From positions 224,001 through 288,000 of the forward strand of contig CAWCMR010000015.1 in NCBI GenBank assembly GCA_963796685.1: a stretch of 64,000 nt of DNA, read 5' to 3'. The notes beneath the pieces were generated by a model that saw only the letters and a program-made list of their open reading frames with translations, did not search any database and was not told where the DNA came from. Numbering within the stretch: position 1 is the stretch's first letter; every line of letters starts with the position of its first letter. Position numbers and translations under genes: made by a program. The stretch is from an uncultured delta proteobacterium (lineage in GTDB: Bacteria > Myxococcota_A > Polyangia > Fen-1088). Positions 1 to 64,000 of this stretch are shown here, one piece after another.

Positions 1-222
1 GCCGTCGGCGAGCAACAGCACGGGCACGCCACGGACGCGTCCAAAGGGGTCAGCGGCTGGCGTCTCTTTGATTTCGCCGCCCAACCCGTGGTGGAGACAT
101 TCGATGAAGCCGTCGCCCCCATCGCTCAGAGGGAATAGTCGATCGCCAGGGCGAGAGAGGTGCCGACAGGCTTGCAAAGGGCCCATGGTTCCCTTGAAAG
201 CGGTGGGCGCGATCAGGCGCAT
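1..222 (-). CDS. Glycerate kinase (GlxK/GarK family), 5' part; runs off the window start
   Basis: Manual translation from ATG at 222: MRLIAPTAFKGTM...FPLSDGGDGF...DPFGR. This matches the family motifs IAPDSFKG, PxxDGGEG and DPLGR. Not in the ORF track. Confidence 0.75.
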   Translation of the reverse strand, partial: MRLIAPTAFKGTMGPLQACRHLSRPGDRLFPLSDGGDGFIECLHHGLGGEIKETPAADPFGRVRGVPVLLLADG

Positions 223-383
223 GTTTTCAACTATCATGCTGTTCGCTGCTCCATGATCAACTTTGAGCTTGGTTTTTGCGCGCTGGTCGGCATGGGTCGC
301 GCTTAGGACAGTCCCTCCGATCCGCCGGGGGTGGAATCGCCGTGGAAATCATAGAAAGATCTGGCATAAGAATCTTGCATAGG

Positions 384-668
384 ATGGACACGGCAGGAGA
401 AACCAGACCGATGGTCCCCCTCAGTGACTATCTTGCGGCTGAGGGGACTCTTCTTGCGTGGATTCGCACCGGGCTGGTTTTGATGCTGGCCGCTCCCACC
501 GTCGCCATCGATCCTCCGCTCAAGGTTTTGATCTGGGAAGATTCTCTGGGAAAAGTCTGGCTTTCTTACAACAGTCCCGAGTACCTGAAGGAGCGGCACG
601 GCTTACCCCAGGCGTTGGCGCAGAACCTCGCGATCGTGGGAACACTGGCAGCCAAAGCGGGTGAGTAA
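384..668 (+). pseudogene. Chimeric ORF: DUF202/YidH-like N-terminal fragment joined to a DUF302 C-terminal fragment
   Basis: DYLAAEGTLLAWIRTGL resembles the DUF202 ERTxLAWxRT motif. AIDPPLKVLIWED..GKVWLSYNSP.YL.ERHGL resembles the DUF302 C-terminus. Both parts are incomplete. Confidence 0.6.
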
Positions 669-708
669 GGCTCCATACTCGTATCCGCTGATTTGGCCGG
701 CGGTTCCT

Positions 709-2098
709 TCATTTTGGCGGTACCGCTGAGAACAGCACGACCAATCCTTCAAGGAGGGTGGGGTGCGCAAGTACGGCCTCACGCAAACCGGTGTAGGGAA
801 GACCGGCAATCATCGCAATCTGGACAGCACCCATGCAGCTCTCCACCATCTACGCCGAAGACTGTGAAACCCAGAATGCGGTCACTCTTCGTATCGATCA
901 ATGCTTTCATGAAACCACGGGTTTCCGACAGCGTGCGCGTTCGCAGGTCGGCGGCCATTGGAATCTTGGCGAGTCGATAGGGCGTTCCGCTCGCCTTGGC
1001 CTCAGTTTCGTTTAGCCCGATTCGCGCCAGCTCAGGGTCTGTGAATAGGCAAAACGGAATCTGGCGCCCGGTAGTCACCCGGTTTCCACCGGCTAGATTA
1101 TCTCTAATGATTCGGAAGTCGTCGAAAGCGATGTGCGTGAACTGGGGGCTCCCCGCGCATTCGCCGATCGCCCAGACGTTCGCTGCGGTTGTCTCCAAGC
1201 GCTCGTTGACTTTTATGTATCCCTGCTCTGTAAGCTCAACCCCCGCGACATCCAAGCCAAGGCCGTCCGTATTCGGAGTGCGGCCAGCGGCGACCAGCAA
1301 ATCCGTGCCTTCGATGAGGCTATTCGAATCACCCTGGCTGACATGAAGCTTCACCGACTGTCCGGACACCCCTTCCACCAGCGAGACCGTGGCATTCATC
1401 ACAAGCTCGATGCCCTCTTCGTCGCAGAGTTCCTTGAGACCAGCGGACACATCCTCGTCTTCTCGGCTCGCCAACCGTTGGTTCCGATCAACAATCGTCA
1501 CGGAACTGCCGAAGCGGCGCATGGCCTGGGCAAGCTCCAAACCCACGTAGCCGCCCCCGAGGACGACGAGATGTTGCGGCAGGTTGCTGAGCTCGAGCGC
1601 CTCAACGTGGGTCAATGGATTTGATTCCCGCAGCCCGGGAATGTCCGCGATGGTCGCGCGAGTGCCGGTGCCGATGACGATCTTCTCGCCTTGAGCTACG
1701 CGAGTGCCCCCTTCGTTGAGGGACACCTCAAGGATCTTGGGCCCGGTGAATCTTGCCGAACCCAGAATCAATTCCGTACCGCTAGACCTGAAGTTGGCGA
1801 CGTGAATGTCGACGAGCTCCCTGACCATTTTGCGCTTGCGATCGCGCACGGCGGACATGTCGACCTGGAAGCCTTCTTTGAATATCCCGAACTCTTCGCT
1901 TCGTCGCAAATAGGAAGCTACTTTCGCGCTGTGAATGATGTTCTTGCTGGGTAGACAGGCGATGTTGGGACATGAGCCGCCGATATACTTTCGGTCGATC
2001 ACAGCTACCCGCTTGCCCTGCCTTCCAAGCGTCCAGGCCAGGAATTTCGACCCCTCTCCGGTGCCTACAATCACGACTTCGTACTGTGGTGTTTCCAT
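709..2098 (-). CDS. Pyridine nucleotide-disulfide oxidoreductase (RclA/YkgC, MerA-like class I), frameshifted near 835
   Basis: GTGEG FAD site, GGSCPNIACLPSK redox-active disulfide, GGGYVGLE. Removing one base near 835 restores MGAVQIAM...AHPTLLEG and a stop at 709. No MerA C-terminal Cys-Cys pair. Confidence 0.85.
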
Positions 2099-2409
2099 CG
2101 CGCAATATCGATTCTAGGAAAAATGTATCCAGAGGAGTGCGTCCGGTGCCACCGCAGAAGCGCCGGCTTCTGCGGTTCCCGACATTTCTACGATGCGGGC
2201 GCGGTCCGGAAGATTCAAGTCGCCCTGGGGTCAACTACGACGGCGGCTATCGTGTGTGCGTAACCGATTCAAGCTTAGCCGCTCTCGAAAAGTAGACCGG
2301 GTGGCGGCTACGTACCTGCGTGCCTTCAGGATGGGATTCTGGGTTCTTGGGTGGGGTAGGGCGGTTAATTTAACAGGGAGCGGCGGAGTGGGGGAGACAG
2401 GCGGCGCGC

Positions 2410-2512
2410 GGATGGACCTGATTTTGCGGGGGTCTTGCCGTTGCCACTGCAGTTTCTGGCAGCCTGGCTGGTGGTCTGGGGCTCGGCCGGGTTCTCCAAG
2501 AGCAAGTCGAGG
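2410..2512 (+). mobile_element. Possible remnant 5' end of an integrase-core (rve) transposase gene
   Basis: LPLPLQFLAAWL.VW followed after a shift by LGRVLQEQVE resembles N-termini of deltaproteobacterial/myxobacterial rve transposases. No catalytic domain follows. Confidence 0.3.
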
Positions 2513-2608
2513 ACACGAATCACCATCATGAGGAACGGAGCCCTCTATTGGACAGCGCCGCCTGGTTCCTGCCCACCCCGTCAACGAAGGTGCAACTGGC
2601 CGCACGGC

Positions 2609-2857
2609 TCAAAGTCGTTCCGCGTCGTGCGCGTGACCGATGGCGGACCGCAGCCCGGGCCCAAGCTTCCGGCAGTCGAACGTCACTTTTTCCGATTGCA
2701 CCGAGACAACGGCATCGACCGGCACCCTGAAGTCCCCGGCATTCTCAACGTAGACGGTGAGAGCGTGGCCATCGGCAGAAATCCCACGTGTTGCCCCGAA
2801 CTCCTCTTCGCCATCCGCGACGAACGTCTGGAAACCGACCTCGATCTTCTCGCGCAT
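2609..2857 (-). CDS. Small hypothetical protein (~82 aa)
   Basis: ATG at 2857 preceded by GAGAGGAG. Protein-like composition: MREKIEVGFQTF...VYVENAGDF...AHDAE. Confidence 0.65.
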   Translation of the reverse strand: MREKIEVGFQTFVADGEEEFGATRGISADGHALTVYVENAGDFRVPVDAVVSVQSEKVTFDCRKLGPGLRSAIGHAHDAERL

Positions 2858-2942
2858 GAAACAGCTCCTCTCCCGAAATCCGGTTTTGCTGCGGTTTAGC
2901 ATCCTTCAGCCATGTTGACACCAAGTTGGGACTTACCACTGT

Positions 2943-3959
2943 TCACGGCCGGCGCTTGGGGATGCGGGCGAGGTGGAGGCCGAACCAGCGTCGCTCGTCG
3001 TGCCAGGTTCGCTCCAGGCGAAAGCCGGTGTCGCCGAGCAAGCGAGCGATCATCGCGTGCGTAAACTTGTAGCTCGACTCGGTGTGAATGCGCTGGCCTG
3101 GCGCGAAGTGAATCTCGGCGCCCACAGTCCCGAGCCACACGCTTTGCTCGCCCACACTGGCCAGATGAAGCTCGATGCGGGAGGCGGCGCGATTCCAGCG
3201 CGCCACGTGCTCGAAACGATCGATATCGAACCTGGCGCCCACGTCGCGGTTGATGCGCACGAGCACGTTCTTGTTGAACCGGGCCGTCACCCCCTGGGCA
3301 TCGTCGTAGGCAGGCACCAAGATCGACCCTGCCTTGCGCAGATCCGTTCCGATGAGCAACGCGTCGCCCGGCAGCAGATGACGTCGGACCGCCCGCAACA
3401 GCTTGCGCGCCGACAGGGGATCATAGTTTCCGATGTTCGACCCCAGAAATAGCAACAATCGCTGTCCAGACGGCGCAGCAAGAAAGCCCAGCTCCTCGGG
3501 ATAGCGGGCCACTACCGGCCGCACGGTCAGCCGCCGGAACTGTTTCAGCTTGGATTGTGCCAGGGACAGCGCCGCAGCCGACACGTCGACCGGCGTATAG
3601 ACAACGCGTGCCTGGCGGTCGAGCAGTGCCGACAGCACCAGCTGTGTTTTCGAAGCAGTGCCCGCGCCCAGCTCGATCACATGCGGAGGCATCCCGGCTG
3701 CCTCGATGATCTCGTCGACATGGCTGGCTAGAATCCCGCGCTCGGTCCGCGTCAGGTAGTACTCGGGAAGCTCGGTGATGTCCTCGAACAGCGCCGAGCC
3801 CTGCGCATCGTAGAGCAGCCAGGGCGGAAGGCGCATGCGAGGCCGCAGCAAGCCCTCGCGCACGGCATCGGCCACGGCGCGTACGGAAGCGGCATCGACC
3901 GAACGAAACGCCGAGGCGGGACGTTGACTGCTCCAGACCTCGGCGCTGGCGATGGTCAC
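2943..3959 (-). CDS. egtD: L-histidine N-alpha-methyltransferase EgtD
   Basis: LYDAQGSALFEDITELPEYYLTRTE, IELGAG...KT, FLGSNIGN, AYDDAQGVTARFNKN, IHTESSYKF. Start overlaps the egtB stop. Confidence 0.93.
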   Translation of the reverse strand: MTIASAEVWSSQRPASAFRSVDAASVRAVADAVREGLLRPRMRLPPWLLYDAQGSALFEDITELPEYYLTRTERGILASHVDEIIEAAGMPPHVIELGAGTASKTQLVLSALLDRQARVVYTPVDVSAAALSLAQSKLKQFRRLTVRPVVARYPEELGFLAAPSGQRLLLFLGSNIGNYDPLSARKLLRAVRRHLLPGDALLIGTDLRKAGSILVPAYDDAQGVTARFNKNVLVRINRDVGARFDIDRFEHVARWNRAASRIELHLASVGEQSVWLGTVGAEIHFAPGQRIHTESSYKFTHAMIARLLGDTGFRLERTWHDERRWFGLHLARIPKRRP

Positions 3960-5215
3960 GCGTCACGCGCCAGGCGAATCCCGCTGGCCTGCCAGCGAGC
4001 CGCTGGCGGAAAGAAGTTGCGATAGGTAGGCCGCACATGACCGGCCGGCGTAAAACACGATCCCCCTCGGAGCACCATTTGGTTGCACATGAATTTTCCG
4101 TTGTACTCGCCGATCGCGCCGGCGGGTGCCCGATAGCCGGGATAGGCAACGTAAGGGCTCTGCGTCCAGACCCACGTGTCCCCGAAAAAGCCGCTGCCTT
4201 GGGTGGCCGGGTGGTAACGCCCGCTGTCGGCGAAATTTCCGATCACAGGTTCCTTGGCTGCGACGTGCTCCCACTCCTCCTCGGTGGGAAGCCGAGCCTC
4301 CGCCCAGCGCGCGAACGCGTCCGCCTCGAAGTAGCTCACGTGGACAACCGGCTCGAGCGGATCGACGGGGCGCGGGCCGGCCATCGTGTAGATCGGCCAC
4401 TCTCGCTCCCCGTGGCTATCGCCCTGGCGCGACCGCCAATAGAGCGGAGCCCGCCACTGTTCCCGCTGGCACAGCTGCCAACCGTCGGAAAGCCAAAGCT
4501 CCGGACGCCGATACCCTCCGTCGCTCATGAAGCGGAGGTACTCCCCGCAGGTGACGAGCCGATCGGCCAGCGCGAAGGAGCGCAAGAACGCCTTGTGCCG
4601 TGGCCCTTCGTTGTCGAAAGCAAAGCCGGGTCCTTCGTGCCCGATCCAGACCACGCCGTCTTCAAAGGTCCGAAACGTCGCGGGCCGATGTTCCGCCTCG
4701 CCGTCCGGCCCGCGGACGTTGTCGCGGTCCGAAAGCGTGCGGTATGCCGGCTGAAGAGGATTGCTGCCGAGGGCGTGTTTGATGTCCGTCAGCAACAGCT
4801 CCTGGTGCTGCTGTTCGTGCTGAAGCCCGAGCTCAATCGTTGACAGGACGGTCGGCGAGGGGTTCCCCTCCTCGAGCAGGCGCATCAGCGCATCGTCCAC
4901 CTGGCGGCGGTAGGCACGAACCTCCGCCAGCGACGGTCGCGACAACGTCCCGCGGCGCGCGCGCTCGAACCTTTCGCCGACGGCGTCGTAGTAAGAATTG
5001 AAGAGCATCCGGTAGCGCGGATCGGGCGAGCGGTATCCGGGGGCCGCGTCCGCGGACAGCACGAAGGTCTCGAAGAACCAACTCGTGTGCGCCAGGTGCC
5101 ACTTGGTCGGGCTGGCGTCCGGCATCGACTGAACTAGCTGATCTTCGGCCGAAAGTGGATCGGCCAGGGCCTCGGTCTGCGCGCGAACGGCACGGTATTG
5201 GTCGAGCAATCGCAT
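3956..5215 (-). CDS. egtB: Ergothioneine biosynthesis sulfoxide synthase EgtB
   Basis: QSMPDASPTKWHLAHTSWFFE, FNSYY, HEQQHQE iron-binding histidines, C-terminal FGE-sulfatase domain (GEYNGKFM, LRGGS, YRNFF). Confidence 0.93.
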   Translation of the reverse strand: MRLLDQYRAVRAQTEALADPLSAEDQLVQSMPDASPTKWHLAHTSWFFETFVLSADAAPGYRSPDPRYRMLFNSYYDAVGERFERARRGTLSRPSLAEVRAYRRQVDDALMRLLEEGNPSPTVLSTIELGLQHEQQHQELLLTDIKHALGSNPLQPAYRTLSDRDNVRGPDGEAEHRPATFRTFEDGVVWIGHEGPGFAFDNEGPRHKAFLRSFALADRLVTCGEYLRFMSDGGYRRPELWLSDGWQLCQREQWRAPLYWRSRQGDSHGEREWPIYTMAGPRPVDPLEPVVHVSYFEADAFARWAEARLPTEEEWEHVAAKEPVIGNFADSGRYHPATQGSGFFGDTWVWTQSPYVAYPGYRAPAGAIGEYNGKFMCNQMVLRGGSCFTPAGHVRPTYRNFFPPAARWQASGIRLARDA

Positions 5216-5327
5216 GAAGAAAGGGAAGGTCGAAGCGGAACGTTCAGATCGTACGAGCTGAAGATAGCGCGGAATTCCGCCGATGCCGGAGATTGCGACG
5301 CGCGGCTATTGCGTTGCAAAATGATGG

Positions 5328-6914
5328 TCAATCGGCCCGCCTGGCCCCGAACCGTCGGCCCGACCGTAACGGCGCCGGAACAAGGACCCGTTCGACCAGA
5401 TCGAACGCACCCTGGACGGCCAGCGCGAGGAGGGAGGCCGGGACCGCGCCTTGCAGGATCAAGGGGAAGTCGTCCAGTCGAATGCCGGTGAAGATGGGCT
5501 GCCCGAAGCCCCCGGCGCCCACCAGCGCCCCCAGGGTCGCGGTTCCGACGTTGATGACGGCGGCGCTCTTGATCCCGGCCAGGATCGTGCCCTGCGCAAG
5601 CGGCAGCTCCACCCGCCAAAGGATTGCCCAGCGTGACAGGCCCAACGCCGCCGCCGAATCGCGTACCGCGGGCGCGATGCCCACCAGGCCAGCGTGGGTG
5701 TTCCGGACGATGGGCAACAAGCTGTAGAGAAACAGCGCCGTCATCGCCGGCAGGGCGCCTATCCCCAAGAGCGGTATCATAAACACCAGCAGGGCCAGCG
5801 ACGGGATTGTTTGCACCACACCGACGGCCGCGAGCACCAGCTTGCCCAGTCCCGGGCGGCGCGCCGCCAGAATCCCCAGTGGCAGCGCCACCAGGATCGC
5901 CGCCAGCAGCGAGAGGCTCACCAGCACCAGATGCTCGCGTGTCCGCTCCGGCACCGCGCTCGTCCAGCTCTCTCGTTGCGCGCGGGGCGCGCGGCCGCCC
6001 AGTTGCGCGACGAAGTCCGCCGCCACCTGGCGCTCGGGCAGGTGATCCAGTTTGGCGCGTGCGTTCATGGCGCACATGGCGGCGATGTCGATCTTGCCTT
6101 CGAGCGTTCGCAGCGCCGCCAACGCCGCGGGCCATTGCTCTTCGGCGTCCAGCCGGTAAAGCAGGATCGCCTCGTACTTGGGGAAGAAGCCGAGGTCGTC
6201 GCGAAGCACGCTCAGATCGTCGCGGCGGATCTCGGCGTCGGTCGCATAGAGATCCGTCACGTCGATGTGATCCTCCGCGAGGCCGCGGTAGGCGAGGTCG
6301 TGGTCCAGTCCTCGAACGTCCTTGGCGGCTAGTCCATAGCGGGCCACGAGCCCCGGCCAACCATCGCGCCGGCTCAGGAATTCGTCGCTGAATCCGAAGC
6401 GAAGCTCGGGGTGTCGCCGCAGGTCGGAGATAGTCTGAATGCCCGCGGCGGCGGCTCGCGCGCGTCGCATCCCAAGCGCATAAGTGTTGTCGAACCCGAA
6501 CGAATTGCTCATCCCGACGCCGTGTGGTCGGAGCGCCGCGCGCAGAGACGCGACGTCCGCGGCGCCCTGTCCGTGCAGGATCTCTTGCAGCACCGTCCCG
6601 GTGTAGTCGGGATAGGCGTCGATGCGGCCCGACACGAGAGCGTCCCAGCACAGCCGCGTGCCCCCGAGCGCCGCTCGATGCTCAGTCGCGACCCCGGCGG
6701 CGGATACCGTCAACGCCACCACCTCGCCCAGGATCACCGACTCGGTGAATGCCTTCGATGCGATTCGGAACGCTGGCCCGGGCGTAGGCTGGGCCGGGAC
6801 GGGCGAGGGCACGAGTGTAGCGTCCGCAGCACGCGCCATGGCCGCTTCGGCAGGCTCCCCTGCCATCAATTTCACGACGACGACAACGCTCAGCTGCCGC
6901 GAGGAGAGCTTCAT
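5328..6914 (-). CDS. Betaine/osmoprotectant-class ABC transporter, substrate-binding domain fused to permease
   Basis: ASKAFTES, YPDYTGT, NTYAL and FFPKY (OpuAC/ProX-type cage), then QTIPSLAL and an EAA-like loop (SAAALG...VELPLA) in the C-terminal membrane part. Confidence 0.88.
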   Translation of the reverse strand: MKLSSRQLSVVVVVKLMAGEPAEAAMARAADATLVPSPVPAQPTPGPAFRIASKAFTESVILGEVVALTVSAAGVATEHRAALGGTRLCWDALVSGRIDAYPDYTGTVLQEILHGQGAADVASLRAALRPHGVGMSNSFGFDNTYALGMRRARAAAAGIQTISDLRRHPELRFGFSDEFLSRRDGWPGLVARYGLAAKDVRGLDHDLAYRGLAEDHIDVTDLYATDAEIRRDDLSVLRDDLGFFPKYEAILLYRLDAEEQWPAALAALRTLEGKIDIAAMCAMNARAKLDHLPERQVAADFVAQLGGRAPRAQRESWTSAVPERTREHLVLVSLSLLAAILVALPLGILAARRPGLGKLVLAAVGVVQTIPSLALLVFMIPLLGIGALPAMTALFLYSLLPIVRNTHAGLVGIAPAVRDSAAALGLSRWAILWRVELPLAQGTILAGIKSAAVINVGTATLGALVGAGGFGQPIFTGIRLDDFPLILQGAVPASLLALAVQGAFDLVERVLVPAPLRSGRRFGARRAD

Positions 6915-7699
6915 TTCGACTGCGGCTCCTGCGCGTGACCGAACGCCAGCAGCGGCTGCGCCGCCACAAACTTCGTGATGAAAGGATCGGTGGGCGAGCG
7001 TACGAGGTCTTCCACGCGTCCCTGTTGCAACACGCGTCCATGCTGCATCAACGCCACTTGGCCCTGATCCCGCGCGAAGAACGCCGCCTCGGAGAGGTCA
7101 TGCGTGACCAGCACCACCGCCTTCGCCGTCTGCTGGAAAACCCGCACCAGATCCTGCTGCAACTCCGCCCGCACCAAGGGATCGATCGACCCCAGGGGCT
7201 CATCGAAGAGCAGCAGGTCGGGGTCCAGCATCAGCGCGCGCATCAAGCTCACGCGCTGCCGCTGACCTCCCGAGAGCTGAAACGGATAACGGGTGAGGGC
7301 GTCGAGAGGAAAACGGGTCAGCGCGGCCAGCTCGGCCTGGCGTTGCTCGATGCGCGCACGCGGCCAGCGCAGGTGCCGGGCCATCAAGCCGACGTTTTGC
7401 TCGACCGTGAGGTGCGGGAATAGCCCGCCCTCTTGCACCACGTAGCCCATCGACCGACGCGCGTGCTGCACGTTGGCCGGGGACAGCGCTTCGCCGCGAA
7501 AGCGGATCTGGCCGGCGTCCGGCCACAGCAGCCCCAGCGCCATCCGCAGCACAGTGGTCTTGCCGCACCCGCTGGGGCCGATCAGCACGAGAGTGTCGCC
7601 AGGGGCCACCGACAGATCGAGCGGCGCGACTGCCAAGACCGCCTCGAAGGTCTTCGAGGCGCCCACGAATTGGAGGAGGGGCGCAACGTTGGTGATCAT
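6911..7699 (-). CDS. ABC transporter ATP-binding subunit (OpuA/ProV-like)
   Basis: GPSGCGKTT, LSGGQRQR, LFDEP, VTHD. Stop overlaps the start of the SBP-permease gene. Confidence 0.9.
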   Translation of the reverse strand: MITNVAPLLQFVGASKTFEAVLAVAPLDLSVAPGDTLVLIGPSGCGKTTVLRMALGLLWPDAGQIRFRGEALSPANVQHARRSMGYVVQEGGLFPHLTVEQNVGLMARHLRWPRARIEQRQAELAALTRFPLDALTRYPFQLSGGQRQRVSLMRALMLDPDLLLFDEPLGSIDPLVRAELQQDLVRVFQQTAKAVVLVTHDLSEAAFFARDQGQVALMQHGRVLQQGRVEDLVRSPTDPFITKFVAAQPLLAFGHAQEPQSK

Positions 7700-7973
7700 T
7701 CGCGCAGGGGGCCAGGTTGCCCCGACTGCCAGCAAGATACGATGGCGGGATCGCCTGCGAAGTTTCACCTAGAACCACCTCGCCCCGCGCAGCGGGCGAG
7801 GGCGCGGCGAAGCCGCGGGGGTTGGGGTTGGGTGGGGTGGACCCGAAGCGCCCCGGGCGGAGAGGTCGCCGAGCGCAGCGCTGCTGCGAAAGTTGCCTCG
7901 CGCGGAGGCAAATGGCGGGCATACTTTCTCCGTTGGCAATCGATGACCGGCACCTCAACCTGGAGATCCGCTC

Positions 7974-8258
7974 ATGAAGAAATCAGACCCGTCCTGTCCC
8001 CATCTCGAAGCCATCAACCCGCACACGCGTCCGAAGTCTCGCGGTTGCGCCGAATGCCTGGCGATGGGGGACGCGTGGGTACACCTGCGCCTGTGCATGC
8101 AGTGCGGGAACGTGGGCTGCTGCGACGACTCGAAGAACCGGCACGCCACCAAGCACTTCCACGCCACCAACCACCCGATCATGCGCTCCCTGGAACCCGG
8201 CGAGACCTGGGGCTGGTGCTTCGTCGACAACCTCGGCTTCGACCCGTTGCTCGAATAG
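7974..8258 (+). CDS. UBP-type zinc finger domain protein
   Basis: CPH...CAEC...WVHLRLCMQCGNVGCCDDS.NRHATKH...S.EPGE.W.WCFVD. Confidence 0.88.
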   Translation: MKKSDPSCPHLEAINPHTRPKSRGCAECLAMGDAWVHLRLCMQCGNVGCCDDSKNRHATKHFHATNHPIMRSLEPGETWGWCFVDNLGFDPLLE

Positions 8259-8303
8259 CGTCCGAATAGCCGCGCAAACGAGGCGCCGGCAACGCTCCCG
8301 CGC

Positions 8304-9965
8304 TCACAGATCCTGCAGTGCCTTGAACACCATCTGGATCGAGATCGATCCCTCGCCGACGGCCGAGGCGACGCGCTTGACGTTCCCTGAGCGCGCGTCG
8401 CCCACGGCGAACACCCCGGGGATAGTCGTCTCGAGCAAGTAAGGTGCGCGCGCAAGCGGCCAGTGACCGTCCGTCAGATCGTCCGCGTTCAAGTCGCCCC
8501 CTGTCTTGATGAAGCCATGATCGTCGAGGCGCACGCAGCCCTTCAGCCAATCGGTGTGCGGATCGGCGCCGGTCATCATGAAGACGTGCCGGAGGGGCAG
8601 CGTGTCCGTCTTTCCGCTGGTGATCTCGCGGCAACGGACCCTATCCAGCCAGTCCGTCCCCTCCAGCGCATCGATCTGGGTGTGCGTCTTCAGCACCACG
8701 TTCGGGCTGTCGGTGATGCGCTGGATCAGGTAGCGCGACATACTGCTCGCCAGGCCCTCGCCCCGCACCAGGATCTGCACGCGCGAGGCGGTCTGCGACA
8801 GGAACACCGCGGCCTGACCGGCCGAGTTTCCCCCTCCCACGATGGCCACTTCCTCGCTCTCGCACAGCTGCGCCTCCAGATGGGTGGCGCTGTAAAACAC
8901 GCCGTTGCCCTCGAAGCGGGACAACTCTGGTAGGTCAGGCTTGCGATAGCGAGCCCCCGTGGCGATGATCAAGGCGCGCGTCAGCACCACCTCTCCATTC
9001 TCGAGGATGACCTTGTAAGGGCGGCTGTCGCAGTCCAGGCGCACCGCCCGTCGCGCGATAGCCACCTCGGCGCCGAACTTTTCGGCCTGGGTCAAGGCGC
9101 GGCCGGCCAGCGCTTGTCCGGAGATCCCGGTGGGAAATCCCAGGTAATTCTCGATGCGCGAGCTGGTGCCAGCCTGCCCGCCCGGGGCCGTGCCTTCAAG
9201 GACCAGCACGTCCAGTCCCTCCGAGGCCGCGTACACGGCGGCGGCCAGCCCGGCCGGGCCCGCCCCCACCACCACCACGTCTCGCACCATCTTCGCATCG
9301 AGCTTCAGGTTGAGGCCTAGCTCTGCCGCCAGAGATTCGACCGACGGATTCTTGTGCACGCGCCCCCCCGAGCACACCACCACCGGCACCTCGGCCACCC
9401 CGATCTGAAAGCGATCCAGCAGCGATTGCACGCCGGGGTCGGACTCGACGTCCTGATAGGTGAACGGCTGATTGTTGCGCACCAGAAATTCGCGCAGCTT
9501 GAGCGTAGCGGCCGAGTGGCGCGATCCGAGCAGGACCAGCCCTCCGCCTCCCTGCGCGATCAGGGCGACCCGACGCAGGATGAACGCACGCATCAGGATC
9601 TCGCTTAGCTCCGAGTCCCGTTGCACCAGCGCGCGCAGATGTTCCCGATCGACGACGACCACCTCGCCGTCCTCGACCACGCGGCCTTGCACCAGGCTGC
9701 GTCGGCCCGACAGCATGTTGATTTCTCCGGTGAACTGCCCCGGCCCATGCAGAACGACCTGTTCGTAGCTTTCGCCCAGCGGGCGCAGGATCTCGACGGC
9801 CCCGCTGACCACCACGTAGAAACACGTCTCGCGATCCCCAATCTCGAACAGGATCTCCCCCGCCTTGACGTTGCGTCGCTTCCCGATAGCGCAGACACGG
9901 GTGATCTGCGCCTGGCTCAACTCGGAAAACATCTGCTCGCGGCGGCTCTCGTATATATCAGCCAT
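8304..9965 (-). CDS. cNMP-binding-domain thioredoxin reductase-like flavoprotein
   Basis: N-terminal cNMP-binding domain (FTGEINMLSG). GAGPAG, GGQAGTSSRIENYLGFPTG, GGGNSAGQA, GVFAVGD.RSG..KRVASAVGEG. The TrxB CxxC is replaced by SATH. Confidence 0.88.
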   Translation of the reverse strand: MADIYESRREQMFSELSQAQITRVCAIGKRRNVKAGEILFEIGDRETCFYVVVSGAVEILRPLGESYEQVVLHGPGQFTGEINMLSGRRSLVQGRVVEDGEVVVVDREHLRALVQRDSELSEILMRAFILRRVALIAQGGGGLVLLGSRHSAATLKLREFLVRNNQPFTYQDVESDPGVQSLLDRFQIGVAEVPVVVCSGGRVHKNPSVESLAAELGLNLKLDAKMVRDVVVVGAGPAGLAAAVYAASEGLDVLVLEGTAPGGQAGTSSRIENYLGFPTGISGQALAGRALTQAEKFGAEVAIARRAVRLDCDSRPYKVILENGEVVLTRALIIATGARYRKPDLPELSRFEGNGVFYSATHLEAQLCESEEVAIVGGGNSAGQAAVFLSQTASRVQILVRGEGLASSMSRYLIQRITDSPNVVLKTHTQIDALEGTDWLDRVRCREITSGKTDTLPLRHVFMMTGADPHTDWLKGCVRLDDHGFIKTGGDLNADDLTDGHWPLARAPYLLETTIPGVFAVGDARSGNVKRVASAVGEGSISIQMVFKALQDL

Positions 9966-10124
9966 TTGACTTTGTCCTAGGATGCCGGAGGACGGTGATC
10001 GGGAACGACCTTTGGTCCCGACCACTATTCGGCCCGGCCCCCAAAGGCTGGCTCAGGCATCTACTCCAACTCGGTCCCGACGCGTAGGTGGTCGAGGTAT
10101 TTGCCGTCCCTTCCGTAACCGACT

Positions 10125-10553
10125 CTAGGGCTTGAGGCGGGCGAGAAAGGTGCTCTCGTTGCTGCCGCTCTTCGTGTACGAGACCGGGGCGGCGTCGAGC
10201 GGACCGAACGTGGTGAGGTCGGAGAAGCCGCCGGTGAAGACGACGGAGCCGTCAGCGAGGACGGAGAGGCCGAGCACGTCGATCCAACCCGTGGCCACGA
10301 CCCGTGCAAGCCGTGCGCTGCCATCCGGGCGATGCCATGAGAGGACCAGATTCATGTCTTGGGTGAGCCTGGTCAACGAGAGCGAGCCGCAGGTGTCCGC
10401 GTCGAAGACCGCCGGATCGGTCTTCCGGAAGGTCGATGCCATCACGAACCCGCCGTCGGCAAGGGGCGCGAGCCCGCGCAGCTCTGGGTAAAGGCCGTGT
10501 GCGCAGACATTCCGTACAAATGTCCACGCAACGGCGTCAGCGCTGAAATGCAT
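10125..10553 (-). pseudogene. C-terminal fragment of a beta-propeller-repeat extracellular protein
   Basis: Repeats of the type LADGGFVMA / LADGSVVFTGGF...TFLARL. No signal peptide, and it abuts the divergent GH28 gene. Confidence 0.35.
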
Positions 10554-10597
10554 CGATTTCCTGAGCCACCATGCAGTGGCGGCGCCACCTTTTGGTC

Positions 10598-12451
10598 ATG
10601 AAGTCCCTCAGGCTGTCTGCGTTGGCAGTATCCCTGTGCGGCGCAAGTGTCGTTGCCTGCAGCAGTTCCAGCTCCACCACCGGGATCCACCCCGATGCGG
10701 CCGGGTCTCAATCCGACGCCACCACAGAAAGCTCGGGCGGGGGAGTGAAGGCAAGCGGTGGAACGGGTGGCGGAACGGGCGGAAGTGTTGCGACCGGCGG
10801 TACCAACAGCGGTGCCGGGGGAGGCGCCGGGGGAAGTGCAGCCCTGACAGGCGGCACCGGCGGGGCCAACAATCTGAACGGAGGGGCGAGCGGAACGGCT
10901 GCCATGGGCGGAACGACTGGCGGAACGACCGGCGGTATAGGTGGCAAGACGAGCGGCACAGGCGGCACGAGCGGCGCAACCACAGGGGGAACAACCGGTG
11001 GAACGGGAGGCAAGCCAGGCGCCACCGGTGGCGGTGCAGGAAGCTTGAGTGGCACAGGCGGGGCCAACAGCACCGGCGGTAGCACGGCAATCGGAGGGAC
11101 AGGCACCGGCGGTAGCACGCCAAGCACCGGCGGCAGCACCGGAACCTGTGGCGCTGGCGACTCGAACCTGCCCGCCGAACCGACCATCCCGCCACCTTGC
11201 ATCACCTTGCAGGCAACCCAGAGCGTCGCGGCGGGCGCGCTTCCCAGCGAAACCAGCCTCGACACATCGGCGATCCAGAATGCGCTCGATGGCTGTACCT
11301 CCGGACAGGCGGTGAAGCTGACAACGCGCGGCGCGAACAATGCTTTCATCACCGGTCCCTTGACCCTGCCCGCTGGTGTTACCTTGTGGGTGGACGCCGG
11401 GACGACCCTCTACGCGACACGCGACCCGAAGGTGTGGGGCTCGGCCTCGGAGCTCATCTCGGTCTCCGGCGCCAATTCGGGCATCGTTGGCGACGGCATC
11501 ATCAACGGCCAAGGCGGCGAGCCCAACATCGGCAGCACGCAGTCTTGGTGGGACCAGAACGCCGGCAGCAGCGGCAACAGTCCGGCGCTGATTGCCGTGC
11601 GGGGGGCGACGAAATTCACGCTCTACCGAATCACCCTGTACGACTCGCCCAAATTTCACGTGAAGATGGGCGCTGCCGGGTTCGTGGCGTGGGGTGTGAC
11701 CATCAAGGCTCCCTCCAAGGCCACCAACAGCGCGGGCACGGCGCTCAACTACAGCAACGCGCACAACACCGACGGTATCGATCCGGGCGAAGCGGCCAGC
11801 GACGGATTCATCGTGTGCAGCAAGATCAGCACGGGCGACGACCACATCGCCATCAAGGGCTCGAGCAGCACCGGCGTCAAGAACCTGGTCATCGCGCACA
11901 ACCGCTTCGGCGCCGGCCACGGCATGTCCATCGGCAGCGAATTCACCGGTGGCGTCTCGGACGTCAAGGTCTACGACCTGTCCATCGATGGACAGAACAT
12001 GGGCACGAGCGGTGGCAGCTCGAACGGCATCCGCATCAAGTCCGACTCGAGCCGAGGCGGCCTGGTGAACAACGTCTCCTACAGCGACATCTGCGTGCGC
12101 AACCTGTCGAACCCGATCTTACTCACGCCCAATTACTCCACCTCCACGGGCAGCTACATTCCGCAGTACACCAACATCAAGATCCAGAATTTCCACGGCC
12201 TCAGCGGCGGCTCGAATACGCCCAAGGTGACCCTGGACGGCTACGATGTCGCCCACCTCAACAGCGTCACGCTCGACAACGTGGTCATCGACGGGCTCTC
12301 CGCGTCCAATGTGACGGCCTCGTACACCGCCGTGACGCTGGGACCCGGCAACGTGAGCTTCACTCCGTCGGGCACCAGCGTGACCGTGACCGACAACAAG
12401 TCGGGGACGAGCACGCCGAATCCGTGCACGGACAAGTGGGTCACGTTCTGA
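10598..12451 (+). CDS. GH28 polygalacturonase, lipoprotein with Gly/Thr/Ser-rich linker
   Basis: All four GH28 motifs are present: NTDG, GDD, GHG and RIK. Lipobox-like VVAC followed by a >100 aa Gly-rich linker. Confidence 0.92.
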   Translation: MKSLRLSALAVSLCGASVVACSSSSSTTGIHPDAAGSQSDATTESSGGGVKASGGTGGGTGGSVATGGTNSGAGGGAGGSAALTGGTGGANNLNGGASGTAAMGGTTGGTTGGIGGKTSGTGGTSGATTGGTTGGTGGKPGATGGGAGSLSGTGGANSTGGSTAIGGTGTGGSTPSTGGSTGTCGAGDSNLPAEPTIPPPCITLQATQSVAAGALPSETSLDTSAIQNALDGCTSGQAVKLTTRGANNAFITGPLTLPAGVTLWVDAGTTLYATRDPKVWGSASELISVSGANSGIVGDGIINGQGGEPNIGSTQSWWDQNAGSSGNSPALIAVRGATKFTLYRITLYDSPKFHVKMGAAGFVAWGVTIKAPSKATNSAGTALNYSNAHNTDGIDPGEAASDGFIVCSKISTGDDHIAIKGSSSTGVKNLVIAHNRFGAGHGMSIGSEFTGGVSDVKVYDLSIDGQNMGTSGGSSNGIRIKSDSSRGGLVNNVSYSDICVRNLSNPILLTPNYSTSTGSYIPQYTNIKIQNFHGLSGGSNTPKVTLDGYDVAHLNSVTLDNVVIDGLSASNVTASYTAVTLGPGNVSFTPSGTSVTVTDNKSGTSTPNPCTDKWVTF

Positions 12452-12520
12452 CCATGTGCAGGATGATGTTCCTCTTGCTTGCAGATGGCCCTGTCGGGGG
12501 ACGATGCTAGCCTAGACGTC

Positions 12521-12916
12521 ATGGGTCATCTCTTGATCGCACTCTCCATCGCGGCAACAGCCGCGGTAACCCCGGGGCGCGTCCAGCTCTCCGGCCAGGT
12601 GCTGGCGGCCTCCGGCAAGGGGACCGTCCACGTGGCCCTGTGGCAGGCCGAGGGATTCCTCGAGCACCCCGTCCAGGAGGTGCGCCTCGGGCCTGGCAAA
12701 CCTCTTGATTTCCACTTCGACGTTACACCGGGGCGCTACGCCCTCAGTGCCTTCGAGGACTTGAACGGTAATGGCATCCTAGACATGGGCCTATTGGGTC
12801 CGAAGGAGCCGTCTGGCTTCTGGCGCCCCTTCCATGGCTGGCACAAGCCGCGCTTCGATGAGGTCGCCTCCCAATTTGGCCGAGAGACTCATGGCCTGGA
12901 GATTGTTCTCAAGTAG
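12521..12916 (+). CDS. DUF2141 family secreted protein
   Basis: PGRYALSAFEDLNGNG.LD.GLLGPKEP.GF...PRFDE; N-terminal signal peptide. Confidence 0.8.
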   Translation: MGHLLIALSIAATAAVTPGRVQLSGQVLAASGKGTVHVALWQAEGFLEHPVQEVRLGPGKPLDFHFDVTPGRYALSAFEDLNGNGILDMGLLGPKEPSGFWRPFHGWHKPRFDEVASQFGRETHGLEIVLK

Positions 12917-12930
12917 AGGTCCGTCGCGCT

Positions 12931-13842
12931 ATGAGGCCCTTTCGAGCTGGTATCAAAATCATCGGTGTCAACCCCTATGTGTCCGTGCCGGCGGACCGGC
13001 TGGCGACACTTTTTGAGCGGGCGGCGAAGACGCGAGGGCCTATCGCGGTGTGTGGCCAGCTGGACGGTCACGCATTTCGACAGACCCTGGTGAAGTACGC
13101 TGGTGCCTGGCGCCTATACCTCAACACTCCCATGCGCCGAGCTGTCGCCAAGGGCGTGGGGGATCGTGTGACGGTGGACCTGGACTTCGATGCCGAGCCT
13201 CGTCTTGTGCCCGTGCCTCCTCGGTTCAAGCGCGCTTTGGCCACGAATCCCGCGGCAAACGCCGCCTTTGAGGCACTGGCTCCCTCTAGAAGAAAGGAGA
13301 TCGTTCGCTATTTGGCTTCGCTCAAGACCGAGGTTTCCCTGCGGCGCAATGTGGACATCGTGATTGGGCACCTGCTTGGGCATGAGCCCAAGGGGTTGTT
13401 TGCATTGATGAGGGTACGGCGTCGAGGGCAGGGAGCCCGTGACCAAAGCGGGGTCCAGGCATCGAAAGAGAAGTCGCGAATGTCAGGTAGACCGAAGACC
13501 GTAGACGAGTATCTTGCACGCTTGAGCGGCGAGAAGCTGACTGCGCTGAGAAAGCTGCGCAGCACGATTCGATCGATCGTTCCCAAGGCCGAGGAGTGCA
13601 TAAGCTACAGACTTCCAGCCTTCCGCCTCGACGGGGTCGTGATCGCCGGATTCTGCGCGACGGCGAAGGGATGTTCCTATTTTCCGTTCAGCGGATCGAC
13701 GCTAGGCACGCTGGCCGACGATCTCCGAGCGTACAGCCAAACCAAGTCCTCGCTTCATTTTCATCCCGACAAGCCGCTGCCGGCAGCGCTGGTCCGCAAG
13801 TTGATTAAGGTACGCGTCGCTGAAAGAAAGGGTAACAAGTAG
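12931..13842 (+). CDS. DUF1905 + YdeI/OmdA-like domain in frame with a DUF1801 (YdhG-like) domain; possible second start at 13480
   Basis: NPYV.VP...LYLN.PMR (DUF1905); P....AL.....A..AFEALAPSRRKE (OmdA); TVDEYL...L..LR..I...P.AEE.ISY..PAF (DUF1801). Confidence 0.75.
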   Translation: MRPFRAGIKIIGVNPYVSVPADRLATLFERAAKTRGPIAVCGQLDGHAFRQTLVKYAGAWRLYLNTPMRRAVAKGVGDRVTVDLDFDAEPRLVPVPPRFKRALATNPAANAAFEALAPSRRKEIVRYLASLKTEVSLRRNVDIVIGHLLGHEPKGLFALMRVRRRGQGARDQSGVQASKEKSRMSGRPKTVDEYLARLSGEKLTALRKLRSTIRSIVPKAEECISYRLPAFRLDGVVIAGFCATAKGCSYFPFSGSTLGTLADDLRAYSQTKSSLHFHPDKPLPAALVRKLIKVRVAERKGNK

Positions 13843-13870
13843 ACGAGCCGCCTCGCCAAGCCCATGCACA

Positions 13871-14317
13871 TCAATCGACACGGGGCATGTTCTTGTAGCA
13901 GTCGTCCGTGGTCATGGTTGCATTGAGTTGCTGTGGGCTCGCCACGAATCGAATGGGATCCCAGTGGGCATCGCCCCCCGCTCCTCGCACGTGAAGCTGG
14001 CCAACCCAGTCACCGTAGTCGTCGGCATGGAGGCGAATGATTTCTTCGCCATTCGAGTAGTTGCGAAATCCACCGTTGCCCAGGGTCGAGATCGCGCCAG
14101 TGGCGCTTTTTCCGTCCACGCTGAATTTGACGACCATTCCCGCCGTATCTTTGCAGGTCACAGACCAGCGGCCGGCAATAGGGCCTGGATCCTTCTCCCA
14201 TGAATAGCGCTTTACCCCGGCCATGGCCACGCTCGTCAGGGCAACCCCTAAGAATAGAAGCACCGACAGGCTCACCGTCAGTCTGGAAATCAGCTTGCTA
14301 GCAAAAGTTCTTTTCAT
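13871..14317 (-). CDS. Secreted hypothetical protein
   Basis: Strong RBS GAGGAGG before the ATG at 14317; signal peptide ending in AMA. Confidence 0.7.
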   Translation of the reverse strand: MKRTFASKLISRLTVSLSVLLFLGVALTSVAMAGVKRYSWEKDPGPIAGRWSVTCKDTAGMVVKFSVDGKSATGAISTLGNGGFRNYSNGEEIIRLHADDYGDWVGQLHVRGAGGDAHWDPIRFVASPQQLNATMTTDDCYKNMPRVD

Positions 14318-14358
14318 CTCGCTCCTCCTCGTGCCTGTATTCGCAAACGACATCACAG

Positions 14359-14374
14359 AGCAAGATGCGTGCCC
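14359..14374 (-). promoter_or_regulatory. Putative sigma-54 -24/-12 promoter
   Basis: The minus strand reads GGGCACGCATCTTGCT, matching GGCACG-N4-TTGC with exact spacing, about 40 nt upstream of the 14317 start. Confidence 0.6.
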
Positions 14375-14693
14375 GTAGTCCGAGGGAGACCATAGAGGTC
14401 TTGGAGCGAGACTGCGGTTATGGATATGGGGCGATTTACCACGCGTGGCAAGTTGCTACGCCGGCCGTCGTGAGGAATTCCCCGTAAGAACGACCGTACA
14501 ACCCGGACCTGCCGCGTGGCCATCGTGGTACCCTGAGGACGTCGCCTCGGTGGGGCTGCAGCTGAACGATCCACTGGGTAGGGACCACCGTCTCGTCGGG
14601 CCCAGATAGATGCCGATGACGATTCGGCCAGACACGACGCCCTAACGAACGTGCGGCCGTCGACAAGTGGGTCGCATGGGGGGATAACAACAC

Positions 14694-16436
14694 ATGCCAC
14701 AGGGTTCGTATCAGTCGCGCCTTCTTGCGGTCGCCGCCGCCTTTCTCTTGTCCGCAGGAGGGTGCAATTCCCAGACTGGGGTGACGGGCGGTAGCGGCGG
14801 CTCCGGGGCCGTGGGCTCAGGGGGCAGTGGCTCGGGCGGAAAAGCCGGCGGCGGCTCAGGGGGCAGTGGCTCGGGCGGGAAAGCCGGCAGCGGCGGCACC
14901 GGCGGCACCGGCGGTCTCGCGAGCGGCGGTGACGGCTCGGGTGGCAGTAGCTCGGGAGGTGCCAGCGGCAAGGGTGGCGCTGCGGGGTCGGGCGCCAGTA
15001 GCTCGGGAGGTGCCAGCGGCACGGCTGGCTCAGGCGGCAGCGCTTCCGGTGGCGCCGGCGGCAGGGGTGGAGCTGGCGGCTCCAAGTCAGGCGCTGGTGG
15101 GGGGACAGGCGGTGGTTCGGGCGGAGGCGGGGCGGGCAGCGGCGGAGCGGCAACCGGCGGCACGGGTGGGGCCGGGGGCACGGAGAGCGCCGCTTGCGAC
15201 TTCACGGTCACCTCGCAGCTCGCGAGCGACACCAGCGCAAAGTCGCCCACCACGGTCGGCATCGTCAAGTGGTCGGTCACGGGCATGACGCCCACCAGCG
15301 CGAACATCGAGCTCGGTCTCGATACGACCTACGGCACGAAGGCGCCCGTCGACCTGACGGTGGCAGGCTATCAGACGCCGCTGCTCGGGATGAAACCGTC
15401 CACGACGTATCACTTTCGCATCGTCGCTTCGAGCGGCTCCGCTTCGTGCACCAGCCAGGATCAGACGATTCAAACCGGCGCCAAGGCGACCTCCGTCTCG
15501 ATCGGCAGCTACACCATCAAGAGCGCCAGCGCGCACCAGCGCGGATTCATCATCACGTCGTACTGGAGCGGCTCGGGCAAGTCGGTGCCGTTCATCCTCG
15601 ATGCCGAAGGCAACATCGTATGGTGGTACGGTGGCGGTCCGAGCAATGGCATTGCACGGGCACGCATATCGGCAGACTCCAAGAACATGTGGATGGTCGT
15701 GCCCGACCTGAGCGGCGGCGGGCACGTGCAGCGGGTCAGCATGGATACCCTGGACGGGCAGACGTACGCATCGACCCAGTCCTCGCATGACATCGCGGCC
15801 GTCACCGGCTCGACGATGGCCTACATCGACTACAGCCCGAGCAGCGCGTGCAACGGCAATGGCGGAGGCATCGTCGAAATCGACCCGAGCGGTACGACCC
15901 ATACGGTGGTCAACGCAAGCACCTTCCTCTCCTCTTCGGGGGGCGGCGGAGGTATGGGCTGCCACGGCAATTCCCTGCGCTATTCAGCCAAGGAGGATTA
16001 CTACACCTATTCCGACGTTCAGTCGGACGTCTACATCTTGAACCGCTCGGGTGCGCTGCAGTGGAAGTTGTCGAGCAAGGTCGGCAGCAACAGCTCCTGG
16101 GGCGGCGTGCAGCACGGCCAGCAGCTGCTCGACAACAGCATCATCATCTTCGCCAACTCTGGCGGTGGCAACAACGCCTCGGCGGCCATCGAGTACGGGT
16201 TGGATGGCTCGCTGATCAAGAAGTTCGCCAGCGGTGGGAACACGCAGAACCTCGGCGACGTGCAACGGTTGCCTGGCGGCAACACGCTCATCAACTACGG
16301 CAACGGCGGCAATATTCAGGAAGTAGATTCATCGGGCAACGTCGTCATGGAGATCAAGGGCAGCAGCGGTAGCTACTTCGGCTACTCCGAATGGCGTGAC
16401 AGCCTCTACGGCCCGCCGCTCGACATCAACGAGTAG
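14694..16436 (+). CDS. Lipoprotein with Gly-rich linker, FN3-like domain and arylsulfotransferase-like beta-propeller
   Basis: Lipobox-like AGGC, Gly/Ser linker, LLGMKPSTTYHFRI, then SHD, HGNS, QHG and LGDVQRLPGGNTL. Paralog of 45764-47104. Confidence 0.65.
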   Translation: MPQGSYQSRLLAVAAAFLLSAGGCNSQTGVTGGSGGSGAVGSGGSGSGGKAGGGSGGSGSGGKAGSGGTGGTGGLASGGDGSGGSSSGGASGKGGAAGSGASSSGGASGTAGSGGSASGGAGGRGGAGGSKSGAGGGTGGGSGGGGAGSGGAATGGTGGAGGTESAACDFTVTSQLASDTSAKSPTTVGIVKWSVTGMTPTSANIELGLDTTYGTKAPVDLTVAGYQTPLLGMKPSTTYHFRIVASSGSASCTSQDQTIQTGAKATSVSIGSYTIKSASAHQRGFIITSYWSGSGKSVPFILDAEGNIVWWYGGGPSNGIARARISADSKNMWMVVPDLSGGGHVQRVSMDTLDGQTYASTQSSHDIAAVTGSTMAYIDYSPSSACNGNGGGIVEIDPSGTTHTVVNASTFLSSSGGGGGMGCHGNSLRYSAKEDYYTYSDVQSDVYILNRSGALQWKLSSKVGSNSSWGGVQHGQQLLDNSIIIFANSGGGNNASAAIEYGLDGSLIKKFASGGNTQNLGDVQRLPGGNTLINYGNGGNIQEVDSSGNVVMEIKGSSGSYFGYSEWRDSLYGPPLDINE

Positions 16437-16689
16437 CCCGTCGACGCCAGGCAAACGCCAAGGCCAGGATGGCAATGCACAAGCTTGCCGCTGTCTCGGT
16501 TCGACCATGTCTTCCGCGAACGCCTACTTGCTAGCACTACTGATTCAAATTCGGACCGAGCCGTCGCGTCGCGAGGGCCTCGACCGCAACGAACGACGAG
16601 GGCGCATACTTGACGTATGTAACCGAGGAGTGAGGCAGCGGGCGAGGACCGCAGCAGCGACGGCGACGGGAGAATTTGAATCAGTAGTG

Positions 16690-17079
16690 CTAGGCGCCTG
16701 TGGGGGCTACGGGAGCTCCTTCGCAGCGTACGGTCATCTGCACCCTGTAGTCCTTGGTCTTGTCGCGGTCGTCTTTTGCGCCGAGCAAACCGGCGGCGAG
16801 GGACATCGCCTTATTCGCGGTGCCGGTGGTGCCGTTCTTATCGGGGCCGTTGTAGGTCGTGTCCGGCCCAGCTACGACGACATACGCCTTGCCGGTTGGG
16901 TTGCAATTTTCGGTAGCCTCGCGCTTGGCACCGTCGAGGGCGACAGTTTCCTCGGCCGCAAAGACCGTGACGACCAAACCCTCGGGCTTCGGAATGTTGC
17001 TGAACGTGTAGTGCTTGGGAGCTGCCGTTGCACAACCAAAGACTCCGGACAGGACGAAGATAATGAAACTCGCTTTCAT
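16690..17079 (-). CDS. Small lipoprotein, hypothetical
   Basis: MKASFIIFVLSGVFGC lipobox; AGGAAA-like RBS. Confidence 0.65.
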   Translation of the reverse strand: MKASFIIFVLSGVFGCATAAPKHYTFSNIPKPEGLVVTVFAAEETVALDGAKREATENCNPTGKAYVVVAGPDTTYNGPDKNGTTGTANKAMSLAAGLLGAKDDRDKTKDYRVQMTVRCEGAPVAPTGA

Positions 17080-17329
17080 CGCATGTTTTCCTTTCTATTT
17101 GGAAGATCCAGCCTGATGGGACGTTACATCATTTCACGGAGCTTGGGAAGGCTCTCGTTCGAATCCTGTTCGAATCTCGTTCGAATCCCGTGGTGGCCGA
17201 ATGAATCTGTCAGTCCACCTCCCAGGCCTTTCCTCGGGTACTATGGAAGCCCTATCGACAATCCTATCTTGGGAGAGCCACATGCCGGTCGCGCTACGGA
17301 TACCGCCCCGTCGCAAACCACCGAGCTTC

Positions 17330-17705
17330 GAACAGCTTCAACAAGAGCTCGAGCTCGACCAGCGCAAGGAATACTGGTTGGGAACATGACAAGGCTGGCC
17401 ACCGCGAGGACGCCCTTCGGGTGCTGGACCTGGCCGCCGAGCTGCAGCCGCAAAATCGCGAGATTATCCAGCGCAGGGGCTACATCGTGGAGGGGCTGAC
17501 CGAGCGGAGCGCTGGTCCGACCGGTACCCCGGGCGTGCAGGCCCCGGACTTGGATGGGCTCAAGCAAGCGGCGCGCGACAACCCGGATGATCTACGTGTC
17601 CATCAGCAGCTCGACTACAATCTTGCCCGGCCGGGCAAGTTCACCGAGGTGGTAGCCCTGTGGGACAGCTACCCATGGTCACGCCCGTGGCCGAGGGTTG
17701 AATAG
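17330..17705 (+). pseudogene. Degenerate TPR-like fragment
   Basis: Helical repeat-like segments (LDLAAELQPQN, AARDNPDDLRVHQQLDY.L) in broken frames with no clear start. Confidence 0.3.
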
Positions 17706-18284
17706 GCGACGTTTTCGGACGGCGTAGAAGGCAAACGCCCACCAGCAGGCCAAGAGCACGACCGTCTCCATGCGTGTGGCATTCACGATCGCGTCCGAGT
17801 CGACCAGGCTCCCCAGCCCGTCCGTCCCCAAAATGAGCCCTTGGAGCTCGGAGGCCGACTGGCCGATCGACGCCAGGATCCCCGCCCTGTCGAGAAGGAG
17901 CGCCAACCGATCGATGGTGTACAACCCCGTACCGGCAAGCAGCACCGGGATCCCCCACGGGCGCAACATCAGCAGCCCCAGACCCATCGCAACGTACGCT
18001 GCGGTGAAGATCAGGTGGTAGGTGACCGCGATCGAACCCGTGCGAACCGCGCCTGCCAGGGGAACAGCCGCGGTCATCGAATACGCCTCGTAGGCGGCCG
18101 TGATCAAGAAGAAGGCGCCTGCGAGTCGGAGGGTAATCGCACCCTTTTGCCGGGCAAAGGCTGACTTTCCGACGCCGTCGGGCGGTCGCCAAAGCCCCCC
18201 GCTCCGCGTCGCACCGCAGAACCGGCACAGGATCGCGGCGTCCTGGATCTCCTCGGCGCAGAACGGGCATTTCATCCAGCGCAT
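17679..18284 (-). CDS. Zinc-ribbon membrane protein
   Basis: KCPFCAEEIQDAAILCRFCG followed by about 4 hydrophobic helices; AGGAGG RBS. Confidence 0.8.
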   Translation of the reverse strand: MRWMKCPFCAEEIQDAAILCRFCGATRSGGLWRPPDGVGKSAFARQKGAITLRLAGAFFLITAAYEAYSMTAAVPLAGAVRTGSIAVTYHLIFTAAYVAMGLGLLMLRPWGIPVLLAGTGLYTIDRLALLLDRAGILASIGQSASELQGLILGTDGLGSLVDSDAIVNATRMETVVLLACWWAFAFYAVRKRRLFNPRPRA

Positions 18285-18325
18285 CTTACCTCCTGAATCT
18301 CGTGCGGACCCGATCGGCAACGCCA

Positions 18326-19722
18326 ATGCCCACTCGCGATGTGCTAACATCGGATGCTACTGTGACCGTCGTTTCACTCAGGAGCGCAGCGAAGACGTTT
18401 CGCTCCCGGCTGCTCGCCTTCTCGCTCCTTTCCTCCTGGCTTGTCTCGGTGGGGTGCGTGGATCTGACGAGGCCGTGGGACAAGGTCACGGCGCAAGGTG
18501 GGACTTATGGTGGCCAAGGCGGTGCTGGCGGCGGGATATTGGATGGCGCCGGTACCGGTGGCGCGGGCGCTACGCCTGGCCAGGACGTTGGCGGCGGGGT
18601 CGGAGGAATCGGCGAGGTCGATGCGCCCTTGAGCACAGGGGGAGCCATTGATGCGCCTTTCTCGGGCGTCGGGGGCGGTATCGATGCGCCTTTCTCTGGT
18701 AATGGGGGGGCTGGCGACGCGCCACAATCTGGCGCCGGCGGCGCAATTGACACGGGTACGCAGGTGGGAACTGGCGGCGTTTTGGGATCGGGTGGCGTCG
18801 GAGTAGACGCTCCGCCCTTGGGCAGTGGTGGCGCAAGCGGAGGTCGAGACGGTGGGATTGACGGCGCTCTCCCGGTCACGGGCGGTGCGACTGGCACTGG
18901 TGGTGTGATCGGCACCGGCGGTGTGATCGGCTCCGGTGGTGTGGTCGCCACCGGTGGTGTGGTCGCCACCGGTGGTGTGATCGGCTCCGGTGGTGTGCCT
19001 GGCACGGGCGGCGCCGATCCACTTCTCGTCGGGCTGCTGGTTTACTACCCCTGTGACAGCATGACCGGAACAAACACGCTCCCGGACAAGTCGGGCAACG
19101 GGAACAACGGGACGCTGTCGGCAACGGGCACCAGCTTCACTACAACTGGCTACAAGGTGGGCACCGGCGCTTTGCTCTTGGCCTCTGCCAGCAGCGGCTA
19201 CGTCACGATGCCTCCTGCGATATTTCGTGGACTCACCGACATCACCATCGCCACCTGGGTGAAGGTCGTAACGGCCCAGACCTGGCCGCGAATCTTCGAC
19301 ATAGGCATCAACGCCGGCGTAACGCTGAACCCGAGCACAGGCACCAATACGTACACGTATATGAGTCTCGTGCCCCAGAACGAAGGCTCCCCTCCCAACC
19401 TAGTGTTCGCCATTACCAAGTCCGGTTTTCCCGGGGAGCAGCAGCTTGCCAATCCCACTCCTTCGACCGGTGTTTGGCAACACGTTGCGATCGTCCTGGG
19501 CGCGGGCTCAAGCCGCTCTACATCAACGGTACGCTTGTCCCCTCCAGCACCTCCGTCACACTGCGGCCGGCTGATCTCGGCACCATCGACTACGCCTTCA
19601 TCGGCAAGTGCCAGTTCTCACATGATCCCTATTTCGACGGCCAGATCGACGATTTGCGCGTGTACAGCCGGGCGTTGTCCGCCAGCGAAGCCCAGGCTCT
19701 CTACCAATTCACGGGACCATAG
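18326..19722 (+). CDS. LamG-like jellyroll lipoprotein with Gly-rich repeats, frameshifted near 19513
   Basis: SVGC lipobox; YYPCD...DKSGNGNNGTL, TIATWV, WPRIFD, WQHVAI; continues in another frame as LYING...FDGQIDDLRVYSRALS. Confidence 0.8.
18901..18996 (+). repeat. 18-bp in-frame tandem repeat encoding GGV(I/V)(G/A)(S/T)
   Basis: About 5 copies of ggtggtgtg(a/g)tcg(g/c)c(a/t)cc inside the LamG lipoprotein linker. Confidence 0.8.
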
Positions 19723-19765
19723 ACCAGCTCAACGGGTGATGAGATGGCCATGGAGGCGACCTGGC

Positions 19766-20173
19766 CTACGGCCACTTGTTCCTGACCCGCTGGATTTCCC
19801 GACGGTCGCGCTTGGTGGGGCGGCCGCCGGTGTCGAAGGTCAGGGTGGACGCGTTCTTCAGTTGGAACGCCAGCAACTCGCGCGCTTGGCGGCTCTCCGC
19901 GGTCTCTTCCCAGAGCGTTGCCGCGGCGGTGCCCGAGCCCCTCGTGCCGGAAACCCCGCGCACGACCACGGTTTGGGAAAAAGGCGGCCGGCGAATCGTG
20001 ATGACATCGCCAATGGCCACCACGCGGGATCGCTTGGCGCGGTCGTCCCCGAGATCCACCTTTCCCCCATCCACCGCTTCCGCCGCCAGCGATCGCGTTT
20101 TGAAGAACCGGGCCGCCCACAGCCACTTGTCCAACCGGACGTGGACGTTGGCGGAATCATCGGTCTTGGACAC
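19766..20173 (-). CDS. hslR: Ribosome-associated heat shock protein Hsp15 (S4 domain)
   Basis: VRLDKWLWAARFFKTRSLA...GRPTKRDRR. Confidence 0.93.
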   Translation of the reverse strand: MSKTDDSANVHVRLDKWLWAARFFKTRSLAAEAVDGGKVDLGDDRAKRSRVVAIGDVITIRRPPFSQTVVVRGVSGTRGSGTAAATLWEETAESRQARELLAFQLKNASTLTFDTGGRPTKRDRREIQRVRNKWP

Positions 20174-20185
20174 GGCTTGCTCGTG

Positions 20186-20434
20186 TTACCCGACCGGCAA
20201 CCCGGAGACGATGATCTTGCGCAACTCTGAAACCGGCAGTGTCTGTCCCTGCTTCGTCTCCTCGAAAATGATCTGGGCCATCGTCGCTGCCGTGAGATCT
20301 TTGCCGGTAGTTTTGTGGAGGACCTGGATATCATCGCCCGCCCGGATGATCGCGGCGATCTGCGCCAGGGTGATGTAGTGGCTCTCCTGCGTGTCGTACA
20401 GCTTTCTGTTCGCGTAGCGTCGGATGGTCCTCAT
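20186..20434 (-). CDS. PhaR-like PHB-accumulation regulator DNA-binding-domain protein
   Basis: IRRYANRKLYDT..S.YITL..I...I..G...TGKDLT...AQII.E. Confidence 0.85.
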   Translation of the reverse strand: MRTIRRYANRKLYDTQESHYITLAQIAAIIRAGDDIQVLHKTTGKDLTAATMAQIIFEETKQGQTLPVSELRKIIVSGLPVG

Positions 20435-20515
20435 GGGCAGAGAATCTCACGAACCGGGACGAAGGGGTAGGGCGTCTGGCGAAGGATAGGGCATCCAGCG
20501 ATTTGTCTGTTCCGG

Positions 20516-20544
20516 TTGCGAGTGAGCACTCACTCATATAGAAA
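20516..20544 (+). promoter_or_regulatory. sigma70-type promoter containing a palindromic (probable TetR) operator
   Basis: TTGCGA(20516)-N17-TAGAAA(20539). Perfect inverted repeat GAGTGAG-ca-CTCACTC at 20520-20535. Confidence 0.7.
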
Positions 20545-20551
20545 CGGCACC

Positions 20552-21178
20552 ATGGGTACCGGTCGCCGGCGCGCGCCTCCGATGCCGCTGGACGAGCGGC
20601 GGGCGAGCATCGTCGAGGCCGCGCTGCCGCTACTCCGCAAGCACGGCGACAAGGTCACGACCGCGCAGATCGCAAAGGCCGCCAGCCTGGCCGAGGGCAC
20701 CCTGTTCCGCGCGTTCCGCGACAAGCCCGAGCTGATCGAGGCGACCCTGTGCGCCGCGTTCGATCCGGCGCCGGCCGAGGCGAAGCTGCGAGCGATCGAC
20801 TCAGCGCTGGGCCTGCGCGATACGCTGATCGCCGCCGTCGAGATCCTGGCCCAACGGATCGAGCAGGTCTGGCATCTGATGACCATGCTGGGGCGCACCA
20901 TGCCAGCGGATCGGGCGCGGAGCCGGGCGCGCGGCTGTCGCCGCCCCACCGAAGATCCGGGCGCGCCGGTCCGCGGCTGCCTGACCGAGCTGCTCGAAGC
21001 CCACGCGGGCGAGCTCCGCTGTCCGCCCGAGAAGGCCGCTCGCCTGGTCCACGCGATGGCGTTCGCGGGCACCCATCCCCGTCTCGCCGGCCCCCGCCCC
21101 CTGTCGCCGGCCGAGGTCGTCGACGTCGTGCTCGAAGGCATTCGCGCGCGGACACGCGAGGACGAGGAGAACACCTGA
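20552..21178 (+). CDS. TetR/AcrR family transcriptional regulator
   Basis: ERRASIVEAA..L....G..TT.QIA.AA..AEGTLFRAF.DK HTH. Confidence 0.92.
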   Translation: MGTGRRRAPPMPLDERRASIVEAALPLLRKHGDKVTTAQIAKAASLAEGTLFRAFRDKPELIEATLCAAFDPAPAEAKLRAIDSALGLRDTLIAAVEILAQRIEQVWHLMTMLGRTMPADRARSRARGCRRPTEDPGAPVRGCLTELLEAHAGELRCPPEKAARLVHAMAFAGTHPRLAGPRPLSPAEVVDVVLEGIRARTREDEENT

Positions 21179-22914
21179 TGCTCTGGCGGTTACTCCGCAC
21201 CTACCTCCGTCCCTACGGCAGGTCCCTCGCGGTGCTGATCGTGCTCCAGATCTTGAGCACCGTGGCCAATCTCTACCTGCCTTACGTCAACGGCGACATC
21301 ATCGACCTCGGCGTCGCCAAGGGCGACACCCACTACATCCTCGTCCAAGGCGGCCTGATGCTCGCCATCGCGGCGCTGCAGATCGGGTGCGCGATCGCCG
21401 CGGTCTACGTCGGTGCTCGGGTCGCCATGGGGTACGGTCGCGACCTGCGCGACGCGGTCTTTCACCACGTCGGCCGGCTGTCCGAGCGCGAGGTCGGCAA
21501 GCTCGGCGCGCCCTCGCTGATTACCCGCACGACCAACGACGTCCAGCAGATCCAGTCGCTGCTGCAGATGAGCACGACCATGTTCGTGATGGCGCCGATC
21601 ATGTGCGTGGGCGGCATGGTCATGGCGCTGCGCACGGACCTGCCGCTGTCGCAGCTTCTCCTTGTCGCCATCCCTGTCCTCGTCGGCGCGATGGGCTTCC
21701 TGATCAGCCGGATGGTGCCGAAGTTCCGCGCGATGCAGCCCAAGATCGACACGGTCAACCGGGTCCTGCGCCAGCAGATCACCGGCATGCGCGTCGTGCG
21801 CGCCTTCGTACGCGAGCCCATGGAGGGCGCTCGCTTCGAAGACGCCAACGAGGACCTCACCGGTGTCGCGCTGGCGGTCGGCAAGCTCCAGGCCCTGATG
21901 TGGCCGATGGTCATGCTGGTCTTCAACGCGTCGACGGTCGCCGTCCTGTGGTTCGGCGCCCACCGGGTCGCGTCGGGTGCCATCGGCGTCGGCGCCCTGA
22001 TTGCGTACATCAGCTACCTGATGCAGATCCTGGTCGCCGTCATGATGACGACCTTCCTGTCGATCATCATCCCCCGTGCCTCGGTCTGCGCCGAGCGCAT
22101 CCTCGAGGTCCTGGACACCGTGCCGCGGGTCGCACCACCGGCCTCGCCGGTCACGCCGGCCGAGCTGACCGGCGTCGTCGAGCTGCGCGGCGTCGAGTAC
22201 CGCTACCTCGGCGCGGCGGCGCCGGTCCTCGCCGACATCTCGTTCGTCGCGCGTCCCGGCCGGACCACCGCCATCGTCGGCGCGACCGGCGCCGGCAAGA
22301 CGACCCTGCTTGAGCTGATCCCGCGCCTCAGCGACCCGACCGCCGGCGCCGTCCTCATCGACGGCCTCGACGTGCGCGAGCGCCAGCCCGAAGAGCTCTG
22401 GGCGCGGATCGGCGTCGTCCCGCAGCGCTCGTACCTGCTTTCGGGCACGGTCGCGTCCAACCTTCGCTTCGGCAACCCTGACGCCACCGACGCCGAGCTG
22501 TGGGAGGCGCTGGCGGTCGCCCAGGGCGACGACTTCGTCCGCGCGATGCCGCAGCAGCTCGAGGCGCCGATCGCCCAGGGAGGGACCAACGTCTCCGGCG
22601 GGCAGTGTCAGCGTCTGGCGATTGCGCGCGCGCTTCTGCGCCGGCCCGCGGTCTATCTGTTCGACGACTCGTTCTCGGCGCTCGACCAGACGACCGAGGC
22701 CCGGCTGCGCGCGGCGCTCCGGTCGCACACCCAGGGCGCCACGGTGATCGTCGTCGCCCAGCGCATTTCCAGCATCCGCCACGCCGAGCAGATCCTGGTC
22801 CTCGACGCCGGCAGGATCGTCGGCCGCGGCACCCACGACGAGCTGGTCCGGACCTGCCCGACCTACGCCGAGATCGTGGCGTCGCAGACCGAGCAGCAGG
22901 AGACCGCGGCATGA
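21178..22914 (+). CDS. Heterodimeric ABC exporter subunit 1 (TMD+NBD)
   Basis: GATGAGKTT, VSGGQ, degenerate Walker B (FDDSFSALD) and switch (VAQR). Start overlaps the TetR stop. Confidence 0.92.
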   Translation: MLWRLLRTYLRPYGRSLAVLIVLQILSTVANLYLPYVNGDIIDLGVAKGDTHYILVQGGLMLAIAALQIGCAIAAVYVGARVAMGYGRDLRDAVFHHVGRLSEREVGKLGAPSLITRTTNDVQQIQSLLQMSTTMFVMAPIMCVGGMVMALRTDLPLSQLLLVAIPVLVGAMGFLISRMVPKFRAMQPKIDTVNRVLRQQITGMRVVRAFVREPMEGARFEDANEDLTGVALAVGKLQALMWPMVMLVFNASTVAVLWFGAHRVASGAIGVGALIAYISYLMQILVAVMMTTFLSIIIPRASVCAERILEVLDTVPRVAPPASPVTPAELTGVVELRGVEYRYLGAAAPVLADISFVARPGRTTAIVGATGAGKTTLLELIPRLSDPTAGAVLIDGLDVRERQPEELWARIGVVPQRSYLLSGTVASNLRFGNPDATDAELWEALAVAQGDDFVRAMPQQLEAPIAQGGTNVSGGQCQRLAIARALLRRPAVYLFDDSFSALDQTTEARLRAALRSHTQGATVIVVAQRISSIRHAEQILVLDAGRIVGRGTHDELVRTCPTYAEIVASQTEQQETAA

Positions 22915-24770
22915 CCAACCGGATCGACGGATCGCCGGCCTCGTCGCGGCCCGCGCCACGGCCCATCTTCCGCGGCGCGATGGGCGGCGGTTTCGGCCCA
23001 CCCGAGAAGGCCAAATCGTTCCGCGCGTCGGCCCGCCGCCTGCTCGGACGCCTCGGCCCCGAGCGCCCGCTGCTCGCGATCGTACTGCTCCTCGCGGTGG
23101 CCAGCGTCGGCTTGGTCATCGCCGGGCCCGCGATTCTCGGCCGCGCCACCGATCTCGTCTTCGGCCCGCTGCAGGCCCACCGGCCGATCGATTTCGTCGC
23201 GCTCGGCCGAATCCTGACGATCGCGCTCGCCGTCTACCTCGGCTCGTCGCTGTTCGGCTGGCTGCAAGGCCACTTGCTCAACGACGTCGTCCAGCGGACC
23301 GTCAAGCGGATGCGCACCGCGGTCGAGGACAAGCTGATGCGGGTGCCGCTGTCGTACTTCGACGGTCGCCCGCACGGCGAGATCCTGTCGCGCGTGACCA
23401 ACGATATCGACAATGTCCAGATGGGGCTCCAGCAGACCATGACCCAGATCCTCAACGCGATCCTGTTGGTCGTCGGGATCCTGATCATGTTCTTCGTGAT
23501 CTCTCCGCTGCTCGCCGCGATCGCCATCGTCACCGTCGGCGCGTCGGTGCTCACCTCCACCCGCATCGGCAAACACGCCCAGACGAGCTTCGTCGCCCAG
23601 TGGAAGCACGTCGGCGCCCTCAACGGCCAGATCGAGGAGGCGTTCACCGGCCACTCCCTGGTCAAGGTCTTCGGCCGCCGCGCCGACATCGAGCGCCGCT
23701 TCCGAGCCAAGAACGACGAGCTCTACGCTGCCGCGTTCCGCGCCCAGTTCGTGTCGAGCCTCATCATGCCGGCGATCGGGTTCATCGGGAACCTCAACTA
23801 CGTCGCCGTTGCGGTGATCGGCGGGCTGCGTGTCGCGGCCCACGCGCTCCTCCTCGGCAGCCTCCAGGCCTTCATCCAGTACTCGCGGCGGTTCACCCAG
23901 TCGCTCAGCCAGCTCGCATCCGTGGCCAGCGTCGTGCAGTCCGGCGTCGCCTCGGCCGAGCGGGTCTTCGAGCTGCTCGACAACCCCGACCAGTCGGCCG
24001 ACCGCGACGAGGCCGCCCTGCCGGCCTCGGTGCGCGGCGAGGTCCGCTTCGAGGACGTCTCGTTCCGCTACGCCGCCGCCGCGCCTCTGATCGAGCACCT
24101 GTCGCTGGTCGCTCGCCCCGGACAGACCGTCGCGATCGTTGGGCCGACCGGCGCCGGCAAGACCACGTTGGTCAACTTGCTGATGCGCTTCTATGACTTC
24201 TGCGCGGGCCGCATCCTGCTCGACGGCGTCGACACGGCGGCGGTGCCGCGTGCCGAGCTGCGCGCCCGGTTCGGCATGGTCTTGCAGGACACCTGGCTGT
24301 TCGGCGGGACGATCCGCGACAACATCCGCTACGGCAAGCCCGACGCCACCGACGACGAGCTGCTGACCGCGGCCAGGGCCACCTACGTCGACCGCTTCGT
24401 CCGTGCGCTGCCCGGCGGCTACGACACCGTGCTCGACGAAGAGAGCAGCAACCTCAGCGTCGGCGAGAAGCAGCTCATCACGATCGCGCGGGCGTTCCTC
24501 GCCGACCCGGCGATCCTGGTGCTCGACGAGGCGACCTCCTCGGTCGACACCCGAACCGAGGTCCTGGTCCAGCATGCGATGGCGACCTTGCGCGCCGGTC
24601 GGACCAGCTTCGTCATCGCGCACCGGCTGTCGACGATCCGGGATGCCGACGTGATCCTGGTCATGGACCAGGGCGCGATCGTCGAGCAGGGAACCCACGA
24701 CGAGCTGCTCGCCGCCCGCGGCCACTACCACGACCTCTACCACGCACAGTTCGCCGCCCCGTCCGCGTGA
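22911..24770 (+). CDS. Heterodimeric ABC exporter subunit 2 (TMD+NBD)
   Basis: GPTGAGKTT, LSVGEKQL, LDEATSSVD, IAHRLST. Confidence 0.92.
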   Translation: MTNRIDGSPASSRPAPRPIFRGAMGGGFGPPEKAKSFRASARRLLGRLGPERPLLAIVLLLAVASVGLVIAGPAILGRATDLVFGPLQAHRPIDFVALGRILTIALAVYLGSSLFGWLQGHLLNDVVQRTVKRMRTAVEDKLMRVPLSYFDGRPHGEILSRVTNDIDNVQMGLQQTMTQILNAILLVVGILIMFFVISPLLAAIAIVTVGASVLTSTRIGKHAQTSFVAQWKHVGALNGQIEEAFTGHSLVKVFGRRADIERRFRAKNDELYAAAFRAQFVSSLIMPAIGFIGNLNYVAVAVIGGLRVAAHALLLGSLQAFIQYSRRFTQSLSQLASVASVVQSGVASAERVFELLDNPDQSADRDEAALPASVRGEVRFEDVSFRYAAAAPLIEHLSLVARPGQTVAIVGPTGAGKTTLVNLLMRFYDFCAGRILLDGVDTAAVPRAELRARFGMVLQDTWLFGGTIRDNIRYGKPDATDDELLTAARATYVDRFVRALPGGYDTVLDEESSNLSVGEKQLITIARAFLADPAILVLDEATSSVDTRTEVLVQHAMATLRAGRTSFVIAHRLSTIRDADVILVMDQGAIVEQGTHDELLAARGHYHDLYHAQFAAPSA

Positions 24771-24822
24771 GCGCGCGCGGCGGGCCGCGCTTTCATCGTC
24801 GCCATTCGGCGCTCGATGACGA

Positions 24823-26454
24823 CTACCCGGCTGTGTGCGGCAGGCGCCGCGGGCGCCGCTTCCGATCTCGGCGCCACCTTGCCGCGAGGAGTATGCCACT
24901 GCCCATCAGGGTGGCCAGGCTGATAGCGACGCCGGGGTAGAACCCGACGGGGACGAAGGTCGCCTCGACGCGATTTTGTCCGGCGGGCACCGCGACCAGA
25001 ACATTTCGGCCGTGGATGCGAGCAGCCAAGCCGGCGGTTTGCCATTCGAGCCTGCGACGGCTGGTGTGCAGGGGCAGAAGCAACTCGGAGGGCCGGGTCG
25101 CACGCACGTCCCAGACCAATCTATTCGGCGAGGTCTCCACCACCGAAACGGTTGCTTCGCCGGATTCGACCCGGGGCAACACGGGTGACCACGGACGGGT
25201 GAGCACGGGATCGCCAGCCCCGAAATCCTGCCACGGCATCGTCTCGAGGTAGCGCTCGCCGACCAACAGTCCGAGCAGCGCCACGAGCAGCGGCACGCGC
25301 AGCCGGCGCCACCGCGCGTGGCCGGCCAGCCAAGACTCCACGAGGGGAAGGCCGCGTGCGGCGACCAACCAACAGCAAAACACGAATACCGAAAGCAGCC
25401 GCGCGGGTACGCGTTGCCCGGCGATCGTCCACGACCTGAAACCAAGGTCGACGGCCAATGCGAGGGCCAGGGCTGCGACCAGCACCAGGATCGATTCGCG
25501 GGCGCGGCGGGCGGCCCACAGGCCCGCCAGGAGGAGCGCCGCTCCGATGAGCCCCACCGACGCGTCCCGCTCCCACGAAAACGGCACCAGCGATCCGCTG
25601 TAGCCATGGCCCGAGGCGAAGACAGGACCCCCGATGGTCAGGGCTCGCGCGAGATCGCTGGCGGCAATACCCTGGAAGAGCTGGGGCGGCTCGAAGGCGG
25701 CAAATCCATAGGCCGAGGGCAGCACGCGGGCGGCGGAGAGCCCGACCGCGAACAGCAGCGCCAGCGCAAAGACCCGTAGCGGGGCGAGGCTGCGTTCCTG
25801 CGCCGCCCACAGCAAGGCCCAGGCCGCCAGCAGCGCGACCAGCCAGATGGCCGGGTGATGCTGCCCGGCGATGATGAGCAGGGCGATGATCCCGCCGAGG
25901 CCCATGGTGCGGACGGTGTCGCAGCCCATGGACACGGCCCGCTTGAAAAGCAAGGCCGCGAACGGCCACAGGTACACGCCGAGCACCCAATGGTGACCCA
26001 CGATGAAATTCGAGACGGGAAAACCTTGCAGCCCGAAGATCGTAGCCAGCAGCGCAGCAGTCAAGGGCGTGGCGCCCAACCCGCGCGCCAGCAGATAGGC
26101 CCCGCAGATGCCCGCGGTGGCGTAGGCGACGAACAGGAGCTTCAAGTATGCCTGGGCGTGCATGAAATAGAGCAGCCACACCATCGGGTTCAGGATCGGC
26201 GACTCCGGCAACGAAGCGAGGCTATGGGTCCAGGTCTCGTACTGCTTGGGCAGATACAGTGGAAGGGCGCCGTGCTCGCGCAGCGACATGTGAATCCACT
26301 CGTAGAAATGGACGTGTTGTTGCCAATCCAAGGCATCGAAGGAGCCGCCGAAAAGCAGCTTGTGGTAGTACGCGACCAGCGCGCCGGCGACCAGGGCGCC
26401 GGCGAGCAGCGCGCCTCCGGCGCGCCGGAGCGCGCTCGTGAAGCGAACCGCCAT
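24823..26454 (-). CDS. Polytopic membrane protein, YfhO/GT-C glycosyltransferase-like
   Basis: First TM followed by an acidic loop (FDALDW...G.LPL), more than 10 TM helices, a periplasmic C-terminal domain (VPAG...V...F.P) and a final TM. Confidence 0.55.
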   Translation of the reverse strand: MAVRFTSALRRAGGALLAGALVAGALVAYYHKLLFGGSFDALDWQQHVHFYEWIHMSLREHGALPLYLPKQYETWTHSLASLPESPILNPMVWLLYFMHAQAYLKLLFVAYATAGICGAYLLARGLGATPLTAALLATIFGLQGFPVSNFIVGHHWVLGVYLWPFAALLFKRAVSMGCDTVRTMGLGGIIALLIIAGQHHPAIWLVALLAAWALLWAAQERSLAPLRVFALALLFAVGLSAARVLPSAYGFAAFEPPQLFQGIAASDLARALTIGGPVFASGHGYSGSLVPFSWERDASVGLIGAALLLAGLWAARRARESILVLVAALALALAVDLGFRSWTIAGQRVPARLLSVFVFCCWLVAARGLPLVESWLAGHARWRRLRVPLLVALLGLLVGERYLETMPWQDFGAGDPVLTRPWSPVLPRVESGEATVSVVETSPNRLVWDVRATRPSELLLPLHTSRRRLEWQTAGLAARIHGRNVLVAVPAGQNRVEATFVPVGFYPGVAISLATLMGSGILLAARWRRDRKRRPRRLPHTAG

Positions 26455-26741
26455 GTAAACGATCACGGCCCCCAGTATACATCGACACCTTCTCTGCTCT
26501 GCGTTAGGCGATGTCATGGTGAGAAGTTTGCTGTGAGAAGAGCGACGGCGAGCCCACTTTCGGCCGCGCATTTGAGCACTCGAGTGGGTGCAAGGAGGCC
26601 TGGACGAGACCAAGTCTATTCGCATAAGCCTTTGTAATCATAAGTTAAATTGGCAGCATTATGCGGTATTCAGACAGCTTGATGCCGAATTGGCCGATCT
26701 CGCGCCAGCCCTTGACTTGCCCCTCGGCCTCTGCAACTATG

Positions 26742-26776
26742 TCGTTACGGAATTCACAGCGTGACTTCATGCACAG
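26742..26776 (+). promoter_or_regulatory. Two tandem degenerate Rex operator-like sites
   Basis: TCGTTACggaaTTCACAG and GCGTGACttcaTGCACAG compared with the Rex consensus TTGTGAA-N4-TTCACAA. They lie between a TTGACT (26712) and the rex ATG. Confidence 0.5.
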
Positions 26777-26793
26777 CGGTTCGGGGGCGGATC

Positions 26794-27483
26794 ATGAACA
26801 AGCGAAAAATACCAAGCCGGTGCGTAGAGCGACTCAGCATCTACAGGCGCGCTTTGCTTCAGGATAGGCGTCTGCATGGTCCCAGCATCTATTCCCACGA
26901 GCTGGCGTTCGCCTGCCGCCTGACGGCGGCGCAGGTGCGCCGGGATCTGATGCTCATCGGGTACAGTGGCAGCCCGACCTCGGGCTACGAGGTCAAACGG
27001 TTGCTCTCGTCCATCGGCTCATTGCTCGATCCGCCGAACGTGCGCGAGGTGGCCATCGTGGGTATGGGGCACCTCGGCCGCTCCATCGCGGCCTACCTTG
27101 TGAATCGGTCGCCCAAGATTCAACTGACCGCGGCCTTCGACGTGAAACCCGACAAGATCGGCGCCACCTTCAGCGGCGTGCCGTGCTACTCGGTGCAGAA
27201 GCTGGCCGAGGTGGTTTCGTCGAGGGGCATCGTCATCGGCATCTTGACGGTGCCATCCGAGAACGCCCAGGAGATGGCCGAGCAACTGGTCCGGGCAGGC
27301 GTGACGGGCATCCTCAATTTCGCCCCGGCCTGTTTGCACATTCCCGAAAAGATACACGTCGAGAACATCGACATGACGGTGGCGTTGGAGAAGGTCGGCT
27401 TTTTTGCATGCGGCAGCCATAGAAGAAAAGGAAACATCGATGACCACAGCAGCACGAGCAACATCGACCAAACCGCTCCTTAA
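26794..27483 (+). CDS. rex: Redox-sensing transcriptional repressor Rex
   Basis: IP.....RL..Y.R.L, S.ELA......AQVRRDL..G..G....GY.V, GMGHLG Rossmann motif, GILNFAP. Confidence 0.93.
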   Translation: MNKRKIPSRCVERLSIYRRALLQDRRLHGPSIYSHELAFACRLTAAQVRRDLMLIGYSGSPTSGYEVKRLLSSIGSLLDPPNVREVAIVGMGHLGRSIAAYLVNRSPKIQLTAAFDVKPDKIGATFSGVPCYSVQKLAEVVSSRGIVIGILTVPSENAQEMAEQLVRAGVTGILNFAPACLHIPEKIHVENIDMTVALEKVGFFACGSHRRKGNIDDHSSTSNIDQTAP

Positions 27484-27934
27484 GGAGTTCGGGGCGGCCA
27501 AGCGAGACAGTCTGATCCCGATCCTGCAGAAGGCGCAGGAGGCCCATGGCTATCTGTCCGAAGAGGCGATCGCGGAGATCGGACGCCACCTGAAATTGCC
27601 CGCCAGCAAGGTCTACGGCGTCGCGACCTTCTACAACCAGTTTCGCTTCACGCCCAAGGGCAAGTACCACATCATGCTGTGTCGTGGGACCGCCTGCCAC
27701 GTGAAGGGCTCGCTCAAGTTGCTGGACGCGGTCACCCGCACGCTGAAGTTGCAGGCGGGACAGACCACGCGCGACGGGATGTTCAGCCTGGAAGTCGTGG
27801 CCTGCATGGGCGCCTGCGGCCTGGCCCCGGCCGTGAGCATCAACGGCGAGATGTACGCCAAAGTCACCCCCAAGAAGGTCGGCAAGATCATCGATGAGTG
27901 CCGCGCCAAGGAGCAGACCCATGCCCGTGCTTGA
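27440..27934 (+). CDS. hydC: HydC/NuoE-like [2Fe-2S] subunit
   Basis: LIPILQ.AQE..GYL, GVATFY.QF, CRGTAC, CMGAC. Confidence 0.9.
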   Translation: MTTAARATSTKPLLKEFGAAKRDSLIPILQKAQEAHGYLSEEAIAEIGRHLKLPASKVYGVATFYNQFRFTPKGKYHIMLCRGTACHVKGSLKLLDAVTRTLKLQAGQTTRDGMFSLEVVACMGACGLAPAVSINGEMYAKVTPKKVGKIIDECRAKEQTHARA

Positions 27935-30900
27935 AACACCCGCCAAGACAGCCTGCTGGACCGAACCCTCGCGTCCCACCGCCGAGCTTCTGACCAAACT
28001 GCCCGTGGGGCAGCTTTCGGCCAAGGCCGGTGGCGACATCAAAGAGCGCATCACGCTGCTCCGCCGCGAGAAAGTCGGCAAGCCCACCCTCTTCATCGGG
28101 ACCGGGACGTGTGGCCTCGGCGCCGGCGCGGCCAAGACCATGGAAGCGGCCAAGGCCTACCTCGCCGCCAAGAAGCTCGACGCGGACGTCATCGAGGTCG
28201 GCTGCCTCGGTATGTGCTCGGAAGAGCCCATGCTCGACGTGCAGTTGCCGGGCAAGGCGCGGGTCAGCTTCTGCCGCGTGACCGCCGACCGCGTGGCCTC
28301 GCTCCTCGACTCGGCGCTGGCCGGCAAGGTTGAGGGGGACCTCACGCTGGGGCAGTTCCGCAGCAAGACGGCCGAAGCCTGGCCGAATGTGCCTTTCCTC
28401 GACAAGCACCCGTTCTTCGCCCCACAACTGCGCTGGGTGCTCGCCAACTCGGGCATCATCGATCCCGGTAACATCGACGAGTACATCGCGCGCGGCGGTT
28501 ATGCAGCGATGGAAGCTGCCCTGCGCACGAAGAAGCCGGAAGAGGTGGGCGACATCGTCACCAAGGGCGGTCTGCGCGGCCGTGGCGGCGGTGGCTTCCC
28601 GACCGGCGTGAAGTGGAAGTTCGCGCGCGAGACCCAGGCCGACCAGAAGTACCTCATCTGCAACGCCGACGAGGGCGATCCCGGGGCGTTCATGGATCGC
28701 GCGGTGGTCGAGAGCGATCCGCACCGCCTGCTCGAAGGCATGGTCATCGCGGCCTATGCCATCGGCGCCAGCAAGGCGTACATCTACATTCGCGCCGAGT
28801 ATCCGCTGGCCATCAAGCGGCTCAAGGCCGCCATCCCCAAGGCGACCGAGTACGGGCTCCTCGGCAAGAACATCCTGGGCAGCGGTTTCGATCTCGAGAT
28901 CGTGCTCAAGATGGGCGCCGGAGCGTTCGTGTGCGGCGAAGAAACCGCGCTCATGCAGAGCATCGAGGGCAAGCGCGGCATGCCGCGCCCGCGCCCGCCG
29001 TTCCCGGCGGTGTCGGGTCTCTTCGGCAAGCCCACGGTCATCAACAACGTCGAGACCCTGGCCAGCGTGCCGGCCTTGATGGAGATGGGCGGCGATGCCT
29101 TCGCCGCGGTCGGCACCGCCAAGAGCAAGGGCACCAAGGTGTTCGCGCTCTCGGGCAAGGTCAACCGCACCGGCCTGGTCGAGGTGGCCATGGGCACCAC
29201 CATCCGCGAGATCGTCTTCGACATCGGCGGCGGCATCCCCAACGGCAAGAAGTGCAAGGCCGTGCAGATCGGCGGCCCGTCGGGCGGCTGCATCCCCGAG
29301 CCCAAGATGGACATCATCGTCGACTACGACGCCATCAAGACCGTCGGCGCCATCATGGGCTCCGGCGGCCTGGTCGTTCTGGACGAGAACACCTGCATGG
29401 TCGACCTGGCCAAGTTCTTCATGGAGTTCATCGGCAACGAGAGCTGCGGCAAGTGCATCCCCTGCCGGGAGGGCACCAAGCGGATGCTGGAGATCCTGCA
29501 GGCCATCACCCGGCCGCGGCGGCGCGAGAACGGCAGCGATGCCTTGCTGCGCTTCCAGGGCGTGATGCAGCTCAAGCAGCTGGCCGAAACCATCCGCATC
29601 AGCTCGCTGTGCGGCCTTGGCCAGACCGCGCCCAACCCGGTGCTCACCACCCTGCGCTGGTTCCGCGACGAGTACGAGGCGCACATCTTCGACCGCGCCT
29701 GCCCGGCCGGCACGTGCAAAGAGCTGGTCGGCGCTCCCTGCCAGACCGGCTGCCCGGTAGGCACCGAGGTGTGGCGCTATGTCGCGCACATCGCTCGCGG
29801 CGAAACCGAGCTGGCCTACCAGACCATCCGCGACGCCAATCCCTTCCCGTCGGTGTGCGCACGCGTGTGCAGCCACCCCTGCGAGGAGGTCTGTCGCTGC
29901 GGCGCCACGGGCGGCGAGCCCATCGCCGTGCGCGCGCTCAAGCGCTACGTGGTGGATCACATCGACCCCAGCTCGTACACGGTCACCATCAAGCCAGCCA
30001 CCGACAAGTCCAAGAAGGTGGCGGTCATCGGCGCCGGTCCGTCGGGCCTCACCACGGCCCACTACCTGTCGCAGAAGGGGCACAAGGTCACCGTGTTCGA
30101 GAAGGAAAACGAACCCGGCGGCATGCTCTTCAACGGCATTCCGGCGTACCGCCTTCCGCGCGAGGTCGTGCGCAAGGAGATCGCGTCGCTGCTCAACGCG
30201 AACATCGAGCTCAAGTGCAACATCGCGCTGGGTAAGGACGTGACGGTCGACGGACTCATGGCCAGCGGTTTCGACGCTGTCTACGTTTCCATCGGCGCGT
30301 ACAAGAGCCAGCGTCTTGGCATCGACGGCGAAGACGTGGCCGGCGTGATTCCGGGCATGGCCTTCCTCAAGGCCAATAACCTGCGCGACGAGAAGCTGGC
30401 CAAGGGCAACGTGGGCATCATCGGCGGCGGCAACACCGCCATGGATGCGGCCCGCGTGGCTTTGCGCCAGCCCGGCGTCAAGAAGGTCACCATCCTCTAT
30501 CGCCGCACGCGCGACGAGATGCCCGCCTTCGCCGAGGAGGTTCACGCCGCACTCGAAGAGGGCATCGAGCTCAAGGAGCTGGTCGCTCCGGTCTCGGTGT
30601 TGTCCAAGGACGGCAAGCTCACCGGCATGCACATGATTCGTAACGAGCTCGGCGCGCAGGACGCCAGCGGCCGGCCGCGACCGGTGCCGGTCAAGGGCAG
30701 CGAATTCGAGCTCGCTCTCGATACGCTGATCGTGGCCATCAGCGAGCAGCCGGAGGCCGAAAGCTTCCAAGGACTGCGCACCACCAAGTGGGGCACCATC
30801 GAAAACAACCCGGAGTCGTTGGCGGCCGGCAAGCCCGGCGTGTTCAGCGGTGGCGACGTGGCGCGCGGACCGACCGGCGTCATCGAGGCCATCGCCGACG

Positions 30901-31181
30901 GCAAGCGCGCGGCGTTGATGATCGACCGCTACCTCACCGGACGGCAGATGAAGATGATCAAGAAGGTGAAGTTGCCTTCGATCTACATCGAGCCGCTCCT
31001 GGACGCCGAGGACGACGAGGAATCCGAATCCGTCGCGGTCCGCGCGGTCGAAGAGATGGTGCCCGCCGCCAAGCGGCGCACGAGCTTCGTCGAAGTCGAA
31101 ATGGGTCTGTCGCTGCAGGCGGCGACGGATGAAGCAAGAAGGTGCCTGCGCTGTGACCTGGACTTCACCCGACCCCTTTGA
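27921..31181 (+). CDS. hydB: HydB/NuoF-like FMN subunit fused to a GltD/NfnB-like FAD/NADPH oxidoreductase module
   Basis: GLRGRGGGGFPTG, NADEGDPGAFMD, GGPSGG, SCGKCIPC..C; then PCQTGCP, CARVC..PCE..C, GAGPSG, GGGNTAMD..R, YRR, GGD, EARRCLRC. Confidence 0.9.
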   Translation: MPVLETPAKTACWTEPSRPTAELLTKLPVGQLSAKAGGDIKERITLLRREKVGKPTLFIGTGTCGLGAGAAKTMEAAKAYLAAKKLDADVIEVGCLGMCSEEPMLDVQLPGKARVSFCRVTADRVASLLDSALAGKVEGDLTLGQFRSKTAEAWPNVPFLDKHPFFAPQLRWVLANSGIIDPGNIDEYIARGGYAAMEAALRTKKPEEVGDIVTKGGLRGRGGGGFPTGVKWKFARETQADQKYLICNADEGDPGAFMDRAVVESDPHRLLEGMVIAAYAIGASKAYIYIRAEYPLAIKRLKAAIPKATEYGLLGKNILGSGFDLEIVLKMGAGAFVCGEETALMQSIEGKRGMPRPRPPFPAVSGLFGKPTVINNVETLASVPALMEMGGDAFAAVGTAKSKGTKVFALSGKVNRTGLVEVAMGTTIREIVFDIGGGIPNGKKCKAVQIGGPSGGCIPEPKMDIIVDYDAIKTVGAIMGSGGLVVLDENTCMVDLAKFFMEFIGNESCGKCIPCREGTKRMLEILQAITRPRRRENGSDALLRFQGVMQLKQLAETIRISSLCGLGQTAPNPVLTTLRWFRDEYEAHIFDRACPAGTCKELVGAPCQTGCPVGTEVWRYVAHIARGETELAYQTIRDANPFPSVCARVCSHPCEEVCRCGATGGEPIAVRALKRYVVDHIDPSSYTVTIKPATDKSKKVAVIGAGPSGLTTAHYLSQKGHKVTVFEKENEPGGMLFNGIPAYRLPREVVRKEIASLLNANIELKCNIALGKDVTVDGLMASGFDAVYVSIGAYKSQRLGIDGEDVAGVIPGMAFLKANNLRDEKLAKGNVGIIGGGNTAMDAARVALRQPGVKKVTILYRRTRDEMPAFAEEVHAALEEGIELKELVAPVSVLSKDGKLTGMHMIRNELGAQDASGRPRPVPVKGSEFELALDTLIVAISEQPEAESFQGLRTTKWGTIENNPESLAAGKPGVFSGGDVARGPTGVIEAIADGKRAALMIDRYLTGRQMKMIKKVKLPSIYIEPLLDAEDDEESESVAVRAVEEMVPAAKRRTSFVEVEMGLSLQAATDEARRCLRCDLDFTRPL

Positions 31182-31209
31182 TGGTCGCGGCTTTTAGAAA
31201 GAAACAAAC

Positions 31210-32931
31210 ATGCTGACCATCGAAATCAACGGAAAGAAACTGGAAGCCAACAAGGGCGAGACCATCTTGGCGGTCGCGCGCAGAAGCGGCATCGAGATAC
31301 CGACCCTGTGCCATATGGAAGGCCTCATGCCGAGCGGCTCGTGCCGCATGTGCGTGGTCGACGTCGAGGGCTTCCCCAATCTGCTCACCGCGTGCTCGTA
31401 CCCGGTGGCCGACGGGATGAAGGTGAAGACCCATTCGCCCAGAGCCCTCGAAACCCGCCGGACGATCGTGCAGCTCCTCCTGGCCAATCACCCGGACGAC
31501 TGCCTCTACTGCGCGCGCAGCTCGAACTGCGACTTGCAGGGGCTGGCGCGCGACCTCGGCGTCTCGCGCCGCGAGTACCACGGGTTCCGTGCCAAGAAGA
31601 GCCTGGACGTGTCGGGGGCCTCGCTGGTGCGCGATCCGGAGAAGTGCATCCTGTGCGGCAAGTGCGTGCGGGTGTGCGAGGAGATCCAGTCGGTGTCGGC
31701 CATCGACTTCGTGGGCCGCGGCAGCAAGACGGTGATCGGAACCGCGTTCTCGCGCGGGCTGGCCACTTCGAGCTGCATCAATTGCGGTCAGTGCGTGGTG
31801 GTGTGCCCGACCGGCGCGCTGGTCGAGCGATCCTATGTCACCGAGGTTCTGGGCGCCTTGCGCGACCCGGACAAGTTCGTGGTCGTGCAACACGCGCCCG
31901 CCGTGTCGGTCACCCTGGCCGAAGAGTTCGGCGTGCCGCCGGGAACGGATTGCGACGGCCAGATGGTGGCCGCCCTTCGCCGCGCCGGGTTCAAGCGGGT
32001 GTTCGACACCAGCTTCAGCGCCGACCTCACCATCATGGAGGAGGCCTCCGAGTTGGTGCACCGGATCAAGACCGGCGGAAAGCTGCCGATGTTCACCAGT
32101 TGTTCGCCAGGCTGGATCAAGTTCATGGAGACGTTCTACCCGGACATGCTCGGGCACTTGTCGACGTGCAAGAGCCCGCAGCAGATGCTGGGGGCCATCA
32201 CCAAGAGCTACTTCGCTCAGCGCGAAGGCATCGATCCGACCAAGATCGTCAGCGTGTCCATCATGCCGTGCACGGCCAAGAAGTTCGAGGCGGGCCGGCC
32301 CGAGATGACCCAGGCCTACAACCCCGATGTGGACTACGTCCTCACCACGCGCGAGGCGGCTCAGCTTCTGCGCATGAGCGGCGTGGGCATGACCGGCATC
32401 GAACCGGAATCGGCCGACACGCCCTTCGGCGAGCGCTCGACGGCGGGCAAGATCTTCGGCGCCTCGGGTGGCGTGATGGAGGCGGCGGTTCGCACGGCGC
32501 ACTGGATGATCACGGGCAAAGAGTTGCCCGGTCTCGACGTCCAGCCGCTGCGCGGGCTCGATGGCGCCAAGGAGCTGAAGGCCAACATCGGCGGCATCGA
32601 GGTCGGCGCCGCGGTGGTCAGCGGTCTCGGCAACGCACGCGCCCTGGTCGAGCAGATCCGCGCGGGTCGCAAAGACCTTCACTTCATCGAGGTCATGACC
32701 TGTCCCGGCGGCTGCATCAACGGCGGCGGTCAGCCGCTGCACTCCGACAAACAGGCGGTCCTCGCGCGCATGAAGAAGCTGTACAACCTGGACAAGGACG
32801 CCACCTTGCGCGTCAGCCACGACAACAAGTCGGTCAAGCGCCTGTACGAGGAATTCCTGGGTGCGCCCCTCGGTGAAAAGAGCCACCATCTGCTGCACAC
32901 GCATTACTCGGCGAGAGAGGTCTTGGTGTAA
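31210..32931 (+). CDS. hydA: [FeFe]-hydrogenase catalytic subunit (group A, multimeric type)
   Basis: H-cluster motifs TSCSPGW, MPCTAKKFE and EVMTCPGGCINGGG; N-terminal [2Fe-2S], His-ligated [4Fe-4S] (HPDDCLYC) and 2x[4Fe-4S]; C-terminal LLHTHY. Confidence 0.95.
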   Translation: MLTIEINGKKLEANKGETILAVARRSGIEIPTLCHMEGLMPSGSCRMCVVDVEGFPNLLTACSYPVADGMKVKTHSPRALETRRTIVQLLLANHPDDCLYCARSSNCDLQGLARDLGVSRREYHGFRAKKSLDVSGASLVRDPEKCILCGKCVRVCEEIQSVSAIDFVGRGSKTVIGTAFSRGLATSSCINCGQCVVVCPTGALVERSYVTEVLGALRDPDKFVVVQHAPAVSVTLAEEFGVPPGTDCDGQMVAALRRAGFKRVFDTSFSADLTIMEEASELVHRIKTGGKLPMFTSCSPGWIKFMETFYPDMLGHLSTCKSPQQMLGAITKSYFAQREGIDPTKIVSVSIMPCTAKKFEAGRPEMTQAYNPDVDYVLTTREAAQLLRMSGVGMTGIEPESADTPFGERSTAGKIFGASGGVMEAAVRTAHWMITGKELPGLDVQPLRGLDGAKELKANIGGIEVGAAVVSGLGNARALVEQIRAGRKDLHFIEVMTCPGGCINGGGQPLHSDKQAVLARMKKLYNLDKDATLRVSHDNKSVKRLYEEFLGAPLGEKSHHLLHTHYSAREVLV

Positions 32932-32933
32932 CC

Positions 32934-33350
32934 ATGAGCGAAACAAAGACGATCCTGATTGTTGACGACGACCTCGACATCCTCGAGCAATACACCCTGC
33001 TCCTCAAGGCGGACGGCCACACGGTCGTGCAAGCCAGCAGCCTGGCCGAGGCCGAGGAGACCATCCTGACGGTTCGCCCCGATCTGGCCATCTTGGACCT
33101 GATGATGGACGAAAAGGACGCGGGCTTCGTGCTGTGCAACCAGCTCAAGCGCTTGTATGCCAACCTGCCGGTCATCATCGTGTCCAACGTCACGCCCATC
33201 ACCGGGCTCGACTTCAGGCCGCGCAACCAGGAAGAGCACTCATGGGTGCGCGCGGATGCGATTCTGAACAAGCCCATCGTCGCCGAGCGTTTGCGCGGCG
33301 AAATTGCCCGGCTGCTCAATCAAGGGCAGGCCGCGGCTGCCGTACACTAG
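32934..33350 (+). CDS. Stand-alone response regulator receiver protein
   Basis: ILIVDDD, ILDLMM (phosphoacceptor Asp), IIVS, NKP; no output domain. Confidence 0.9.
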   Translation: MSETKTILIVDDDLDILEQYTLLLKADGHTVVQASSLAEAEETILTVRPDLAILDLMMDEKDAGFVLCNQLKRLYANLPVIIVSNVTPITGLDFRPRNQEEHSWVRADAILNKPIVAERLRGEIARLLNQGQAAAAVH

Positions 33351-33405
33351 GGCGTGGAGAAAGCACGGCGGGTGAAGTAACCGGCATGCAAAGATGGGAG
33401 CTTCC

Positions 33406-35451
33406 ATGACCATCGCGCAGCCGAAGTGCTTCACCAAGACCGTGAAAGATCGCTGCCACGTCTGCTACACCTGCGTACGCGGTTGCCCGGCCAAGGCCAT
33501 CCGGATCCTGGACCGCCAGGCCGAGATCGTCGCCGATCGCTGCATCGGCTGCGGCAACTGCGTGCGGGTGTGCGGGCGGGGCGCCAAGAAGGTCGTCAAC
33601 ACTGTTCCCGACGTCGAAACCCTGCTCGCCGGGGGCGGGCGTGTGGCGGCCCTGGTGGCCCCCAGCTTCGCGGCCGAGTTCTACGATGTGTGCGAGGCGC
33701 AGAATCCCCAGGTGCTGGTGGGGATGCTGCGCAAGCTCGGCTTCGATCTCGTGACGGAAGTGGCGTTCGGCGCCGACCTGGTCGCGCATGCCTACCGCAA
33801 GCTCCTCGATTCGCGTCCAGCCGGGACGCGCTACATCGCCACCACGTGCCCCGCGGTGGTCGGCTACGTCGAGCGCTACTGGCCCGAGCTGGTTGGCCAT
33901 TTGGCGCCGCTGGTGTCCCCCATGGTGGCCATGGCGCGCGTCCTGCGTGCCATGCATGGGCCGGATCTGCGCACGGTCTTCATCGGGCCTTGCCTGGCCA
34001 AGAAGGTCGAGGCCAGCATGCCCGAGCTCGCTGGCGAGGTGGACGCCGTGATCACCTTCGCCGAGTTGCGCACCATGTTCCTGTCCCATGCCGTGGAGGC
34101 GGCCTCGACGCCGGGAAGCGATTTCGATCCGCCTCACGCCGGGACCGGCACCTTGTTCCCGCTCAACCGCGGGCTGTTCCAGGCCGCCGGCATCAGCGAG
34201 GATTTGGCCAGCACCGAGGCCGTGGCGGCCCACGGCGGGCCAGGGTCGTTCGTGAACGCCATCGAGGAGTTCGCGGGTGGCGACGTCGACTTCGGCCTGG
34301 TCGAGGTGCTGTGCTGCAACGGCTGCGTGTCGGGGCCGGGCATGACCTCGCACGAGAAGACCTTCCGCCGCCGTGCCCGGGTGGCCAAGTACGCCAACGA
34401 GAGCAAACGCACGCGCGACGCGACCAAGTGGTACGACGAGATGGATCGATTTTCCACCGTCGACCTCGCGCGCAAGTTCATTCCCTTCGATCAGCGCACC
34501 GCCATGCCGTCCGAGGAGGAAATTCGCCACATCCTGCGCGGCATGGGCAAGGAGAGCGAGGCCGACGAGCTCGACTGCAAGGCGTGCGGGTATTCGACCT
34601 GCCGCGAGCACGCCATCGCGATCTATCGCGGACTGGCCGAAACGCAGATGTGCCTGCCTTACGTCATCGATCGCTTCGACCACACCGTACGCCAGCTCTC
34701 CGAATCGAACCGACAGCTCGAAACCACGCAAGAGCAGCTCATGCACTCGGAGCGCCTGGCCAGCATGGGGCAGCTCGCCGCCGGCGTGGCCCACGAGCTC
34801 AACAATCCGCTCGGCGTGGTGTTGCTCTACGCGCACCTCTTGCGTGACGAGGCGAGCGAGGACTCGGGCATGCGCAAGGAGCTGACCTTGATCAGCGATC
34901 AGGCCACGCGGTGCAAGCGCATCGTGTCGGATCTGCTCGACTTCGCGCGCGAGAACAAGCTGCTGCTCGAACAGATCAGCGTCGAAGAGCTGATCAAGCG
35001 CAGTCTGGCCGGCCTGCCGTTGCCGCAGGAGATCAACATCGTCCTCGAGCTGGGCCACGTCCACCCCGAGTGCGAGGTCGATCCCGCGCAGATGATCCAG
35101 GTGCTGACCAACCTCTACAGCAATGCCTTTGCCGCCATGCCGAACGGCGGTACTCTGACCATCGCCACGCACGAGGAGGGCGAGCGCCTGATCATCAGCG
35201 TGCACGATACGGGCACGGGCATTCCGGCCGAGAACATGAAGCACATCTTCCAGCCCTTCTTCACCACCAAGCAAATCGGCAAGGGCACGGGGCTTGGCCT
35301 GGCGGTGGTATACGGAATCGTGAAAATGCACCGGGGCGACATCGTGCTCGAATCCAATGCCGATGCGGCGCGCGGTCCCACCTGGACCCGTTTCAAGGTG
35401 TCGATTCCGCACAATCAGGTCATGCAGGGCGCCGAGACGAGGATTGGCTGA
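33406..35451 (+). CDS. Sensory [FeFe]-hydrogenase-like domain fused to a histidine kinase (group C type)
   Basis: 2x[4Fe-4S] (CHVCYTC...CP, CIGCGNC); variant H-cluster motifs TTCPAV, GPCLAKK and EVLCCNGC..GPG; FeS motif DCKACGYSTC; HisKA AHELNNPL; HATPase N/G1/F/G2 boxes. Confidence 0.9.
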   Translation: MTIAQPKCFTKTVKDRCHVCYTCVRGCPAKAIRILDRQAEIVADRCIGCGNCVRVCGRGAKKVVNTVPDVETLLAGGGRVAALVAPSFAAEFYDVCEAQNPQVLVGMLRKLGFDLVTEVAFGADLVAHAYRKLLDSRPAGTRYIATTCPAVVGYVERYWPELVGHLAPLVSPMVAMARVLRAMHGPDLRTVFIGPCLAKKVEASMPELAGEVDAVITFAELRTMFLSHAVEAASTPGSDFDPPHAGTGTLFPLNRGLFQAAGISEDLASTEAVAAHGGPGSFVNAIEEFAGGDVDFGLVEVLCCNGCVSGPGMTSHEKTFRRRARVAKYANESKRTRDATKWYDEMDRFSTVDLARKFIPFDQRTAMPSEEEIRHILRGMGKESEADELDCKACGYSTCREHAIAIYRGLAETQMCLPYVIDRFDHTVRQLSESNRQLETTQEQLMHSERLASMGQLAAGVAHELNNPLGVVLLYAHLLRDEASEDSGMRKELTLISDQATRCKRIVSDLLDFARENKLLLEQISVEELIKRSLAGLPLPQEINIVLELGHVHPECEVDPAQMIQVLTNLYSNAFAAMPNGGTLTIATHEEGERLIISVHDTGTGIPAENMKHIFQPFFTTKQIGKGTGLGLAVVYGIVKMHRGDIVLESNADAARGPTWTRFKVSIPHNQVMQGAETRIG

Positions 35452-36614
35452 TGGGAGAGCGACTACGGGTTCTGGTTGTCGATGACGAAGAGGGTATTCG
35501 TCTCGGCGTGGCTAGGGTTCTCGAACGCTTCGTCGCCAGCTTTCCCGACATCGCGGCCGAGATCAGCTACGACATCGAGTCCGCAGCAAGCGGCGAGGAC
35601 GCGGTGGAACGCCTGCGCGATTCGCCGCCCGACATCCTGCTGCTCGATCTGAAATTGCCGGGCATCGGCGGCCTCGACGTCCTGCGCGAGGCGCGCAATC
35701 TGGAGCCACCCGTCCTGACCATCATGATCACGGCCTACGCCTCGGTGACCACCGCGGTCGAGGCGACGCGCGGCGGGACTTTCGATTTTCTGCCCAAGCC
35801 GTTCACGCCGAACGAAATCAAGGCTTGCGTCCGCCGCGCCACACGCGACCTGGTCTTGAGTCGGCAGGCGAAAAAATTGGCGGCCGAGCAGCGACGCACG
35901 CGCTTCGAGCTCATCCGGGTCCTGGTGCACGAGCTGAAGGCGCCGCTCGGCGCCGTCGAGGGCTATTTGGCCTCGATTCTGGATGGCGTGGTCAACGACG
36001 AGGAGACGCGTCGCCATGTGGTGACCCGATCCATCGCGCGCATCCAGGGCATGCGCCAGCTCATCCTCGACCTGCTCGACGTGACCCGCCTGGAGGCCGG
36101 GATGAAGGCGCGCGATTTCTCGACCGTGTCGCTGACCGACCTGGCGCGCGAGTGCGTGGATGCCCTGCGCCCGCAGGCCGAGGCCAAGCATCTGACCTTG
36201 GAGATCGTCGGTGCCCCCGATCTCGAGCTGGTCGCCGTGCGCGCCGAGCTGGAAATCGTGCTCAACAACCTGCTGACCAACGCCATCAAATACAACCGCG
36301 AGGGCGGCAGCGTGCGCGTGTCGCTGGGGCGGCACGAGGATGTCTTCGTGATCGCCGTGCACGACACCGGCTTCGGGCTTTCGCGCGACGACGCTGCCAA
36401 GCTGTTCAACGACTTCGTGCGCATCAAGAACGTGAAGACCCGCGGCATCGAGGGCTCGGGCCTCGGCCTGGCGACCGTCAAGCGCATCGCGGGCCTGTAC
36501 CACGGCGACGCCACGGTAGACTCGCAGCTCGACCAAGGAAGCACTTTCACCGTCACCCTCAAGGCAGCTGTGCCCGCAAAGGCACTGCTGCCGGAAAAGC
36601 AAGCGCAAGCATGA
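35451..36614 (+). CDS. Hybrid response regulator / sensor histidine kinase (REC-HisKA-HATPase)
   Basis: VLVVDDE, LLDLKLP, ITAY, PKPF; VHELKAPL, NLLTNAIKY, DTG.G, GSGLGL. Confidence 0.92.
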   Translation: MGERLRVLVVDDEEGIRLGVARVLERFVASFPDIAAEISYDIESAASGEDAVERLRDSPPDILLLDLKLPGIGGLDVLREARNLEPPVLTIMITAYASVTTAVEATRGGTFDFLPKPFTPNEIKACVRRATRDLVLSRQAKKLAAEQRRTRFELIRVLVHELKAPLGAVEGYLASILDGVVNDEETRRHVVTRSIARIQGMRQLILDLLDVTRLEAGMKARDFSTVSLTDLARECVDALRPQAEAKHLTLEIVGAPDLELVAVRAELEIVLNNLLTNAIKYNREGGSVRVSLGRHEDVFVIAVHDTGFGLSRDDAAKLFNDFVRIKNVKTRGIEGSGLGLATVKRIAGLYHGDATVDSQLDQGSTFTVTLKAAVPAKALLPEKQAQA

Positions 36615-36874
36615 AAGATCACCGCATCGTAGGTGTCCACATCACCGACCGCGCCACCCACGCCGGCGAGGTCCAAACCATCCTGAGCAAATATGGCAAG
36701 AACATCCGCACCCGGCTCGGCCTGCACGAGGTCAGCGAGGACTCGGCAGCGCCGAATGGCCTCATCATCCTGGAAGCCGTGGGAACCAACCAGGAAATCG
36801 ACGCCCTCTCCGACGAGCTGCGCCACCTCAAAGGCGTGCAAGTGCAGAGCATGTTTTTTTCACATCCTGAGTAG
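36611..36874 (+). CDS. TM1266-like iron-only hydrogenase system protein
   Basis: I.G..I.DR......VQ.ILS.YG..IRTRLGLH...GLI.LE; about 87 aa, located next to hydG. Confidence 0.8.
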   Translation: MKDHRIVGVHITDRATHAGEVQTILSKYGKNIRTRLGLHEVSEDSAAPNGLIILEAVGTNQEIDALSDELRHLKGVQVQSMFFSHPE

Positions 36875-36877
36875 ATT

Positions 36878-36981
36878 TTTCACCACAGAGGGCACAGAGA
36901 GCGCGGAGGTCGGAATGGAAGAATTTCGGATTCAAGAGCCGAAAGCCTCCTACTCTCGGCCTCGGTGCCTTTGCGGTGAAA
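36878..36981. repeat. REP-like palindromic element, copy 1
   Basis: TTTCACCACAGAGGGCACAGAG... pairs imperfectly with ...CTCGGTGCCTTTGCGGTGAAA. Confidence 0.7.
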
Positions 36982-37062
36982 TTCACGAGAACATTCGCCT
37001 AGAGCACCATGGGATTGCCTGGCGCTGCCGGGCCGCCGTGCAGAACGCATACAAGCCATTTT

Positions 37063-37170
37063 TTAACCACAGAGAACACAGAGGTCCGGAGAGTGAAGGG
37101 TTTTCCGGATCTCGATCCGAACCCTTCATTCCTCATCCGTCTCCGTGTTCTCTGTGTCCTCTGTGGTTAG
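37063..37170. repeat. REP-like palindromic element, copy 2
   Basis: TAACCACAGAGAACACAGAG... pairs with ...CTCTGTGTCCTCTGTGGTTA; internal TGAAGGGTT/AACCCTTCA stem. Confidence 0.75.
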
Positions 37171-37307
37171 AATCCGGAAATTGCCCGGGTTTCAACCCGT
37201 TCGGTGCTCTAGTGTCCCTGCCTTGCGAGGAACTCCAGGTCCTCGCGGTAAACCTGGCAGGGCAATGCAGTCTGCGCTAGTCTATCGAGGAAAGAAAGGA
37301 TTTTTCG

Positions 37308-38732
37308 ATGTTGCCCCTATCCAAAACGCTGAGCCAGCATGCCGAGGATTTTATCGACGACGCCCATTTGGAAAGGCTGGCCGGCGCCGCGGATCTGGTC
37401 GATGTGGGGCGCCTGCGCGGCGTCATCGCCAAGGCGCTCGACAAGCAGGCTTTGACCGTCGAGGAAACCGCGGTCCTTCTGCACGCCCGCGATCCGGAGC
37501 TGCGCGAGGAAGTGTTCGCGGCGGCGCGCGATCTCAAACAGCGCGTGTACGGCAACCGCATCGTCCTCTTCGCGCCGCTCTACCTCGGCAATCTGTGCGT
37601 GAACAACTGCGCCTACTGCGGCTTTCAGAGCAACAACAAGGACATGGTCCGACGTACGCTGGGCATGGAGGAGATCCGCCAGCAGGTGGTGGCCATGGAA
37701 AATCAGGGCCACAAGCGCCTCATCGTGGTGTTCGGCGAGCACCCGCGCTACGACGCCGACTTCATCGCCAGTTGCATCCGCGATATCTACGACGTGACGA
37801 GCGGGCACGGCGAGATCCGGCGCGCCAACGTGAACGCGGCCCCGTTCGACCACGCGGGTTTCAAGACCATCAAGGCCGCCGGCATCGGCACGTATCAGAT
37901 CTTCATGGAGACGTACCATCACAAGACCTACGCGCGCGTCCATCCCCACGGCACGCCGAAGGGCGACTACCTGTGGCGGCTCGATGCCCTGAGCCGCGCT
38001 TTCGAGGTGGGGCAGGACGACCTCGGCATCGGCGCGCTCTTCGGTCTGGCGAATTGGCGCTTCGATGTGCTCGGCCTGGTCAGCCATGCGGTCTTCCTGA
38101 AAGAGCGCTACGGCTGCGGGCCGCACACCATCAGCTTTCCGCGTTTGCGGCCCGCCTCTGGCGTGGATCTGGGGAACGAGAACCTGGTCGGCGACGAGGA
38201 CTTCAAATTCCTGATCGCGGTGCTGCGCCTGGCTGTGCCTTACACCGGGCTCATCCTCACCGCGCGCGAGACCGCCGATCTGCGCAAGAGCGCCATGGAA
38301 TTCGGCGTGTCCCAGATCGACGCCGGCTCGTGCGTCGAGCTGGGGGGCTACACCGAACAGACCTGCGGTCAGCGCATGGAGCGCGAGCAGTTCACGCTCG
38401 GCGACATGCGCCCGCTCGATACCGTCATTCGCGAGCTCACCGAGCAGGGGCACGTGCCCAGCTTCTGCACCGCCTGCTACCGCCTGGGCCGCACCGGCGA
38501 GCACTTCATGGAGTTCGCCATCCCCGGCTTCATCAAGCGCTTCTGCACGCCCAATGCCCTGACCACGTTCATGGAATACCTCGTCGACTACGCGACGCCG
38601 GAAACCGCCAAGTCCGGCTTGGCGCAGATTCAGGTCGAGCTCGACAAGCTGGAGGACTCGCCCATGAAGCAAACGTTGATCGAGCGGTTGGCCAAGGTGC
38701 GGGAGACCAACGAGCGGGACATGGTCTTCTAA
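37308..38732 (+). CDS. hydG: [FeFe]-hydrogenase H-cluster maturase HydG
   Basis: YGNRIVLFAPLY..N.CVNNCAYCGF radical SAM motif; GPHTISFPR; C-terminal PSFCTACYR.GRTG..FM...C.PNA. Confidence 0.95.
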   Translation: MLPLSKTLSQHAEDFIDDAHLERLAGAADLVDVGRLRGVIAKALDKQALTVEETAVLLHARDPELREEVFAAARDLKQRVYGNRIVLFAPLYLGNLCVNNCAYCGFQSNNKDMVRRTLGMEEIRQQVVAMENQGHKRLIVVFGEHPRYDADFIASCIRDIYDVTSGHGEIRRANVNAAPFDHAGFKTIKAAGIGTYQIFMETYHHKTYARVHPHGTPKGDYLWRLDALSRAFEVGQDDLGIGALFGLANWRFDVLGLVSHAVFLKERYGCGPHTISFPRLRPASGVDLGNENLVGDEDFKFLIAVLRLAVPYTGLILTARETADLRKSAMEFGVSQIDAGSCVELGGYTEQTCGQRMEREQFTLGDMRPLDTVIRELTEQGHVPSFCTACYRLGRTGEHFMEFAIPGFIKRFCTPNALTTFMEYLVDYATPETAKSGLAQIQVELDKLEDSPMKQTLIERLAKVRETNERDMVF

Positions 38733-38733
38733 G

Positions 38734-39891
38734 TCACAGCAGTTTGTCGTTCCACAGCTCGTCGAGGAATGTTCGCCAGGGGAGGCAACGGATGGAGCCT
38801 TGCTTGGTTTCGATGGGATCTTCGGAAACGAGAAAGAACTGGCGCAAGATTTTCTCTTCGGCGAGCGCGGTCAGCCCGCGGAGGTCGGAGGCTCCAACAT
38901 GCCGGGTGGCCTTGGTTTCGACAGCGAGGTGATCGCCGACGACGAAGTCGACCTCGTGGTCGGCGGTGGAGCGCCAATAGCGGAGCTCTTCATGACGGCG
39001 TCGGTAGCCGAGATAGGCCCGTAGCTCCATGGCGATCCATTGCTCGAAGCTGCGGCCGTAGAGGTCGGAATTGCGGTCGAGAGTGCGCGTTCCGCTGAGC
39101 GCGTGCGCGACGCCGGTGTCGAAGAAGTAGAACTTGGCGGTAGCAATGGCTTTCCGCTTCTTCGACTTGGTCCAGGCGGGAAGCAGAAACCCCACCAGGG
39201 TGTCTTCCAGGAGGAAATAGTGCTCGCGCACCGTGGCCGCGGGCAGACCGGCATCGTTGCCGATCTTGGCGAAGTTCAGCATCTGGCCGTTGGTCGAGGC
39301 CGCCGTGGTCAGGAATCGGGTGAAGGCCGGAAGACGGCGTACCAGGCCTTCTGCCTGGATCTCCTCGTGCAAGTAGGTTCGCACGTAGGCGTGCAACTCC
39401 TCCTCGGGCTCATCGCTCAGCACGACCGGAGGGAGGCCTCCATAGCGAAGAAATCTCGGCAGGTCGAACTTGGGGATCTCCGCGTAGGTCAAGGGATAGA
39501 GGTTCGCCGTCCAGGCGCGTCCACCAAGGAGGTTGGCGTGGCCGTGCCTGAGCTTGCGGGCGCTGCTCCCCGTGAGAACGAAGCGCATGCCACGCTCCTC
39601 GATCAACCGGTGGACTTCGTCGAGAATGTGCGGAATCTTCTGAACCTCGTCGATCACGATGGGCGCGGTCGCTGCCCGGCGGTCCGCATCGATCATCGCT
39701 TCAAGGAGGTTGGGGCTGGCGGAGAGCCGGAGAAAGAGATCGGAACGTAGGAGGTCGATGACGACCGCCTGGCCGCCGAGCTGTTGGCGGACGAGGAAGC
39801 TCTTCCCCGTCATGCGCGGTCCGAGGAGGAAGAAGGACTTCTTCTTGACCAGCGCGGCGAGATCCAGGGCCCGTCTGATGTTGGATATCAT
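38734..39891 (-). CDS. AAA ATPase (AAA_14) with DUF4143 domain
   Basis: GPRMTGKS, IDEVQK, LTGSSA, YGGLP, KFYFFDTG, EVDFV...ETK. Confidence 0.88.
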   Translation of the reverse strand: MISNIRRALDLAALVKKKSFFLLGPRMTGKSFLVRQQLGGQAVVIDLLRSDLFLRLSASPNLLEAMIDADRRAATAPIVIDEVQKIPHILDEVHRLIEERGMRFVLTGSSARKLRHGHANLLGGRAWTANLYPLTYAEIPKFDLPRFLRYGGLPPVVLSDEPEEELHAYVRTYLHEEIQAEGLVRRLPAFTRFLTTAASTNGQMLNFAKIGNDAGLPAATVREHYFLLEDTLVGFLLPAWTKSKKRKAIATAKFYFFDTGVAHALSGTRTLDRNSDLYGRSFEQWIAMELRAYLGYRRRHEELRYWRSTADHEVDFVVGDHLAVETKATRHVGASDLRGLTALAEEKILRQFFLVSEDPIETKQGSIRCLPWRTFLDELWNDKLL

Positions 39892-40017
39892 AGTTAATGA
39901 TTATGATGATAAACAGCGATAGCCACAATGGCTATATGGACGTTCGAGGTCCATCCGGAACGCGCCGGTTGCACCAGGTGGACGTCGCCGCGAAATCGGC
40001 TAAGGTCTTCGTGGACC

Positions 40018-40980
40018 ATGCGGAAGACAAGACGCTACGCCATCCTGGGCACGGGCGCGCTGGGGGGATTTTACGGCGCGCGACTTGCCCGCGCCGGAGC
40101 CGATGTGTGCTTCCTGCTGCGCGGCGATTTCGAGCACGTGCGCACGCACGGCTTAGTGATTGACTCGAAGGACGGCGACTTCACGTTGCCCTCGGTGCAG
40201 GCGTATCGCAATGTCCGCGAGATGCCCCCCTGCGATGTCGCCGTCGTGGCGCTCAAGGCCACGCAGAATCACTTGCTGCCCTCGCTGTTGCCGCCCGTGC
40301 TGGCCGACGATGGCGTGGTGTTGTTGATGCAGAACGGGCTGGGCGGCGAGAAGGAGGCGGCACGGGCGGCGCCCGGGCACGCGGTGCTGGCGGGGCTGTG
40401 CTTCTTGTGCTCGAACAAGGTCGGGCCGGGCCACATCCGCCATCTCGACTACGGCACCGTGCGCTTCGCCGCCTACTCGACCAGCGGGGAAACCGCCGAG
40501 ACCGCCGAGGTGAGGGAGCGCATGCAGGGGATCGCCAAGGATTTCGCCGATGCCGGCCTCCAAGTCGACATCAAGGACGACCTCCTGCTGGCGCGCTGGC
40601 AGAAGCTGGTGTGGAACGTGCCCATGAGCGGTCTTTCGGTGGTGCTGGACGCGAATACGCAGGCGCTGATGGCAGACCCGCATACGCGAGCCCTGGCCGA
40701 GGACATCATGCGCGAGGTGGTGGCGGGGGCGCGGGCCTGCGGCCGGGCCATCCACGATAGCTTCGTGCGGAAGATGCTCGACATGACCCTGGCCATGCCA
40801 CCCTATCGGGCCAGCATGAAGATCGATTTCGACGAGGGTAAACCCATGGAGGTCGAAGCCATCTACGGCAATCCTCTGCGCGCTGCCCGTCAGGCCGGGG
40901 CCGCTCTTCCGCTCATCGAAACGCTCTACCGGCAGCTCAAGTTCCTCGATGCGCGGACGACGAAACCCAAGCCGGGGTAG
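40018..40980 (+). CDS. panE: 2-dehydropantoate 2-reductase (ApbA/PanE family)
   Basis: GTGALGGFYG, QNGLG, W.KL.WN, SM..D...G...E.EAI.G. Confidence 0.85.
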   Translation: MRKTRRYAILGTGALGGFYGARLARAGADVCFLLRGDFEHVRTHGLVIDSKDGDFTLPSVQAYRNVREMPPCDVAVVALKATQNHLLPSLLPPVLADDGVVLLMQNGLGGEKEAARAAPGHAVLAGLCFLCSNKVGPGHIRHLDYGTVRFAAYSTSGETAETAEVRERMQGIAKDFADAGLQVDIKDDLLLARWQKLVWNVPMSGLSVVLDANTQALMADPHTRALAEDIMREVVAGARACGRAIHDSFVRKMLDMTLAMPPYRASMKIDFDEGKPMEVEAIYGNPLRAARQAGAALPLIETLYRQLKFLDARTTKPKPG

Positions 40981-41016
40981 TCGCGGAGCGAAGGCGCGCG
41001 TGCTAGAGCCTAGGCA

Positions 41017-41991
41017 ATGAGCTCCCCGTCGATCCTTCGTATCGAGCAGGATGCGGTGGCCTTCTTTCTCGACTTGCAAGACAAGATGGTCGCCGGATTG
41101 CAGGCGCTCGATGGCCGCCCTTTTCGCGAGGACGCTTGGCAGCGGCCGGGCGGCGGGGGAGGGCGGTCGCGCGTGCTTGCGGACGGTGGCTTGTTCGAGA
41201 AGGCGGGGGTGAATTTCTCGGACGTGCACGGCAGCATGCGACCGGAGCTGGCGCGCAGCTTGCCGGGTGACGGCGCCGAGTTTCGCGCCACCGGGATCTC
41301 GCTGGTGTTGCATCCGTGCAGCCCGCGCGTGCCCACGGTGCACGCCAATCTGCGCTTCATCAGACGGGGAAGCGCGGCCTGGTTCGGCGGCGGTACGGAT
41401 CTCACGCCCTACTACGTGGTGGCCGAGGACGCGCGGCTGTTTCATCGCAGTCTCGAGGCGATCTGCGCTCGCCACGAGCCCGGCCTGTACCCGCGTTTCA
41501 AGGGCTGGTGCGATCGGTATTTCTTTCTTCCCCACCGCAATGAGCCGCGCGGGGTCGGAGGCATCTTCTTCGACTATCTCGGCGCGGGCGCGGAGGCTGC
41601 CGCCGGCGAACCGCTGCCGCCCTCGACCACCGGGCTCGAAACCGATGTGGCGAAGGTGTTCGCCTTCGTGCGCGACCTCGGGGAGCACATGCTGGATGCA
41701 TACACCACCATTGTCGGGCGCCGCCGCGAGGAGACCTGGGGCGAGCGCGAGCGAGAATGGCAGCTGCTCCGGCGCGGGCGCTACGTCGAATTCAACCTGG
41801 TCTACGACCGGGGAACCCTGTTCGGCCTGCGCACCGACGGCCGCACCGAATCGATTCTGATGTCGTTGCCCCCCGAGGTGAAATGGCGATACGGCGCCGT
41901 TCCCGAGGCCGGCTCTCCCGAAGCGCGTTCGCTGGAGGCCATCTGTGCGCGGCGCGACTGGGCGCGGGAAGAACGGGAAGAAGTCGAATAG
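41017..41991 (+). CDS. hemF: Oxygen-dependent coproporphyrinogen III oxidase
   Basis: [64 protein letters not shown]. Confidence 0.95.
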
Positions 41992-42037
41992 TTGCACGCT
42001 CGACTTGACGGGCGGCCATTCTCGTCGCACCCTAGAG

Positions 42038-42109
42038 ATGCTCATGCGGTCGATTGCTCAGCTTCTCGCTCTCTCGGTGCTGCTCCTTAGCGGCGCGAGA
42101 GAGGTCTGA
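42038..42109 (+). CDS. Leucine-rich leader peptide (leuL-like)
   Basis: MLMRSIAQLLALSVLLLSGAREV* (7 Leu in 23 aa, including LLL) just upstream of leuA. Not in the ORF track. Confidence 0.8.
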   Translation: MLMRSIAQLLALSVLLLSGAREV

Positions 42110-42123
42110 GCGCGATCGCTTCC

Positions 42124-42164
42124 ACCAAACCCTCTCTCGCGGAAATCCCGGAGAGGGTTTTGGT
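42124..42164 (+). terminator. Attenuator terminator hairpin of the leuA leader
   Basis: AAACCCTCTC...GAGAGGGTTTT. Its 5' arm CCTCTCTCGC is also complementary to GCGAGAGAGG at the end of the leader (antiterminator). Confidence 0.8.
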
Positions 42165-42217
42165 GTATTTGGACCCAAGGCTGTCTCCGGCAAACCCAAA
42201 GCAAAAGGAGACGCCCG

Positions 42218-43876
42218 ATGTTCGATGCACGGAAATATCGCCCCAATTCGGTACCCACGCTCTCGCAAAGGACCTGGCCGGAGCGCACGCTCGCGCGTCC
42301 GCCCATCTGGTGCAGCGTGGATCTGCGCGATGGCAACCAAGCCCTGGTCGAGCCCATGGGGCAGGAGCGCAAGCTGCGCATGTTCGAGAAGCTGGTAGCG
42401 GTTGGCTTCACGGAGATCGAGGTCGGCTTTCCCGCTGCTTCCCAGACCGACTTCGATTTCGTCCGCTTGCTCATCGATGAACGGCGCATTCCGAGCCACG
42501 TCACCATCCAGGTGCTGACCCAGGCGCGCGAAGGCCTGATTCGACGTACCCTGGAATCGCTGCGGGGCACCCGGCGGGCCATCGTCCATCTCTACAATTC
42601 GACCAACCCGGTGCAACGCAAGGTCGTGTTCGGCATGAGCCGCGAGCAAGTGCGCGCTCTGGCCGTGCAAGGGACGAAATGGGTTCAAACCCTGGCCGCC
42701 GCCATGCCTGAAACCGAGATCGTGCTCGAGTACTCGCCCGAGAGCTTCAGCATGACCGAGCTGGATTTCGCCGTCGAGGTGGTGGACGCTGTCGTGGACG
42801 CCTGGGATCCGAGCCCGCTGCGCAAGATGATCGTCAATCTGCCCTCGACGGTCGAGTCCTCGACGCCCAACGTGTACGCCGACCAGATCGAGTGGATGGG
42901 CACGCACGTCGCGCGACGGAAGGATGTGGTGCTGAGCGTGCACACGCACAACGATCGCGGCTGCGCGGTGGCGGCCGCCGAATTGGCCATGCTGGCCGGC
43001 GCGGAGCGCGTGGAGGGAACGCTGTTCGGGAACGGCGAGCGCACCGGCAATGCCGATGTCGTCACCTTGGCGATGAATCTGTACGCGCAGGGCGTGGCGC
43101 CGGGGCTGGATTTCTCGGACCTGCCGTCGCTGGTCGAAACCTTCCAGGTCTGCAACCAGATGCCGGTGCCGGCCCGCCACCCCTACGCGGGCGAGCTGGT
43201 GTTCACCGCCTTTTCGGGCTCGCACCAGGACGCCATCGCCAAGGGGCTGGCGACGCGCGCCCGCGAAGGTGCGACCATCTGGGAGGTGCCGTACCTGCCC
43301 GTGGATCCCTCGGATGTAGGACGGGCCTACGAGCCACTCATCCGCATCAACAGCCAGTCGGGCAAGAGCGGCGTGAGCTACGTCGTGGAGCAGGGCTACG
43401 GCTACCGCGTACCCAAGGAACTGGCCGTCGAGCTGAGCCGAGTCGTGCAAGAGGCAGCCGACGCAAGCGGCAAGGAGCTGGCGCCCGATGTGATCTTCGC
43501 CATCTTCGAGCGTACCTACCTCGACGCGACCGGGCGGCTGGTCCTGCTCGACTACGAGGTTCAGCACCCGGCTCCCGACCGCTGCCACCTGGCCGCCAAG
43601 ATCCGCGACGGCGAAGCCACCGTGGTCGCGACCGGCGAGGGCAAGGGCGCCATCGAAGCCTTCGTGCACGCGCTCGAGACGGTGCGCAAGATGCCATTGC
43701 AAGTCGCCGATTACAGCGAGCATGCGCTCGGTGCGGGCAGCGACGCGGAGGCCGTGGCCTACGTAAAGGTGGCCGCGCCCGGGCGAGCACCAGCCTGGGG
43801 CGCCGGCCGCGATCGCGACATCGTGACCGCCTCGCTGCGTGCCGTGGTGCGGGCTGTGAATCGACTCGGGCTGTGA
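42218..43876 (+). CDS. leuA: 2-isopropylmalate synthase (yeast/actinobacterial-type LeuA)
   Basis: WCSVDLRDGNQAL, EIEVGFP.AS.TDF, HTHNDRG, GNGERTGN, SGSHQDAI, IRINSQSGK, regulatory domain YSEHA. Confidence 0.95.
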   Translation: MFDARKYRPNSVPTLSQRTWPERTLARPPIWCSVDLRDGNQALVEPMGQERKLRMFEKLVAVGFTEIEVGFPAASQTDFDFVRLLIDERRIPSHVTIQVLTQAREGLIRRTLESLRGTRRAIVHLYNSTNPVQRKVVFGMSREQVRALAVQGTKWVQTLAAAMPETEIVLEYSPESFSMTELDFAVEVVDAVVDAWDPSPLRKMIVNLPSTVESSTPNVYADQIEWMGTHVARRKDVVLSVHTHNDRGCAVAAAELAMLAGAERVEGTLFGNGERTGNADVVTLAMNLYAQGVAPGLDFSDLPSLVETFQVCNQMPVPARHPYAGELVFTAFSGSHQDAIAKGLATRAREGATIWEVPYLPVDPSDVGRAYEPLIRINSQSGKSGVSYVVEQGYGYRVPKELAVELSRVVQEAADASGKELAPDVIFAIFERTYLDATGRLVLLDYEVQHPAPDRCHLAAKIRDGEATVVATGEGKGAIEAFVHALETVRKMPLQVADYSEHALGAGSDAEAVAYVKVAAPGRAPAWGAGRDRDIVTASLRAVVRAVNRLGL

Positions 43877-43917
43877 ATCGACTCGGGCTGTGAATCGACT
43901 CGGGCTGTGAATCGACT
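43850..43917 (+). repeat. Perfect 17-bp tandem repeat x4 (CGGGCTGTGAATCGACT)
   Basis: Four exact copies at 43850, 43867, 43884 and 43901, spanning the leuA stop codon. Confidence 0.95.
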
Positions 43918-44075
43918 GTGTCAACCGAACGCGGCGTGCGTGTCGGGGACCTGCCGCGGCGTAGGAAGTCGATTCCTTCCAATCGATGAGCCGGTGTTTG
44001 GCCTTCGTGAGCACTACCACGTGCTCGCGATGCACTTCAGCGCCACGGCCGAGCAACAACAGGAAGGGAAAGTTC

Positions 44076-45715
44076 ATGAAAACCTCGCCATACCTACCGC
44101 TGGCAGCCATTTTGATGGTGGCTTGCTCAAATTCGACTGGAAGTCCGCAGCCCGGGACCGGCGGAAATGGTGCCGGTGGATTCGAGCTCCACCGGCGGTG
44201 CATCGTCTGGCGGGGTGATTGGCGCGGGTGGAAAGTCTGGTAGTGGCGGGGATTCGCAGCCAGGCGGCGTGTCCGGCTCGGGTGGCAGGGTGGAGACCGG
44301 CGGGGCTCAAGGTGGAGGAGGCGCCAACCCAGGTACGGGCGGTTCGGGTACCGGCGGAGCGTCCAAGAGCGGTTCGGGGGGCTCGGGTGCTGGCGGCGTG
44401 TCAACCTCGGGTGCGGGTGGTTCGGGTGCAGGCGGTGCGTCCAACCCGGGTTCGGGCGGTGGCAAGACCGACGGCGGGTCCAACCCGGGCTCGGGCGGTG
44501 CCAATACCGACGGCGGGTCGAATCCCGGTTCGGGCGGCACAGGCACCGGCGGTGGGTCCAACCCGGCTTCGGGTGGAGTAGGAGGCGGCTCCAATCCCGC
44601 CGAGAACAGCGGTGCCTCCTGCAATGCGACTTCCGCCGCCCTCCTGTCGGCAGACTATGCCAAGCTACCCAATCCATTCACCATGCACGATGGAACCGCC
44701 ATCACCACCAAGGCGCAATGGGAATGCAGAAGGAACGAGATCCTTCAGGATATATACAAGTACGAAATCGGTCCCAAACCGGATCCGTCGGAGACAACTG
44801 TTGCGGCCACGCTTTCCGGCTCCAACCTGAGCGTCAAAGTGACATCGAGCTCGGGCTCCCTCACGATCAAGTCGGCGGTCTCTGGCAGTGGCAGTTGTGT
44901 GGTTATCGCTACGGATATGGACCTGGGCATCATAACCGGCTGCACCAAGCTCACATTCTCGACCAACGACGTGATCCCCTACAACAATGGCAGCGGCTCG
45001 CAAAGCCAATCCGATCCCTTCTACAAAGTGTTTCCGTCATTGTGGGGAAAGATCGGAAACTACACCGCCTGGTCCTGGGGTGTCAGTCGCATGATCGACG
45101 GTCTTGATCAGGTGAAAGATCAGCTCAAGATCGACATGACCAAGATCGCCACGCACGGCTGCTCGTACGCTGGAAAGATGTCCCTGTTTGCCGGGGCGCT
45201 CGATGAGCGCGTCGCGTTGGTCGTCGTGGAGGAATCAGGTGGTGGCGGCATCGACGCCTGGAGAGCGTCGGCGGACTTCACCAAGCGCACGGGCGTGAGC
45301 GTCGAAAAGATCGACAACACCAACTATGCTTGGTTCATGTCCAGCATGAAGAGCCTGGACCCCTACAAGCTGCCCCACGATCATCACGAGCTGCATTGCG
45401 GCGATTGCTCCCCGAGCCACCATCATCTTGGGAAACCCCGGCTATCAATGGTTGGGTGACGAATCCGGATACAAATCGACCATGGCCGCCGTGGAGGTTT
45501 TCAAAGCTCTGGGGGTCGCAGACAATATTGGCTACGATTTTACCGGCGGCCACGCCCACTGCTCGGCCCCCACGAGTCAAGTGAACAGTATCAATGCATT
45601 TGCCGACAAGTTCCTCAAGGGAAAGAGCACCAGCACCAGCGTGGCCATCAAGCCCTCCGATAGCTCATTCCAGTTGACCGCCGACTTCGACTGGACGACC
45701 CCGACTCTACAATAG
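44076..45715 (+). CDS. CE15 glucuronoyl esterase lipoprotein with Gly-rich linker; two frameshifts (~44181, ~45394)
   Basis: MVAC lipobox; LPNPF...W.CRR.EI...YEIG.KP, AWSWGVSR.ID.L, GCSYAGK nucleophile motif, ESGGGG...WR, LP.DHHELIA.IAPRA (after correction), H.HC. Confidence 0.88.
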
Positions 45716-45763
45716 GGTTCAGTCACTGAAAATCGCGAGAAACCCGAGACCGCTGGTCTCTCG

Positions 45764-47104
45764 ATGGCACGCAGACACCTCCTTCTCGCTGCTTTCGTTT
45801 TGGTCACGTCACCCGGCTGCGAGGGAGGTGCGTCCTCGGAGTACGGGAGCTGCCTTGAGCTCGCCGTGAGCAAGAACGAGGTGAGCTCCCGGATCCCAAC
45901 GGTCGGCGTGATCGAATGGTCCATGGCGGGGGGCAGCCCCTCGAGCTCCAAGATTGTCTACAAGCTGAAGAACGCTGCCAGCTCGATTTTGAACCAAGGT
46001 GGTGAGGCTCCGGTCAACCTCGGCAACCCCAACTATCGAACCCTGCTCCTCGGTCTCAAGCAATCCGAGGACTATTCGTTTCATATCGAAGCTGTCCGCA
46101 AGGGACGGACCTGCGTCAGCCCCGACTATGACCTCCCCACCACGGGCAGCTTCGCGACTTCGCCGTCCGTCACCATGGATGTGGCTCAAGCCGGCAAGCG
46201 AGAGCCTGGGTTCATCGTGACCAGCTCGGGAACCTTCGAGCCGAGCAGCGCCTTCATCATCGACGCCGATGGAGACGTTGTTTGGTACGTCGAAGCCCCC
46301 CTGAATCCCACGCGTGCGCAGATGGACTACGAGGGCGATACGATGTGGATGGTGGCCCTCAACCTGGACAATGGAGATGGGGAGGTGCGCTCCGTATCGA
46401 TGGACGGGGAGCAGGAGCAGAGGAATGTTCCAGGCCTCGAGCACGCGCACCATGACCTCACCGTGATGCCCGGGGGCAAGGTCGCCGTCCTCGTTTGGCG
46501 CGCTCCGGGCATCGATCCCGAGAGCGACCTCGTGGTTCGCTCGCCGGACGGCACGGTCAACACTCCCTTCACCATCGGGAGCAACCTCTACCTGTCGGAC
46601 ACGTTTCACGCCAACGCGATCCACTACGTCCCATTCGACGACAGCTTCACGATTGCGGATCGGAATCCGAACGTGTTCGTGAAAGTGAGCGCGGGTGGAA
46701 CCCCCGTGTGGCAACTTGGCGGCGTGTGCGACCAGGCGCCCACGGGCAACCAATGCGTCCCCCGGGATTGGCAGATCGTTCACGGTCACCACCTGCTCGA
46801 CGACGGGACGTTCCTGGCCTTCAACAATGACTACTTGGAGTCGTCGCATGTCTTCGAGCTCAAGCTGAGCGTCAGCCCCGGCGCGTTCGCCGCCACGTTG
46901 GTCAAGAACTACACCGGCAATCATTCGAGTAGCACCATGGGCGACGTGCAGCGCCTGCCGGGCGGCAACACCCTCGTTACCTATGCTACGGATGGAAAGA
47001 TTATCGAGCTCGATTCGAGCTGGAACGAAGTGCAGACGTTCTCGGCGCACATCGGCTACTCAAACTGGAGGCCGACGCTCTACGGCCCCCCGATCCGTAT
47101 GTGA
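45764..47104 (+). CDS. Arylsulfotransferase-like beta-propeller lipoprotein
   Basis: SPGC lipobox-like motif; HHD, FHANAI, VHGH, MGDVQRLPGGNTL, WR..LYGPP. Paralog of 14694-16436. Confidence 0.65.
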   Translation: MARRHLLLAAFVLVTSPGCEGGASSEYGSCLELAVSKNEVSSRIPTVGVIEWSMAGGSPSSSKIVYKLKNAASSILNQGGEAPVNLGNPNYRTLLLGLKQSEDYSFHIEAVRKGRTCVSPDYDLPTTGSFATSPSVTMDVAQAGKREPGFIVTSSGTFEPSSAFIIDADGDVVWYVEAPLNPTRAQMDYEGDTMWMVALNLDNGDGEVRSVSMDGEQEQRNVPGLEHAHHDLTVMPGGKVAVLVWRAPGIDPESDLVVRSPDGTVNTPFTIGSNLYLSDTFHANAIHYVPFDDSFTIADRNPNVFVKVSAGGTPVWQLGGVCDQAPTGNQCVPRDWQIVHGHHLLDDGTFLAFNNDYLESSHVFELKLSVSPGAFAATLVKNYTGNHSSSTMGDVQRLPGGNTLVTYATDGKIIELDSSWNEVQTFSAHIGYSNWRPTLYGPPIRM

Positions 47105-47122
47105 TCTCCGCGTTCGTTCTTG

Positions 47123-48297
47123 CTAGTGCTCGCGCACCGCCCGACGGTGCAGCGCCATGTGGCCGCGCTGGATGCCTTCGCCGGCCAGGGCCTTGAGCGC
47201 GGCGAGATTTTGCGCCAGACCCACGCTGCCGATGATCTCCGCCAGCTCGCGCGCGGACGTGACGCCCAGAACGCGAAGCGCGAGGCGGGCGCCGGGATGG
47301 ACCTGCAGCGTGCCTCCGACGGTGCCGACGGCCATGGGCATGGCCAGGTGGCCGATCAAGCCATCGGCTTCCGCGCGCCAGGTGGCGAGCGGCCGGTAGT
47401 GGCCATCGCGGGCGGCATACGCATGGGCACCGGCCTCGATGCCGCGCCAGTCGTTTCCCGTGGCGATCACCACCGGATCCACGCCATTCATGATGCCCTT
47501 GTTGTGGGTGGCCGCACGGTAGATGTCGTCCTCGGCGAGGCGGGAGGCCGCTTCGATCTCGCGGGCCAGCGACGCTCCGTCATCCGCGGACTTGTCGGCT
47601 ACCAGAGACGAAAACGGGACTCGGCCCGAGACGCGAACCATGCGCCTGTCGGAGAGATTGCTGAGGATCCGCAGCCCCACACGGGCAGACGCGATCTCGG
47701 CCAAGCGTCCGGCCACGGCCTCGGCCACGGTGTTGACCATGTTCGCGCCCATGGCCTCGCGGCAGTCGACGTGGATGTGTACGACCAGCCGCCTTTCGGG
47801 CAGGGTGCGAACCTCGAGATCCCGGCACCCACCCCCGCGCTCGCACAGCCGGGGCAGGGCCTGGTCGGCCCTGGCGAGGGCTCTGCACGCGCGTTCGTGA
47901 TGGCCGTGTGCGCGGCCACCGGGTCGTCCACGTCGCGCAGCTCGATCTGCGCGGTCATGATGGATTCGTCCCCTTCGGCGGTAAAACCACCACCTTCGCG
48001 CACCATGCGCGCCGCATTCGAGGCCGCCGCGATGACCGAGGGCTCCTCGACGGCCATGGGGATCAGTCGATCCACACCATTGACGAGGAAGTTCAGCCCC
48101 AGCCCGAGCGGCAGGGCGTAGATGCCGATGGCGTTCTCGACCATGCGGTCCGCGCCCACGGCCGCGATGCCGCCCGAGACGAACAGGGCGAGGTCTTCGG
48201 ACGAAAGGCCGGCTTGTCTGGCGAGCTCGGCTTGGCGCTCTTCGAGAGGTAGCCGGTAGAATCCAGGCAGACGCGAGGTCGGGTGCGGGTCAGACAT
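47123..48297 (-). CDS. mvaA: Hydroxymethylglutaryl-CoA reductase class II, frameshifted near 47880
   Basis: SRLPGFY, MVENAIG, PMAVEEPSVIAAAS, D.REAMGANMVNT, ILSNL, YRAATHNKGIMNG, TGNDWRG.EAG.H, GIQRGHM.LH. Confidence 0.9.
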
Positions 48298-49303
48298 AGA
48301 AGAGGCCCGAGCTCTCGGAGCTCGCTTCGTCTGGCAAACGACGGCGCACCCCGAGGCGATCCAGGTCGACGTCGAGTGCAACCAACGGTTTGGGCAGGGC
48401 GCGCGCGAACAGGCGCGCGGTCTCGGGTGTGGCGAACATGGCGATGCCGATGTCTCCTCCGCCCGCGCCGGACGGCTTGGCGATGCCACCCAGCTCCTTG
48501 GCCAATTCGGAGGCACGGTTGAACGCCTCGGTCACGATGGGCACCGAGGCCGCGGCGCCCAGCACGGCCAACCGCCTGCCGTACCGCCCCGCCGCAGCCA
48601 CGGCGCCGGTCGCGCTGCCGGCGCGCAGCTCGGCCACGAAGCGTTCGGCGGCTTCTCGTAAGGTCTCGATCATCTGGTGGTAGGCCGAGGGATCTTTCCT
48701 GGCGAACTTCTGCACGCCTTCGATCATGCTCGTGGTCGCGACCGACTGCCCGGTCCAGAACACGACCAGGTGCAATCCCGGAGGTGCCGTCAGGGATTCC
48801 ACCAGCGGCGTCCCGGTGGGCTGACGCTCGACCTTGACGATCCCACCATGAACCGCGGTGGCCACATCGGCGCCCGAGCCGGCTCCGCCCTGTGCGGTCC
48901 GGTGGGCTCGCAGCGCGATGGCGTAGACGCGATCGCGGTTCTTGTCGACGGGAATGCCCGCCGATTCGAACAGCGCCCCCACGGCGGCCACCGCGGTCGC
49001 CGAGCTGGAGCCCAGCCCTATCTTCTTGTCGTCCTGTCGGAAATCGTCGGTGTTCACCAGCACGGAGCCGGGAGGCAGAGCCGAGGAGGCTTCTCCGATT
49101 TCCGTCCTGGCCTGCTGGACCGCCTCGCGAACCACGTTCGACATGGGATCCATGCCAGGCACGTACTGGGCCACGGCGTGCCGGGTGACCGCGGCCAGCA
49201 CCGCCGGACCTTCCTCGAGAATGGCATATTCGCCGACCAGGAAGATCTTTCCTGGCGCAATGACCACCGGAGTACCTACGAGGGTGCTGCGTTCGCCGCC
49301 CAT
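48290..49303 (-). CDS. Phosphomevalonate kinase (GHMP family)
   Basis: APGKIFLVGEYAIL, KIGLGSSSA, GSGADVA, KPSGAGGGD; position in the operon. Confidence 0.85.
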   Translation of the reverse strand: MGGERSTLVGTPVVIAPGKIFLVGEYAILEEGPAVLAAVTRHAVAQYVPGMDPMSNVVREAVQQARTEIGEASSALPPGSVLVNTDDFRQDDKKIGLGSSSATAVAAVGALFESAGIPVDKNRDRVYAIALRAHRTAQGGAGSGADVATAVHGGIVKVERQPTGTPLVESLTAPPGLHLVVFWTGQSVATTSMIEGVQKFARKDPSAYHQMIETLREAAERFVAELRAGSATGAVAAAGRYGRRLAVLGAAASVPIVTEAFNRASELAKELGGIAKPSGAGGGDIGIAMFATPETARLFARALPKPLVALDVDLDRLGVRRRLPDEASSESSGLFYV

Positions 49304-50320
49304 TCAGTTCTCGTTGAGGATATGCGCCCCTTGGCCAGGGGCAAGGAGCAAGACTCTCATGACTCCGGGGGTGGCGGCCAGCGCGGCCTGAACGTGGGAC
49401 GCGTCGACGGCCTTGCACAGCACCTTGACGTGTGGTCCCGCGTCGATGGTGAAGAAGGCCGACGTGCCGCCGTCGCGCAGGCTCTTCACCGTTGCCATGG
49501 CGGCCACGGTCGCCGGGTTCCAGTACAGGATGTACGGATCCGCGGCGAGGGCGCAGGCATGCATGCGCAGGGCGCTCCGCTCGGCCACGGCGCCGAGCGC
49601 GACCAGATCGCGAGACGCGACGGCGGCGCGCGCCTCGGCCAGATCGACGGGCACGGAGCCCAGCCAACCCTGGTAGTAGGGCGAGGTCAGCGCGGTTCGT
49701 TCCATGGCAGCCGTCGAGCCGATGGCCTTCTCGCCTTCGGCCGTGATGGCCACGCACAGCCGGACGTCCCATGCCGCTTCGTCGAGTAGCCCATGTGCGA
49801 CGGCGTCCGAGCCGTCGGCGCGCGACCCGGCCGACATCTCGACGAAGCCACCGAAGATCGATCGCGCCGCGGAGCCTGACCCCCTGCGGGCGAGCGCCGA
49901 AAGCTCGGCGGGCGGCAGTCTCAAGCCGGCGGCTCGCGATGCCGCCAGGGCCAGGGCCGCGAAGCCAGCCGCCGACGAAGCCAGGCCTGCCGCGGTCGGT
50001 ACACTGTTCGCGGTCGTCACCTCGGCGGGAAGGCGAATGCCCGCGCGGGCACGCACCAGGTCGAGGAAGCGCTGCACACGCTCGGCGAATCTTGGCTCGG
50101 CGAGAGCTTCCCCGAACAGGACGCGGTCGCGGCCATCGGACTCGCCGAGGTCGGTCGCGAAGCGAACCGTGGTTTCGCTACCCAGGTCCGCGAGGGTGAG
50201 CGACAGGCTGCCGGCTGCGGGCAAGTTGAGCGCGGCATCGCGCTTGCCCCAGTACTTGACCAGGGCGATGTTGGTGCCCGCGCGCGCGGTCACGGATTTG
50301 GGCAAAGGGATGTCAGTCAT
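49304..50320 (-). CDS. mvaD: Diphosphomevalonate decarboxylase
   Basis: NIALVKYWGK, PTAAGLASSA, ARRGSGSAARS, TIDAGPHVK. Confidence 0.93.
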   Translation of the reverse strand: MTDIPLPKSVTARAGTNIALVKYWGKRDAALNLPAAGSLSLTLADLGSETTVRFATDLGESDGRDRVLFGEALAEPRFAERVQRFLDLVRARAGIRLPAEVTTANSVPTAAGLASSAAGFAALALAASRAAGLRLPPAELSALARRGSGSAARSIFGGFVEMSAGSRADGSDAVAHGLLDEAAWDVRLCVAITAEGEKAIGSTAAMERTALTSPYYQGWLGSVPVDLAEARAAVASRDLVALGAVAERSALRMHACALAADPYILYWNPATVAAMATVKSLRDGGTSAFFTIDAGPHVKVLCKAVDASHVQAALAATPGVMRVLLLAPGQGAHILNEN

Positions 50321-51223
50321 GGCCGATGGTGGTGGTGAACCCGTAGTAACCCTTGCCGCGCCAGCGGCGCAAGACCTCGTCGCCATGCTCGACCGCGAGT
50401 GCGATGACCGCGCCGCCACCACCGGCCCCGGTCAGCTTGGCGCCGAGCGCGCCGGCCGCGCGCGCGGTGTGGACCAGGTCGTCGAGCGCGGGGGTGGAGA
50501 CGCCCACTCCGGAAAGCAGCCCGTGCGCCATGTTGAACAGGCGCGCCAGCGCGGCGATGTCGCCCACGGCCAGGGCGTCCATGCCCGCGCGCGCGAGATC
50601 CCCCATGGCATCGACCAAACGTCGCGCGACCGGTGTGCCGGTACAGAGAGCCGCCACGCCTGCGACCAGGACGCCCGTGTCATGGGACTGGCCGGAAAGC
50701 CCGATGCACAGCTCGAAGGGCGTCCTGAGAGGAGATCCCTCCAGCCATTCTGCTTGTCGAATTGGCCGAGCCGGCCGCGGCTGGCGGCGGCGGCGTCGAT
50801 GCCCGAGGGGGTCCGGTGAAAGACCGACTCGGCGGCCGCGACGGCGGCCAGCATGTCGCTGTCGCCCGCACCCGTGCGAGCGGCGATGGCCCGCGCGATG
50901 GCCACGGCCATGGCGGCCGAGCTACCTAAGCCGGCCCGTGCCGGGACTTCCGATTCCAACCAGAAATCCAGGCCAGCGCCGTCCGTGTTCAGGCGTTCGA
51001 GCAATCGGTGCACGGCCTGGCCGGGCAACGAGTCGTCGCCCACCTGCGCTTCCAGCGCCCAGGCCGGGGCCGAAATGGCCCCGCTGCCCGCTTCGACGTG
51101 GGCGCGAACCCCGGCGCGAATTCCGGCGGCCACCGCGGGATGGCCGAACACGACGGCGTGCTCGCCGAGCAGGATGACCTTGCCGTGCCCGAAGCCGGTC
51201 GAGCTGTCTGCGACTCCGCTCAT
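50313..51223 (-). CDS. mvk: Mevalonate kinase, frameshifted near 50732
   Basis: [30 protein letters not shown], and after the shift [11 protein letters not shown]. Confidence 0.9.
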
Positions 51224-52302
51224 GACGGGCATTGCGCGAGCCAGTCGCGGAGCTCGCCCGTGACGACTTTCGGTGCCTGGGCCAGAGCCGAAGCCCGCGC
51301 CACTCCGGCCAACATGCACGCCGTGCGGAGCCCGTCGATGACCGAGGCCAGGAAGCGGGTCGCGCCCGCTGCGCCGCCCTTGCCCGCAGCCACGAGGACC
51401 GGTTGGGCCAGTCCCACCACGCGCGCGCCAAGAGCCAGGGCGCGCGCCACGTCGAGCCCGCTGCGAATGCCGCCCGAGGCGATGATTTCGGGGCGCAGCT
51501 TGGAATCGGCGAGCCAACCCACGCAGGCCGCGGTGGGAAGGCCCCATTCGTGAAAGAGGGCGCCGCGCGACGCTTGCTCACCCTTGGCGCGCAGGGCCTC
51601 GATGGCGATCCACGAGGTTCCGCCAGCGCCCGACACGTCGATGGCGGCGACGCCGGCCTCGTCCAGGCTGCGCGCGACCGCCGGCGAAATTCCGCAACCG
51701 GTCTCCTTGACGACGACGGGCTTGCCCAATTCCCTGGCCAGCCGCCGGATGGTGGCAAGGCCGGCGCGGAAGTCGGTGTCCCCTCCGGGCTGCGCCAGCT
51801 CCTGCCCGACGTTCAGGTGGATGGCCAGGGCGTCTGCGCCCACGCGCTCGACGGCCGCGACGACGGCGCTGGTCTTCATGCCCGCCAGCTGCACGACGCC
51901 GAAATTGGCGAGCAGGAGCACGTCCGGGGCCACGTCGCGCACCTCGTAGGTCGCGGCCAGCTCGGGCTTGTCCAGCATGGGGCGCTGGCTGCCGAGGCCG
52001 AAGGCGATGCCGAGCGACTGGGCCGCCCTGGCCAGGTCACGGTTGATGGCGCGACCCTCGCGGGTGCCTCCCGTCATGCCGGTGATGAGGATGGGCGCGG
52101 CAAGCTTGCGGCCGAGGAGCGTGGTGCCGAGCTCGATATCGGCGAAGGCCAGCTCGGGCAGGGCACAGTGAACGAGGTGTACATGCTCGAGCAAGGTCGA
52201 GCGCTGGTAGGCGCCCGCGCCAGAACGGGCGATCTGGATGTGATCGGCCTTGCGTTGGGCAATGTCGGTCGGTGGTTTGCGCGGCATGCGAAAGACGGAC
52301 AT
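51220..52302 (-). CDS. fni: Type 2 isopentenyl-diphosphate delta-isomerase
   Basis: RKADHI, ITGMTGG, GSQR, HLN..QE..QP.GD, VKETGCG, GAGGTSW, ASGGIR.G.D. Confidence 0.93.
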
Positions 52303-52344
52303 TTGAGCACGCGGGTGGCTGCTCGTCGAGGGGCGAGGTTGGTG

Positions 52345-52429
52345 CCTAGGAGGCTGGTGTCAAACGGCTCCCGTCGCTTGGCGGGCTGCGGGACCCGCCC
52401 GCTTCGTTGCTCGTCGGTTAAATACCTAG
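52345..52429. mobile_element. Half copy of the CTAG-flanked MITE
   Basis: About 80 bp nearly identical to the reverse complement of 57164-57244; bounded by CTAG at 52346 and 52426. Confidence 0.8.
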
Positions 52430-53748
52430 CGTTCCTGAGCGGTCTTGGCTGTCTTCAAAAACTCTTGCCACCCGACCAGGTGGTTGATTTCGGCGAGCAC
52501 GCGGCCGTCGGGGGTGGCCACGCGCACCGCGGGCAGGGTATCGACGTGGTACTTGGCCTTGATGGGAGCAAGCGAAACGTCCTCGCTCTCGCGGCTGAGA
52601 TCGATACGAAGCAGAACGAAGTCGGCCAGGGTGGGGGCGACGTCGGGACGGCCGAAGACCTTCACGTCCATTTCCTGGCACGGCAGGCACCAGTCGGCCA
52701 TGAAGTCCACCAGCATGGGTTTTCCCTGGGCGCGTGCCGCGGCCACGGCGGCGGGCTCGGAGCGCAGCCAGTCGATGTGAATCGCCGGTGTCAGAAGGTA
52801 GTTGATGAACCCGAGGAGACCGGCCGCGACCAGCACGATGCCGGCCGCCTTGCGCACCGCCTGCCGGACGCCGGCCGAAAATGAAAGGTGTACGGCGCCG
52901 AGAACGAGACCGGCGCCTACTGCGACGGCGGTGCCAACCAGGAAGGGGTTGCCGCGTCCGGTGAGCCGCCCGAGCGCGGGCACGATGGGGCGCAAGTAGT
53001 AGAGCCCAGCCACGACCAGCGCGATGCCGAACACGCTCTTGACCGCGTTCATCCACGGACCGGATTTCGGCAATTGCATCGAGAAGCCGGCGATGGCCCA
53101 GAAGGGGACACCGATCCCGGCAGCGTAGGTGGCGAGCAGGAGGAATCCGTTCCCGGCATCGTGCGTAGTCGCGACGTAGGCCAAGATCCCGGCCAGCGGC
53201 GGGCCGGTACAGGGTGCGGCGATGAGACCGCCCACCAGGCCCATGAAGAAGGCGCCTACCAAGCCTCGGCCACCGACGCGCGACAGGCGCTCGTGCACGG
53301 ACGCCGGCAGAGCCAAATCGAAGGCGCCGAACATGGAGGCCGCCATGGCGAAGAAGAACAACGCCAGCGGCACGACGACGAAGGGGTTGGCCAAGAATGT
53401 TCCGAAGGCCCTGCCGAGCAGGGCGAAGGTCGTGCCCAGCGTTCCGAACATGACGGCGATTCCGGCAACGTAGGCCGTGGCAAGCAGAAAAGCTCGCCCG
53501 CGCGACGAGGCGCCGCGCGCGCCGAAGATGCTGATGGTGATGGGAATCATCGGATACACGCAAGGCGTGAGCGAGGTCAGAAACCCCGCGGTCAAGGCGA
53601 AAACGAAGGCGTTCAGTGTTCCCCTGCTGGCCGCGGTGGCGAAGTCGCCCGCGTGCGCGGCGGTGGGCAGCAGGAGCGCGGTGATGAATGCCCCGAAGCC
53701 CTCGACTGCCAGCCAAGCAGAGCCCGGACGATTGCAAATGTTCGGCAC
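52426..53748 (-). CDS. dsbD: DsbD/CcdA-like thiol:disulfide interchange protein with thioredoxin domain
   Basis: LTPCVYPMIPI, APCTGP, LPKSGPWM..VK, DF.ADWCLPC. Confidence 0.88.
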   Translation of the reverse strand: MPNICNRPGSAWLAVEGFGAFITALLLPTAAHAGDFATAASRGTLNAFVFALTAGFLTSLTPCVYPMIPITISIFGARGASSRGRAFLLATAYVAGIAVMFGTLGTTFALLGRAFGTFLANPFVVVPLALFFFAMAASMFGAFDLALPASVHERLSRVGGRGLVGAFFMGLVGGLIAAPCTGPPLAGILAYVATTHDAGNGFLLLATYAAGIGVPFWAIAGFSMQLPKSGPWMNAVKSVFGIALVVAGLYYLRPIVPALGRLTGRGNPFLVGTAVAVGAGLVLGAVHLSFSAGVRQAVRKAAGIVLVAAGLLGFINYLLTPAIHIDWLRSEPAAVAAARAQGKPMLVDFMADWCLPCQEMDVKVFGRPDVAPTLADFVLLRIDLSRESEDVSLAPIKAKYHVDTLPAVRVATPDGRVLAEINHLVGWQEFLKTAKTAQER

Positions 53749-53807
53749 CCTTCAGATCTAGCACACGAGGTCCGGCTGTGACATCGACCACACGATGCGC
53801 GGGCGAC

Positions 53808-54578
53808 CTATGGCTTGGGCTCGGCAGGGATGGGGCGAAGGATCTGTCCCTGCTTGGGCACGCCATTGCCCTTTTCCCACTTCCCCTGCGCGACCATCAC
53901 CTGGTAGTCGGAAAAACGCATGGGGCGCGTGGCGATGGGTTGGTACGAGCCGAGAAAACCGAAGTGCAAGTGCGGCGTCACGGCGTTGCCGGAGTTTCCA
54001 CAGCGGCCGATCATTTGGCCGGCGTGAACGATGTCCCCGACCTTCACCGCGATCGAGCCGCGCTGAAGGTGGCGAAACTCGCTGAGCTCGTCAGGCGTGT
54101 GCTCGAGGATGACGAAGTTGCCCGGCTCGTGCTTGCGCGACTCGTGAAACGGCAGCAGCTCGCGTTCGCCGTCTCTGGCCCACACCACGCGGCCGTCGGC
54201 CGGGGCCAAGATCGGCCTGCCGTAGCACGGATGATCGGCCAAGCGCTTGCGCTTGCGGAACACGCTCTCGCTCACGATGGGCTCGGCGGGAACGAAGTCG
54301 AGCGCGTAGGCGGCATAGCCGCTGTGGGTGCCGCCGCTGTCCATGCCTTGCAGCACCCCCCAGGCACCGTCGAAGGGCAGGCGCAACTTGGTCTTCTGCT
54401 CAGGCGCCGAGCTCAGGGCGACGGCGCCAGCCGGCGGCTCGCGCAGCGGTCGGGCCTTGGCGGTTTTCGACGGATTGGCGAGCGTCGTGGACGGGGACAG
54501 TCCGAGCAGTCCGACAAGGCTCCACGCCGGCCAGCCGAGGCCGGCCGAGCCCTTTCGCGGAATGCGTCGAGCGAGCAT
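53808..54578 (-). CDS. M23 family metallopeptidase, secreted
   Basis: H...A.D, APADGRVV, GNFV..EH, HLQ.GS..V..G..V..GQ.IG.CGNSGN...PHLHF. Confidence 0.85.
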   Translation of the reverse strand: MLARRIPRKGSAGLGWPAWSLVGLLGLSPSTTLANPSKTAKARPLREPPAGAVALSSAPEQKTKLRLPFDGAWGVLQGMDSGGTHSGYAAYALDFVPAEPIVSESVFRKRKRLADHPCYGRPILAPADGRVVWARDGERELLPFHESRKHEPGNFVILEHTPDELSEFRHLQRGSIAVKVGDIVHAGQMIGRCGNSGNAVTPHLHFGFLGSYQPIATRPMRFSDYQVMVAQGKWEKGNGVPKQGQILRPIPAEPKP

Positions 54579-54773
54579 GGCGCCCCTATCATAGGCACAT
54601 CGCCGGGTGCCGAGGCACGCCTCGACCAGACGCTCTCTCCTCCTGCTGGGATACATCTCGTTGACGATTCAATAGCCTCGGCCAGCTTGCTGCGTTGTGG
54701 CTCTATCCATGCCGATTGGGCTGGTAGGATTTTCTTGCCGCCCTGGGCCTAATTCATGGCATACTTCGTCACT

Positions 54774-55016
54774 ATGCGAATCATCAGACGTTACTCCAAC
54801 CGCAAGCTGTACGACACGCAGGAGAGCCACTATGTGACTCTCACTCAGGTCGCCGCACTGGTCCGCAACGGTGAAGAAATCCGAGTCATCGCCAAGGACA
54901 CGAACAGCGACCTGACCGCCGCCACCCTCGCTCTCATCATTTTCGAGGAGGAGAAGCGCGGGCCGCGCCTGCCGGTTGCGGGATTGCGCCGGATCATCCA
55001 GACCGGCGAGATCTAG
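54774..55016 (+). CDS. PhaR-like DNA-binding-domain protein (second copy)
   Basis: [20 protein letters not shown]...[14 protein letters not shown]; close paralog of 20186-20434. Confidence 0.85.
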
Positions 55017-57006
55017 CTCGCTTCCGATTGGTGAATCGGTTCTCATGCCCCGGGCGCTCCGGCGGCACGAGGCAATCCTTGCCGTGACCAATGAGCTCCC
55101 TGCGCCCCATGCGCGCAAGAGACTGACGTATGAGTGGCCAGTTGGCCGGATCGTGGTAGCGCAAGAACGCCTTGTGCAGCCTTCGCCGAGTCTCTCCCTT
55201 GATGATCGGCATGTCGCCATGGGTCGTCGGATCTGCGCGTTGTAGGGGATTGTGTCCGGTGTGGTACATGGCGGTTGCCAAGGCCATGGGTGTGGGCAAG
55301 AAGGCCTGGACCTGGTCGGGCCGAAACCCGTTACGCTTGCACCACAGGGCCAGGTCCACCATGTCCTCGTCGGTCGTGCCGGGGTGGGCGGCCATGAAGT
55401 AGGGGATGAGGTACTGTTCCTTGCCGGCCTCGCGTGAGAATCGGTCGAACAGGGCGCGAAACTTTTCGTAGCTGGCGATGCCCGGTTTTTGCATCTTGGC
55501 CAGGGGCCCGGGCTGCGTGTGCTCGGGCGCGATCTTGAGATAGCCCCCCACGTGATGCTTGACCAGCTCTTCGACGTATTCCGGGGATCGGACCGCGAGG
55601 TCGTAGCGGATCCCGGAGCCGATGGTGATCTTCTTGACACCCTTGATCTGGCGCGCTCGCCGATAAAGGCGAATGAGTGCGCCGTGGTCGGTGTCGAGGT
55701 TGGAGCAGACGCCGGGATAGACGCAGGAAAGACGACGGCAGGCGGCCTCGAAGGCGGGGTCGCGGCACGCCAGGCGGTACATGTTGGCGGTCGGGCCGCC
55801 CAAATCGGAAATGACCCCGGTGAATCCAGGGGTCTTGTCGCGCACGGCTTCGATCTCGCGCACGATGGAGGTTTCCGAGCGGTTCTGGATGATGCGGCCT
55901 TCGTGCTCGGTGAGCGAGCAGAACGTACAGCCACCGAAACATCCACGCATGATGGCCACCGAGCTCTTGATCATCTCGTAGGCCGGGATCGGCTGGTTGC
56001 CGTAGCCGGGATGGGGCCGGCGCGAGTAAGGAAGATCGTAGACCGCGTCCAGATCGGCGGTGGGCAAGGGCAGGGTGGGTGGGTTCAGCCACACGTCGCG
56101 ATCGGCGTGTCGTTGAACCAGGGCACGCGCGTTGCCGGGGTTGGACTCGAGGTGCAGTACGCGCGAGGCGTGGGCATAGAGGCGCGCCGAGCGCGACACC
56201 GCCTCGAAGCTCGGGATGCGCACCACCGTGGTTGCGGCGGACAGCCCGGCGGCGTGCAACGACTGGCCAGGTGCGCGCGCGTCCAGCTCCGAAAATCCCT
56301 CGGGGCGGCTGCCCGCCGGCCGTGAGAACGCGGTGCCTCGGATGTCCATGAGGTCGCGCACCTTCTCGCGGCCGGCCAGGCGGTGGGCGATCTCGACCAC
56401 CTGTCGCTCGCCATTGCCGAACACCAAGAGATCGGCCTTGGCATCGAGCAGGATCGACCGGCGGACCTTCTCCGACCAGTAGTCGAAATGGGCGGCGCGC
56501 CGCAAGCTCGCCTCGATGCCGCCGAGGATGATGGGGACGTCCGGGAAGGCCTCGCGACAGCGCTGGGCGTAGACCACGGCCGCGCGGTCGGGGCGCATCC
56601 CCGCCTTGCCGCCCGGCGAGTAGGCATCGTCGCTGCGGATGCGGCGTTCGGAGGTGTAGTGGTTGACCATGGAGTCCATGTTGCCCGCGGTGATGCCGAG
56701 CATGACGGTGGGCTCGCCCAGGGCGGCGAAGGATTTGGCCGAGCGCCAATCCGGCTGCGCGATGATACCGACCCGAAAGCCCTGCTCTTCGAGCACCCGC
56801 CCAATCAAGGCGGCGCCGAAGCTCGGGTGATCGATGTACGCGTCGCCGCTTACCAGGATGACGTCGCAGGCATCCCAGCCAAGCGCATCCATTTCCTGAC
56901 GGGACATGGGCAACACCGTCGACGGCCCCAAACGTTTCGCCCAGTGTTTGCGCCGGGCGAAGAGCGACGGGCGCAGATGCGCCGGGGAAACGACGAGCTC
57001 GTGCAT
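54994..57006 (-). CDS. ygiQ: YgiQ family radical SAM protein
   Basis: [72 protein letters not shown]. Confidence 0.92.
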
Positions 57007-57076
57007 GGCCCCATCCCGCGATCTCGTCCGGCCGGTCTTGGGAGGCTGTTCTTGCACGGCTGCCAACTCTAGCAGG

Positions 57077-57244
57077 CCTAGGAGGTTGGTGTTAAATGGC
57101 GGACCGAGCTCTGGCGGAGCGAGGCGCCCCGGCCGCGAGGCGCGAGGAGGGCGAATACTGGACGTATTTAACCGACGAGCAACGAAGCGGACGGGGCCCG
57201 CAGCCCGCCAAGCGACGGGAGCCGTTTGACACCAGCCTCCTAGG
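57077..57244. mobile_element. Non-autonomous MITE (~160 bp) with terminal inverted repeats and CTAG ends
   Basis: The left end CCTAGGAGGTTGGTGTTAAATGGC matches the reverse complement of the right end, CCTAGGAGGCTGGTGTCAAACGGC, at 21 of 24 positions. No ORF of transposase size. Confidence 0.85.
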
Positions 57245-57362
57245 ATGGGTTCGTGGTCGTCCCGAGCACGATGTCCGTCGCTGAGCTGCACAAATAGGCA
57301 TCGACAGGCCGATAAACCAAGATGTAGCATGCCTTACCCTTTTCACCTGTCTCTCGGAGCAA

Positions 57363-59087
57363 ATGATGAATCATCGGCGTTTTCCTTCCCACGACCTGAG
57401 TCTGGTACTGGCGCTCGGATGCGCCTTGGCCATCGGGGGCTTGGCATGTGCTGGCACGCGAGCCAGCGACGGTGGCGGCGGGGACGGAGGCACAACCGGC
57501 CAGGGTGGGGCTGGCGGCACCGGTGGTGATACCTCGGTCGGCGGCGGGCATGGAGGCGAGGGTGGGGGCGGGGGCTCGTCGGTGGGCGGTTCGGGTGGCA
57601 GCACCACCATCCCAACCATCGCGTGCACCACGGACGCCGAGTGCGCCTCGGACAGCCTGTTCTGCGAGCCGGCCACGAAGCTATGCGTGCGGTGTGTAAA
57701 GAGCGCGGATTGTGCGTCGGGCGGGCACTGCCTTGGCAATGCCTGTGTTTCCGTGGCGGCATGCAACAGCACCCGCGATTGCGGCGGGGATCGAGTTTGC
57801 GATCCGGGTCGCGGCGTCTGCGTCCAGTGCACGACGAACAACGACTGTTCCAGTGGGCAGACGTGCATCTCCAATCAATGCATCGCGGGTTGCCAGCAAT
57901 CCAGCGACTGCGGCGCGGGCAAGGTGTGCGACACCGCCGCCAGCAAGTGCGTGCAGTGTGCGGCTGACAGCGATTGCGACGCCAGCACCCAGCACTGCGT
58001 CCAAAACACTTGCCGAACCACGTGCGACTCGGACAAGACCTGTGCGCCGCAAGACATGCTGTGCGACATGGCCAACTCGGACTGCGTGATGTGCAAGACC
58101 GACTCGGATTGTCCGGCCTCCTCGTTCTGCGACGCCGGAACCTGCAAGGCCGACCTGTGCGACGCAACCCAGGCCATGTGCCTCGGCACCAGCCTGGTGC
58201 CGTGCACGGCCAATGGCAACGGCTGGGGGCCGGTCTCGAATTGCCCCGCCGACAAGCCATGCACGGCCTACGGCAGCGTCGCGAGCTGCGGCGGTTCGTC
58301 GGACGGCGGCGTGCTGCCGCCCATCGATGGCGGCCAAACCGGCGACGGACCGATCGGAGCCTGCACCACGGCGACCCTGAATCCGTGTACGACCATCTCC
58401 AAGTTGACCGGGACGCAAACGCTGGATGGCAAGGATGACGATCTTTGCCAGGTGCCGTCCTTCCAGTTCAGCGCGACCAACGCGGCCAAGGTGAACAACT
58501 ACAACAACGTTCCGCTCACCCAGTTCGAGACCGTCACGGGTCGCGTGGCCTGGTCCTCGGCCGGTTTCAGCGCGTTCTTCGATGTCGCGGATACCAGCGT
58601 TCAGACCGTGAACATGGCCGACCCGAGCCAGGCCATCAGCAAGACCTACCAGGGCGACTCCCTCGAGATCATGATCTCGTCGAACAACAACGTGACCGGA
58701 CTGACCGGCACCGACAACAACGCGCTTCACGTCATCATTCCGGCCAACGGCCCGGCCGTGTCGGTGAAGACCAGCAACAACGGCGGCTCCAGCTCGGGGA
58801 CGCCGACGGCGCTTCCCGCGGGCCAATACAAGCAGGCCGTCACCAGCACCGGCTACGCCATCGAGGTCCAGCTACCCTGGCCGGGCGGTGCTCCCAATTC
58901 CGGAACGCAGGTTCGCTTCGATCTGGCCTTGAACAGCGCCGATAGCACCTTCGGCTCCATCGATGACATGCGCGACGGCCAGTTGTCCTATTACGTGGGA
59001 ACCGTCGGCGGCACCTCGACCTGTCAGGGCACCGACACCGTGCCTTTCTGCGATGACCGCGCCTGGTGCACGACCTCGTTGCAATAG
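57363..59087 (+). CDS. Lipoprotein with Gly linker, Cys-rich repeats and a C-terminal CBM9/DOMON-like domain
   Basis: GLAC lipobox; repeated CxxxxDC...C...C.VQC units; LDG.DD, W....F..FF.V.D, GDSLEI, GY.IE..LPW, FDLA.N.AD. Confidence 0.7.
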   Translation: MMNHRRFPSHDLSLVLALGCALAIGGLACAGTRASDGGGGDGGTTGQGGAGGTGGDTSVGGGHGGEGGGGGSSVGGSGGSTTIPTIACTTDAECASDSLFCEPATKLCVRCVKSADCASGGHCLGNACVSVAACNSTRDCGGDRVCDPGRGVCVQCTTNNDCSSGQTCISNQCIAGCQQSSDCGAGKVCDTAASKCVQCAADSDCDASTQHCVQNTCRTTCDSDKTCAPQDMLCDMANSDCVMCKTDSDCPASSFCDAGTCKADLCDATQAMCLGTSLVPCTANGNGWGPVSNCPADKPCTAYGSVASCGGSSDGGVLPPIDGGQTGDGPIGACTTATLNPCTTISKLTGTQTLDGKDDDLCQVPSFQFSATNAAKVNNYNNVPLTQFETVTGRVAWSSAGFSAFFDVADTSVQTVNMADPSQAISKTYQGDSLEIMISSNNNVTGLTGTDNNALHVIIPANGPAVSVKTSNNGGSSSGTPTALPAGQYKQAVTSTGYAIEVQLPWPGGAPNSGTQVRFDLALNSADSTFGSIDDMRDGQLSYYVGTVGGTSTCQGTDTVPFCDDRAWCTTSLQ

Positions 59088-59101
59088 GGCGAAAAGAACA
59101 C

Positions 59102-60070
59102 CTACGGGGTGCCGTAGACCGCGCTGAACAGCGTCTCGGCTGCGTTCAGCATGGCGAGGCCGGGCTCGTCCAGAAGCTCGCCCGGCAGCTCGACGATGCG
59201 GCCCTGACCGCGGCAAGGGGGCGCATGGTTCATGCCAGGATACTTGCACACGCGCTCTGCGGAACCCTCGCGCGTGACGATGATTTCCGGCGCCAACGCC
59301 AGAACCTGTTCGGCCGCGTAGGCCGGCCAATCGCGATAGCCCGCGGCCGCGACGTCGATGAGGCCCGCCGCCACCAGGATGTCGTGGTACGAGGTGCCGA
59401 GCGTGCCTCCCTGCAGATCGGGGCCCAGGGTCGAAAGGTACATGGCGCGAAGGGGCTTGCGCGTTCCCAGGCCGGAGCTGACCCTGCGCATGCGCCAGGT
59501 GAATTCGTGCATGAGCCGCTGCGCGCGCTCGGGCGCTTCGAGGAGCTCGCCCAGGCCCAGGGCCACATAGGACAAACTTCTCTCCCCGCGCAGCTCGCCC
59601 AGATCGAAGACCTCGATGCCGGCGTCGCGCAGGCGTTCCGCGTACCCGGGTGACCCGAAGCTGTTGGTCAGCACGAGATCGGGTTTCAAAGCCACCATGG
59701 CCTCGGCGGGACCAAAACCGTCGACGGTGGTCATGCCCTGGTAGCGGAAACCGTCGCGCTTGCGTTCGGCCGCCGCCCGACTGACGGCGAGGATGCGCGT
59801 GGGCTCGCACAGCTCGAGGAGCAGGTGGTCGGTCACGAGATTGGTCGAGACGATGCGCTGGTAGTGGCGCAGGGAAACCAGGTGGCCGGTGGCGTCGGCG
59901 ATGGCGAAACCTCCGGAACCGAGCCGGACGCGGGGCGGCCCGCCCGCGACGGTCGGGGTGGATGCGCGCACGGGGTGCACGCGTGGACGGACATGCGGCC
60001 AGCCCAGGGACAGCGTGCCCGCCACGGCCAGGAGCAAGGCCGCGCCATTCAAGGCGCTGACCCGGTTCAC
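59102..60070 (-). CDS. Cobalamin/Fe-chelate ABC transporter substrate-binding protein (BtuF-like)
   Basis: RIVSTNL..D.LL.EL, E..VALKPDLVL, E.VLALAPE. GTG start overlaps the ATPase stop. Confidence 0.8.
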   Translation of the reverse strand: MNRVSALNGAALLLAVAGTLSLGWPHVRPRVHPVRASTPTVAGGPPRVRLGSGGFAIADATGHLVSLRHYQRIVSTNLVTDHLLLELCEPTRILAVSRAAAERKRDGFRYQGMTTVDGFGPAEAMVALKPDLVLTNSFGSPGYAERLRDAGIEVFDLGELRGERSLSYVALGLGELLEAPERAQRLMHEFTWRMRRVSSGLGTRKPLRAMYLSTLGPDLQGGTLGTSYHDILVAAGLIDVAAAGYRDWPAYAAEQVLALAPEIIVTREGSAERVCKYPGMNHAPPCRGQGRIVELPGELLDEPGLAMLNAAETLFSAVYGTP

Positions 60071-60843
60071 CGCTCTCGCCCCGCGATCACGCGATACCCG
60101 AAGTGCGCACCCGGAAGGAGATCCACGCCAAAGACCTCGCGTACCGGCGCGGCGGCGATCACCTCGGCCACCGGGCCGACGCACACGGCGCGGCCCTGAC
60201 GAAGAAGCAAGGCCCGGTCGCAGAACTCGCCCACCTCGTCGAGATGGTGCAGGGCCACGATGATGGCGTGCCCGCCTGCGGCGAGCTCACGCAGGCGGTG
60301 GAGCAGGGAAAGCGCGTGGGCGACATCGAGCGCGGCGGTGGGCTCGTCGAGGAGCAGGACGGGGGCGCCCGTCGCCAGGGCCCGGGCCAACAACACGAGA
60401 CGGCGCTCACCGTAGGACAGGCGCGAGAAGGGGCGATCGGCGAGATGGGCAGCCCCGGTCGCTTCCAGGGCGTGGACGACCGCGGCGGCATCGTCGCGAC
60501 TGGCGCGCCCCCAGGCATCGCGATGGGCAAAACGGCCCTGCGTCACCACCTCGCGGGCCAGCATGGGTGCATCGAGGGTCGAGTGCTGCGGGACGTAGGC
60601 CAGGCCTCGCGCGCGCGCTTGGCGCGTGAGCGCGTTGGCCGAATTCCCGTCGAGGAGCATCTCGCCTTCGTAGGGCAGGATTCCCGCCAGGGCCTTCATG
60701 AGCGTGCTCTTGCCCGCGCCGTTGGGGCCGACCAGGGCCAGTACCTCTCCGGCCTCGACCGAGACGGAAATATCGTCGAGCAGACGCCGCGTTCCGCGCA
60801 CCACGCCGAGCTTGTGCGCTTCGAGGCGCGGCGGGCTAGCCAT
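60067..60843 (-). CDS. Fe-chelate/cobalamin ABC transporter ATP-binding protein
   Basis: GPNGAGKST, LSYGERR, LLDEPTAALD, H.L. Confidence 0.9.
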   Translation of the reverse strand: MASPPRLEAHKLGVVRGTRRLLDDISVSVEAGEVLALVGPNGAGKSTLMKALAGILPYEGEMLLDGNSANALTRQARARGLAYVPQHSTLDAPMLAREVVTQGRFAHRDAWGRASRDDAAAVVHALEATGAAHLADRPFSRLSYGERRLVLLARALATGAPVLLLDEPTAALDVAHALSLLHRLRELAAGGHAIIVALHHLDEVGEFCDRALLLRQGRAVCVGPVAEVIAAAPVREVFGVDLLPGAHFGYRVIAGRER

Positions 60844-61816
60844 GCTCGACCTCGCGGTACGAGCGGGCGAGCAGGTAGAGGAACACCGGGGCCCCGATGA
60901 TGCCGGTGACCACGCCCAAGGGCAGCTCGCTGCGACTCGGGAAGACCCGGGCGATGAGGTCGCACAGGACCAGGAAGCTGCCGCCCAGAAGCGCGGCCGC
61001 CGGAATCAGGCGCCGGTGGCGCACGCCCACGATGGGACGCAAGACGTGAGGAACAACCAGGCCGACGAAGGCGATGTTGCCGCCCACGGCGATGGCGGCC
61101 GAGGTCAGCACCGCGACCCAGACCACGGTCCATCGTCGCGCCTGGCCGACCTCGACCCCGAGGGTGCGCGCCTCGTCCTCACCCGAGAGCAACACGTCGA
61201 GCGTCCCGCTCCACGACCAGCAGGCGAACAGCCCGACGAGCACGAAGGGCAGGGCGGCCAGCACCTGGCGCGGTCCCGTTCCACCCACGCCCCCCAAGGT
61301 GAAGGAGACCACGGCGCGGCTCAGATCCCACTGATCCTGGGCCAGGCTGGTGACGAAACCGCCCATGGCGAGAAAGAGCGACGACAGGATGAAGCCGGTC
61401 AGGATGAGCACCAGGGTGCCGGTCCGATCGCGACAGAAGACCATCAGGATGCCGAGCGAGATCCCGGCGCCGACGAAGCAGCCGAGCGGGAGCACCAGCT
61501 CGGACGGGATCGCCGAGCCGGCCGCGCCCCAGGCCAGGGCGAGCAAGGCGAGCTGTCCACCCAGGCTGGCGCCCGCCGTGGTGCCCAGGATGGCCGGGCT
61601 GACGAGAGGGTTGCGAAACATGCCTTGAACCACGACCCCACCCACGGCCAGGGCAGCCCCGGCGAGCAAGGCAGCGGCGACCCGGGTGGCCCGCAGCTCG
61701 AGCAGAGTGTCCCGCAGGGCAGGGTCCCACAGGGTGCCGTGTCCGACGGCAAGCGCCAGCGCCGCGACCGCGACGAGCAGGGCGAGAAGAACCGCGTAGA
61801 CAGTTGCGATTTTCAT
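60836..61816 (-). CDS. FecCD/BtuC family permease
   Basis: LR..R...A.L.GAALA..G...QG.FRNPL..P.ILG, G.I.FVGLVVPH..R, ELPLGVVT...GAP.F. Confidence 0.92.
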   Translation of the reverse strand: MKIATVYAVLLALLVAVAALALAVGHGTLWDPALRDTLLELRATRVAAALLAGAALAVGGVVVQGMFRNPLVSPAILGTTAGASLGGQLALLALAWGAAGSAIPSELVLPLGCFVGAGISLGILMVFCRDRTGTLVLILTGFILSSLFLAMGGFVTSLAQDQWDLSRAVVSFTLGGVGGTGPRQVLAALPFVLVGLFACWSWSGTLDVLLSGEDEARTLGVEVGQARRWTVVWVAVLTSAAIAVGGNIAFVGLVVPHVLRPIVGVRHRRLIPAAALLGGSFLVLCDLIARVFPSRSELPLGVVTGIIGAPVFLYLLARSYREVEHG

Positions 61817-61842
61817 GGCCTGGCCTTGCTCGGAGAGCGGCC

Positions 61843-61872
61843 AAGCTAGTCCGCCGTCCGGGCGGGTGTCAA
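61843..61872 (-). promoter_or_regulatory. Putative sigma70 promoter of the FecCD/BtuCDF-type operon
   Basis: The minus strand reads TTGACA-N18-TAGCTT, about 27 nt upstream of the permease ATG. Confidence 0.45.
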
Positions 61873-61934
61873 GGCAGGCGCCGCCAAGCACGCGTTTTCT
61901 CAGTTTTCCGGATCGGTTCTGTTAATGTCCGGCC

Positions 61935-64000
61935 ATGAGCACCGAGGACGAAAGCAAGTCGGGCGCTGGCCAGGAGATACCGGATGTTCTTCCGCTGCTT
62001 CCGGTCCGAGATCTGGTCGTCTTCCCCTATATGATCGCGCCGCTGCGCGTATCGCGGCCGGTCTCCCTGGAGGCCGTGAATCAGGCCCTGGCCTCCGAGC
62101 ACCGCATGTGCTTCATCGTCGCCCAGCGCGACTCGACCGAGGAGGATCCCAAGCCGGGCTCGCTCTACCGCACCGGGACCGTGGGCATCGTCATGCGCAT
62201 GCGCAAGCTCTCCGACGGTGGCATCAAGATCCTGGTGCAGGGGCTCTGCCGCGCGCGCATCCAGCGTTTCCTTTCCGATGTGCCGAACTACAAGGTTCGG
62301 CTCGACGTCATCGAGGAGGAGCACACGCCGCCCTCGGTGGAGGTCGAGGCCCTTGTGCGAACGGTCAAGCAGAACGTCGAGCGGGTGGCCGAGCTGGGGC
62401 GCACCGTGCAGCCGGAGCTGGCGCTGGTGCTGCAGAACGTGGACGAGCCTGGGCGCATGTCCGATCTGGTCGCTTCCAATCTCACGCTCAAGCTGGCCGA
62501 TGCGCAGGCCATCCTCGAGACCGAGGATCCGGTGGCTCGGCTCTCCAAGGTCAACCAGTCCCTGGAAAACGAAATCGGCATCTTGGAGATGCAGAATCGT
62601 ATCCAGAGCAAGGCCAAGGAGGAGATGTCCAAGACCCAGCGCGACTACTACTTGCGCGAGCAGTTGCGCCAGATCAGGCACGAGCTGGGCGACGACAATT
62701 CCTTCCGCGACGAGGTCGAGGAGGTTCGGCACAAGATCGAGGCGGCGGGCTTGCCCGCGGAGGCGCGCGCCGAGGCCGACAAACAGGTGCGGCGGCTCGA
62801 ACAGATGAGCTCGGAAAGCGCCGAGGCCGCGGTGGTGCGAAGTTACCTCGACCTGGTGGTGGAGTTGCCGTGGAAAGAGCCCGAGGCTTCGTCCGTGGAT
62901 CTGGCAGCGGCGCGCGCGGTGCTCGACGAAGATCACTACGATCTCGAGCACGTGAAGGAACGAATCCTGGACTATCTGGCCGTGTACAAGCTGCGCAAGG
63001 ATGGCCGGGGGCCGATCCTTTGCTTCCTCGGGCCTCCCGGCGTCGGCAAGACCTCGCTCGGCCGCTCCATCGCCCGTGCGCTGGGGCGCAAGTTCGTGCG
63101 TATCTCCCTGGGCGGCGTTCGTGACGAGGCCGAGATCCGCGGACACCGAAGGACGTACGTGGGCGCCCTGCCGGGACGCATTCTGCAGGGGCTCAAGACC
63201 GCGGGCGCCAGAAATCCGATCTTCATGCTCGATGAGGTGGACAAGCTCGGTTCGGACTATCGCGGTGACCCGTCGGCAGCGTTGCTCGAGGTCCTGGATC
63301 CCGAGCAGAACCACACCTTCCGCGACCACTACCTGGGTGTGCCCTACGATCTGTCGAAGGTGCTGTTCATCGCGACCGCCAACCTGGCGGACACCATTCC
63401 TGCTCCGCTGCGCGACCGCATGGAGACCCTGCGCCTTGCCGGCTACAGCGAAGAGGAGAAGCTGGCCATCGCCGAGCGGTACCTTCTGCCCAAGCAGATT
63501 CGCGAGGCCGGGCTCTCCGACAAGGACTTGTCGATCGGCAGACCGGTGTTGCGCAAGGTGATCGCCGAGTACACGCGCGAAGCGGGCTTGCGCGACCTGG
63601 AGAGACAGGTGGCGCAGCTTGCCCGCAAGACGGCCCGGCGGATCGTCGAGAAGGGCGGGTCGGCGGATGCAAGAGGCAAAGCCAAGCGCGCCGCACCTCT
63701 CGGGTTGGACGACTTGGCCAAGTTCCTGGGGCCGCCCAAGTTCATCCCCGACGAGCGACAGCGCGTGGATGAGGTTGGCATCGCCAGCGGGCTGGCGTGG
63801 ACCCAGGCCGGCGGCGAAGTGCTGCACGTCGAGGCGCAGATCATGGCCGGCAAGGGGACGCTGATTCTGACCGGGCAGCTCGGCGACGTGATGAAGGAAT
63901 CGGCGCAGACGGCCCTTTCCTACGCCCGCGTACAGGCCGGCAACCTCGGTATCGAGGGCGACTTCTTTACCGACCGGCAGATTCACATCCACGTTCCCGC
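61935..64000 (+). CDS. lon: ATP-dependent Lon protease, truncated at the window end
   Basis: Manual translation: MSTEDE...LPLLPVRDLVVFPYMI (LON N-domain), CFLGPPGVGKTS, LGGVRDEAEIRGHRRTYVGALPG, LDEVDK, LTGQLGDVMKESA, IHIHVP. Absent from the ORF track because it has no stop in the window. Confidence 0.95.
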   Translation, partial: MSTEDESKSGAGQEIPDVLPLLPVRDLVVFPYMIAPLRVSRPVSLEAVNQALASEHRMCFIVAQRDSTEEDPKPGSLYRTGTVGIVMRMRKLSDGGIKILVQGLCRARIQRFLSDVPNYKVRLDVIEEEHTPPSVEVEALVRTVKQNVERVAELGRTVQPELALVLQNVDEPGRMSDLVASNLTLKLADAQAILETEDPVARLSKVNQSLENEIGILEMQNRIQSKAKEEMSKTQRDYYLREQLRQIRHELGDDNSFRDEVEEVRHKIEAAGLPAEARAEADKQVRRLEQMSSESAEAAVVRSYLDLVVELPWKEPEASSVDLAAARAVLDEDHYDLEHVKERILDYLAVYKLRKDGRGPILCFLGPPGVGKTSLGRSIARALGRKFVRISLGGVRDEAEIRGHRRTYVGALPGRILQGLKTAGARNPIFMLDEVDKLGSDYRGDPSAALLEVLDPEQNHTFRDHYLGVPYDLSKVLFIATANLADTIPAPLRDRMETLRLAGYSEEEKLAIAERYLLPKQIREAGLSDKDLSIGRPVLRKVIAEYTREAGLRDLERQVAQLARKTARRIVEKGGSADARGKAKRAAPLGLDDLAKFLGPPKFIPDERQRVDEVGIASGLAWTQAGGEVLHVEAQIMAGKGTLILTGQLGDVMKESAQTALSYARVQAGNLGIEGDFFTDRQIHIHVP

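Follow-up and report, generated by a model that had tools for sequence, protein, structure and literature searches.

An [FeFe]-hydrogenase operon of an uncultured Polyangia soil myxobacterium with its own NADH sensor and a hydrogenase-like kinase that likely senses hydrogen

Introduction

The hyd genes of Clostridia and Thermotogae belong to Rex regulons. Hydrogen partial pressure sets which fermentations are feasible in anoxic soils and peat. To our knowledge, the measurement of H2 by fermenters is known by inference only, from the PAS-type HydS. The class Polyangia is known mainly from aerobes.

In HydDB, the sensor type in which a hydrogenase-like domain is fused to a kinase is the putative class C1, 'histidine kinase-linked' (PMC5037454). 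Work of 2024 on Hydrogenedentota (PMC11406978, in the part available to us) described a HydB-GltD fusion as well as sensors of the kinase type next to A3 hydrogenases, and both are also on record from Kiritimatiellia (bioRxiv 10.64898/2026.10.06.756941). In the case of the PAS-type homologue hfsB, genetics supported a regulatory role for such proteins, according to the accessible text of PMC5707799. Our literature search found no biochemical study of the kinase-fused form, and no report of H2 binding or sensing by a kinase-fused [FeFe] sensor. Both the type of sensor and the fusion in HydB are known, and the locus described here adds a further example.

Results

Gene content of the locus and its host

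The window, which is the whole stretch of 64,000 nucleotides that was analysed, contained a genuine hydrogenase operon of an uncultured Polyangia soil myxobacterium with its own NADH sensor. Nine genes were recovered with Pfam and NCBIfam profiles, all on the plus strand, and their start codons were refined (Table 1). They were co-directional and tightly packed in the order rex, hydC, hydB (a NuoF::GltD fusion), hydA, REC, [FeFe]-hydrogenase-like histidine kinase, REC-kinase, TM1266-like gene and hydG. From rex to the TM1266-like gene, neighbours overlapped or were separated by at most 43 nt. These results agreed with the first-pass annotation, which had claimed nine co-directional genes with close spacing of the first eight. 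An ORF at 36693-37280 in the earlier gene list was spurious.

Table 1. Features of the hyd locus, in window coordinates
Feature	Position	Strand	Evidence
Promoter-operator region	26712..26759	+	TTGACT -35-like hexamer 26712-26717; degenerate Rex box TCGTTACGGAATTCACAG 26742-26759
rex, redox-sensing (NADH/NAD+) transcriptional repressor	26794..27483	+	NF003995 202 bits vs cut-off 126; PF06971, PF02629
hydC, NuoE-like [2Fe-2S] subunit	27440..27934	+	PF01257 176 bits; ATG 27440 preceded by GGA-rich stretch
hydB fusion, 1095 aa	27894..31181	+	NuoF FMN + 4Fe-4S domains, then Fer4_20 + Pyr_redox_2 (GltD-like)
hydA, catalytic [FeFe]-hydrogenase, M3 type with small-subunit domain	31210..32931	+	NF040763 'group A6' 824 bits vs cut-off 765
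REC, single-domain response regulator	32934..33350	+	PF00072
Putative H2 sensor: hydrogenase-like domain (group C features) fused to histidine kinase	33394..35451	+	2x[4Fe-4S], Fe_hyd_lg_C, PF04060, HisKA, HATPase
REC-histidine kinase (REC, HisKA, HATPase)	35454..36614	+	Pfam; D65 and H159 present
TM1266-like small protein, CPF_0552 family	36611..36874	+	NF052672 93 bits vs cut-off 85; PF21699 28 vs 27
Dispersed repeat insertion (REP/MITE-like), 433 nt, between regulators and hydG	36875..37307		blastn
hydG, radical-SAM H-cluster maturase	37308..38732	+	TIGR03955 476.7 bits vs cut-off 312.15

The host had been called Myxococcota-like, and RpoB identified the genome as a Polyangia (Myxococcota) MAG, with 96% and 87% identity to proteins that NCBI names 'Polyangia bacterium'. 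The O2-dependent genes hemF and egtB, also named earlier, were found inside the window, the latter with egtD. At least four heme-copper oxidase genes were present in the genome beside anaerobic enzymes, together with [NiFe] hydrogenases that included uptake-type large subunits. Contigs from three RNA libraries, 90-95% identical to the locus, spanned hydC to the start of the sensor gene and crossed the NuoF/GltD junction and the hydA-REC-sensor boundaries. Their source was relatives, and the libraries may contain DNA. A habitat look-up gave small word shares only, with four runs that contained relatives (90-95% identity) and not the window strain. PMC12735889 held no content on Polyangia hydrogenases.

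Our main reading is that the locus is probably a single operon that encodes a soluble NAD(P)H-linked multimeric [FeFe]-hydrogenase and its own regulators, Rex and an H2-sensing kinase relay. The genome also encoded PFOR, a possible reductant source for fermentation, which counts for this reading.

The hydrogenase enzyme

HydA carried all three H-cluster motifs, TSCSPGW, MPCTAKKFE and EVMTCPGGCINGGGQP. Its best PDB match was the active enzyme HydA1 of A. woodii (7q4v_A), which has an identical TSCSPGW (P1) motif. In the case of HydB, two modules were identified. Residues ~66-616 formed a NuoF-like FMN/NAD(H) module (Pfam; PF01512, PF10589), and PDB matches to residues 66-616 were NfnB (9n5u_B) and HydB (7q4v_B), with the PDB HydB chains at E values of 1e-161 to 1e-185. 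Residues ~607-1090 formed a GltD/NfnA/StnC-like 2x[4Fe-4S]-FAD-NAD(P)H module, for which the best PDB matches (residues 614-1088) were 9bov_A, NfnA 9n5u_A and StnC 8oh5_C. The motifs GRGGGGFPTG, VIGAGPSG and GGGNTAMD were located in HydB. The use of NADP(H) by the GltD module is predicted from sequence only, from the GxGxxA motif, a criterion for cofactor specificity quoted in PMC7483475, and from the likeness to NfnA/StnC.

The usual C-terminal ferredoxin-type 2x[4Fe-4S] domain (clusters B3/B4) was absent from the window HydB, and Fer4_20 and Pyr_redox_2 were found instead. This ferredoxin-type domain is needed for bifurcation to ferredoxin, according to the text available to us of PMC11406978. 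Since it was replaced, the window enzyme was not filed as canonical A3, and it fits 'sub-type I BfuB'. Two further [FeFe] loci were found in the genome. Contig C3 carried a second rex-hydCBA-sensor-kinase operon and a third hydBA pair. The C3 HydABC was of the ferredoxin type with its own sensor, and its HydB retained Fer4_21 at the position of the GltD-like module of the window.

We infer that the enzyme evolves H2 in fermentation. It is quite unlikely that it works mainly in H2 uptake, forming NADH and NADPH with H2 from neighbours or from the cell's own hydrogenases, with a sensor that switches on with H2 as in Ralstonia HoxBC-HoxJ-HoxA. The GltD-like module does resemble the NADPH-side modules of NfnABC and StnABC, and HydDB suggests that A2 enzymes linked to GltD may couple H2 to NAD(P) (PMC5037454). 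The ferredoxin-type HydABC on C3 could handle H2 evolution. TmHydS was biased to H2 oxidation in the available part of PMC11216029. However, the release of Rex repression at high NADH suits the disposal of reductant more than its production, the genome already has [NiFe] uptake-type large subunits, and the sequence gives no basis for a catalytic direction.

Rex and its operator

The frame and ATG start of rex were checked. The protein consisted of an N-terminal DNA-binding domain and a Rossmann NADH domain (NF003995 above the cut-off; PF06971, PF02629). The degenerate Rex box of the window had four mismatches to TTGTGAA-N4-TTCACAA, with one of its half-sites perfect, and a match as good arose in 8 of 200 shuffles. 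Its distance to rex was that of the canonical boxes in relatives, and the block of the box and the -35-like hexamer was kept in six same-genus sequences. Of 36 loci, 21 had a canonical Rex box (at most two mismatches) at 40-80 bp ahead of rex, with matches in 0-1 of 200 shuffles. The C3 paralogue carried a box with one mismatch, the only such site genome-wide (0.13 expected). Since this was the single near-canonical box in the whole genome, Rex control looks local.

A search of the window with at most three mismatches gave a sole Rex-box match at 55029, unrelated to the operon. In the rex-hydC interval of all loci examined, no Rex box was better than shuffles. A sigma-54 promoter read by eye upstream was dropped because its spacing was off by one and the stretch was not conserved. 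The sigma-70 scan gave no promoter-like sites, the count of terminator-like sites (8) was close to that of shuffles (8.9), and the Rfam search of 26000-39500 had zero matches.

The hydrogenase-like kinase and the phosphorelay genes

The H-cluster cysteines of the sensor (C152, C200, C308 and C311) were invariant in 18 sequences, down to 42% identity. K203 and E206, as well as the Cx2Cx4Cx16C motif (C395, C398, C403, C420), were invariant across the 18 sequences. The kinase core was complete, with H467 and the N, G1 and G2 boxes invariant in this set. T151, G198 and L306 occupied the positions of CpI C299, M353 and M497, and changes there are typical of sensory enzymes, according to the accessible part of PMC10055695. 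The AF2 model of the sensor had a pLDDT of 77.5, and its Foldseek matches were [FeFe] hydrogenases and ZraS. In the single REC protein, D55, K113 and W104 were invariant (34 orthologues). No DNA-binding response regulator was found in the window module, nor among the 38 downstream ORFs scanned in relatives, beyond the REC-kinase. Those ORFs encoded maturases or, in a few cases, additional single-domain REC proteins, and the remainder were unrelated.

The sensor features suggested that the hydrogenase-like kinase of the operon likely senses hydrogen. A different role is unlikely, in which the kinase would report another signal via its Fe-S clusters (ferredoxin/NAD(P)H redox, O2, CO or iron-sulfur status) or would be a structural 'T' subunit. 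In addition to the site for the H-cluster, the sensor has three accessory [4Fe-4S] sites, and the organism meets O2, as indicated by the oxidases and by a flavodiiron protein near hydF. In the part available to us, PMC11406978 calls such neighbours 'T subunit' and questions whether some members of group C bind an H-cluster; its section 7 found H-cluster motifs hard to find in its group C1 set. However, the invariant H-cluster cysteines and K203/E206, kept down to 42% identity, are hard to explain without a [2Fe] subcluster. Moreover, the kinases of relatives were often followed by the maturase genes hydE, hydG and hydF, and in TmHydS, a relative that has been characterised, the bound H-cluster is a normal one (PMC10055695, in the same accessible part).

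Maturation genes and the repeat insertion

The TM1266-like protein scored 38.2 bits, below the TIGR03959 equivalog cut-off of 60.8. The repeat that follows its gene had 66 blastn matches in the genome, and a 20-mer from it was present in 69 copies with at most three substitutions. One RNA-library contig of a relative was without the repeat and joined 36864 to 37285. The island had been described as self-contained, a claim that did not hold for maturation. The hydF gene was located at C15:162508-163680, 62 kb upstream of the locus on the same 468-kb contig, with the flavodiiron protein gene nearby, and hydE was on another contig (C5). In this assembly hydE was frame-shifted. A genuine frameshift would prevent the maturation of both enzyme and sensor, which counts against the main reading. 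The gene was intact in all five same-genus genomes.

Distribution, gene order and origin

The kinase-fused sensor was found in at least 581 species genomes. Synteny was counted in the best 80 sensor loci, which came from many phyla, with denominators that vary by feature. In this set, hydA directly preceded the sensor in 54 of 67 cases, and a REC gene adjoined the sensor in 61 of 71. The REC-kinase was directly downstream in 63 of 69, with four of the six misses one gene further, and rex was upstream of hydC, heading the operon, in 35 of 49. The same gene order was present in MAGs labelled Polyangia, Myxococcales, Holophagaceae, Planctomycetes and Lentisphaerae. The nearest relatives of the sensor were from Planctomycetota, Myxococcota, Hydrogenedentota (loci L039, L043, L073 and L081), Lentisphaerota and others.

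The first-pass annotation had regarded such loci as typical of Firmicutes, Thermotogae, Bacteroidetes and Spirochaetes, which misfits the kinase-fused form. Its proposal of dual control by Rex and a hydrogenase-like kinase was backed by the cross-phylum synteny and the Rex operators. No characterised operon of this kind was found. The view of the locus as the best candidate for an undescribed system was not supported, with the same gene order in several phyla and both the sensor class and the HydB fusion already published. Hundreds of uncultured species, spread over many phyla, carry the same cassette, and its components have been described before. For a first round of experiments the locus is thus a good choice, but one among others.

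A recent foreign island, or a chimera of assembly or binning, would be uninformative on Polyangia physiology. This origin is very improbable, and the data argued against mis-assembly or recent import. The strongly supported clade of the sensor mixed MAGs labelled Myxococcota, Fibrobacterota and Acidobacteriota (FastTree), and PMC11406978, in its available part, calls these clusters mobile among phyla. However, the sensor was present in nine of ten other same-genus genomes, with both paralogues in at least seven. The upstream flank was not conserved within the genus, whereas the promoter block was, and panE and hemF followed the locus on the same contig in three of five genus members. The contamination estimate of the MAG was 6.5%, but the GC content of the locus was 0.645-0.658 against 0.647 +/- 0.022 for the genome, and its tetranucleotide distance was at the 44th-68th percentile of 2397 windows. 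The location of hydF on the contig also stands against a foreign origin. The chimeric mis-assembly named earlier as a possible refutation left no sign, with genome-typical composition and same-genus synteny.

Discussion

A mechanism can be proposed for the main reading. The genes would form one transcription unit, now divided before hydG by the repeat insertion. HydA would bear the H-cluster, and the FMN/NAD(H) core would consist of HydC and the NuoF part of HydB. At its GltD-like end, HydB would supply an FAD/NADP(H) site, where ordinary bifurcating enzymes have ferredoxin-facing clusters. Rex, from the first gene, would repress via the box at 26742-26759, and the promoter would be freed as NADH/NAD+ rises. 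The hydrogenase-like kinase would hold an H-cluster with sensory-type substitutions, and H2 would shift the redox state of its clusters. The helix from C420, the last cluster cysteine, to the phospho-histidine H467 may then alter autokinase activity. We infer an order of phosphotransfer from the sensor to the REC domain of the neighbouring REC-kinase and on to the single-domain REC. No DNA-binding response regulator is encoded in the locus. The output would most likely be a protein-protein effect or a distal regulator.

A bolder version is doubtful but conceivable. NADP(H) at the GltD module would replace ferredoxin, and NADH and NADPH would be confurcated to H2 free of ferredoxin. The four regulators (Rex, hydrogenase-kinase, REC-kinase and single REC) would form one circuit, with the H2 signal ending via the single REC on Rex or on the enzyme, a placement suggested because the module has no other DNA-binding protein. 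The genome would then choose between the ferredoxin-type (C3) and the NADP-type (C15) HydABC, each with a private sensor set.

Uncultured Planctomycetota, Myxococcota, Hydrogenedentota and others very commonly carry the kinase-fused form. Autophosphorylation is an easily assayed read-out, and this form may therefore offer the most practicable way into the question of H2 sensing. The genus as a whole, with Polyangia from soil and peat, has a pair of NAD(P)H-linked [FeFe] hydrogenases under separate regulation alongside oxidases, which points to facultatively fermentative life. None of these points is unique to the window locus.

The comparison with known systems places the locus as follows. In the Rex regulons of anaerobes with hydrogenase genes, the Rex protein is of the same family, and the TTGTGAA-N4-TTCACAA operator also occurs in the relatives of the window and in the C3 paralogue. 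The difference is that here rex itself is the first gene of the hyd operon. The window sensor shares with HydDB [FeFe] group C (C1; the PAS-type HydS of T. maritima) the kept H-cluster cysteines, the replaced CpI C299/M353/M497 positions, the extra four-cysteine cluster motif after the H-domain and the gene position beside a multimeric hydABC; the likeness to C1 is by class description, and the HydDB subclass may be C1 or C3. However, HydS of Thermotoga maritima has a PAS domain with Ser/Thr kinase or phosphatase partners, whereas the window sensor has a full HisKA/HATPase fused to it.

In the case of HoxBC-HoxJ-HoxA of Ralstonia eutropha, a low-turnover hydrogenase likewise signals via a histidine kinase to hydrogenase genes (HydDB group 2b; PMC5707799, in its accessible text). 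However, its [NiFe] site is unrelated, its sensor and kinase are separate proteins, and it has the DNA-binding response regulator HoxA, whereas the window module encodes none. The Bfu-type transhydrogenases NfnABC and StnABC have an HydBC-like FMN core and a GltD-like NADPH module, as in the window HydB. In these enzymes the GltD module is fused to a NuoG-like subunit that lacks an H-cluster, and the ferredoxin-side clusters are retained in the B subunit. In contrast, the GltD module of the window is on HydB, where it replaces those clusters, and a true HydA is present.

A further close likeness, in the available part of PMC11406978, is to the BfuABC of Hydrogenedentota. The window HydB has the same architecture as sub-type I (BfuB = DPD_II + FAD/NAD(P) domain). 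The window sensor corresponds to the 'T' subunit with a histidine-kinase domain of sub-type V, as a kinase-type 'T' beside an A3-type hydA. Rex and response regulators had no occurrences in the main text of that paper, as available to us. Compared with the Hydrogenedentota Bfu clusters, the window locus unites both features in one Polyangia operon with rex, REC and REC-kinase.

Organization of the hydrogenase operon

Nine genes were found on the forward strand between positions 26794 and 38732, and all of them were backed by Pfam and NCBIfam (see the table; gene starts are refined start codons). This confirmed the nine co-directional genes observed in the first-pass annotation. The first eight genes overlapped or were spaced by 43 nt or less. 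The 433-nt spacer between the TM1266-like gene and hydG (36875-37307) contained a dispersed palindromic repeat whose cores resembled CACCACAGAGGGCACAGAG. It gave 66 blastn matches in the genome, and one of its 20-mers had 69 copies at up to 3 substitutions. The copy number was about 50-69. In one RNA-library contig of a relative, position 36864 was joined directly to 37285 and the repeat was absent. The dispersed copies and the contig without the repeat indicated that the spacer is an insertion and that the operon was formerly unbroken. The operon region had no match in Rfam. The AAA_14/DUF4143 gene was not found at the equivalent place in five same-genus genomes, and it is therefore probably a local insertion.

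Features of the operon and its surroundings in the window
Feature	Position	Strand	Remarks
egtD, egtB (ergothioneine)	2943-5215	-	
rex	start 26794	+	first gene of the operon; Pfam, NCBIfam
hydC		+	NuoE-like
hydB		+	1095 aa; NuoF-like part, then Fer4_20 and pyridine-nucleotide oxidoreductase domain (GltD-like)
hydA		+	NF040763, 824 bits against a cut-off of 765
receiver protein (single REC)		+	138 aa
sensor		+	685 aa; two ferredoxin-type clusters, [FeFe]-hydrogenase H-domain, PF04060 4-Cys motif, HisKA, HATPase
REC-kinase		+	REC-HisKA-HATPase
TM1266-like protein		+	87 aa; above NCBIfam CPF_0552 cut-off, below TM1266 equivalog cut-off
hydG	end 38732	+	last gene of the operon
AAA_14/DUF4143 ATPase gene	38734-39891	-	directly after hydG
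hemF, oxygen-dependent coproporphyrinogen oxidase	41017-41991	+	
mevalonate-pathway cluster	47123-50422	-	

Maturases and additional hyd loci

The earlier interpretation of the locus as a whole was supported only in part. The island had been called self-contained, and this was not borne out. The hydF gene (536 bits) was also on contig C15 but 62 kb upstream of the operon, behind an aspartate ammonia-lyase gene, and hydE was located on contig C5 (C5:309031-310024; positions 5981-7112 of locus L025). In this assembly, hydE was split over two frames, with the frameshift at about C5:309705-309743. Since the gene was whole in 5 of 5 same-genus genomes, the split more likely reflects an indel in the assembly.

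A second operon with the order rex-REC-hydC-hydB-hydA-sensor-REC-kinase was identified on contig C3 (C3:70631-80098; locus L022, 6631-16098). Its HydB was the ordinary form, which kept the usual C-terminal dicluster domain, and the operon had GH43/CBM6 and GH8 genes at its flanks. A third locus (C3:89575-93704; locus L023, 5575-9704) carried a hydC::hydB fusion and hydA. The window sensor and the C3 sensor shared 42% identity and were far apart in the tree, which indicated that they were not recent duplicates.

Conserved residues and predicted structure of the sensor

Across 18 aligned sequences, down to 42% identity, the H-cluster ligand positions C152, C200, C308 and C311 were invariant, as were K203 and E206. 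The Cx2Cx4Cx16C motif (C395, C398, C403, C420) and the kinase H (H467), N, G1 and G2 boxes were also invariant. T151, G198 and L306 were the equivalents of C299, M353 and M497 of CpI. According to PMC10055695, sensory enzymes are changed at exactly these three positions and carry Gly, Ser or Thr in place of M353. The AlphaFold2 model had a pLDDT of 77.5, with 80-95 in the H-domain blocks. In the model, a helix began at C420 and headed to the DHp helices, with low confidence at residues 428-464. Foldseek matched the first ~430 residues to [FeFe] hydrogenases and the kinase part to ZraS. The fused hydrogenase-kinase form had no match among solved structures, including in the Foldseek search.

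Distribution and gene order of the cassette

PF02906, HisKA and HATPase occurred together in all but one of the 120 best sensor homologues in the database; the exception (P0064) was an incomplete sequence. A pattern scan with one genome per species gave at least 601 stretches, and at least 581 of them were confirmed as kinase-fused sensors. The best 80 of these confirmed loci were all from MAGs of many phyla, and the window proteins were searched against them. Among these best 80, hydA was immediately upstream of the sensor in 54 of the 67 loci with room for it and the single REC adjoined it in 61/71. The REC-kinase lay within two genes after the sensor in 63/69, and it was the third gene in four of the six misses. 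The rex gene was upstream of hydC in 35/49 (30/39 with ordinary HydB and 5/10 with the GltD fusion).

The exact order rex-hydC-hydB::gltD-hydA-REC-sensor-REC-kinase-(hydE)-hydG was also present in MAGs labelled Polyangia, Myxococcales, Holophagaceae, Planctomycetes and Lentisphaerae. In many relatives, the kinases were followed by hydE, hydG, an aspartase-like lyase and hydF. The first-pass annotation had presented the island as its best candidate for an undescribed system; this was not supported, since the synteny search of the nine-gene block returned the same order in several phyla and the kind is already catalogued. On sequence and gene order, the window locus counts as a clean and well-conserved example of that kind. 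In the article texts covered, few of them from subscription journals, no work was found that joins Rex, a kinase-fused HydS, REC and REC-kinase into a single unit, and nothing was found on [FeFe] hydrogenases of Polyangia.

Two further arrangements were observed (loci L094, L095, L096 and L100). A full rex-hydCBA-sensor-REC-REC-kinase-hydE-hydG cassette was present in a MAG with the label Candidatus Kuenenia stuttgartiensis. Thermoleophilia MAGs had a GltD-type cassette followed directly by a second REC-hydCBA set.

Rex operator and proposed regulation

In the 36 loci compared, a TTGTGAA-N4-TTCACAA box stood 40-80 bp ahead of rex: 21 loci had a box with at most 2 mismatches, 8 one with 3 and 7 one with at least 4. 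For the boxes with at most 2 mismatches, 0-1 of 200 shuffles were as good. The box of the C3 paralogue, CTGTGAATATATTCACAA, was the sole site with at most 1 mismatch in the whole genome, against 0.13 expected. The window candidate, TCGTTACGGAATTCACAG (26742-26759), was at the equivalent place. One of its half-sites was perfect, it had 4 mismatches in all, and an equally good match arose in 8 of 200 shuffles. Both this box and the TTGACT hexamer that precedes it by 24 nt were kept in six same-genus sequences. In one same-genus genome, G215, rex was lost at the orthologous locus (L115, G215:C4 about 28944-29099), and a better box, TCGTGAAGGAATTCACAG, with 2 mismatches stood directly before the hyd genes. 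On the evidence of these sites, Rex control of the cassette as a kind is well supported, and Rex control of the window copy is plausible but weaker. A third rex paralogue of about 71% DNA identity occurred elsewhere in four genus members.

In the proposed mechanism, NADH/NAD+ would gate transcription of the operon through Rex. The hydrogenase-kinase would report H2, with the signal passing from the clusters through the C420-H467 helix to the kinase core. The phosphosignal would run from the sensor to the REC-kinase, the gene found beside it most constantly, and then to the single REC. A scan of the genes after the kinases in relatives found no DNA-binding regulator belonging to the module. Rex, the enzyme and a distal regulator are the candidate targets of the relay output. 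The genetics of hfsB, a PAS-type homologue, supports regulation by such proteins, and Rex was raised by those authors as a possible mediator (PMC5707799). In an alignment of 34 REC proteins adjoining the sensor, the single-REC family showed an unusual conserved insertion, placed after the usual fourth strand and ahead of the conserved Lys. It contained an invariant Trp (W104 in the window protein) and may be a partner-binding surface.

Host genome, inheritance and expression

The source MAG was 7.3 Mb in 26 contigs, with 88.6% completeness and 6.5% contamination, and the window corresponded to C15:224001-288000. Its RpoB shared 96% and 87% identity with proteins under the NCBI name 'Polyangia bacterium', and the nearest named sensor homologue (80% identity) was likewise labelled. 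Four or more heme-copper oxidase genes were present in the genome, together with a full-length PFOR and large subunits of [NiFe] hydrogenases. The RpoB labels, egtB, hemF and the oxidases agreed with the earlier description of a myxobacterium-like genome with O2-dependent enzymes. One [NiFe] large-subunit gene was located near the window but outside it (C15:299196-300428, in the region 7.7-12.4 kb downstream). A window-type operator variant with 2 mismatches lay 3.5 kb upstream of that gene (C15:295692) and may be a chance occurrence. The HMG-CoA reductase ORF (47123-47752, reverse strand) spanned only profile positions 162-368 of 368. Its N-terminal part may be in a different frame, possibly through a further assembly indel.

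Of 401 sampled genomes of the class, including the source MAG, 47 had a sensor match that extended over the hydrogenase domain (best E of 1e-100 or lower); a tally of 300 was too high because it included kinase-only matches. Two unpublished genomes, G332 and G364, had kinase-only matches and were counted solely in the denominator. The sensor was present in 9 of 10 other same-genus genomes, and both paralogues in at least seven among the matches listed. In three of five genus members, panE and hemF followed the hyd locus on the same contig; the upstream flank showed no conservation across the members compared. A composition break at the island borders had been named as a sign of mis-assembly. 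No break was seen, and GC and tetranucleotide composition were ordinary for the genome. In a FastTree tree of 79 rows, from which three loci with short matches were omitted, the window sensor was grouped, with full support, in a clade of six members. Each of them had the GltD-type HydB, and their labels were Myxococcota, Fibrobacterota and Acidobacteriota. Taken together, the same-genus presence, panE/hemF synteny, ordinary composition and mixed-phylum clade fit an old exchange of whole cassettes between phyla, followed by vertical descent in this genus. Exchange of such clusters among phyla is also stated in PMC11406978.

Contigs of three metatranscriptome libraries (three studies; 90-95% identity) covered hydC to the sensor start; they came from relatives, and RNA libraries can contain DNA. 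Two of them bridged the NuoF/GltD junction (29589-30625 and 29636-30505). One contig (32770-33456) ran from the end of hydA across REC into the beginning of the sensor gene, although a multi-gene contig is not proof of one transcript.

Comparison of the hydrogenase with known enzymes

The HydA motifs TSCSPGW, MPCTAKKFE and EVMTCPGGCINGGGQP were as in active bifurcating enzymes, and the P1 motif was identical to that of A. woodii HydA1. Residues 66-616 of HydB matched NfnB, NiFe-HydB, StnB and HydB chains, and residues 614-1088 matched the GltD-like parts of 9bov_A, NfnA and StnC. The second nucleotide motif of HydB, GGGNTA, was of the GxGxxA form, which is taken as a sign of NADP(H) in PMC7483475. 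The enzyme should not be filed as canonical A3 because, by its domain content, it departs from one defining A3 feature: the GltD-like module replaces the B3/B4 clusters. The window HydB corresponded to the 'sub-type I BfuB' of PMC11406978, which has DPD_II and an FAD/NAD(P) module in place of these clusters and whose mechanism is left open by the authors. The HydB-GltD-type fusion was counted in 163 Kiritimatiellia genomes in a 2026 preprint (bioRxiv 10.64898/2026.10.06.756941).

Follow-up and report, generated by a model that had tools for sequence, protein, structure and literature searches.

The hydrogenase operon described here encodes a β-subunit, HydB, that has lost the usual C-terminal ferredoxin-like tail and carries a GltD-like FAD/NADPH module in its place. 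The complex of this fused HydB with HydA and HydC is proposed from its sequence, with confidence standing at about even, to be a soluble [FeFe] hydrogenase that couples H2 to both NAD(H) and NADP(H), NADP(H) having replaced ferredoxin through the exchange of the tail. The fusion itself is not an assembly artefact.

Operon and genomic context

In the window (the whole 64,000-nucleotide stretch of DNA analysed), the gene order is rex-hydC-hydB-hydA, after which come genes for a response regulator and a sensory hydrogenase-histidine kinase, and hydG (Table 1). Synteny within the genus extends to rex, the sensory hydrogenase-kinase and hydG, and rex adjoins hydC in genomes G002 and G012 too; no Rex was found upstream of the operon in genome G001, and no Rex operator with up to three mismatches was found near the operon. 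The start of rex is likely to be ATG 26794 rather than GTG 26761 of the listed open reading frame, and that of hydC is likely to be Met13 (27440) rather than TTG 27404. Both cysteine pairs of HydC are present in its translation (CRGTAC and CMGAC). HydA carries the further domains Fe_hyd_SSU, Fer2_4 and NADH-G_4Fe-4S_3, and the sensory hydrogenase is only 24-25% identical to it. Two more HydABC operons are found in the same genome, the HydB subunits of which retain the 2x[4Fe-4S] tail; the fused enzyme therefore exists alongside canonical HydABC and does not replace it.

Table 1. Features of the operon and of the fused HydB (window coordinates; residues in 1095-residue numbering)
Feature	Position	Strand	Evidence or remark
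rex, redox-sensing repressor	26794..27483	+	NF003995 Rex subfamily, 202.4 bits (cut-off 126); Pfam Put_DNA-bind_N, CoA_binding
hydC, NuoE-like [2Fe-2S] subunit (C1 cluster)	27440..27934	+	PF01257, 175.6 bits; NF005722 NuoE, 153.4 bits (cut-off 141)
Fused hydB, from Met10	27921..31181	+	1086 residues; end includes stop codon
Fused hydB, alternative start at first ATG	27894..31181	+	1095 residues, single uninterrupted ORF
N-terminal domain of HydB	28077..28343	+	Aligns with N-terminal domains of 9n5u_B, 7t2r_B, 8oh5_B
FMN/NAD(H)-binding domain, residues 222-393, including DEGDPGAFMD	28557..29072	+	PF01512 (Complex1_51K), 163.9 bits
[4Fe-4S] B1 domain (four-helix bundle), residues 504-597	29403..29684	+	PF10589 (NADH_4Fe-4S), 100 bits
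Linker metal ('B2' Zn) site: His597, Cys603, Cys608, with upstream Cys501	29682..29717	+	Alignment to Tsi NfnB
Fer4_20 domain, residues 607-690, two [4Fe-4S] sites	29712..29963	+	Pfam (79.1 bits) and alignments
FAD and NADP(H) Rossmann domains, residues 707-1003, including Arg753	30012..30902	+	PF07992 (Pyr_redox_2), 83.4 bits
C-terminal segment, residues ~1055-1088, last motif Cys1084-x2-Cys1087	31056..31157	+	Alignment to 4ylf_B, 9bov_A
hydA, group A [FeFe] hydrogenase catalytic subunit, 573 residues	31210..32931	+	PF02906, 314.5 bits; NF040763, 824.2 bits (cut-off 765)
Single-domain response regulator	32934..33350	+	PF00072, 55.5 bits; syntenic in G001, G002, G012
Sensory-type [FeFe] hydrogenase domain fused to histidine kinase	33394..35451	+	PF02906, 155.2 bits; FeS, HisKA, HATPase_c
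Receiver and histidine kinase protein	35460..36614	+	Start uncertain; listed ORF from 34911
hydG, H-cluster radical SAM maturase	37308..38732	+	TIGR03955, 476.7 bits (cut-off 312.15)

Integrity of the fusion

The preliminary description had reported a protein of ~1086 residues running from a NuoF core into a GltD-type half. It is indeed encoded by a single frame, and every quoted motif is present: DEGDPGAFMD (259-268), GGPSGG (460-465) and H597...C603-P...C608 in the core, and GAGPSG (713-718), GGGNTA (844-849) and YRR (869-871) in the module. Residues ~60-612 form a complete HydB/BfuB core and residues 613-1095 the module; Met10 is nearly invariant in A1, an alignment of 25 sequences.

Among the matches listed, at least eight frames from other genomes run full length (query residues 2-3 to 1095) without an internal stop, seven from within the genus (83-97% identity) and one from a different family of its class (65%); partial frames ending at contig ends were also among the matches listed, in three further genomes of the genus. 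PF10589, PF14691 and PF07992 occur together in all of the best 120 database clusters, mostly of 1020-1130 residues, and the junction is spanned in one stretch by 27 of the best 150 50%-identity representatives. Contigs from three public runs of other sources bridge the junction (window position ~29730) gap-free, with no insertion or deletion between 29430 and 30222, and GC3 is 0.90 along the whole frame. Given stop-free full-length frames in other genomes and gap-free bridging of the junction by foreign contigs, the fusion is not an artefact. A stop/start between the modules, which the preliminary description had named as refuting, was not seen. Nothing was found to suggest that two genes had been joined in error by assembly, by a frameshift or by an overlooked stop, and this reading can for practical purposes be dismissed.

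A bifurcation-type core without the ferredoxin-like tail

Residues 66-616 match the β-subunits of solved bifurcating enzymes (9n5u_B, 4.6e-200; 7t2r_B, 1.1e-195; 8oh5_B, 1.5e-189; 7q4v_B, 7.9e-185). By sequence, the bifurcation-type core is complete: an FMN/NAD(H) site, B1 with its [4Fe-4S] cluster and the linker Zn site are all kept, together with the C1-bearing NuoE-like HydC. The B1 ligands Cys518, Cys521, Cys524 and Cys573 are invariant in 25 of 25 rows of A1, as are the linker residues His597, Cys603, Cys608 and Cys501, which align residue for residue with H524, C529, C534 and C437 of Tsi NfnB, named as Zn ligands in PMC12018979. In the N-terminal domain, Cys104 and Cys108 are invariant and Cys73 is found in at least 90% of the 25 rows; its metal centre may be either [2Fe-2S] or Zn, both of which fit the sequence.

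The bifurcation-associated signatures claimed at the outset were recovered: the Ala and Met of DPGAFMD, as well as GGPSG, which are the marks described by Losey et al. (PMC7311640), are all present. Their third mark (Phe versus Tyr) probably corresponds to F403 and is a weak one, as the bifurcating Tsi and Sov enzymes have Tyr there. These motifs may merely be inherited from a recent canonical ancestor and no longer be used.

Ferredoxin docking in Bfu enzymes takes place at the B3/B4 domain of the β-subunit, the experimentally seen site lying between the C subunit and this domain (PMC12018979); the ferredoxin route through the HydB tail had thus been stated correctly. The reported loss of this ~60-residue 2x[4Fe-4S] tail was borne out by a Pfam scan (E<=0.01), in which Fer4_20 was the only ferredoxin-type Fer4 family matched, while HydA matched many such families. 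The module begins five residues past the Zn site, where the ferredoxin-like domain would start, and its two [4Fe-4S] sites stand directly behind the Zn site, so that FeS wiring is retained in a different fold.

Type of the FAD/NADPH module

Residues 614-1088 are closer to the modules of 9bov_A (6.7e-105), 9n5u_A (5.4e-102) and 8oh5_C (3e-93) than to classical 4ylf_B (6.8e-87; 5jca_L scored 1.5e-74) or GltD. The module had been described as GltD/NfnB-like. Its FAD/NADPH GltD-like fold stands, but not the generic assignment: as judged from alignments, it is of the circularly permuted, Lys-ligated Stn/Nfn-Bfu (StnC/NfnA) type and not of the Glu-ligated GltD/NfnB type. Query residues 454-489 align with residues 9-43 of 4ylf_B as a second, out-of-order stretch, and the same segment runs in order along 9bov_A, up to residue 567; because the C-terminal segment is the counterpart of the N-terminus of classical NfnB, the module is circularly permuted. 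The Fer4_20 ligands are Cys616, Cys620, Cys659, Cys663, Cys667 and Lys683, the last sitting at the Lys-ligand position of Csac NfnA (K170), an assignment that follows PMC11829005 and PMC10482914. Across 49 modules compared, the proximal-cluster ligand position is occupied by Lys (34) or His (2) in the 36 fused or permuted-insert modules, all of which also have the C-terminal CxxC; classical-type modules mostly have Glu and lack the C-terminal Cys pair, the misfits to this split being three G000 paralogues and L020.

All FeS, FAD and NADPH marks of the fused HydB are invariant across the 25 aligned relatives. The NADPH-type site claimed earlier holds, its marks matching those of modules from enzymes with shown NADPH use (Stn and Nfn-Bfu), in which the module oxidizes NADPH and the FAD is reported as non-bifurcating (PMC10482914). 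Foldseek searches with an AF2 model of the fused HydB gave the same core/module split as the sequence alignments; the model is poor right at the junction (pLDDT <50 at 598-618; pTM 0.55).

Proposed function and alternatives

The B3/B4 domain of solved relatives passes low-potential electrons from C1 to ferredoxin, and it is there that the fused HydB has a 480-residue NADP(H) module with predicted distal and Lys-ligated proximal [4Fe-4S] clusters, FAD and an NADPH pocket. The FeS pair of the module would stand in for B3/B4, and what is normally the ferredoxin branch would lead to FAD and NADP(H). H2 would then be coupled with NAD(H) at FMN and with NADP(H) at FAD (2 H2 + NAD+ + NADP+ <-> NADH + NADPH + 2 H+). 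In a fermenting cell the direction would probably be toward H2, where the more reducing NADPH pool would aid the pull on NADH oxidation. Counting against this proposal, NAD+ and NADP+ have equal standard potentials, bifurcation between them would be driven by pool ratios alone, and no Bfu enzyme that bifurcates between the two is known.

The homologous FeS pair in classical NfnB is a ferredoxin route, which also counts against NADP(H) standing in for ferredoxin. It is conceivable, at roughly one chance in a handful, that ferredoxin is still a substrate, the [4Fe-4S] pair acting, as it does in NfnB, both as wire and as ferredoxin dock. H2, NAD, NADP and ferredoxin would in that case all be linked by one complex, a hydrogenase with a built-in Nfn-like transhydrogenase. 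The homology of the Fer4_20 clusters to the ferredoxin-reducing pair of NfnB (matches to 4ylf_B and 5jca_L), the presence of PFOR in the genome, by which reduced ferredoxin is made, and the guess in PMC11216029 that ferredoxin is the acceptor at the glutamate-synthase domain of archaeal HydB all favour this. However, clusters of the Lys-ligated Stn-type module carry NADPH electrons inward and not to ferredoxin, the Bfu ferredoxin site that has been seen needs the absent B3/B4 domain, and the genome already has two canonical HydABC operons of the ferredoxin type.

A non-bifurcating hydrogenase with two independent doors, NADH at FMN and NADPH at FAD, and thus with dual cofactor use but no energetic coupling, is just as improbable. 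In its favour, the non-bifurcating relatives that Schut et al. list have lost B3/B4 as well, there are HydABC enzymes that work with NADH alone (PMC7311640) and the NCBIfam label of HydA reads 'NADH-dependent [FeFe] hydrogenase, group A6'. Against it, the fused HydB has the bifurcating pattern rather than the non-bifurcating Thr/Ser and Lys/Ser/Ala without GGPSG, it retains the N-terminal domain and Zn site that non-bifurcating homologues are said to lack (Schut et al.), and its core is nested among full-tailed canonical HydB. That the module lies outside NADP(H) turnover in hydrogen metabolism, serving another acceptor (GltD-like; polysulfide or similar) or persisting as a regulatory or structural relic, is very unlikely. 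Such a role is hinted at by the glutamate link raised in PMC6163223 and by the many enzymes that GltD-like modules serve (NCBIfam list), but neither a glutamate synthase large subunit nor another partner is encoded in the conserved gene cluster, the invariance of the FeS, FAD and NADPH marks disfavours a relic and the nearest solved homologues of the module are NADPH-oxidizing modules.

Origin and relation to known systems

On a core tree of 94 rows, the clade of the window's fused HydB is nested within canonical HydA-linked HydB (SH-aLRT 99 and 98). On the module tree, it falls in a clade of 11 with support of 100, together with modules of fused BfuB having only a NuoG-like partner. Forcing these 11 rows together on the core tree, a group chosen for the AU test after inspection of both trees, cost 209 lnL (p-AU 1.25e-6). 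This conflict between the trees points to a cassette swap, in which a canonical HydB tail would have been exchanged for the module of another fused BfuB. At the breakpoint, canonical relatives enter two CxxCxxC motifs and end ~73 residues past the His, while fused ones enter the Fer4_20 motif. Among canonical genomic relatives, the closest share 59-73% identity in the core and 50-67% in HydA. Elsewhere, the same fused subunit has formate-dehydrogenase-like or short NuoG-like partners.

The fused HydB arrangement is widespread, and its novelty is lower than the preliminary description had assumed, as it has already been noticed in print. A 2018 genome paper describes in words the same domain replacement in HydB of the trimeric hydrogenase of Vallitalea guaymasensis L81 (PMC6163223), and according to a 2024 paper the HydB of archaeal group F hybrid hydrogenases bears a glutamate-synthase domain (PMC11216029), the likeness resting on description in both cases. 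Both papers likewise guess at a second NAD(P)H site; the archaeal complexes also hold [NiFe] subunits, unlike the present one. No biochemical study, assay, cofactor analysis or structure of any such fused HydB was found in searches of the literature.

HydABC of T. maritima, A. woodii and T. kivui (7p5h, 7q4v, 8a6t) shares the hydC-hydB-hydA order, a HydA of group A whose N-terminal FeS domains are the same, and a HydB core with the same N-terminal domain, FMN, B1 and Zn site (44-58% identity by structure alignment, E 1e-161 to 1e-185), but its HydB ends in the ~60-residue B3/B4 tail that reduces ferredoxin. S. ovata StnABC (8oh5), C. saccharolyticus NfnABC (9bov) and the T. sibiricus enzyme (9n5u) have the same BfuBC-type core and a module of 38-41% identity by structure alignment (E 3e-93 to 7e-105) that is alike in permuted order, proximal-cluster Lys position, the Arg of GIPxYRLP and the NADPH mark YRR. 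In these the module is inserted in the A subunit, where it serves for mid-potential electron input, and the B subunit retains its ferredoxin tail, whereas here it is the B subunit that carries the module, in place of the tail, with a true hydrogenase as A subunit. StnC Cys114, a ligand alternating with Lys, is Val626 in the fused HydB.

Classical NfnAB/NfnSL and GltD (4ylf_B, 5jca_L, 2vdc_G) share the module fold and cofactors (two [4Fe-4S], FAD, NADPH) but have Glu instead of Lys at the cluster ligand position and an N-terminal Cys pair; they are separate subunits with NfnA or GltB as partners, and the FAD of NfnB is itself the bifurcating site. HytA-E of C. autoethanogenum is likewise a multimeric NADP-linked [FeFe] hydrogenase, NADP-specific and bifurcating, but uses NADP(H) with ferredoxin; by description, it is an FMN enzyme with a NuoF-like HytB, and the passages of PMC5861303 that present it do not mention a GltD-like module. 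A similar move is seen in the HdrA-NfnB fusions of ANME-1, in which an NfnB-like module is set in the ferredoxin domain of a bifurcating flavoprotein, although HdrA is an unrelated host protein in an unrelated metabolism (PMC9012536).

Organization of the hydrogenase operon

The fused protein, HydB*, combines a HydB core with a C-terminal NADPH module and is encoded in a cluster that extends from rex to hydG (listed in the table below). The preliminary observation is confirmed. Every motif that it quoted was found in the translation at its reported position. Its start, Met10, is near-invariant among relatives in a 25-sequence alignment (A1). The H-cluster domain, the small-subunit-like tail and the N-terminal FeS domains are all present in HydA, which is therefore the catalytic subunit of a group A [FeFe] hydrogenase. 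The order rex-hydC-hydB*-hydA-response regulator-sensor kinase-kinase-hydG is kept in two other genomes of the genus (G002 and G012) and, with the exception of rex, in a third (G001). A scan for the Rex operator TTGTGAA-N4-TTCACAA allowing up to three mismatches returned a single site, at 55029, which is remote from the operon and no more than chance would give; this result speaks neither for nor against control by Rex.

Table. Features of the window and, in the last three rows, of contig C3 of the same genome (G000)
Feature	Position	Strand	Remarks
Histidine-specific SAM methyltransferase, adjoining DinB/FGE-sulfatase protein	2943-5215	-	PF10017, 335.7 bits
GH28 pectinase-like protein	10571-12451	+
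Long frame	14694-16436	+	third-position GC 0.81-0.82; no Pfam match at 1e-8
Long frame	24823-26625	-	as for 14694-16436
rex	26794-27483	+
hydC, NuoE-like	27440-27934	+	PF01257, 175.6 bits; directly upstream of the fused gene
hydB* (fused gene)	27894/27921-31181	+	single open frame, 1095 aa; 1086 aa from Met10
hydA	31210-32931	+	PF02906, 314.5 bits; PF02256, 82.1 bits; NF040763, 824.2 bits (cut-off 765)
Single-domain response regulator	32934-33350	+
Sensory-type [FeFe] hydrogenase domain fused to histidine kinase	33394-35451	+
Receiver-kinase protein	35460-36614	+
195-aa frame between kinase gene and hydG	36693-37280	+	high third-position GC; no match in Pfam or NCBIfam
hydG	37308-38732	+	TIGR03955, 476.7 bits
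Oxygen-dependent coproporphyrinogen oxidase	41017-41991
Glucuronoyl-esterase-like protein	44167-45459	+
Mevalonate-pathway genes	48290-51547	-
CBM9-bearing protein	57363-59087	+
NADPH module, Lys-type, permuted	C3 28355-29833		inside a 1517-aa open frame
hydCBA operon	C3 70792-76184		Rex-like gene ahead, 33% identical to the window's Rex
hydCBA operon	C3 89551-93686

A core of the bifurcating type

In comparison with solved structures, residues 66-616 of HydB* match the beta subunits of the bifurcating (Bfu) enzymes end to end, with values of 4.6e-200 for T. sibiricus NfnB (9n5u_B), 1.1e-195 for an [NiFe] HydB (7t2r_B), 1.5e-189 for S. ovata StnB (8oh5_B) and 7.9e-185 for A. woodii HydB (7q4v_B); the N-terminal B5 domain is kept as well, aligning from residue 66 onwards. 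The FMN/NADH domain Complex1_51K (PF01512, equivalent to IPR011538) covers residues 222-393 (163.9 bits), and NADH_4Fe-4S (PF10589; IPR019575), which holds cluster B1, covers residues 504-597 (100 bits), with its four cysteines invariant in A1. The SLBB domain (PF10531; IPR019554) scored 25.8 bits (E 9.4e-6), slightly below its 27-bit cut-off; the GGPSG motif is at 460-464. The BfuC partner (NuoE-like, IPR002023) is the product of the adjacent upstream gene. The stretch His597...Cys603-Pro...Cys608 is included in the core alignment, and the linker metal site B2 is kept, Cys501, His597, Cys603 and Cys608 aligning with C437, H524, C529 and C534, named as Zn ligands of T. sibiricus NfnB in the accessible part of its description (PMC12018979). 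The marks of bifurcation claimed for this core (Ala265, Met267 and GGPSG) are indeed all present, and set it apart in sequence from the non-bifurcating NADH-dependent type of HydB, which according to Losey et al. (2020; PMC7311640) has Thr/Ser and Lys/Ser/Ala in DPGxFxD and lacks GGPSG.

As previously proposed, the C-terminal 2x[4Fe-4S] domain is missing: HydB* lacks the two CxxCxxC motifs that follow the Zn site in canonical relatives, i.e. in HydB with the ferredoxin-like tail that carries B3/B4, and among the ferredoxin-type Fer4 families of Pfam none but Fer4_20 was matched (the Bfu criterion itself being InterPro IPR017896). The breakpoint is sharp. Past CPAGxC-x4, the two CxxCxxC motifs follow in canonical relatives, which terminate about 73 residues beyond the His; in fused forms LVGAPC..GCP follows. 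In the accessible part of Schut et al. (2022; PMC9304861), BfuB is defined by four InterPro domains that include the ferredoxin-type one (IPR017896, B3/B4); fused proteins may therefore have gone uncounted in that survey.

An NADPH module of the Stn type

Fer4_20 (residues 607-690) and Pyr_redox_2 (707-1003) were recognized by Pfam in the second half of HydB*, where the FAD and NADPH marks (GxGxxG twice, YRR and the Arg of GIPxYRLP) are present and invariant in A1. Among solved structures, residues 614-1088 match best the NADPH-binding insert in the A subunits of Bfu transhydrogenases (6.7e-105 for residues 102-567 of Csac NfnA, 9bov_A; 5.4e-102 for 9n5u_A; 3e-93 for 8oh5_C), the classical T. 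maritima NfnB (4ylf_B; 6.8e-87) and GltD (about 1e-60) scoring lower. The last 35 residues (..RRCLRCD) align in order with 9bov_A and as an out-of-order second stretch with residues 9-43 of 4ylf_B; judged by this sequence order, the module has a circular permutation in common with those of Stn and the Bfu-type Nfn enzymes. Cys1084 and Cys1087, the C-terminal CxxC of the distal cluster, are invariant in A1. Cys620, Cys659 and Cys663 align with C108, C147 and C151 of Csac NfnA, where three Cys and a Lys hold the proximal [4Fe-4S] cluster, and Lys683 aligns with its K170, the non-Cys ligand position of this FAD-proximal cluster, likewise Lys in StnC. The accessible parts of three articles (PMC11829005, PMC10482914, PMC12018979) give Lys as the ligand in Stn and Bfu-type Nfn enzymes and Glu in classical NfnB.

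The preliminary description of a GltD/NfnB-like FAD/NADPH module was thus correct as to its cofactor marks, but Lys683 and the permutation are of the Stn rather than the classical type. HydB* does not fit a classical NfnB/GltD small subunit, which is free-standing, about 470 residues long and has an N-terminal Cys pair; it has Lys where most classical-type modules of the sample have Glu. The fused protein stayed below the cut-off of every NCBIfam model, including TIGR01316 (326.9 bits, cut-off 471.75) and TIGR01318 (277.6 bits, cut-off 482.95). Among 49 sampled modules, all 36 that are fused or form permuted inserts have the Cys pair at the C-terminal end together with Lys (34) or His (2); most modules of the classical type from the same loci and from the window's genome (G0C5, G0C8 and eight others) have Glu and lack the pair, and one locus (L020) and three paralogues of the window's genome are intermediate. 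At the position of Cys114 of StnC, a residue reported to take turns with the Lys, HydB* has Val. In Stn and Bfu-type Nfn enzymes the module is an insert in the NuoG-like A subunit, where it separates the [2Fe-2S] domain from the remainder; here it makes up the second half of the beta subunit, and HydA carries no such insert.

An AF2 model of HydB* built on the 25 relatives of A1 (mean pLDDT 76.2, pTM 0.55) is confident within the domains and poor at the FeS loops and at the junction (598-618); a Foldseek search with it returned the same two sets of structures as the sequence search, confirming the two halves only.

Distinct histories of the two halves

The 80 loci underlying the phylogeny were found across genome contigs by NuoF-generic peptide patterns, so that they form a mixed, non-random set in which counts of partners describe the sample, not nature. 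Fetched regions were added, and nine loci of the same genus were dropped as redundant, as was one hit at 40%; the core tree (residues 61-612) then comprised 94 rows, of which 26 were fused and 68 unfused. Canonical HydB with a ferredoxin tail and a true HydA adjacent surround the window clade (SH-aLRT 99 and 98), its neighbours being Thermoguttaceae (73% identical), Elusimicrobiales, Kuenenia and others, and a minimum of 11 changes is needed to explain the fused state here. On the module tree, the window's module falls in a clade of 11 (support 100), its companions there belonging to fused BfuB proteins whose cores lie in the opposite half of the core tree. A constraint holding the 11 together on the core tree was rejected (209 lnL worse, p-AU 1.25e-6), for a group defined post hoc from the finished trees. 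HydB* appears to have originated by a cassette swap. On the module tree, the Lys-type module on contig C3 of the window's genome, to which no BfuB gene is adjacent, clusters with inserts of the Stn type.

Distribution of the fusion

The window's genome and 40 related ones (41 in all) were searched for HydB*, and the counts derive from the matches listed. All 12 other genomes of the genus gave matches, at least seven with full-length, stop-free frames (83-97% identity) and at least three more with partial frames at contig ends. The matches listed for the family's 12 remaining genera were weaker (best E 1e-64 to 1e-120) and included no full-length fused one; in other families of the class, several genomes had fused forms (48-65% identity) among the matches listed. 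A check of domain architecture in a large protein collection found the identical Pfam set in 120 of the 120 best clusters listed (68-97% identity, junction region), with source names that include Polyangiaceae, Lentisphaerae, Planctomycetes and Elusimicrobia, and 27 of the best 150 of the 50%-identity representatives match across the junction as one stretch.

A stop and start between the modules would have split the protein; instead, the stop-free relatives and contigs from public sequencing runs of peat, soil and permafrost bridge the junction, near 29730, without gaps. These contigs are 85-95% alike (run X1, record 2; X15, records 10, 11, 12 and 14; X16, records 21 and 22); X15 and X16 are RNA libraries, in which the presence of a contig is not proof of transcription. 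The run shares, all at or below 0.22, indicate relatives of the window's organism rather than the organism itself. The fused family is large and has no curated name, and domain-based surveys of Bfu enzymes may miss it.

Partners of the fused subunit

Among the 26 fused loci, a non-random sample, a true HydA lies downstream in seven, four of them from the window's genus; a molybdopterin formate-dehydrogenase-like protein is nearby in six, a NuoG-like protein of about 200 residues is the sole partner in 11, and two break off too soon for a partner to be called. The closest relative outside the genus (L093; G025:C66, 1444-9654; core 73% and module 60% identical) belongs to the formate-dehydrogenase-like group, with the order fdhD - NuoG-like/molybdopterin protein - hydC - fused BfuB - response regulator. 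Its molybdopterin protein is divided into two frames (2798-3847 and 3896-5482), which may reflect a selenocysteine stop or a break. Loci L094-L099 and L034 (e.g. G025:C14, G035:C580 and G007:C42) consist of a hydC-like gene, a fused BfuB-NADPH module gene and a gene for the NuoG-like protein of about 200 residues, often with histidine kinases close by, and no catalytic third domain was found in the fetched DNA. Operons of this type, present in three genomes of the window's genus and absent from the window's own, could encode a transhydrogenase of a different build from Stn.

Mechanistic implications

In the solved relatives, bifurcation takes place at an FMN with clusters B1 and C1. A swing of the C subunit carries C1 from the FMN to B3/B4, and the docking site of ferredoxin is formed by the C subunit together with the B3/B4 domain (PMC12018979). 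Up to the Zn site, all is kept in HydB*; beyond it, the B3/B4 domain is exchanged for two other [4Fe-4S] clusters leading to FAD and NADP(H). In Stn, this module type is reported to oxidise NADPH, with an FAD that does not bifurcate (PMC10482914). The simplest reading of this order is that NADP(H) would stand in ferredoxin's place. On a bolder and more tentative reading, the low-potential branch of the FMN/B1/C1 site would end in a covalently attached NADP+ reductase. Electrons would be divided over the NAD and NADP pools or joined from them, H2 being the third partner and the differing reduction states of the two pools the sole driving force. The earlier interpretation, a hydrogenase that may couple H2, NAD(H) and NADP(H), is reasonable and is sharpened here.

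Ferredoxin might still dock on the module, and was the partner guessed, in the accessible part of a 2024 study (PMC11216029), for archaeal hybrid hydrogenases with a glutamate-synthase domain modelled on HydB; the dock of the solved relatives involves the B3/B4 domain, which is missing here, and this arrangement is rather unlikely. An independent operation of the two nucleotide sites is likewise rather unlikely, as the core of HydB* bears the bifurcation-type marks. Service of the module to another partner is very improbable. Replacement of ferredoxin by NADP(H), with coupling of NAD, NADP and H2, would make this the first Bfu-type enzyme without a need for ferredoxin, and, taken jointly with a possible overlooked Bfu branch, is put forward tentatively. 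The BfuB-NADP cassette could represent such a branch, since it also occurs beside formate-dehydrogenase-like and bare NuoG-like partners, and a Bfu definition requiring a ferredoxin-type domain may have left it out.

With PMC11216029 among the published descriptions, the idea and the architecture are already in print. GltD or glutamate synthase is not mentioned in PMC11406978, PMC9304861 or PMC8924675, and the literature outside subscription journals and supplements yielded no assay of a HydB-GltD hydrogenase and no earlier report of the Stn-type assignment of the module, of incongruent histories of the two halves, or of a pairing of the fused subunit with formate-dehydrogenase-like proteins or with NuoG alone. 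The novelty is modest; as an experiment made by nature, the enzyme bears on the mechanism of the Bfu family.

Bifurcating hydrogenases govern hydrogen and redox balance in anaerobic communities, and their mechanism is under debate. A natural variant with an NADPH module for the ferredoxin-reducing domain lends itself at once to testing the current model, by which C1 passes low-potential electrons to the occupant of the B3/B4 position. If NADP(H) does replace ferredoxin, the H2 yields and NADPH supply of peat and soil bacteria would have to be accounted for differently, and an [FeFe] hydrogenase that works with nucleotides alone, free of ferredoxin, would be of interest to builders of cofactor-regeneration systems.

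Genomic setting and neighbouring features

The window's genome (7.3 Mb, 88.6% complete) contains two further hydCBA operons, in which HydB has a regular 2x[4Fe-4S] tail, and hence three multimeric [FeFe] hydrogenases. It also encodes two NuoEFG sets, PntB and a pyruvate:ferredoxin oxidoreductase (1813.6 bits); RnfD was not detected at this level of completeness. Given these operons and the oxidoreductase, the fused hydrogenase supplements enzymes that depend on ferredoxin.

The first H-cluster motif (L1) of HydA, near residue 296, reads TSCSPGW, where prototype enzymes have TSCCPxW. It was rejected as a mark of the fused type: the Ser form is the majority in the HydABC-type HydA sampled (25 of 34 canonical, six of seven fused), and the window's genome has it in its two remaining HydA as well. 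It thus characterizes the hydrogenase group, not the fusion.

The sensory-type protein downstream of hydA, with two Fer4 motifs, Fe_hyd_lg_C and an FeS domain fused straight to HisKA/HATPase_c, is flanked by the lone receiver and the receiver-kinase, and together they look like an H2-sensing two-component circuit. The set lies 3' of hydA in the genus and likewise in divergent fused operons (G029 and G025); among the canonical loci, ten of the closest 13 (L001-L013) also have a second hydrogenase-like frame after hydA.

Elsewhere in the window, the methyltransferase and DinB/FGE-sulfatase pair is typical of ergothioneine synthesis (EgtD/EgtB), and the three plant-polymer enzymes (GH28 pectinase-like, glucuronoyl-esterase-like and CBM9-bearing) fit a polysaccharide degrader.

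Follow-up and report, generated by a model that had tools for sequence, protein, structure and literature searches.

The window analyzed here, a 64,000-nucleotide stretch of DNA, contains three signaling genes embedded in the operon of an NAD(P)-linked trimeric [FeFe]-hydrogenase, and their products would form, with a probability that we put at about one half, a two-tier kinase cascade that is wired in series and ends in a receiver acting by contact. The three proteins, with the architectures REC-only, FeS/H-domain-HisKA-HATPase, and REC-HisKA-HATPase, are encoded on the plus strand at 32934–36614, and Pfam finds their domains as described in the initial annotation. That annotation spoke of a phosphorelay, which is a loose term for this module: Pfam matches no HPt family (HPt or Spo0B-like phosphotransfer protein) in the three-gene module, and the middle protein, the second of the three, is a complete ATP-dependent kinase, so that two-tier kinase cascade is the better name. 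The co-oriented run in which the module sits comprises, in order, rex, hydC, hydB-gltD, hydA, REC, sensor kinase, REC-kinase, TM1266-like gene, and hydG:

26794–27483, plus strand: rex, redox-sensing repressor at the head of the run (NCBIfam NF003995 Rex, 202 bits, cut-off 126; Pfam Put_DNA-bind_N and CoA_binding)
27404–27934, plus strand: hydC, NuoE-like [2Fe-2S] subunit, start codon uncertain (Pfam 2Fe-2S_thioredx, 175.6 bits; NuoE/HoxE family matches)
27894–31181, plus strand: hydB fused to a GltD-like NAD(P)/FAD module, 1095 aa (Pfam Complex1_51K, NADH_4Fe-4S, Fer4_20, and Pyr_redox_2; NuoF and PRK12771 family matches)
31210–32931, plus strand: hydA, catalytic [FeFe]-hydrogenase subunit (NCBIfam NF040763, group A6, 824 bits, cut-off 765)
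32934–33350, plus strand: stand-alone receiver (REC-only), 138 aa (Pfam Response_reg, 55.5 bits)
33394–35451, plus strand: sensor kinase (kinase 1), a HydS-type module fused to a histidine kinase, 685 aa (Pfam, motifs, family alignment)
35451–36614, plus strand: kinase 2, REC-HisKA-HATPase histidine kinase, 387 aa (Pfam REC 7–127, HisKA 153–217, HATPase_c 265–372)
36611–36874, plus strand: TM1266/CPF_0552-family small protein, 87 aa (NF052672, 93 bits, cut-off 85; PF21699, 32.8 bits, cut-off 27)
36875–37307, no strand: intergenic gap with REP-like direct and inverted repeats, found in the gap sequence
37308–38732, plus strand: hydG, H-cluster radical-SAM maturase (TIGR03955, 476.7 bits, cut-off 312)

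The start of rex was taken as ATG 26794, the ORF list giving GTG 26761; that rex leads the gene run had gone unmentioned in the initial annotation. The P1 motif of HydA, TSCSPGW, is identical to that of the solved chain 7q4v_A, and the receiver gene begins 3 nt past the hydA stop. For the sensor kinase, the likelier start is ATG 33406 (681 aa), which is preferred because GGAG precedes this ATG and because 681 aa is also the length of the closest homologues. Its stop overlaps the start of kinase 2, as had been noted: in the TGATG junction at 35451, the A of the kinase 2 ATG is the final base of the kinase 1 TGA, and this ATG is the real start in place of the GTG 34911 of the ORF list. The kinase 2 stop is in turn overlapped by the start of the TM1266-like gene (ATGA coupling). 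This 87-residue TM1266/CPF_0552-family protein is a second element of the neighborhood missing from the earlier description; the TIGR03959 model gives it 38.2 bits, under the cut-off of 60.8. The REP-like core of the gap at 36875–37307 has 47 exact copies, which are spread over 13 of the 26 contigs of this assembly. As for the maturases, hydG lies inside the window, hydF (535 bits) lies elsewhere on the same contig, and the sole hydE-like gene in the 88.6%-complete assembly is split across two frames; should this split prove genuine, the organism's ability to assemble H-clusters would be doubtful.

The three signaling proteins are probably soluble and carry no DNA-binding domain, in agreement with the initial annotation. 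Their highest 19-residue Kyte-Doolittle mean is 1.53, which makes a TM helix unlikely, and no HTH family is matched in any of the three. The absence of a DNA-binding output from the module extends beyond the window, as no such regulator is conserved across a comparison set of 160 foreign loci that includes Hydrogenedentota, Elusimicrobiota, and Caldithrix-like contexts.

The first tier would be the sensor kinase, a soluble histidine kinase whose sensor appears to be a complete but "slow-type" [FeFe]-hydrogenase module with two N-terminal [4Fe-4S] sites, an H-cluster pocket without proton relay, and an extra four-cysteine cluster. Pfam places Fer4 at residues 18–64, Fe_hyd_lg_C at 84–315 (155 bits), PF04060 FeS at 393–422 (32 bits), HisKA at 458–520, and HATPase_c at 563–673; residue conservation was taken from an alignment of 20 sequences from several phyla. 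The parts of the protein are as follows:

33454–33573, plus strand: eight cysteines of the two N-terminal [4Fe-4S] sites, residues 21–60 (C21, C24, C27, C31, C50, C53, C56, and C60, invariant in 20/20)
33643–34338, plus strand: H-domain, residues 84–315, with ATTCP, GPCLAKKVE, and EVLCCNGC (Fe_hyd_lg_C; motifs align to solved HydA chains)
34576–34653, plus strand: C-terminal Cx2Cx4Cx16C cluster motif, C395, C398, C403, and C420 (PF04060; all four cysteines invariant)
34765–35412, plus strand: kinase 1 HisKA (H467) and HATPase_c (Pfam; H467 and the N, G1, and G2 boxes invariant)

The TTCP, GPC..KK, and EVLCCNGC motifs previously recognized in the H-domain are present as ATTCP, GPCLAKK, and EVLCCNGC and align to P1, P2, and P3 of solved HydA. 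The H-cluster cysteines, C152, C200, C308, and C311, are invariant in 20/20 sequences and align with the P1/P2/P3 cysteines of the solved chains, and the pocket residues A89-P90-S91, K203, and E206 are likewise invariant. The sensor differs from solved HydA in having ATTCP versus SCCP, GPC versus MPC, EVLCC versus EVMAC, and a P3 cysteine spacing of CxxC versus CxxxC. At the positions that match C299, M353, and M497 of CpI, the sensor alignment contains a variable residue (T, A, S, M, or N; T here), an invariant G, and an invariant L, respectively. The sequence hallmarks of groups C and D are thus present and the proton-relay cysteine is missing, which bears out the earlier assignment as a group C-like sensory [FeFe]-hydrogenase; the module is of the groups C/D putative sensory type as judged by motifs and scores. 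The C-terminal Cx2Cx4Cx16C motif was not part of the initial annotation; its final cysteine, C420, lies 47 residues ahead of the phospho-accepting H467. No PAS family of Pfam is matched in the 685-residue protein, and HisKA follows directly after the cluster motif. The ATP boxes of kinase 1 (N573/N577, D605-G607-G609, and G631-G635) are invariant in the 20-sequence alignment.

We envisage that H2, or a redox poise equilibrated with H2, governs the redox states of the H-cluster and the C-terminal cluster, and that this change may alter the packing of the helix entering the DHp and thereby autophosphorylation. In the structure model, the stretch between the C-terminal cluster and the DHp has a pLDDT below 50, so that the envisaged coupling mechanism draws no support from structure. 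A competing and rather improbable explanation is that the module responds to the redox state inside the cell (the ferredoxin or NAD(P)H pool) via iron-sulfur clusters and not to H2, with the H-domain serving as a cofactor-less Nar1/NarF-like FeS scaffold or the H-cluster as a mere extra redox center. The three accessory [4Fe-4S] sites and the missing proton relay of the sensor are consistent with this notion, as are the NADH sensor Rex at the head of the operon, the apparently broken hydE of this assembly, and the doubts about H2 sensing voiced by the mSystems 2024 authors, who barely found the P1–P3 motifs in their "C1" proteins. The invariance of the four H-cluster cysteines together with APS, K203, and E206, all aligned with the pocket motifs of solved HydA, argues instead for cofactor binding. 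Furthermore, the sensor pair keeps its hydG/hydE-like genes even in loci with no catalytic hydrogenase nearby (as in L078, L085, L131, L134, and L157), and the relatives TmHydS and TamHydS are described in PMC8163306 as binding the cofactor.

With a putative H2 response in the first tier, kinase 1 would phosphorylate the N-terminal REC of kinase 2, a Rec-controlled kinase in the LvrB sense, and the phosphorylated REC would activate the PhoR/WalK-like core of kinase 2, leading to phosphorylation of the stand-alone receiver. This serial order, sensor kinase to kinase 2 REC to kinase 2 to REC-only, is suggested by family likeness. The best family matches of the kinase 1 core are AtoS (200 bits) and ZraS (180 bits) and those of the kinase 2 REC are AtoC (81.7 bits) and NtrC (72.6 bits), which fits the transfer from kinase 1 to kinase 2 that the initial annotation had proposed. 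The kinase 2 core is closest to PnpS, PhoR, and WalK, and the nearest solved chains to kinase 2 are VicK-like and HK853-type kinases. Among family members of kinase 2, the DD pair of the REC is conserved in 134/135, the phospho-Asp, T/S, and Lys in 135/135 each, the transmitter His in 135/135, and the ATP-binding boxes in 129–132/135. In the REC-only family, D55 is found in 125/125, K113 in 124/125, and T/S84 in 124/125; the best NCBIfam matches of the stand-alone receiver are a mixture of OmpR-type, NtrC-type, and DivK-like models, every one of which falls far short of its cut-off.

Among the 118 loci whose downstream DNA extends for 2.3 kb or more, 116 have the REC-kinase after the sensor. 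Like family likeness, such adjacency bears on partner choice only indirectly. In L028 and L046, kinase-1-type kinases lie beside NtrC-sized regulators whose REC matches that of kinase 2 and not the REC-only protein, and in L037, L052, L061, and L063, kinase-2-type cores with 6TM/GAF inputs adjoin REC-only genes. In the genome under study, a Hox-type [NiFe] operon is followed by a REC-only family member (85.9 bits) with a kinase 3 nt downstream that shares 34% identity with the kinase 2 core. The presence of family members beside kinase-2-type cores at these four foreign loci and one further locus of this genome is consistent with the REC-only protein as the end point, another element of the original proposal.

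The wiring could also be branched, with kinase 1 serving the stand-alone receiver (as phosphate sink or local output) as well as the kinase 2 REC, and kinase 2 in turn serving an unlinked DNA-binding regulator; we hold this arrangement to be unlikely. The HisKA/REC co-evolution check called for in the initial annotation was run over 105–134 locus-matched pairs, using the interface block mean and the top-10 mean, and picked out no single partner. The strongest interface-block covariation is that of the kinase 1 DHp with REC-only (block mean p = 0.007), followed by the kinase 1 DHp with the kinase 2 REC (block mean p = 0.058, top-10 mean p = 0.052), and the kinase 2 DHp with REC-only has a top-10 mean p of 0.06; these values leave room for a direct step from kinase 1 to REC-only. 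In addition, at least 43 receiver matches are found in this genome at E ≤ 1e-8, the lack of a DNA-binding regulator conserved in the module makes a remote one plausible, and 17 of the 18 loci without adjacent hydA have the sensor and REC-kinase with no adjacent REC-only gene, where kinase 2 may target something else. The pairing data speak for the serial order, however: wherever a single kinase adjoins (the four foreign loci and the Hox locus), REC-only pairs with a kinase-2-type core, and AtoS/AtoC-like classes take in both the core of kinase 1 and the REC of kinase 2. Helix α1 of the kinase 2 REC is also better conserved than that of REC-only (mean entropy 1.46 versus 2.15 bits), matching the nearly invariant α1 of the kinase 1 DHp (0.81 bits).

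At the end of the serial cascade would stand the REC-only receiver. It lacks an output domain, its gene keeps company with the structural genes of the hydrogenase, and its probable mode of action is direct contact with another protein, either the hydrogenase or a different partner; we found no evidence for the link to motility raised in the initial annotation. The REC-only gene adjoins the sensor in 80/81 loci with hydA adjacent versus 1/18 without (Fisher p = 6e-17), and in L046, L052, L061, L063, and L147 it adjoins a separate hydCBA set and not the sensor. Because REC-only tracks hydA in this manner and adjoins separate hydCBA sets, because the third family member in this genome follows the Hox-type operon, and because the α4–β5 surface of REC-only is atypical yet conserved, we offer the tentative and rather unlikely proposal that the receiver might be an accessory factor, switched by phosphorylation, of soluble hydrogenases that contain NuoE/NuoF, [FeFe] HydABC and [NiFe] Hox-type alike, and that the cascade might exert post-translational H2 feedback on enzyme activity or assembly, not on transcription.

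Among the 49 loci whose downstream DNA spans 6 kb or more, 31 have HydG/E-like genes after the sensor/REC-kinase pair, and several loci combine rex, sensor kinase, REC-kinase, and maturases without a neighboring hydrogenase. It is very improbable that the signaling genes control maturation, rather than the enzyme or transcription, by reporting H-cluster building capacity and adjusting hydE/F/G or the TM1266-like protein: the ATGA coupling of kinase 2 to the TM1266/CPF_0552-family gene, with hydG next, and the retention of the sensor pair by maturase genes in hydrogenase-free loci would favor such control, but the TM1266-like gene is near the pair in just 7/49 loci, the REC-only gene tracks hydA and not the maturases, and the sensor's own need for maturases is the simpler account of the linkage.

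By its sequence, the module is a further member of a known and widespread kind with a putative function; the rarity implied in the initial annotation does not hold, as the kind is already catalogued and very common. HydDB (2016) lists [FeFe] group C1 as "histidine kinase-linked (putative)", and genome surveys describe kinase-fused group C proteins in Elusimicrobia lineage V (2020; bioRxiv 10.1101/765248) and "BfuT" with a His-kinase domain in Hydrogenedentota (2024; PMC11406978). As described for these proteins, the group C H-domain is joined or linked to a histidine kinase and stands beside a trimeric HydABC/BfuABC operon with Rex nearby. The terms "response regulator", "receiver", "CheY", and "Rex" have 0 occurrences each in the searched text of PMC11406978, so that the REC-kinase and the stand-alone receiver appear to go unmentioned there. 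HydDB-based binning is inconsistent, in that PMC11406978 assigns forms with a kinase domain to C3 and those with HATPase to C1.

The sensor is reminiscent of Thermotoga maritima HydS (TmHydS; group C, M2f) and Thermoanaerobacter mathranii HydS (TamHydS; group D, M2e), a likeness that is based on their published description: both have two N-terminal [4Fe-4S] sites, no C299 relay, and the C-terminal Cx2Cx4Cx16C motif, which PMC8163306 names for groups C and D. The same paper gives the same pattern of C299 loss and changed M353/M497 for the two proteins, with G and S at the latter positions in TmHydS and S and L in TamHydS, compared with G and L in the sensor. TmHydS is described with a PAS domain after the C-terminal cluster and TamHydS with neither a PAS nor a kinase domain, whereas the present sensor, which is without PAS, proceeds from the cluster motif through a single predicted helix to a HisKA/HATPase transmitter. 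Against four Fer4/H-domain/FeS proteins of the PAS-type HydS kind from Bacteroidales loci, the sensor H-domain scores 310–333 bits, whereas the neighboring HydA scores 45–56 bits against these four proteins; this comparison is by scores, and the two of the four proteins scanned with Pfam are both Fer4/H-domain/FeS, that of L090 with an additional PAS match. No solved TmHydS or TamHydS structure is among the PDB matches to the sensor.

Kinase 2 resembles LvrB of the Leptospira Lvr pathway, the paradigm of a Rec-controlled histidine kinase (PMC13269768), in its described architecture (N-terminal REC, helical linker, HisKA-HATPase, and no other sensor domain) and in its predicted position below another kinase and above a small effector. 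The LvrB effector, LvrC, is described as an anti-sigma factor, whereas the receiver here is without an added domain. The likeness is one of architectural class and not of close relationship; the best 25 NCBIfam matches of kinase 2 do not include the LvrB model.

Regulatory [NiFe] systems of the HoxBC-HoxJ-HoxA and HupUV-HupT-HupR type offer a parallel in outline, as a hydrogenase-type sensor feeds a histidine kinase. In the group 2b row of HydDB, the H2 signal of a low-activity regulatory [NiFe]-hydrogenase passes to a histidine kinase in control of hydrogenase genes. The metal site and the fold are unrelated to those of the present sensor. In group 2b systems, the sensor is a different protein from the kinase, and an NtrC-type regulator that binds DNA provides the output, whereas the present sensor is fused to its kinase, a second kinase is interposed, and the module has no linked DNA-binding output.

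The genes from rex to hydG form one uninterrupted, co-oriented run on the + strand of the window, flanked by unrelated genes for an ABC transporter, a DUF4143 ATPase, and a ketopantoate reductase.

Features of the rex-to-hydG run (window coordinates)
26794-27483, +, rex (NF003995, 202 bits)
27404-27934, +, hydC (NuoE-like)
27894-31181, +, hydB fused to a GltD-like module (1095 aa)
31210-32931, +, hydA (NF040763 group A6, 824 bits, cut-off 765)
32934-33350, +, stand-alone receiver
33394-35451, +, sensor kinase (kinase 1)
35451-36614, +, REC-HisKA-HATPase kinase (kinase 2)
36611-36874, +, TM1266/CPF_0552-family protein, 87 aa (NF052672, 93 bits, cut-off 85)
36875-37307, repeat-filled gap, 433 bp
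37308-38732, +, hydG (TIGR03955, 477 bits)

The stand-alone receiver begins 3 nt after the hydA stop, the genes for kinase 1 and kinase 2 have one base in common (TGATG), and kinase 2 and the small TM1266/CPF_0552-family protein overlap by ATGA. The coordinates, domain order, motifs, and kinase start/stop overlap put forward in the initial annotation all proved correct when the sequence was read. The start of the sensor kinase is more likely the ATG at 33406, which lies behind a GGAG and gives a protein as long as its closest homologues (681 aa); residues are numbered here in the 685-aa frame. Scans of 26400-39000 for sigma-70 promoters (none found) and intrinsic terminators (8 terminator-like sites, 8.9 expected) are uninformative for the limits of the operon, and a search for Rex operators with the consensus TGTGA-N6-TCACA, one mismatch allowed, identified no operator, giving a single match at 53777, distant from the operon, with 1.01 expected by chance. 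The P1 motif of hydA (31210-32931), TSCSPGW in place of the textbook TSCCPxW, was considered as a lost cluster ligand and ruled out, as it is common to 105 of 119 neighbouring HydAs and is also present in the solved chain 7q4v_A; it is a regular variant of the HydABC lineage that adjoins sensor kinases.

Copies of a CCACAGAG-RR-CACAGAG core, in both direct and inverted orientation, lie in the gap that separates the TM1266-like gene from hydG; the core occurs in 47 exact copies on 13 of the 26 contigs of the genome, contig C3 included, and looks like a REP-like dispersed element. Elsewhere in the window, at 2943-5215 on the - strand, a histidine-specific SAM methyltransferase (Methyltransf_33) adjoins a DinB_2/FGE-sulfatase protein, a pair that looks like the EgtD/EgtB-type ergothioneine pair.

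In terms of domains, Pfam places Fer4 at residues 18-64 of the sensor kinase, Fe_hyd_lg_C at 84-315 (155 bits), and PF04060 'FeS' at 393-422, followed by a transmitter of HisKA (458-520) and HATPase_c (563-673); no PAS domain is found in the protein. The three H-cluster motifs align with those of solved HydA chains, ATTCP with SCCP, GPCLAKKVE with MPCxxKKFE, and EVLCCNGC with EVMACPGGC, the last two cysteines being one residue closer in the sensor. An alignment of 20 family members with 42-89% identity to the window protein (the named members being labelled as Polyangia, Latescibacteria, Krumholzibacteria, Phycisphaerae, Planctomycetota, Verrucomicrobia, and Deltaproteobacteria) reveals that all eight N-terminal cluster cysteines are invariant, as are C152, C200, C308, and C311, A89-P90-S91, K203, and E206, the cysteines of the Cx2Cx4Cx16C motif (C395, C398, C403, and C420), and H467 with the ATP-binding boxes. 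A Nar1/NarF-like domain with FeS clusters only is kept as a rival reading of this H-domain, at low probability. The AlphaFold2 model has a mean pLDDT of 77.3, with about 90 in the H-domain and less than 50 in the linker (residues 420-472); Foldseek matches its first ~430 residues to CbA5H, DdHydAB, TmHydA, and CpI (E ~1e-19 to 1e-17) and its kinase core to the cytoplasmic domain of ZraS. The last cluster cysteine precedes the phospho-histidine by 47 residues, predicted to form one helix within this low-confidence linker.

The gene context was surveyed in 160 foreign loci that hold relatives of the sensor kinase, with domains called by phmmer using the window proteins as queries. A REC-kinase follows the sensor in 116 of 118 loci with at least 2.3 kb downstream (the exceptions being L086 and L154), and a stand-alone receiver adjoins it in 89 of 108 loci with both flanks (29 upstream, 70 downstream, 10 both). 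hydA lies directly upstream of the sensor in 96/119 loci, rex is found on the same strand in 37/50 loci with at least 7.5 kb upstream, and HydG/E-like and TM1266-like genes are present in 31/49 (downstream) and 7/49 loci, respectively. No DNA-binding regulator is conserved across the 160 loci; divergent NtrC-sized regulators occur in a few Planctomycetota and Myxococcota loci (e.g., L028, L042, L044, and L046). Four loci from Bacteroidales MAGs (L054, L066, L068, and L090) carry a second sensor of ~617 aa, divergently transcribed upstream of hydC, keep the kinase-fused sensor downstream of hydA, and have two tandem TM1266-like genes after hydG. The two of these second sensors that were scanned with Pfam, from L054 and L090, are Fer4/H-domain/FeS proteins, that of L090 with an additional PAS domain.

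It is the hydrogenase structural genes, not the sensor, with which the bare receiver belongs. In the 99 loci whose flanking DNA suffices on both sides, the receiver adjoins the sensor in 80 of the 81 with an adjacent hydA, compared with 1 of the 18 that lack one (Fisher p = 6e-17). Sensor pairs that are set apart, as in L078, L085, L131, L134, and L157, retain rex and the maturases, and in five loci (L046, L052, L061, L063, and L147) a member of the receiver family adjoins another hydCBA set instead of the sensor. From the adjacency counts and the loci with the sensor pair apart, the genes therefore assort as two sub-modules, one of sensor kinase and REC-kinase (with or without rex and maturases) and one of receiver and hydrogenase structural genes. 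The position of the receiver depends on the form of hydB: with a hydB-gltD fusion, as in the window, it precedes the sensor in 10 of 12 loci, and with hydB lacking this fusion it follows the sensor in all 33.

Both receiver and kinase 2 keep their phosphotransfer residues. In the stand-alone receiver, D55 is retained in 125/125 sequences and K113 and T/S84 in 124/125 each; in kinase 2, the phospho-aspartate, lysine, and histidine are each retained in 135/135, and 129-132 of the 135 also keep the ATP boxes. A sharp line divides the two receiver classes, as 163 short receivers match the stand-alone query alone and 140 of 140 REC-kinases match the kinase 2 REC alone, with ten short exceptions, nine of which are REC-kinases truncated by the end of a contig.

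The core of kinase 1 is closest to AtoS (200 bits) and ZraS (180 bits), and the REC of kinase 2 is closest to the receivers of AtoC (81.7 bits), NtrC (72.6 bits), and LuxO; the core of kinase 2 is closest to PnpS, PhoR, and WalK, its nearest solved chains being VicK-like and HK853-type. At L028 and L046, kinase-1-type kinases adjoin NtrC-sized regulators whose RECs score 61 and 72 bits, respectively, against the kinase 2 REC and 0 against the stand-alone receiver. In the HydABC operons of L037, L052, L061, and L063, the stand-alone receiver lies beside a kinase-2-type HisKA-HATPase kinase with 6TM-PilS-like and/or GAF inputs, which suggests that the pair of receiver and kinase-2-type kinase takes several different inputs. 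Together, these family likenesses and partner types indirectly support a serial order in which kinase 1 would phosphorylate the REC of kinase 2, and kinase 2 in turn the stand-alone receiver. Under this order, kinase 2 would be a Rec-controlled kinase by architecture; for the prototype of that class, LvrB, PMC13269768 describes a phosphorylated REC that frees the catalytic domains. Covariation between DHp and REC (mutual information with APC, four pairings, 105-134 locus-matched pairs) gave no clear winner, the method being limited because DHp α1 of kinase 1 is almost invariant. Complex prediction for the stand-alone receiver with a Rex dimer (alignments A2 and A3) returned a score of 0.00, which is no answer and counts neither for nor against.

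The genome itself (7.3 Mb in 26 contigs, 88.6% complete, 6.5% contamination) holds further copies. At C3:70609-80097 (L010 4630-14097), the order is rex, receiver, hydC, hydB (no GltD), hydA, sensor kinase, receiver, and a REC(partial)-PAS-kinase, and the sensor kinase is 43% identical to that of the window; one genome carries two H-domain kinases, each by its own HydABC variant. The REP-like repeat of the window gap is also on C3, which argues that this contig is not contamination. A search of the genome with the REC-only profile gave four outstanding matches (177, 121, 87, and 86 bits; next 61), the fourth of which (85.9 bits), C15:301057-301419, lies behind an NuoE/F-fused diaphorase and a [NiFe] large subunit (NiFeSe) in a Hox-type operon. 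A membrane HisKA-HATPase kinase follows 3 nt after this receiver; across the H-box it shares 34% identity with the kinase 2 core, and its alignment with kinase 1 is confined to the ATP domain. Operon, receiver, and kinase span C15:295783-302841 (L176 3816-10841), ~8-15 kb past the window end, and make this a second hydrogenase class accompanied by the same receiver/kinase pair. As for maturation, the genome has hydF (535 bits), and hydG lies within the window; its sole hydE-like gene (C5:309031-310024; L012 9031-10024) is in two pieces in different frames (233.8 and 78.8 bits to the HydE model), which may reflect a frameshift or an assembly error.

The fusion of an H-domain to a histidine kinase is a known kind of protein, because it is abundant in databases and scans and has been catalogued and reported before. 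Hydrogenase domain, HisKA, and HATPase are listed for 119 of the best 120 database proteins, and at least 582 relatives were confirmed in species-representative genomes (of 602 candidate stretches listed) and at least 565 in metagenomes (of 600 listed); among the matches listed, the named genomes are MAGs labelled as more than 15 phyla of anaerobes. The HydDB (2016) entry reads '[FeFe] C1, histidine kinase-linked (putative), may sense H2', and for Hydrogenedentota, a 'BfuT' that carries a His-kinase domain and lies beside BfuABC was described in mSystems in 2024 (PMC11406978). In the open-access literature we found neither a biochemical test of a kinase-fused H-domain sensor nor a description of the wiring of receiver and REC-kinase, although supplementary drawings of PMC11406978 (Figs S4, S5, and S7) may show the genes. 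The window sensor belongs to a family that is already catalogued, of which it is a real, intact, and well-conserved member; the gene itself is nothing categorically new and makes an ordinary discovery. What is usefully added is the proposed serial two-kinase cascade, together with the link between receiver and hydrogenase genes.

H2 sensing by group C [FeFe]-hydrogenases has been a standing question since the class was proposed. We know of no measurable signalling output for the characterised HydS proteins of Thermotoga maritima (TmHydS, group C) and Thermoanaerobacter mathranii (TamHydS, group D). The kinase-fused family is useful as a test bed, as its output would be autophosphorylation, a simple in vitro readout, and the next two proteins of the proposed path are encoded beside the sensor kinase. 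Since the family adjoins the enzymes that set fermentative H2 release, it probably influences how H2 is exchanged in sediments, digesters, and guts. The window H-domain scores 310-333 bits against the four Fer4/H-domain/FeS proteins of the Bacteroidales loci, against which the window HydA scores 45-56 bits. The position of the proton-relay cysteine is T in the window sensor and T/A/S/M/N across the family, and an invariant G and an invariant L take the place of the two methionines that flank the diiron site in group A. The traits that PMC8163306 gives for groups C and D include loss of C299, changes at M353/M497, two N-terminal clusters, and a C-terminal Cx2Cx4Cx16C motif, and the window sensor family shares exactly these features.
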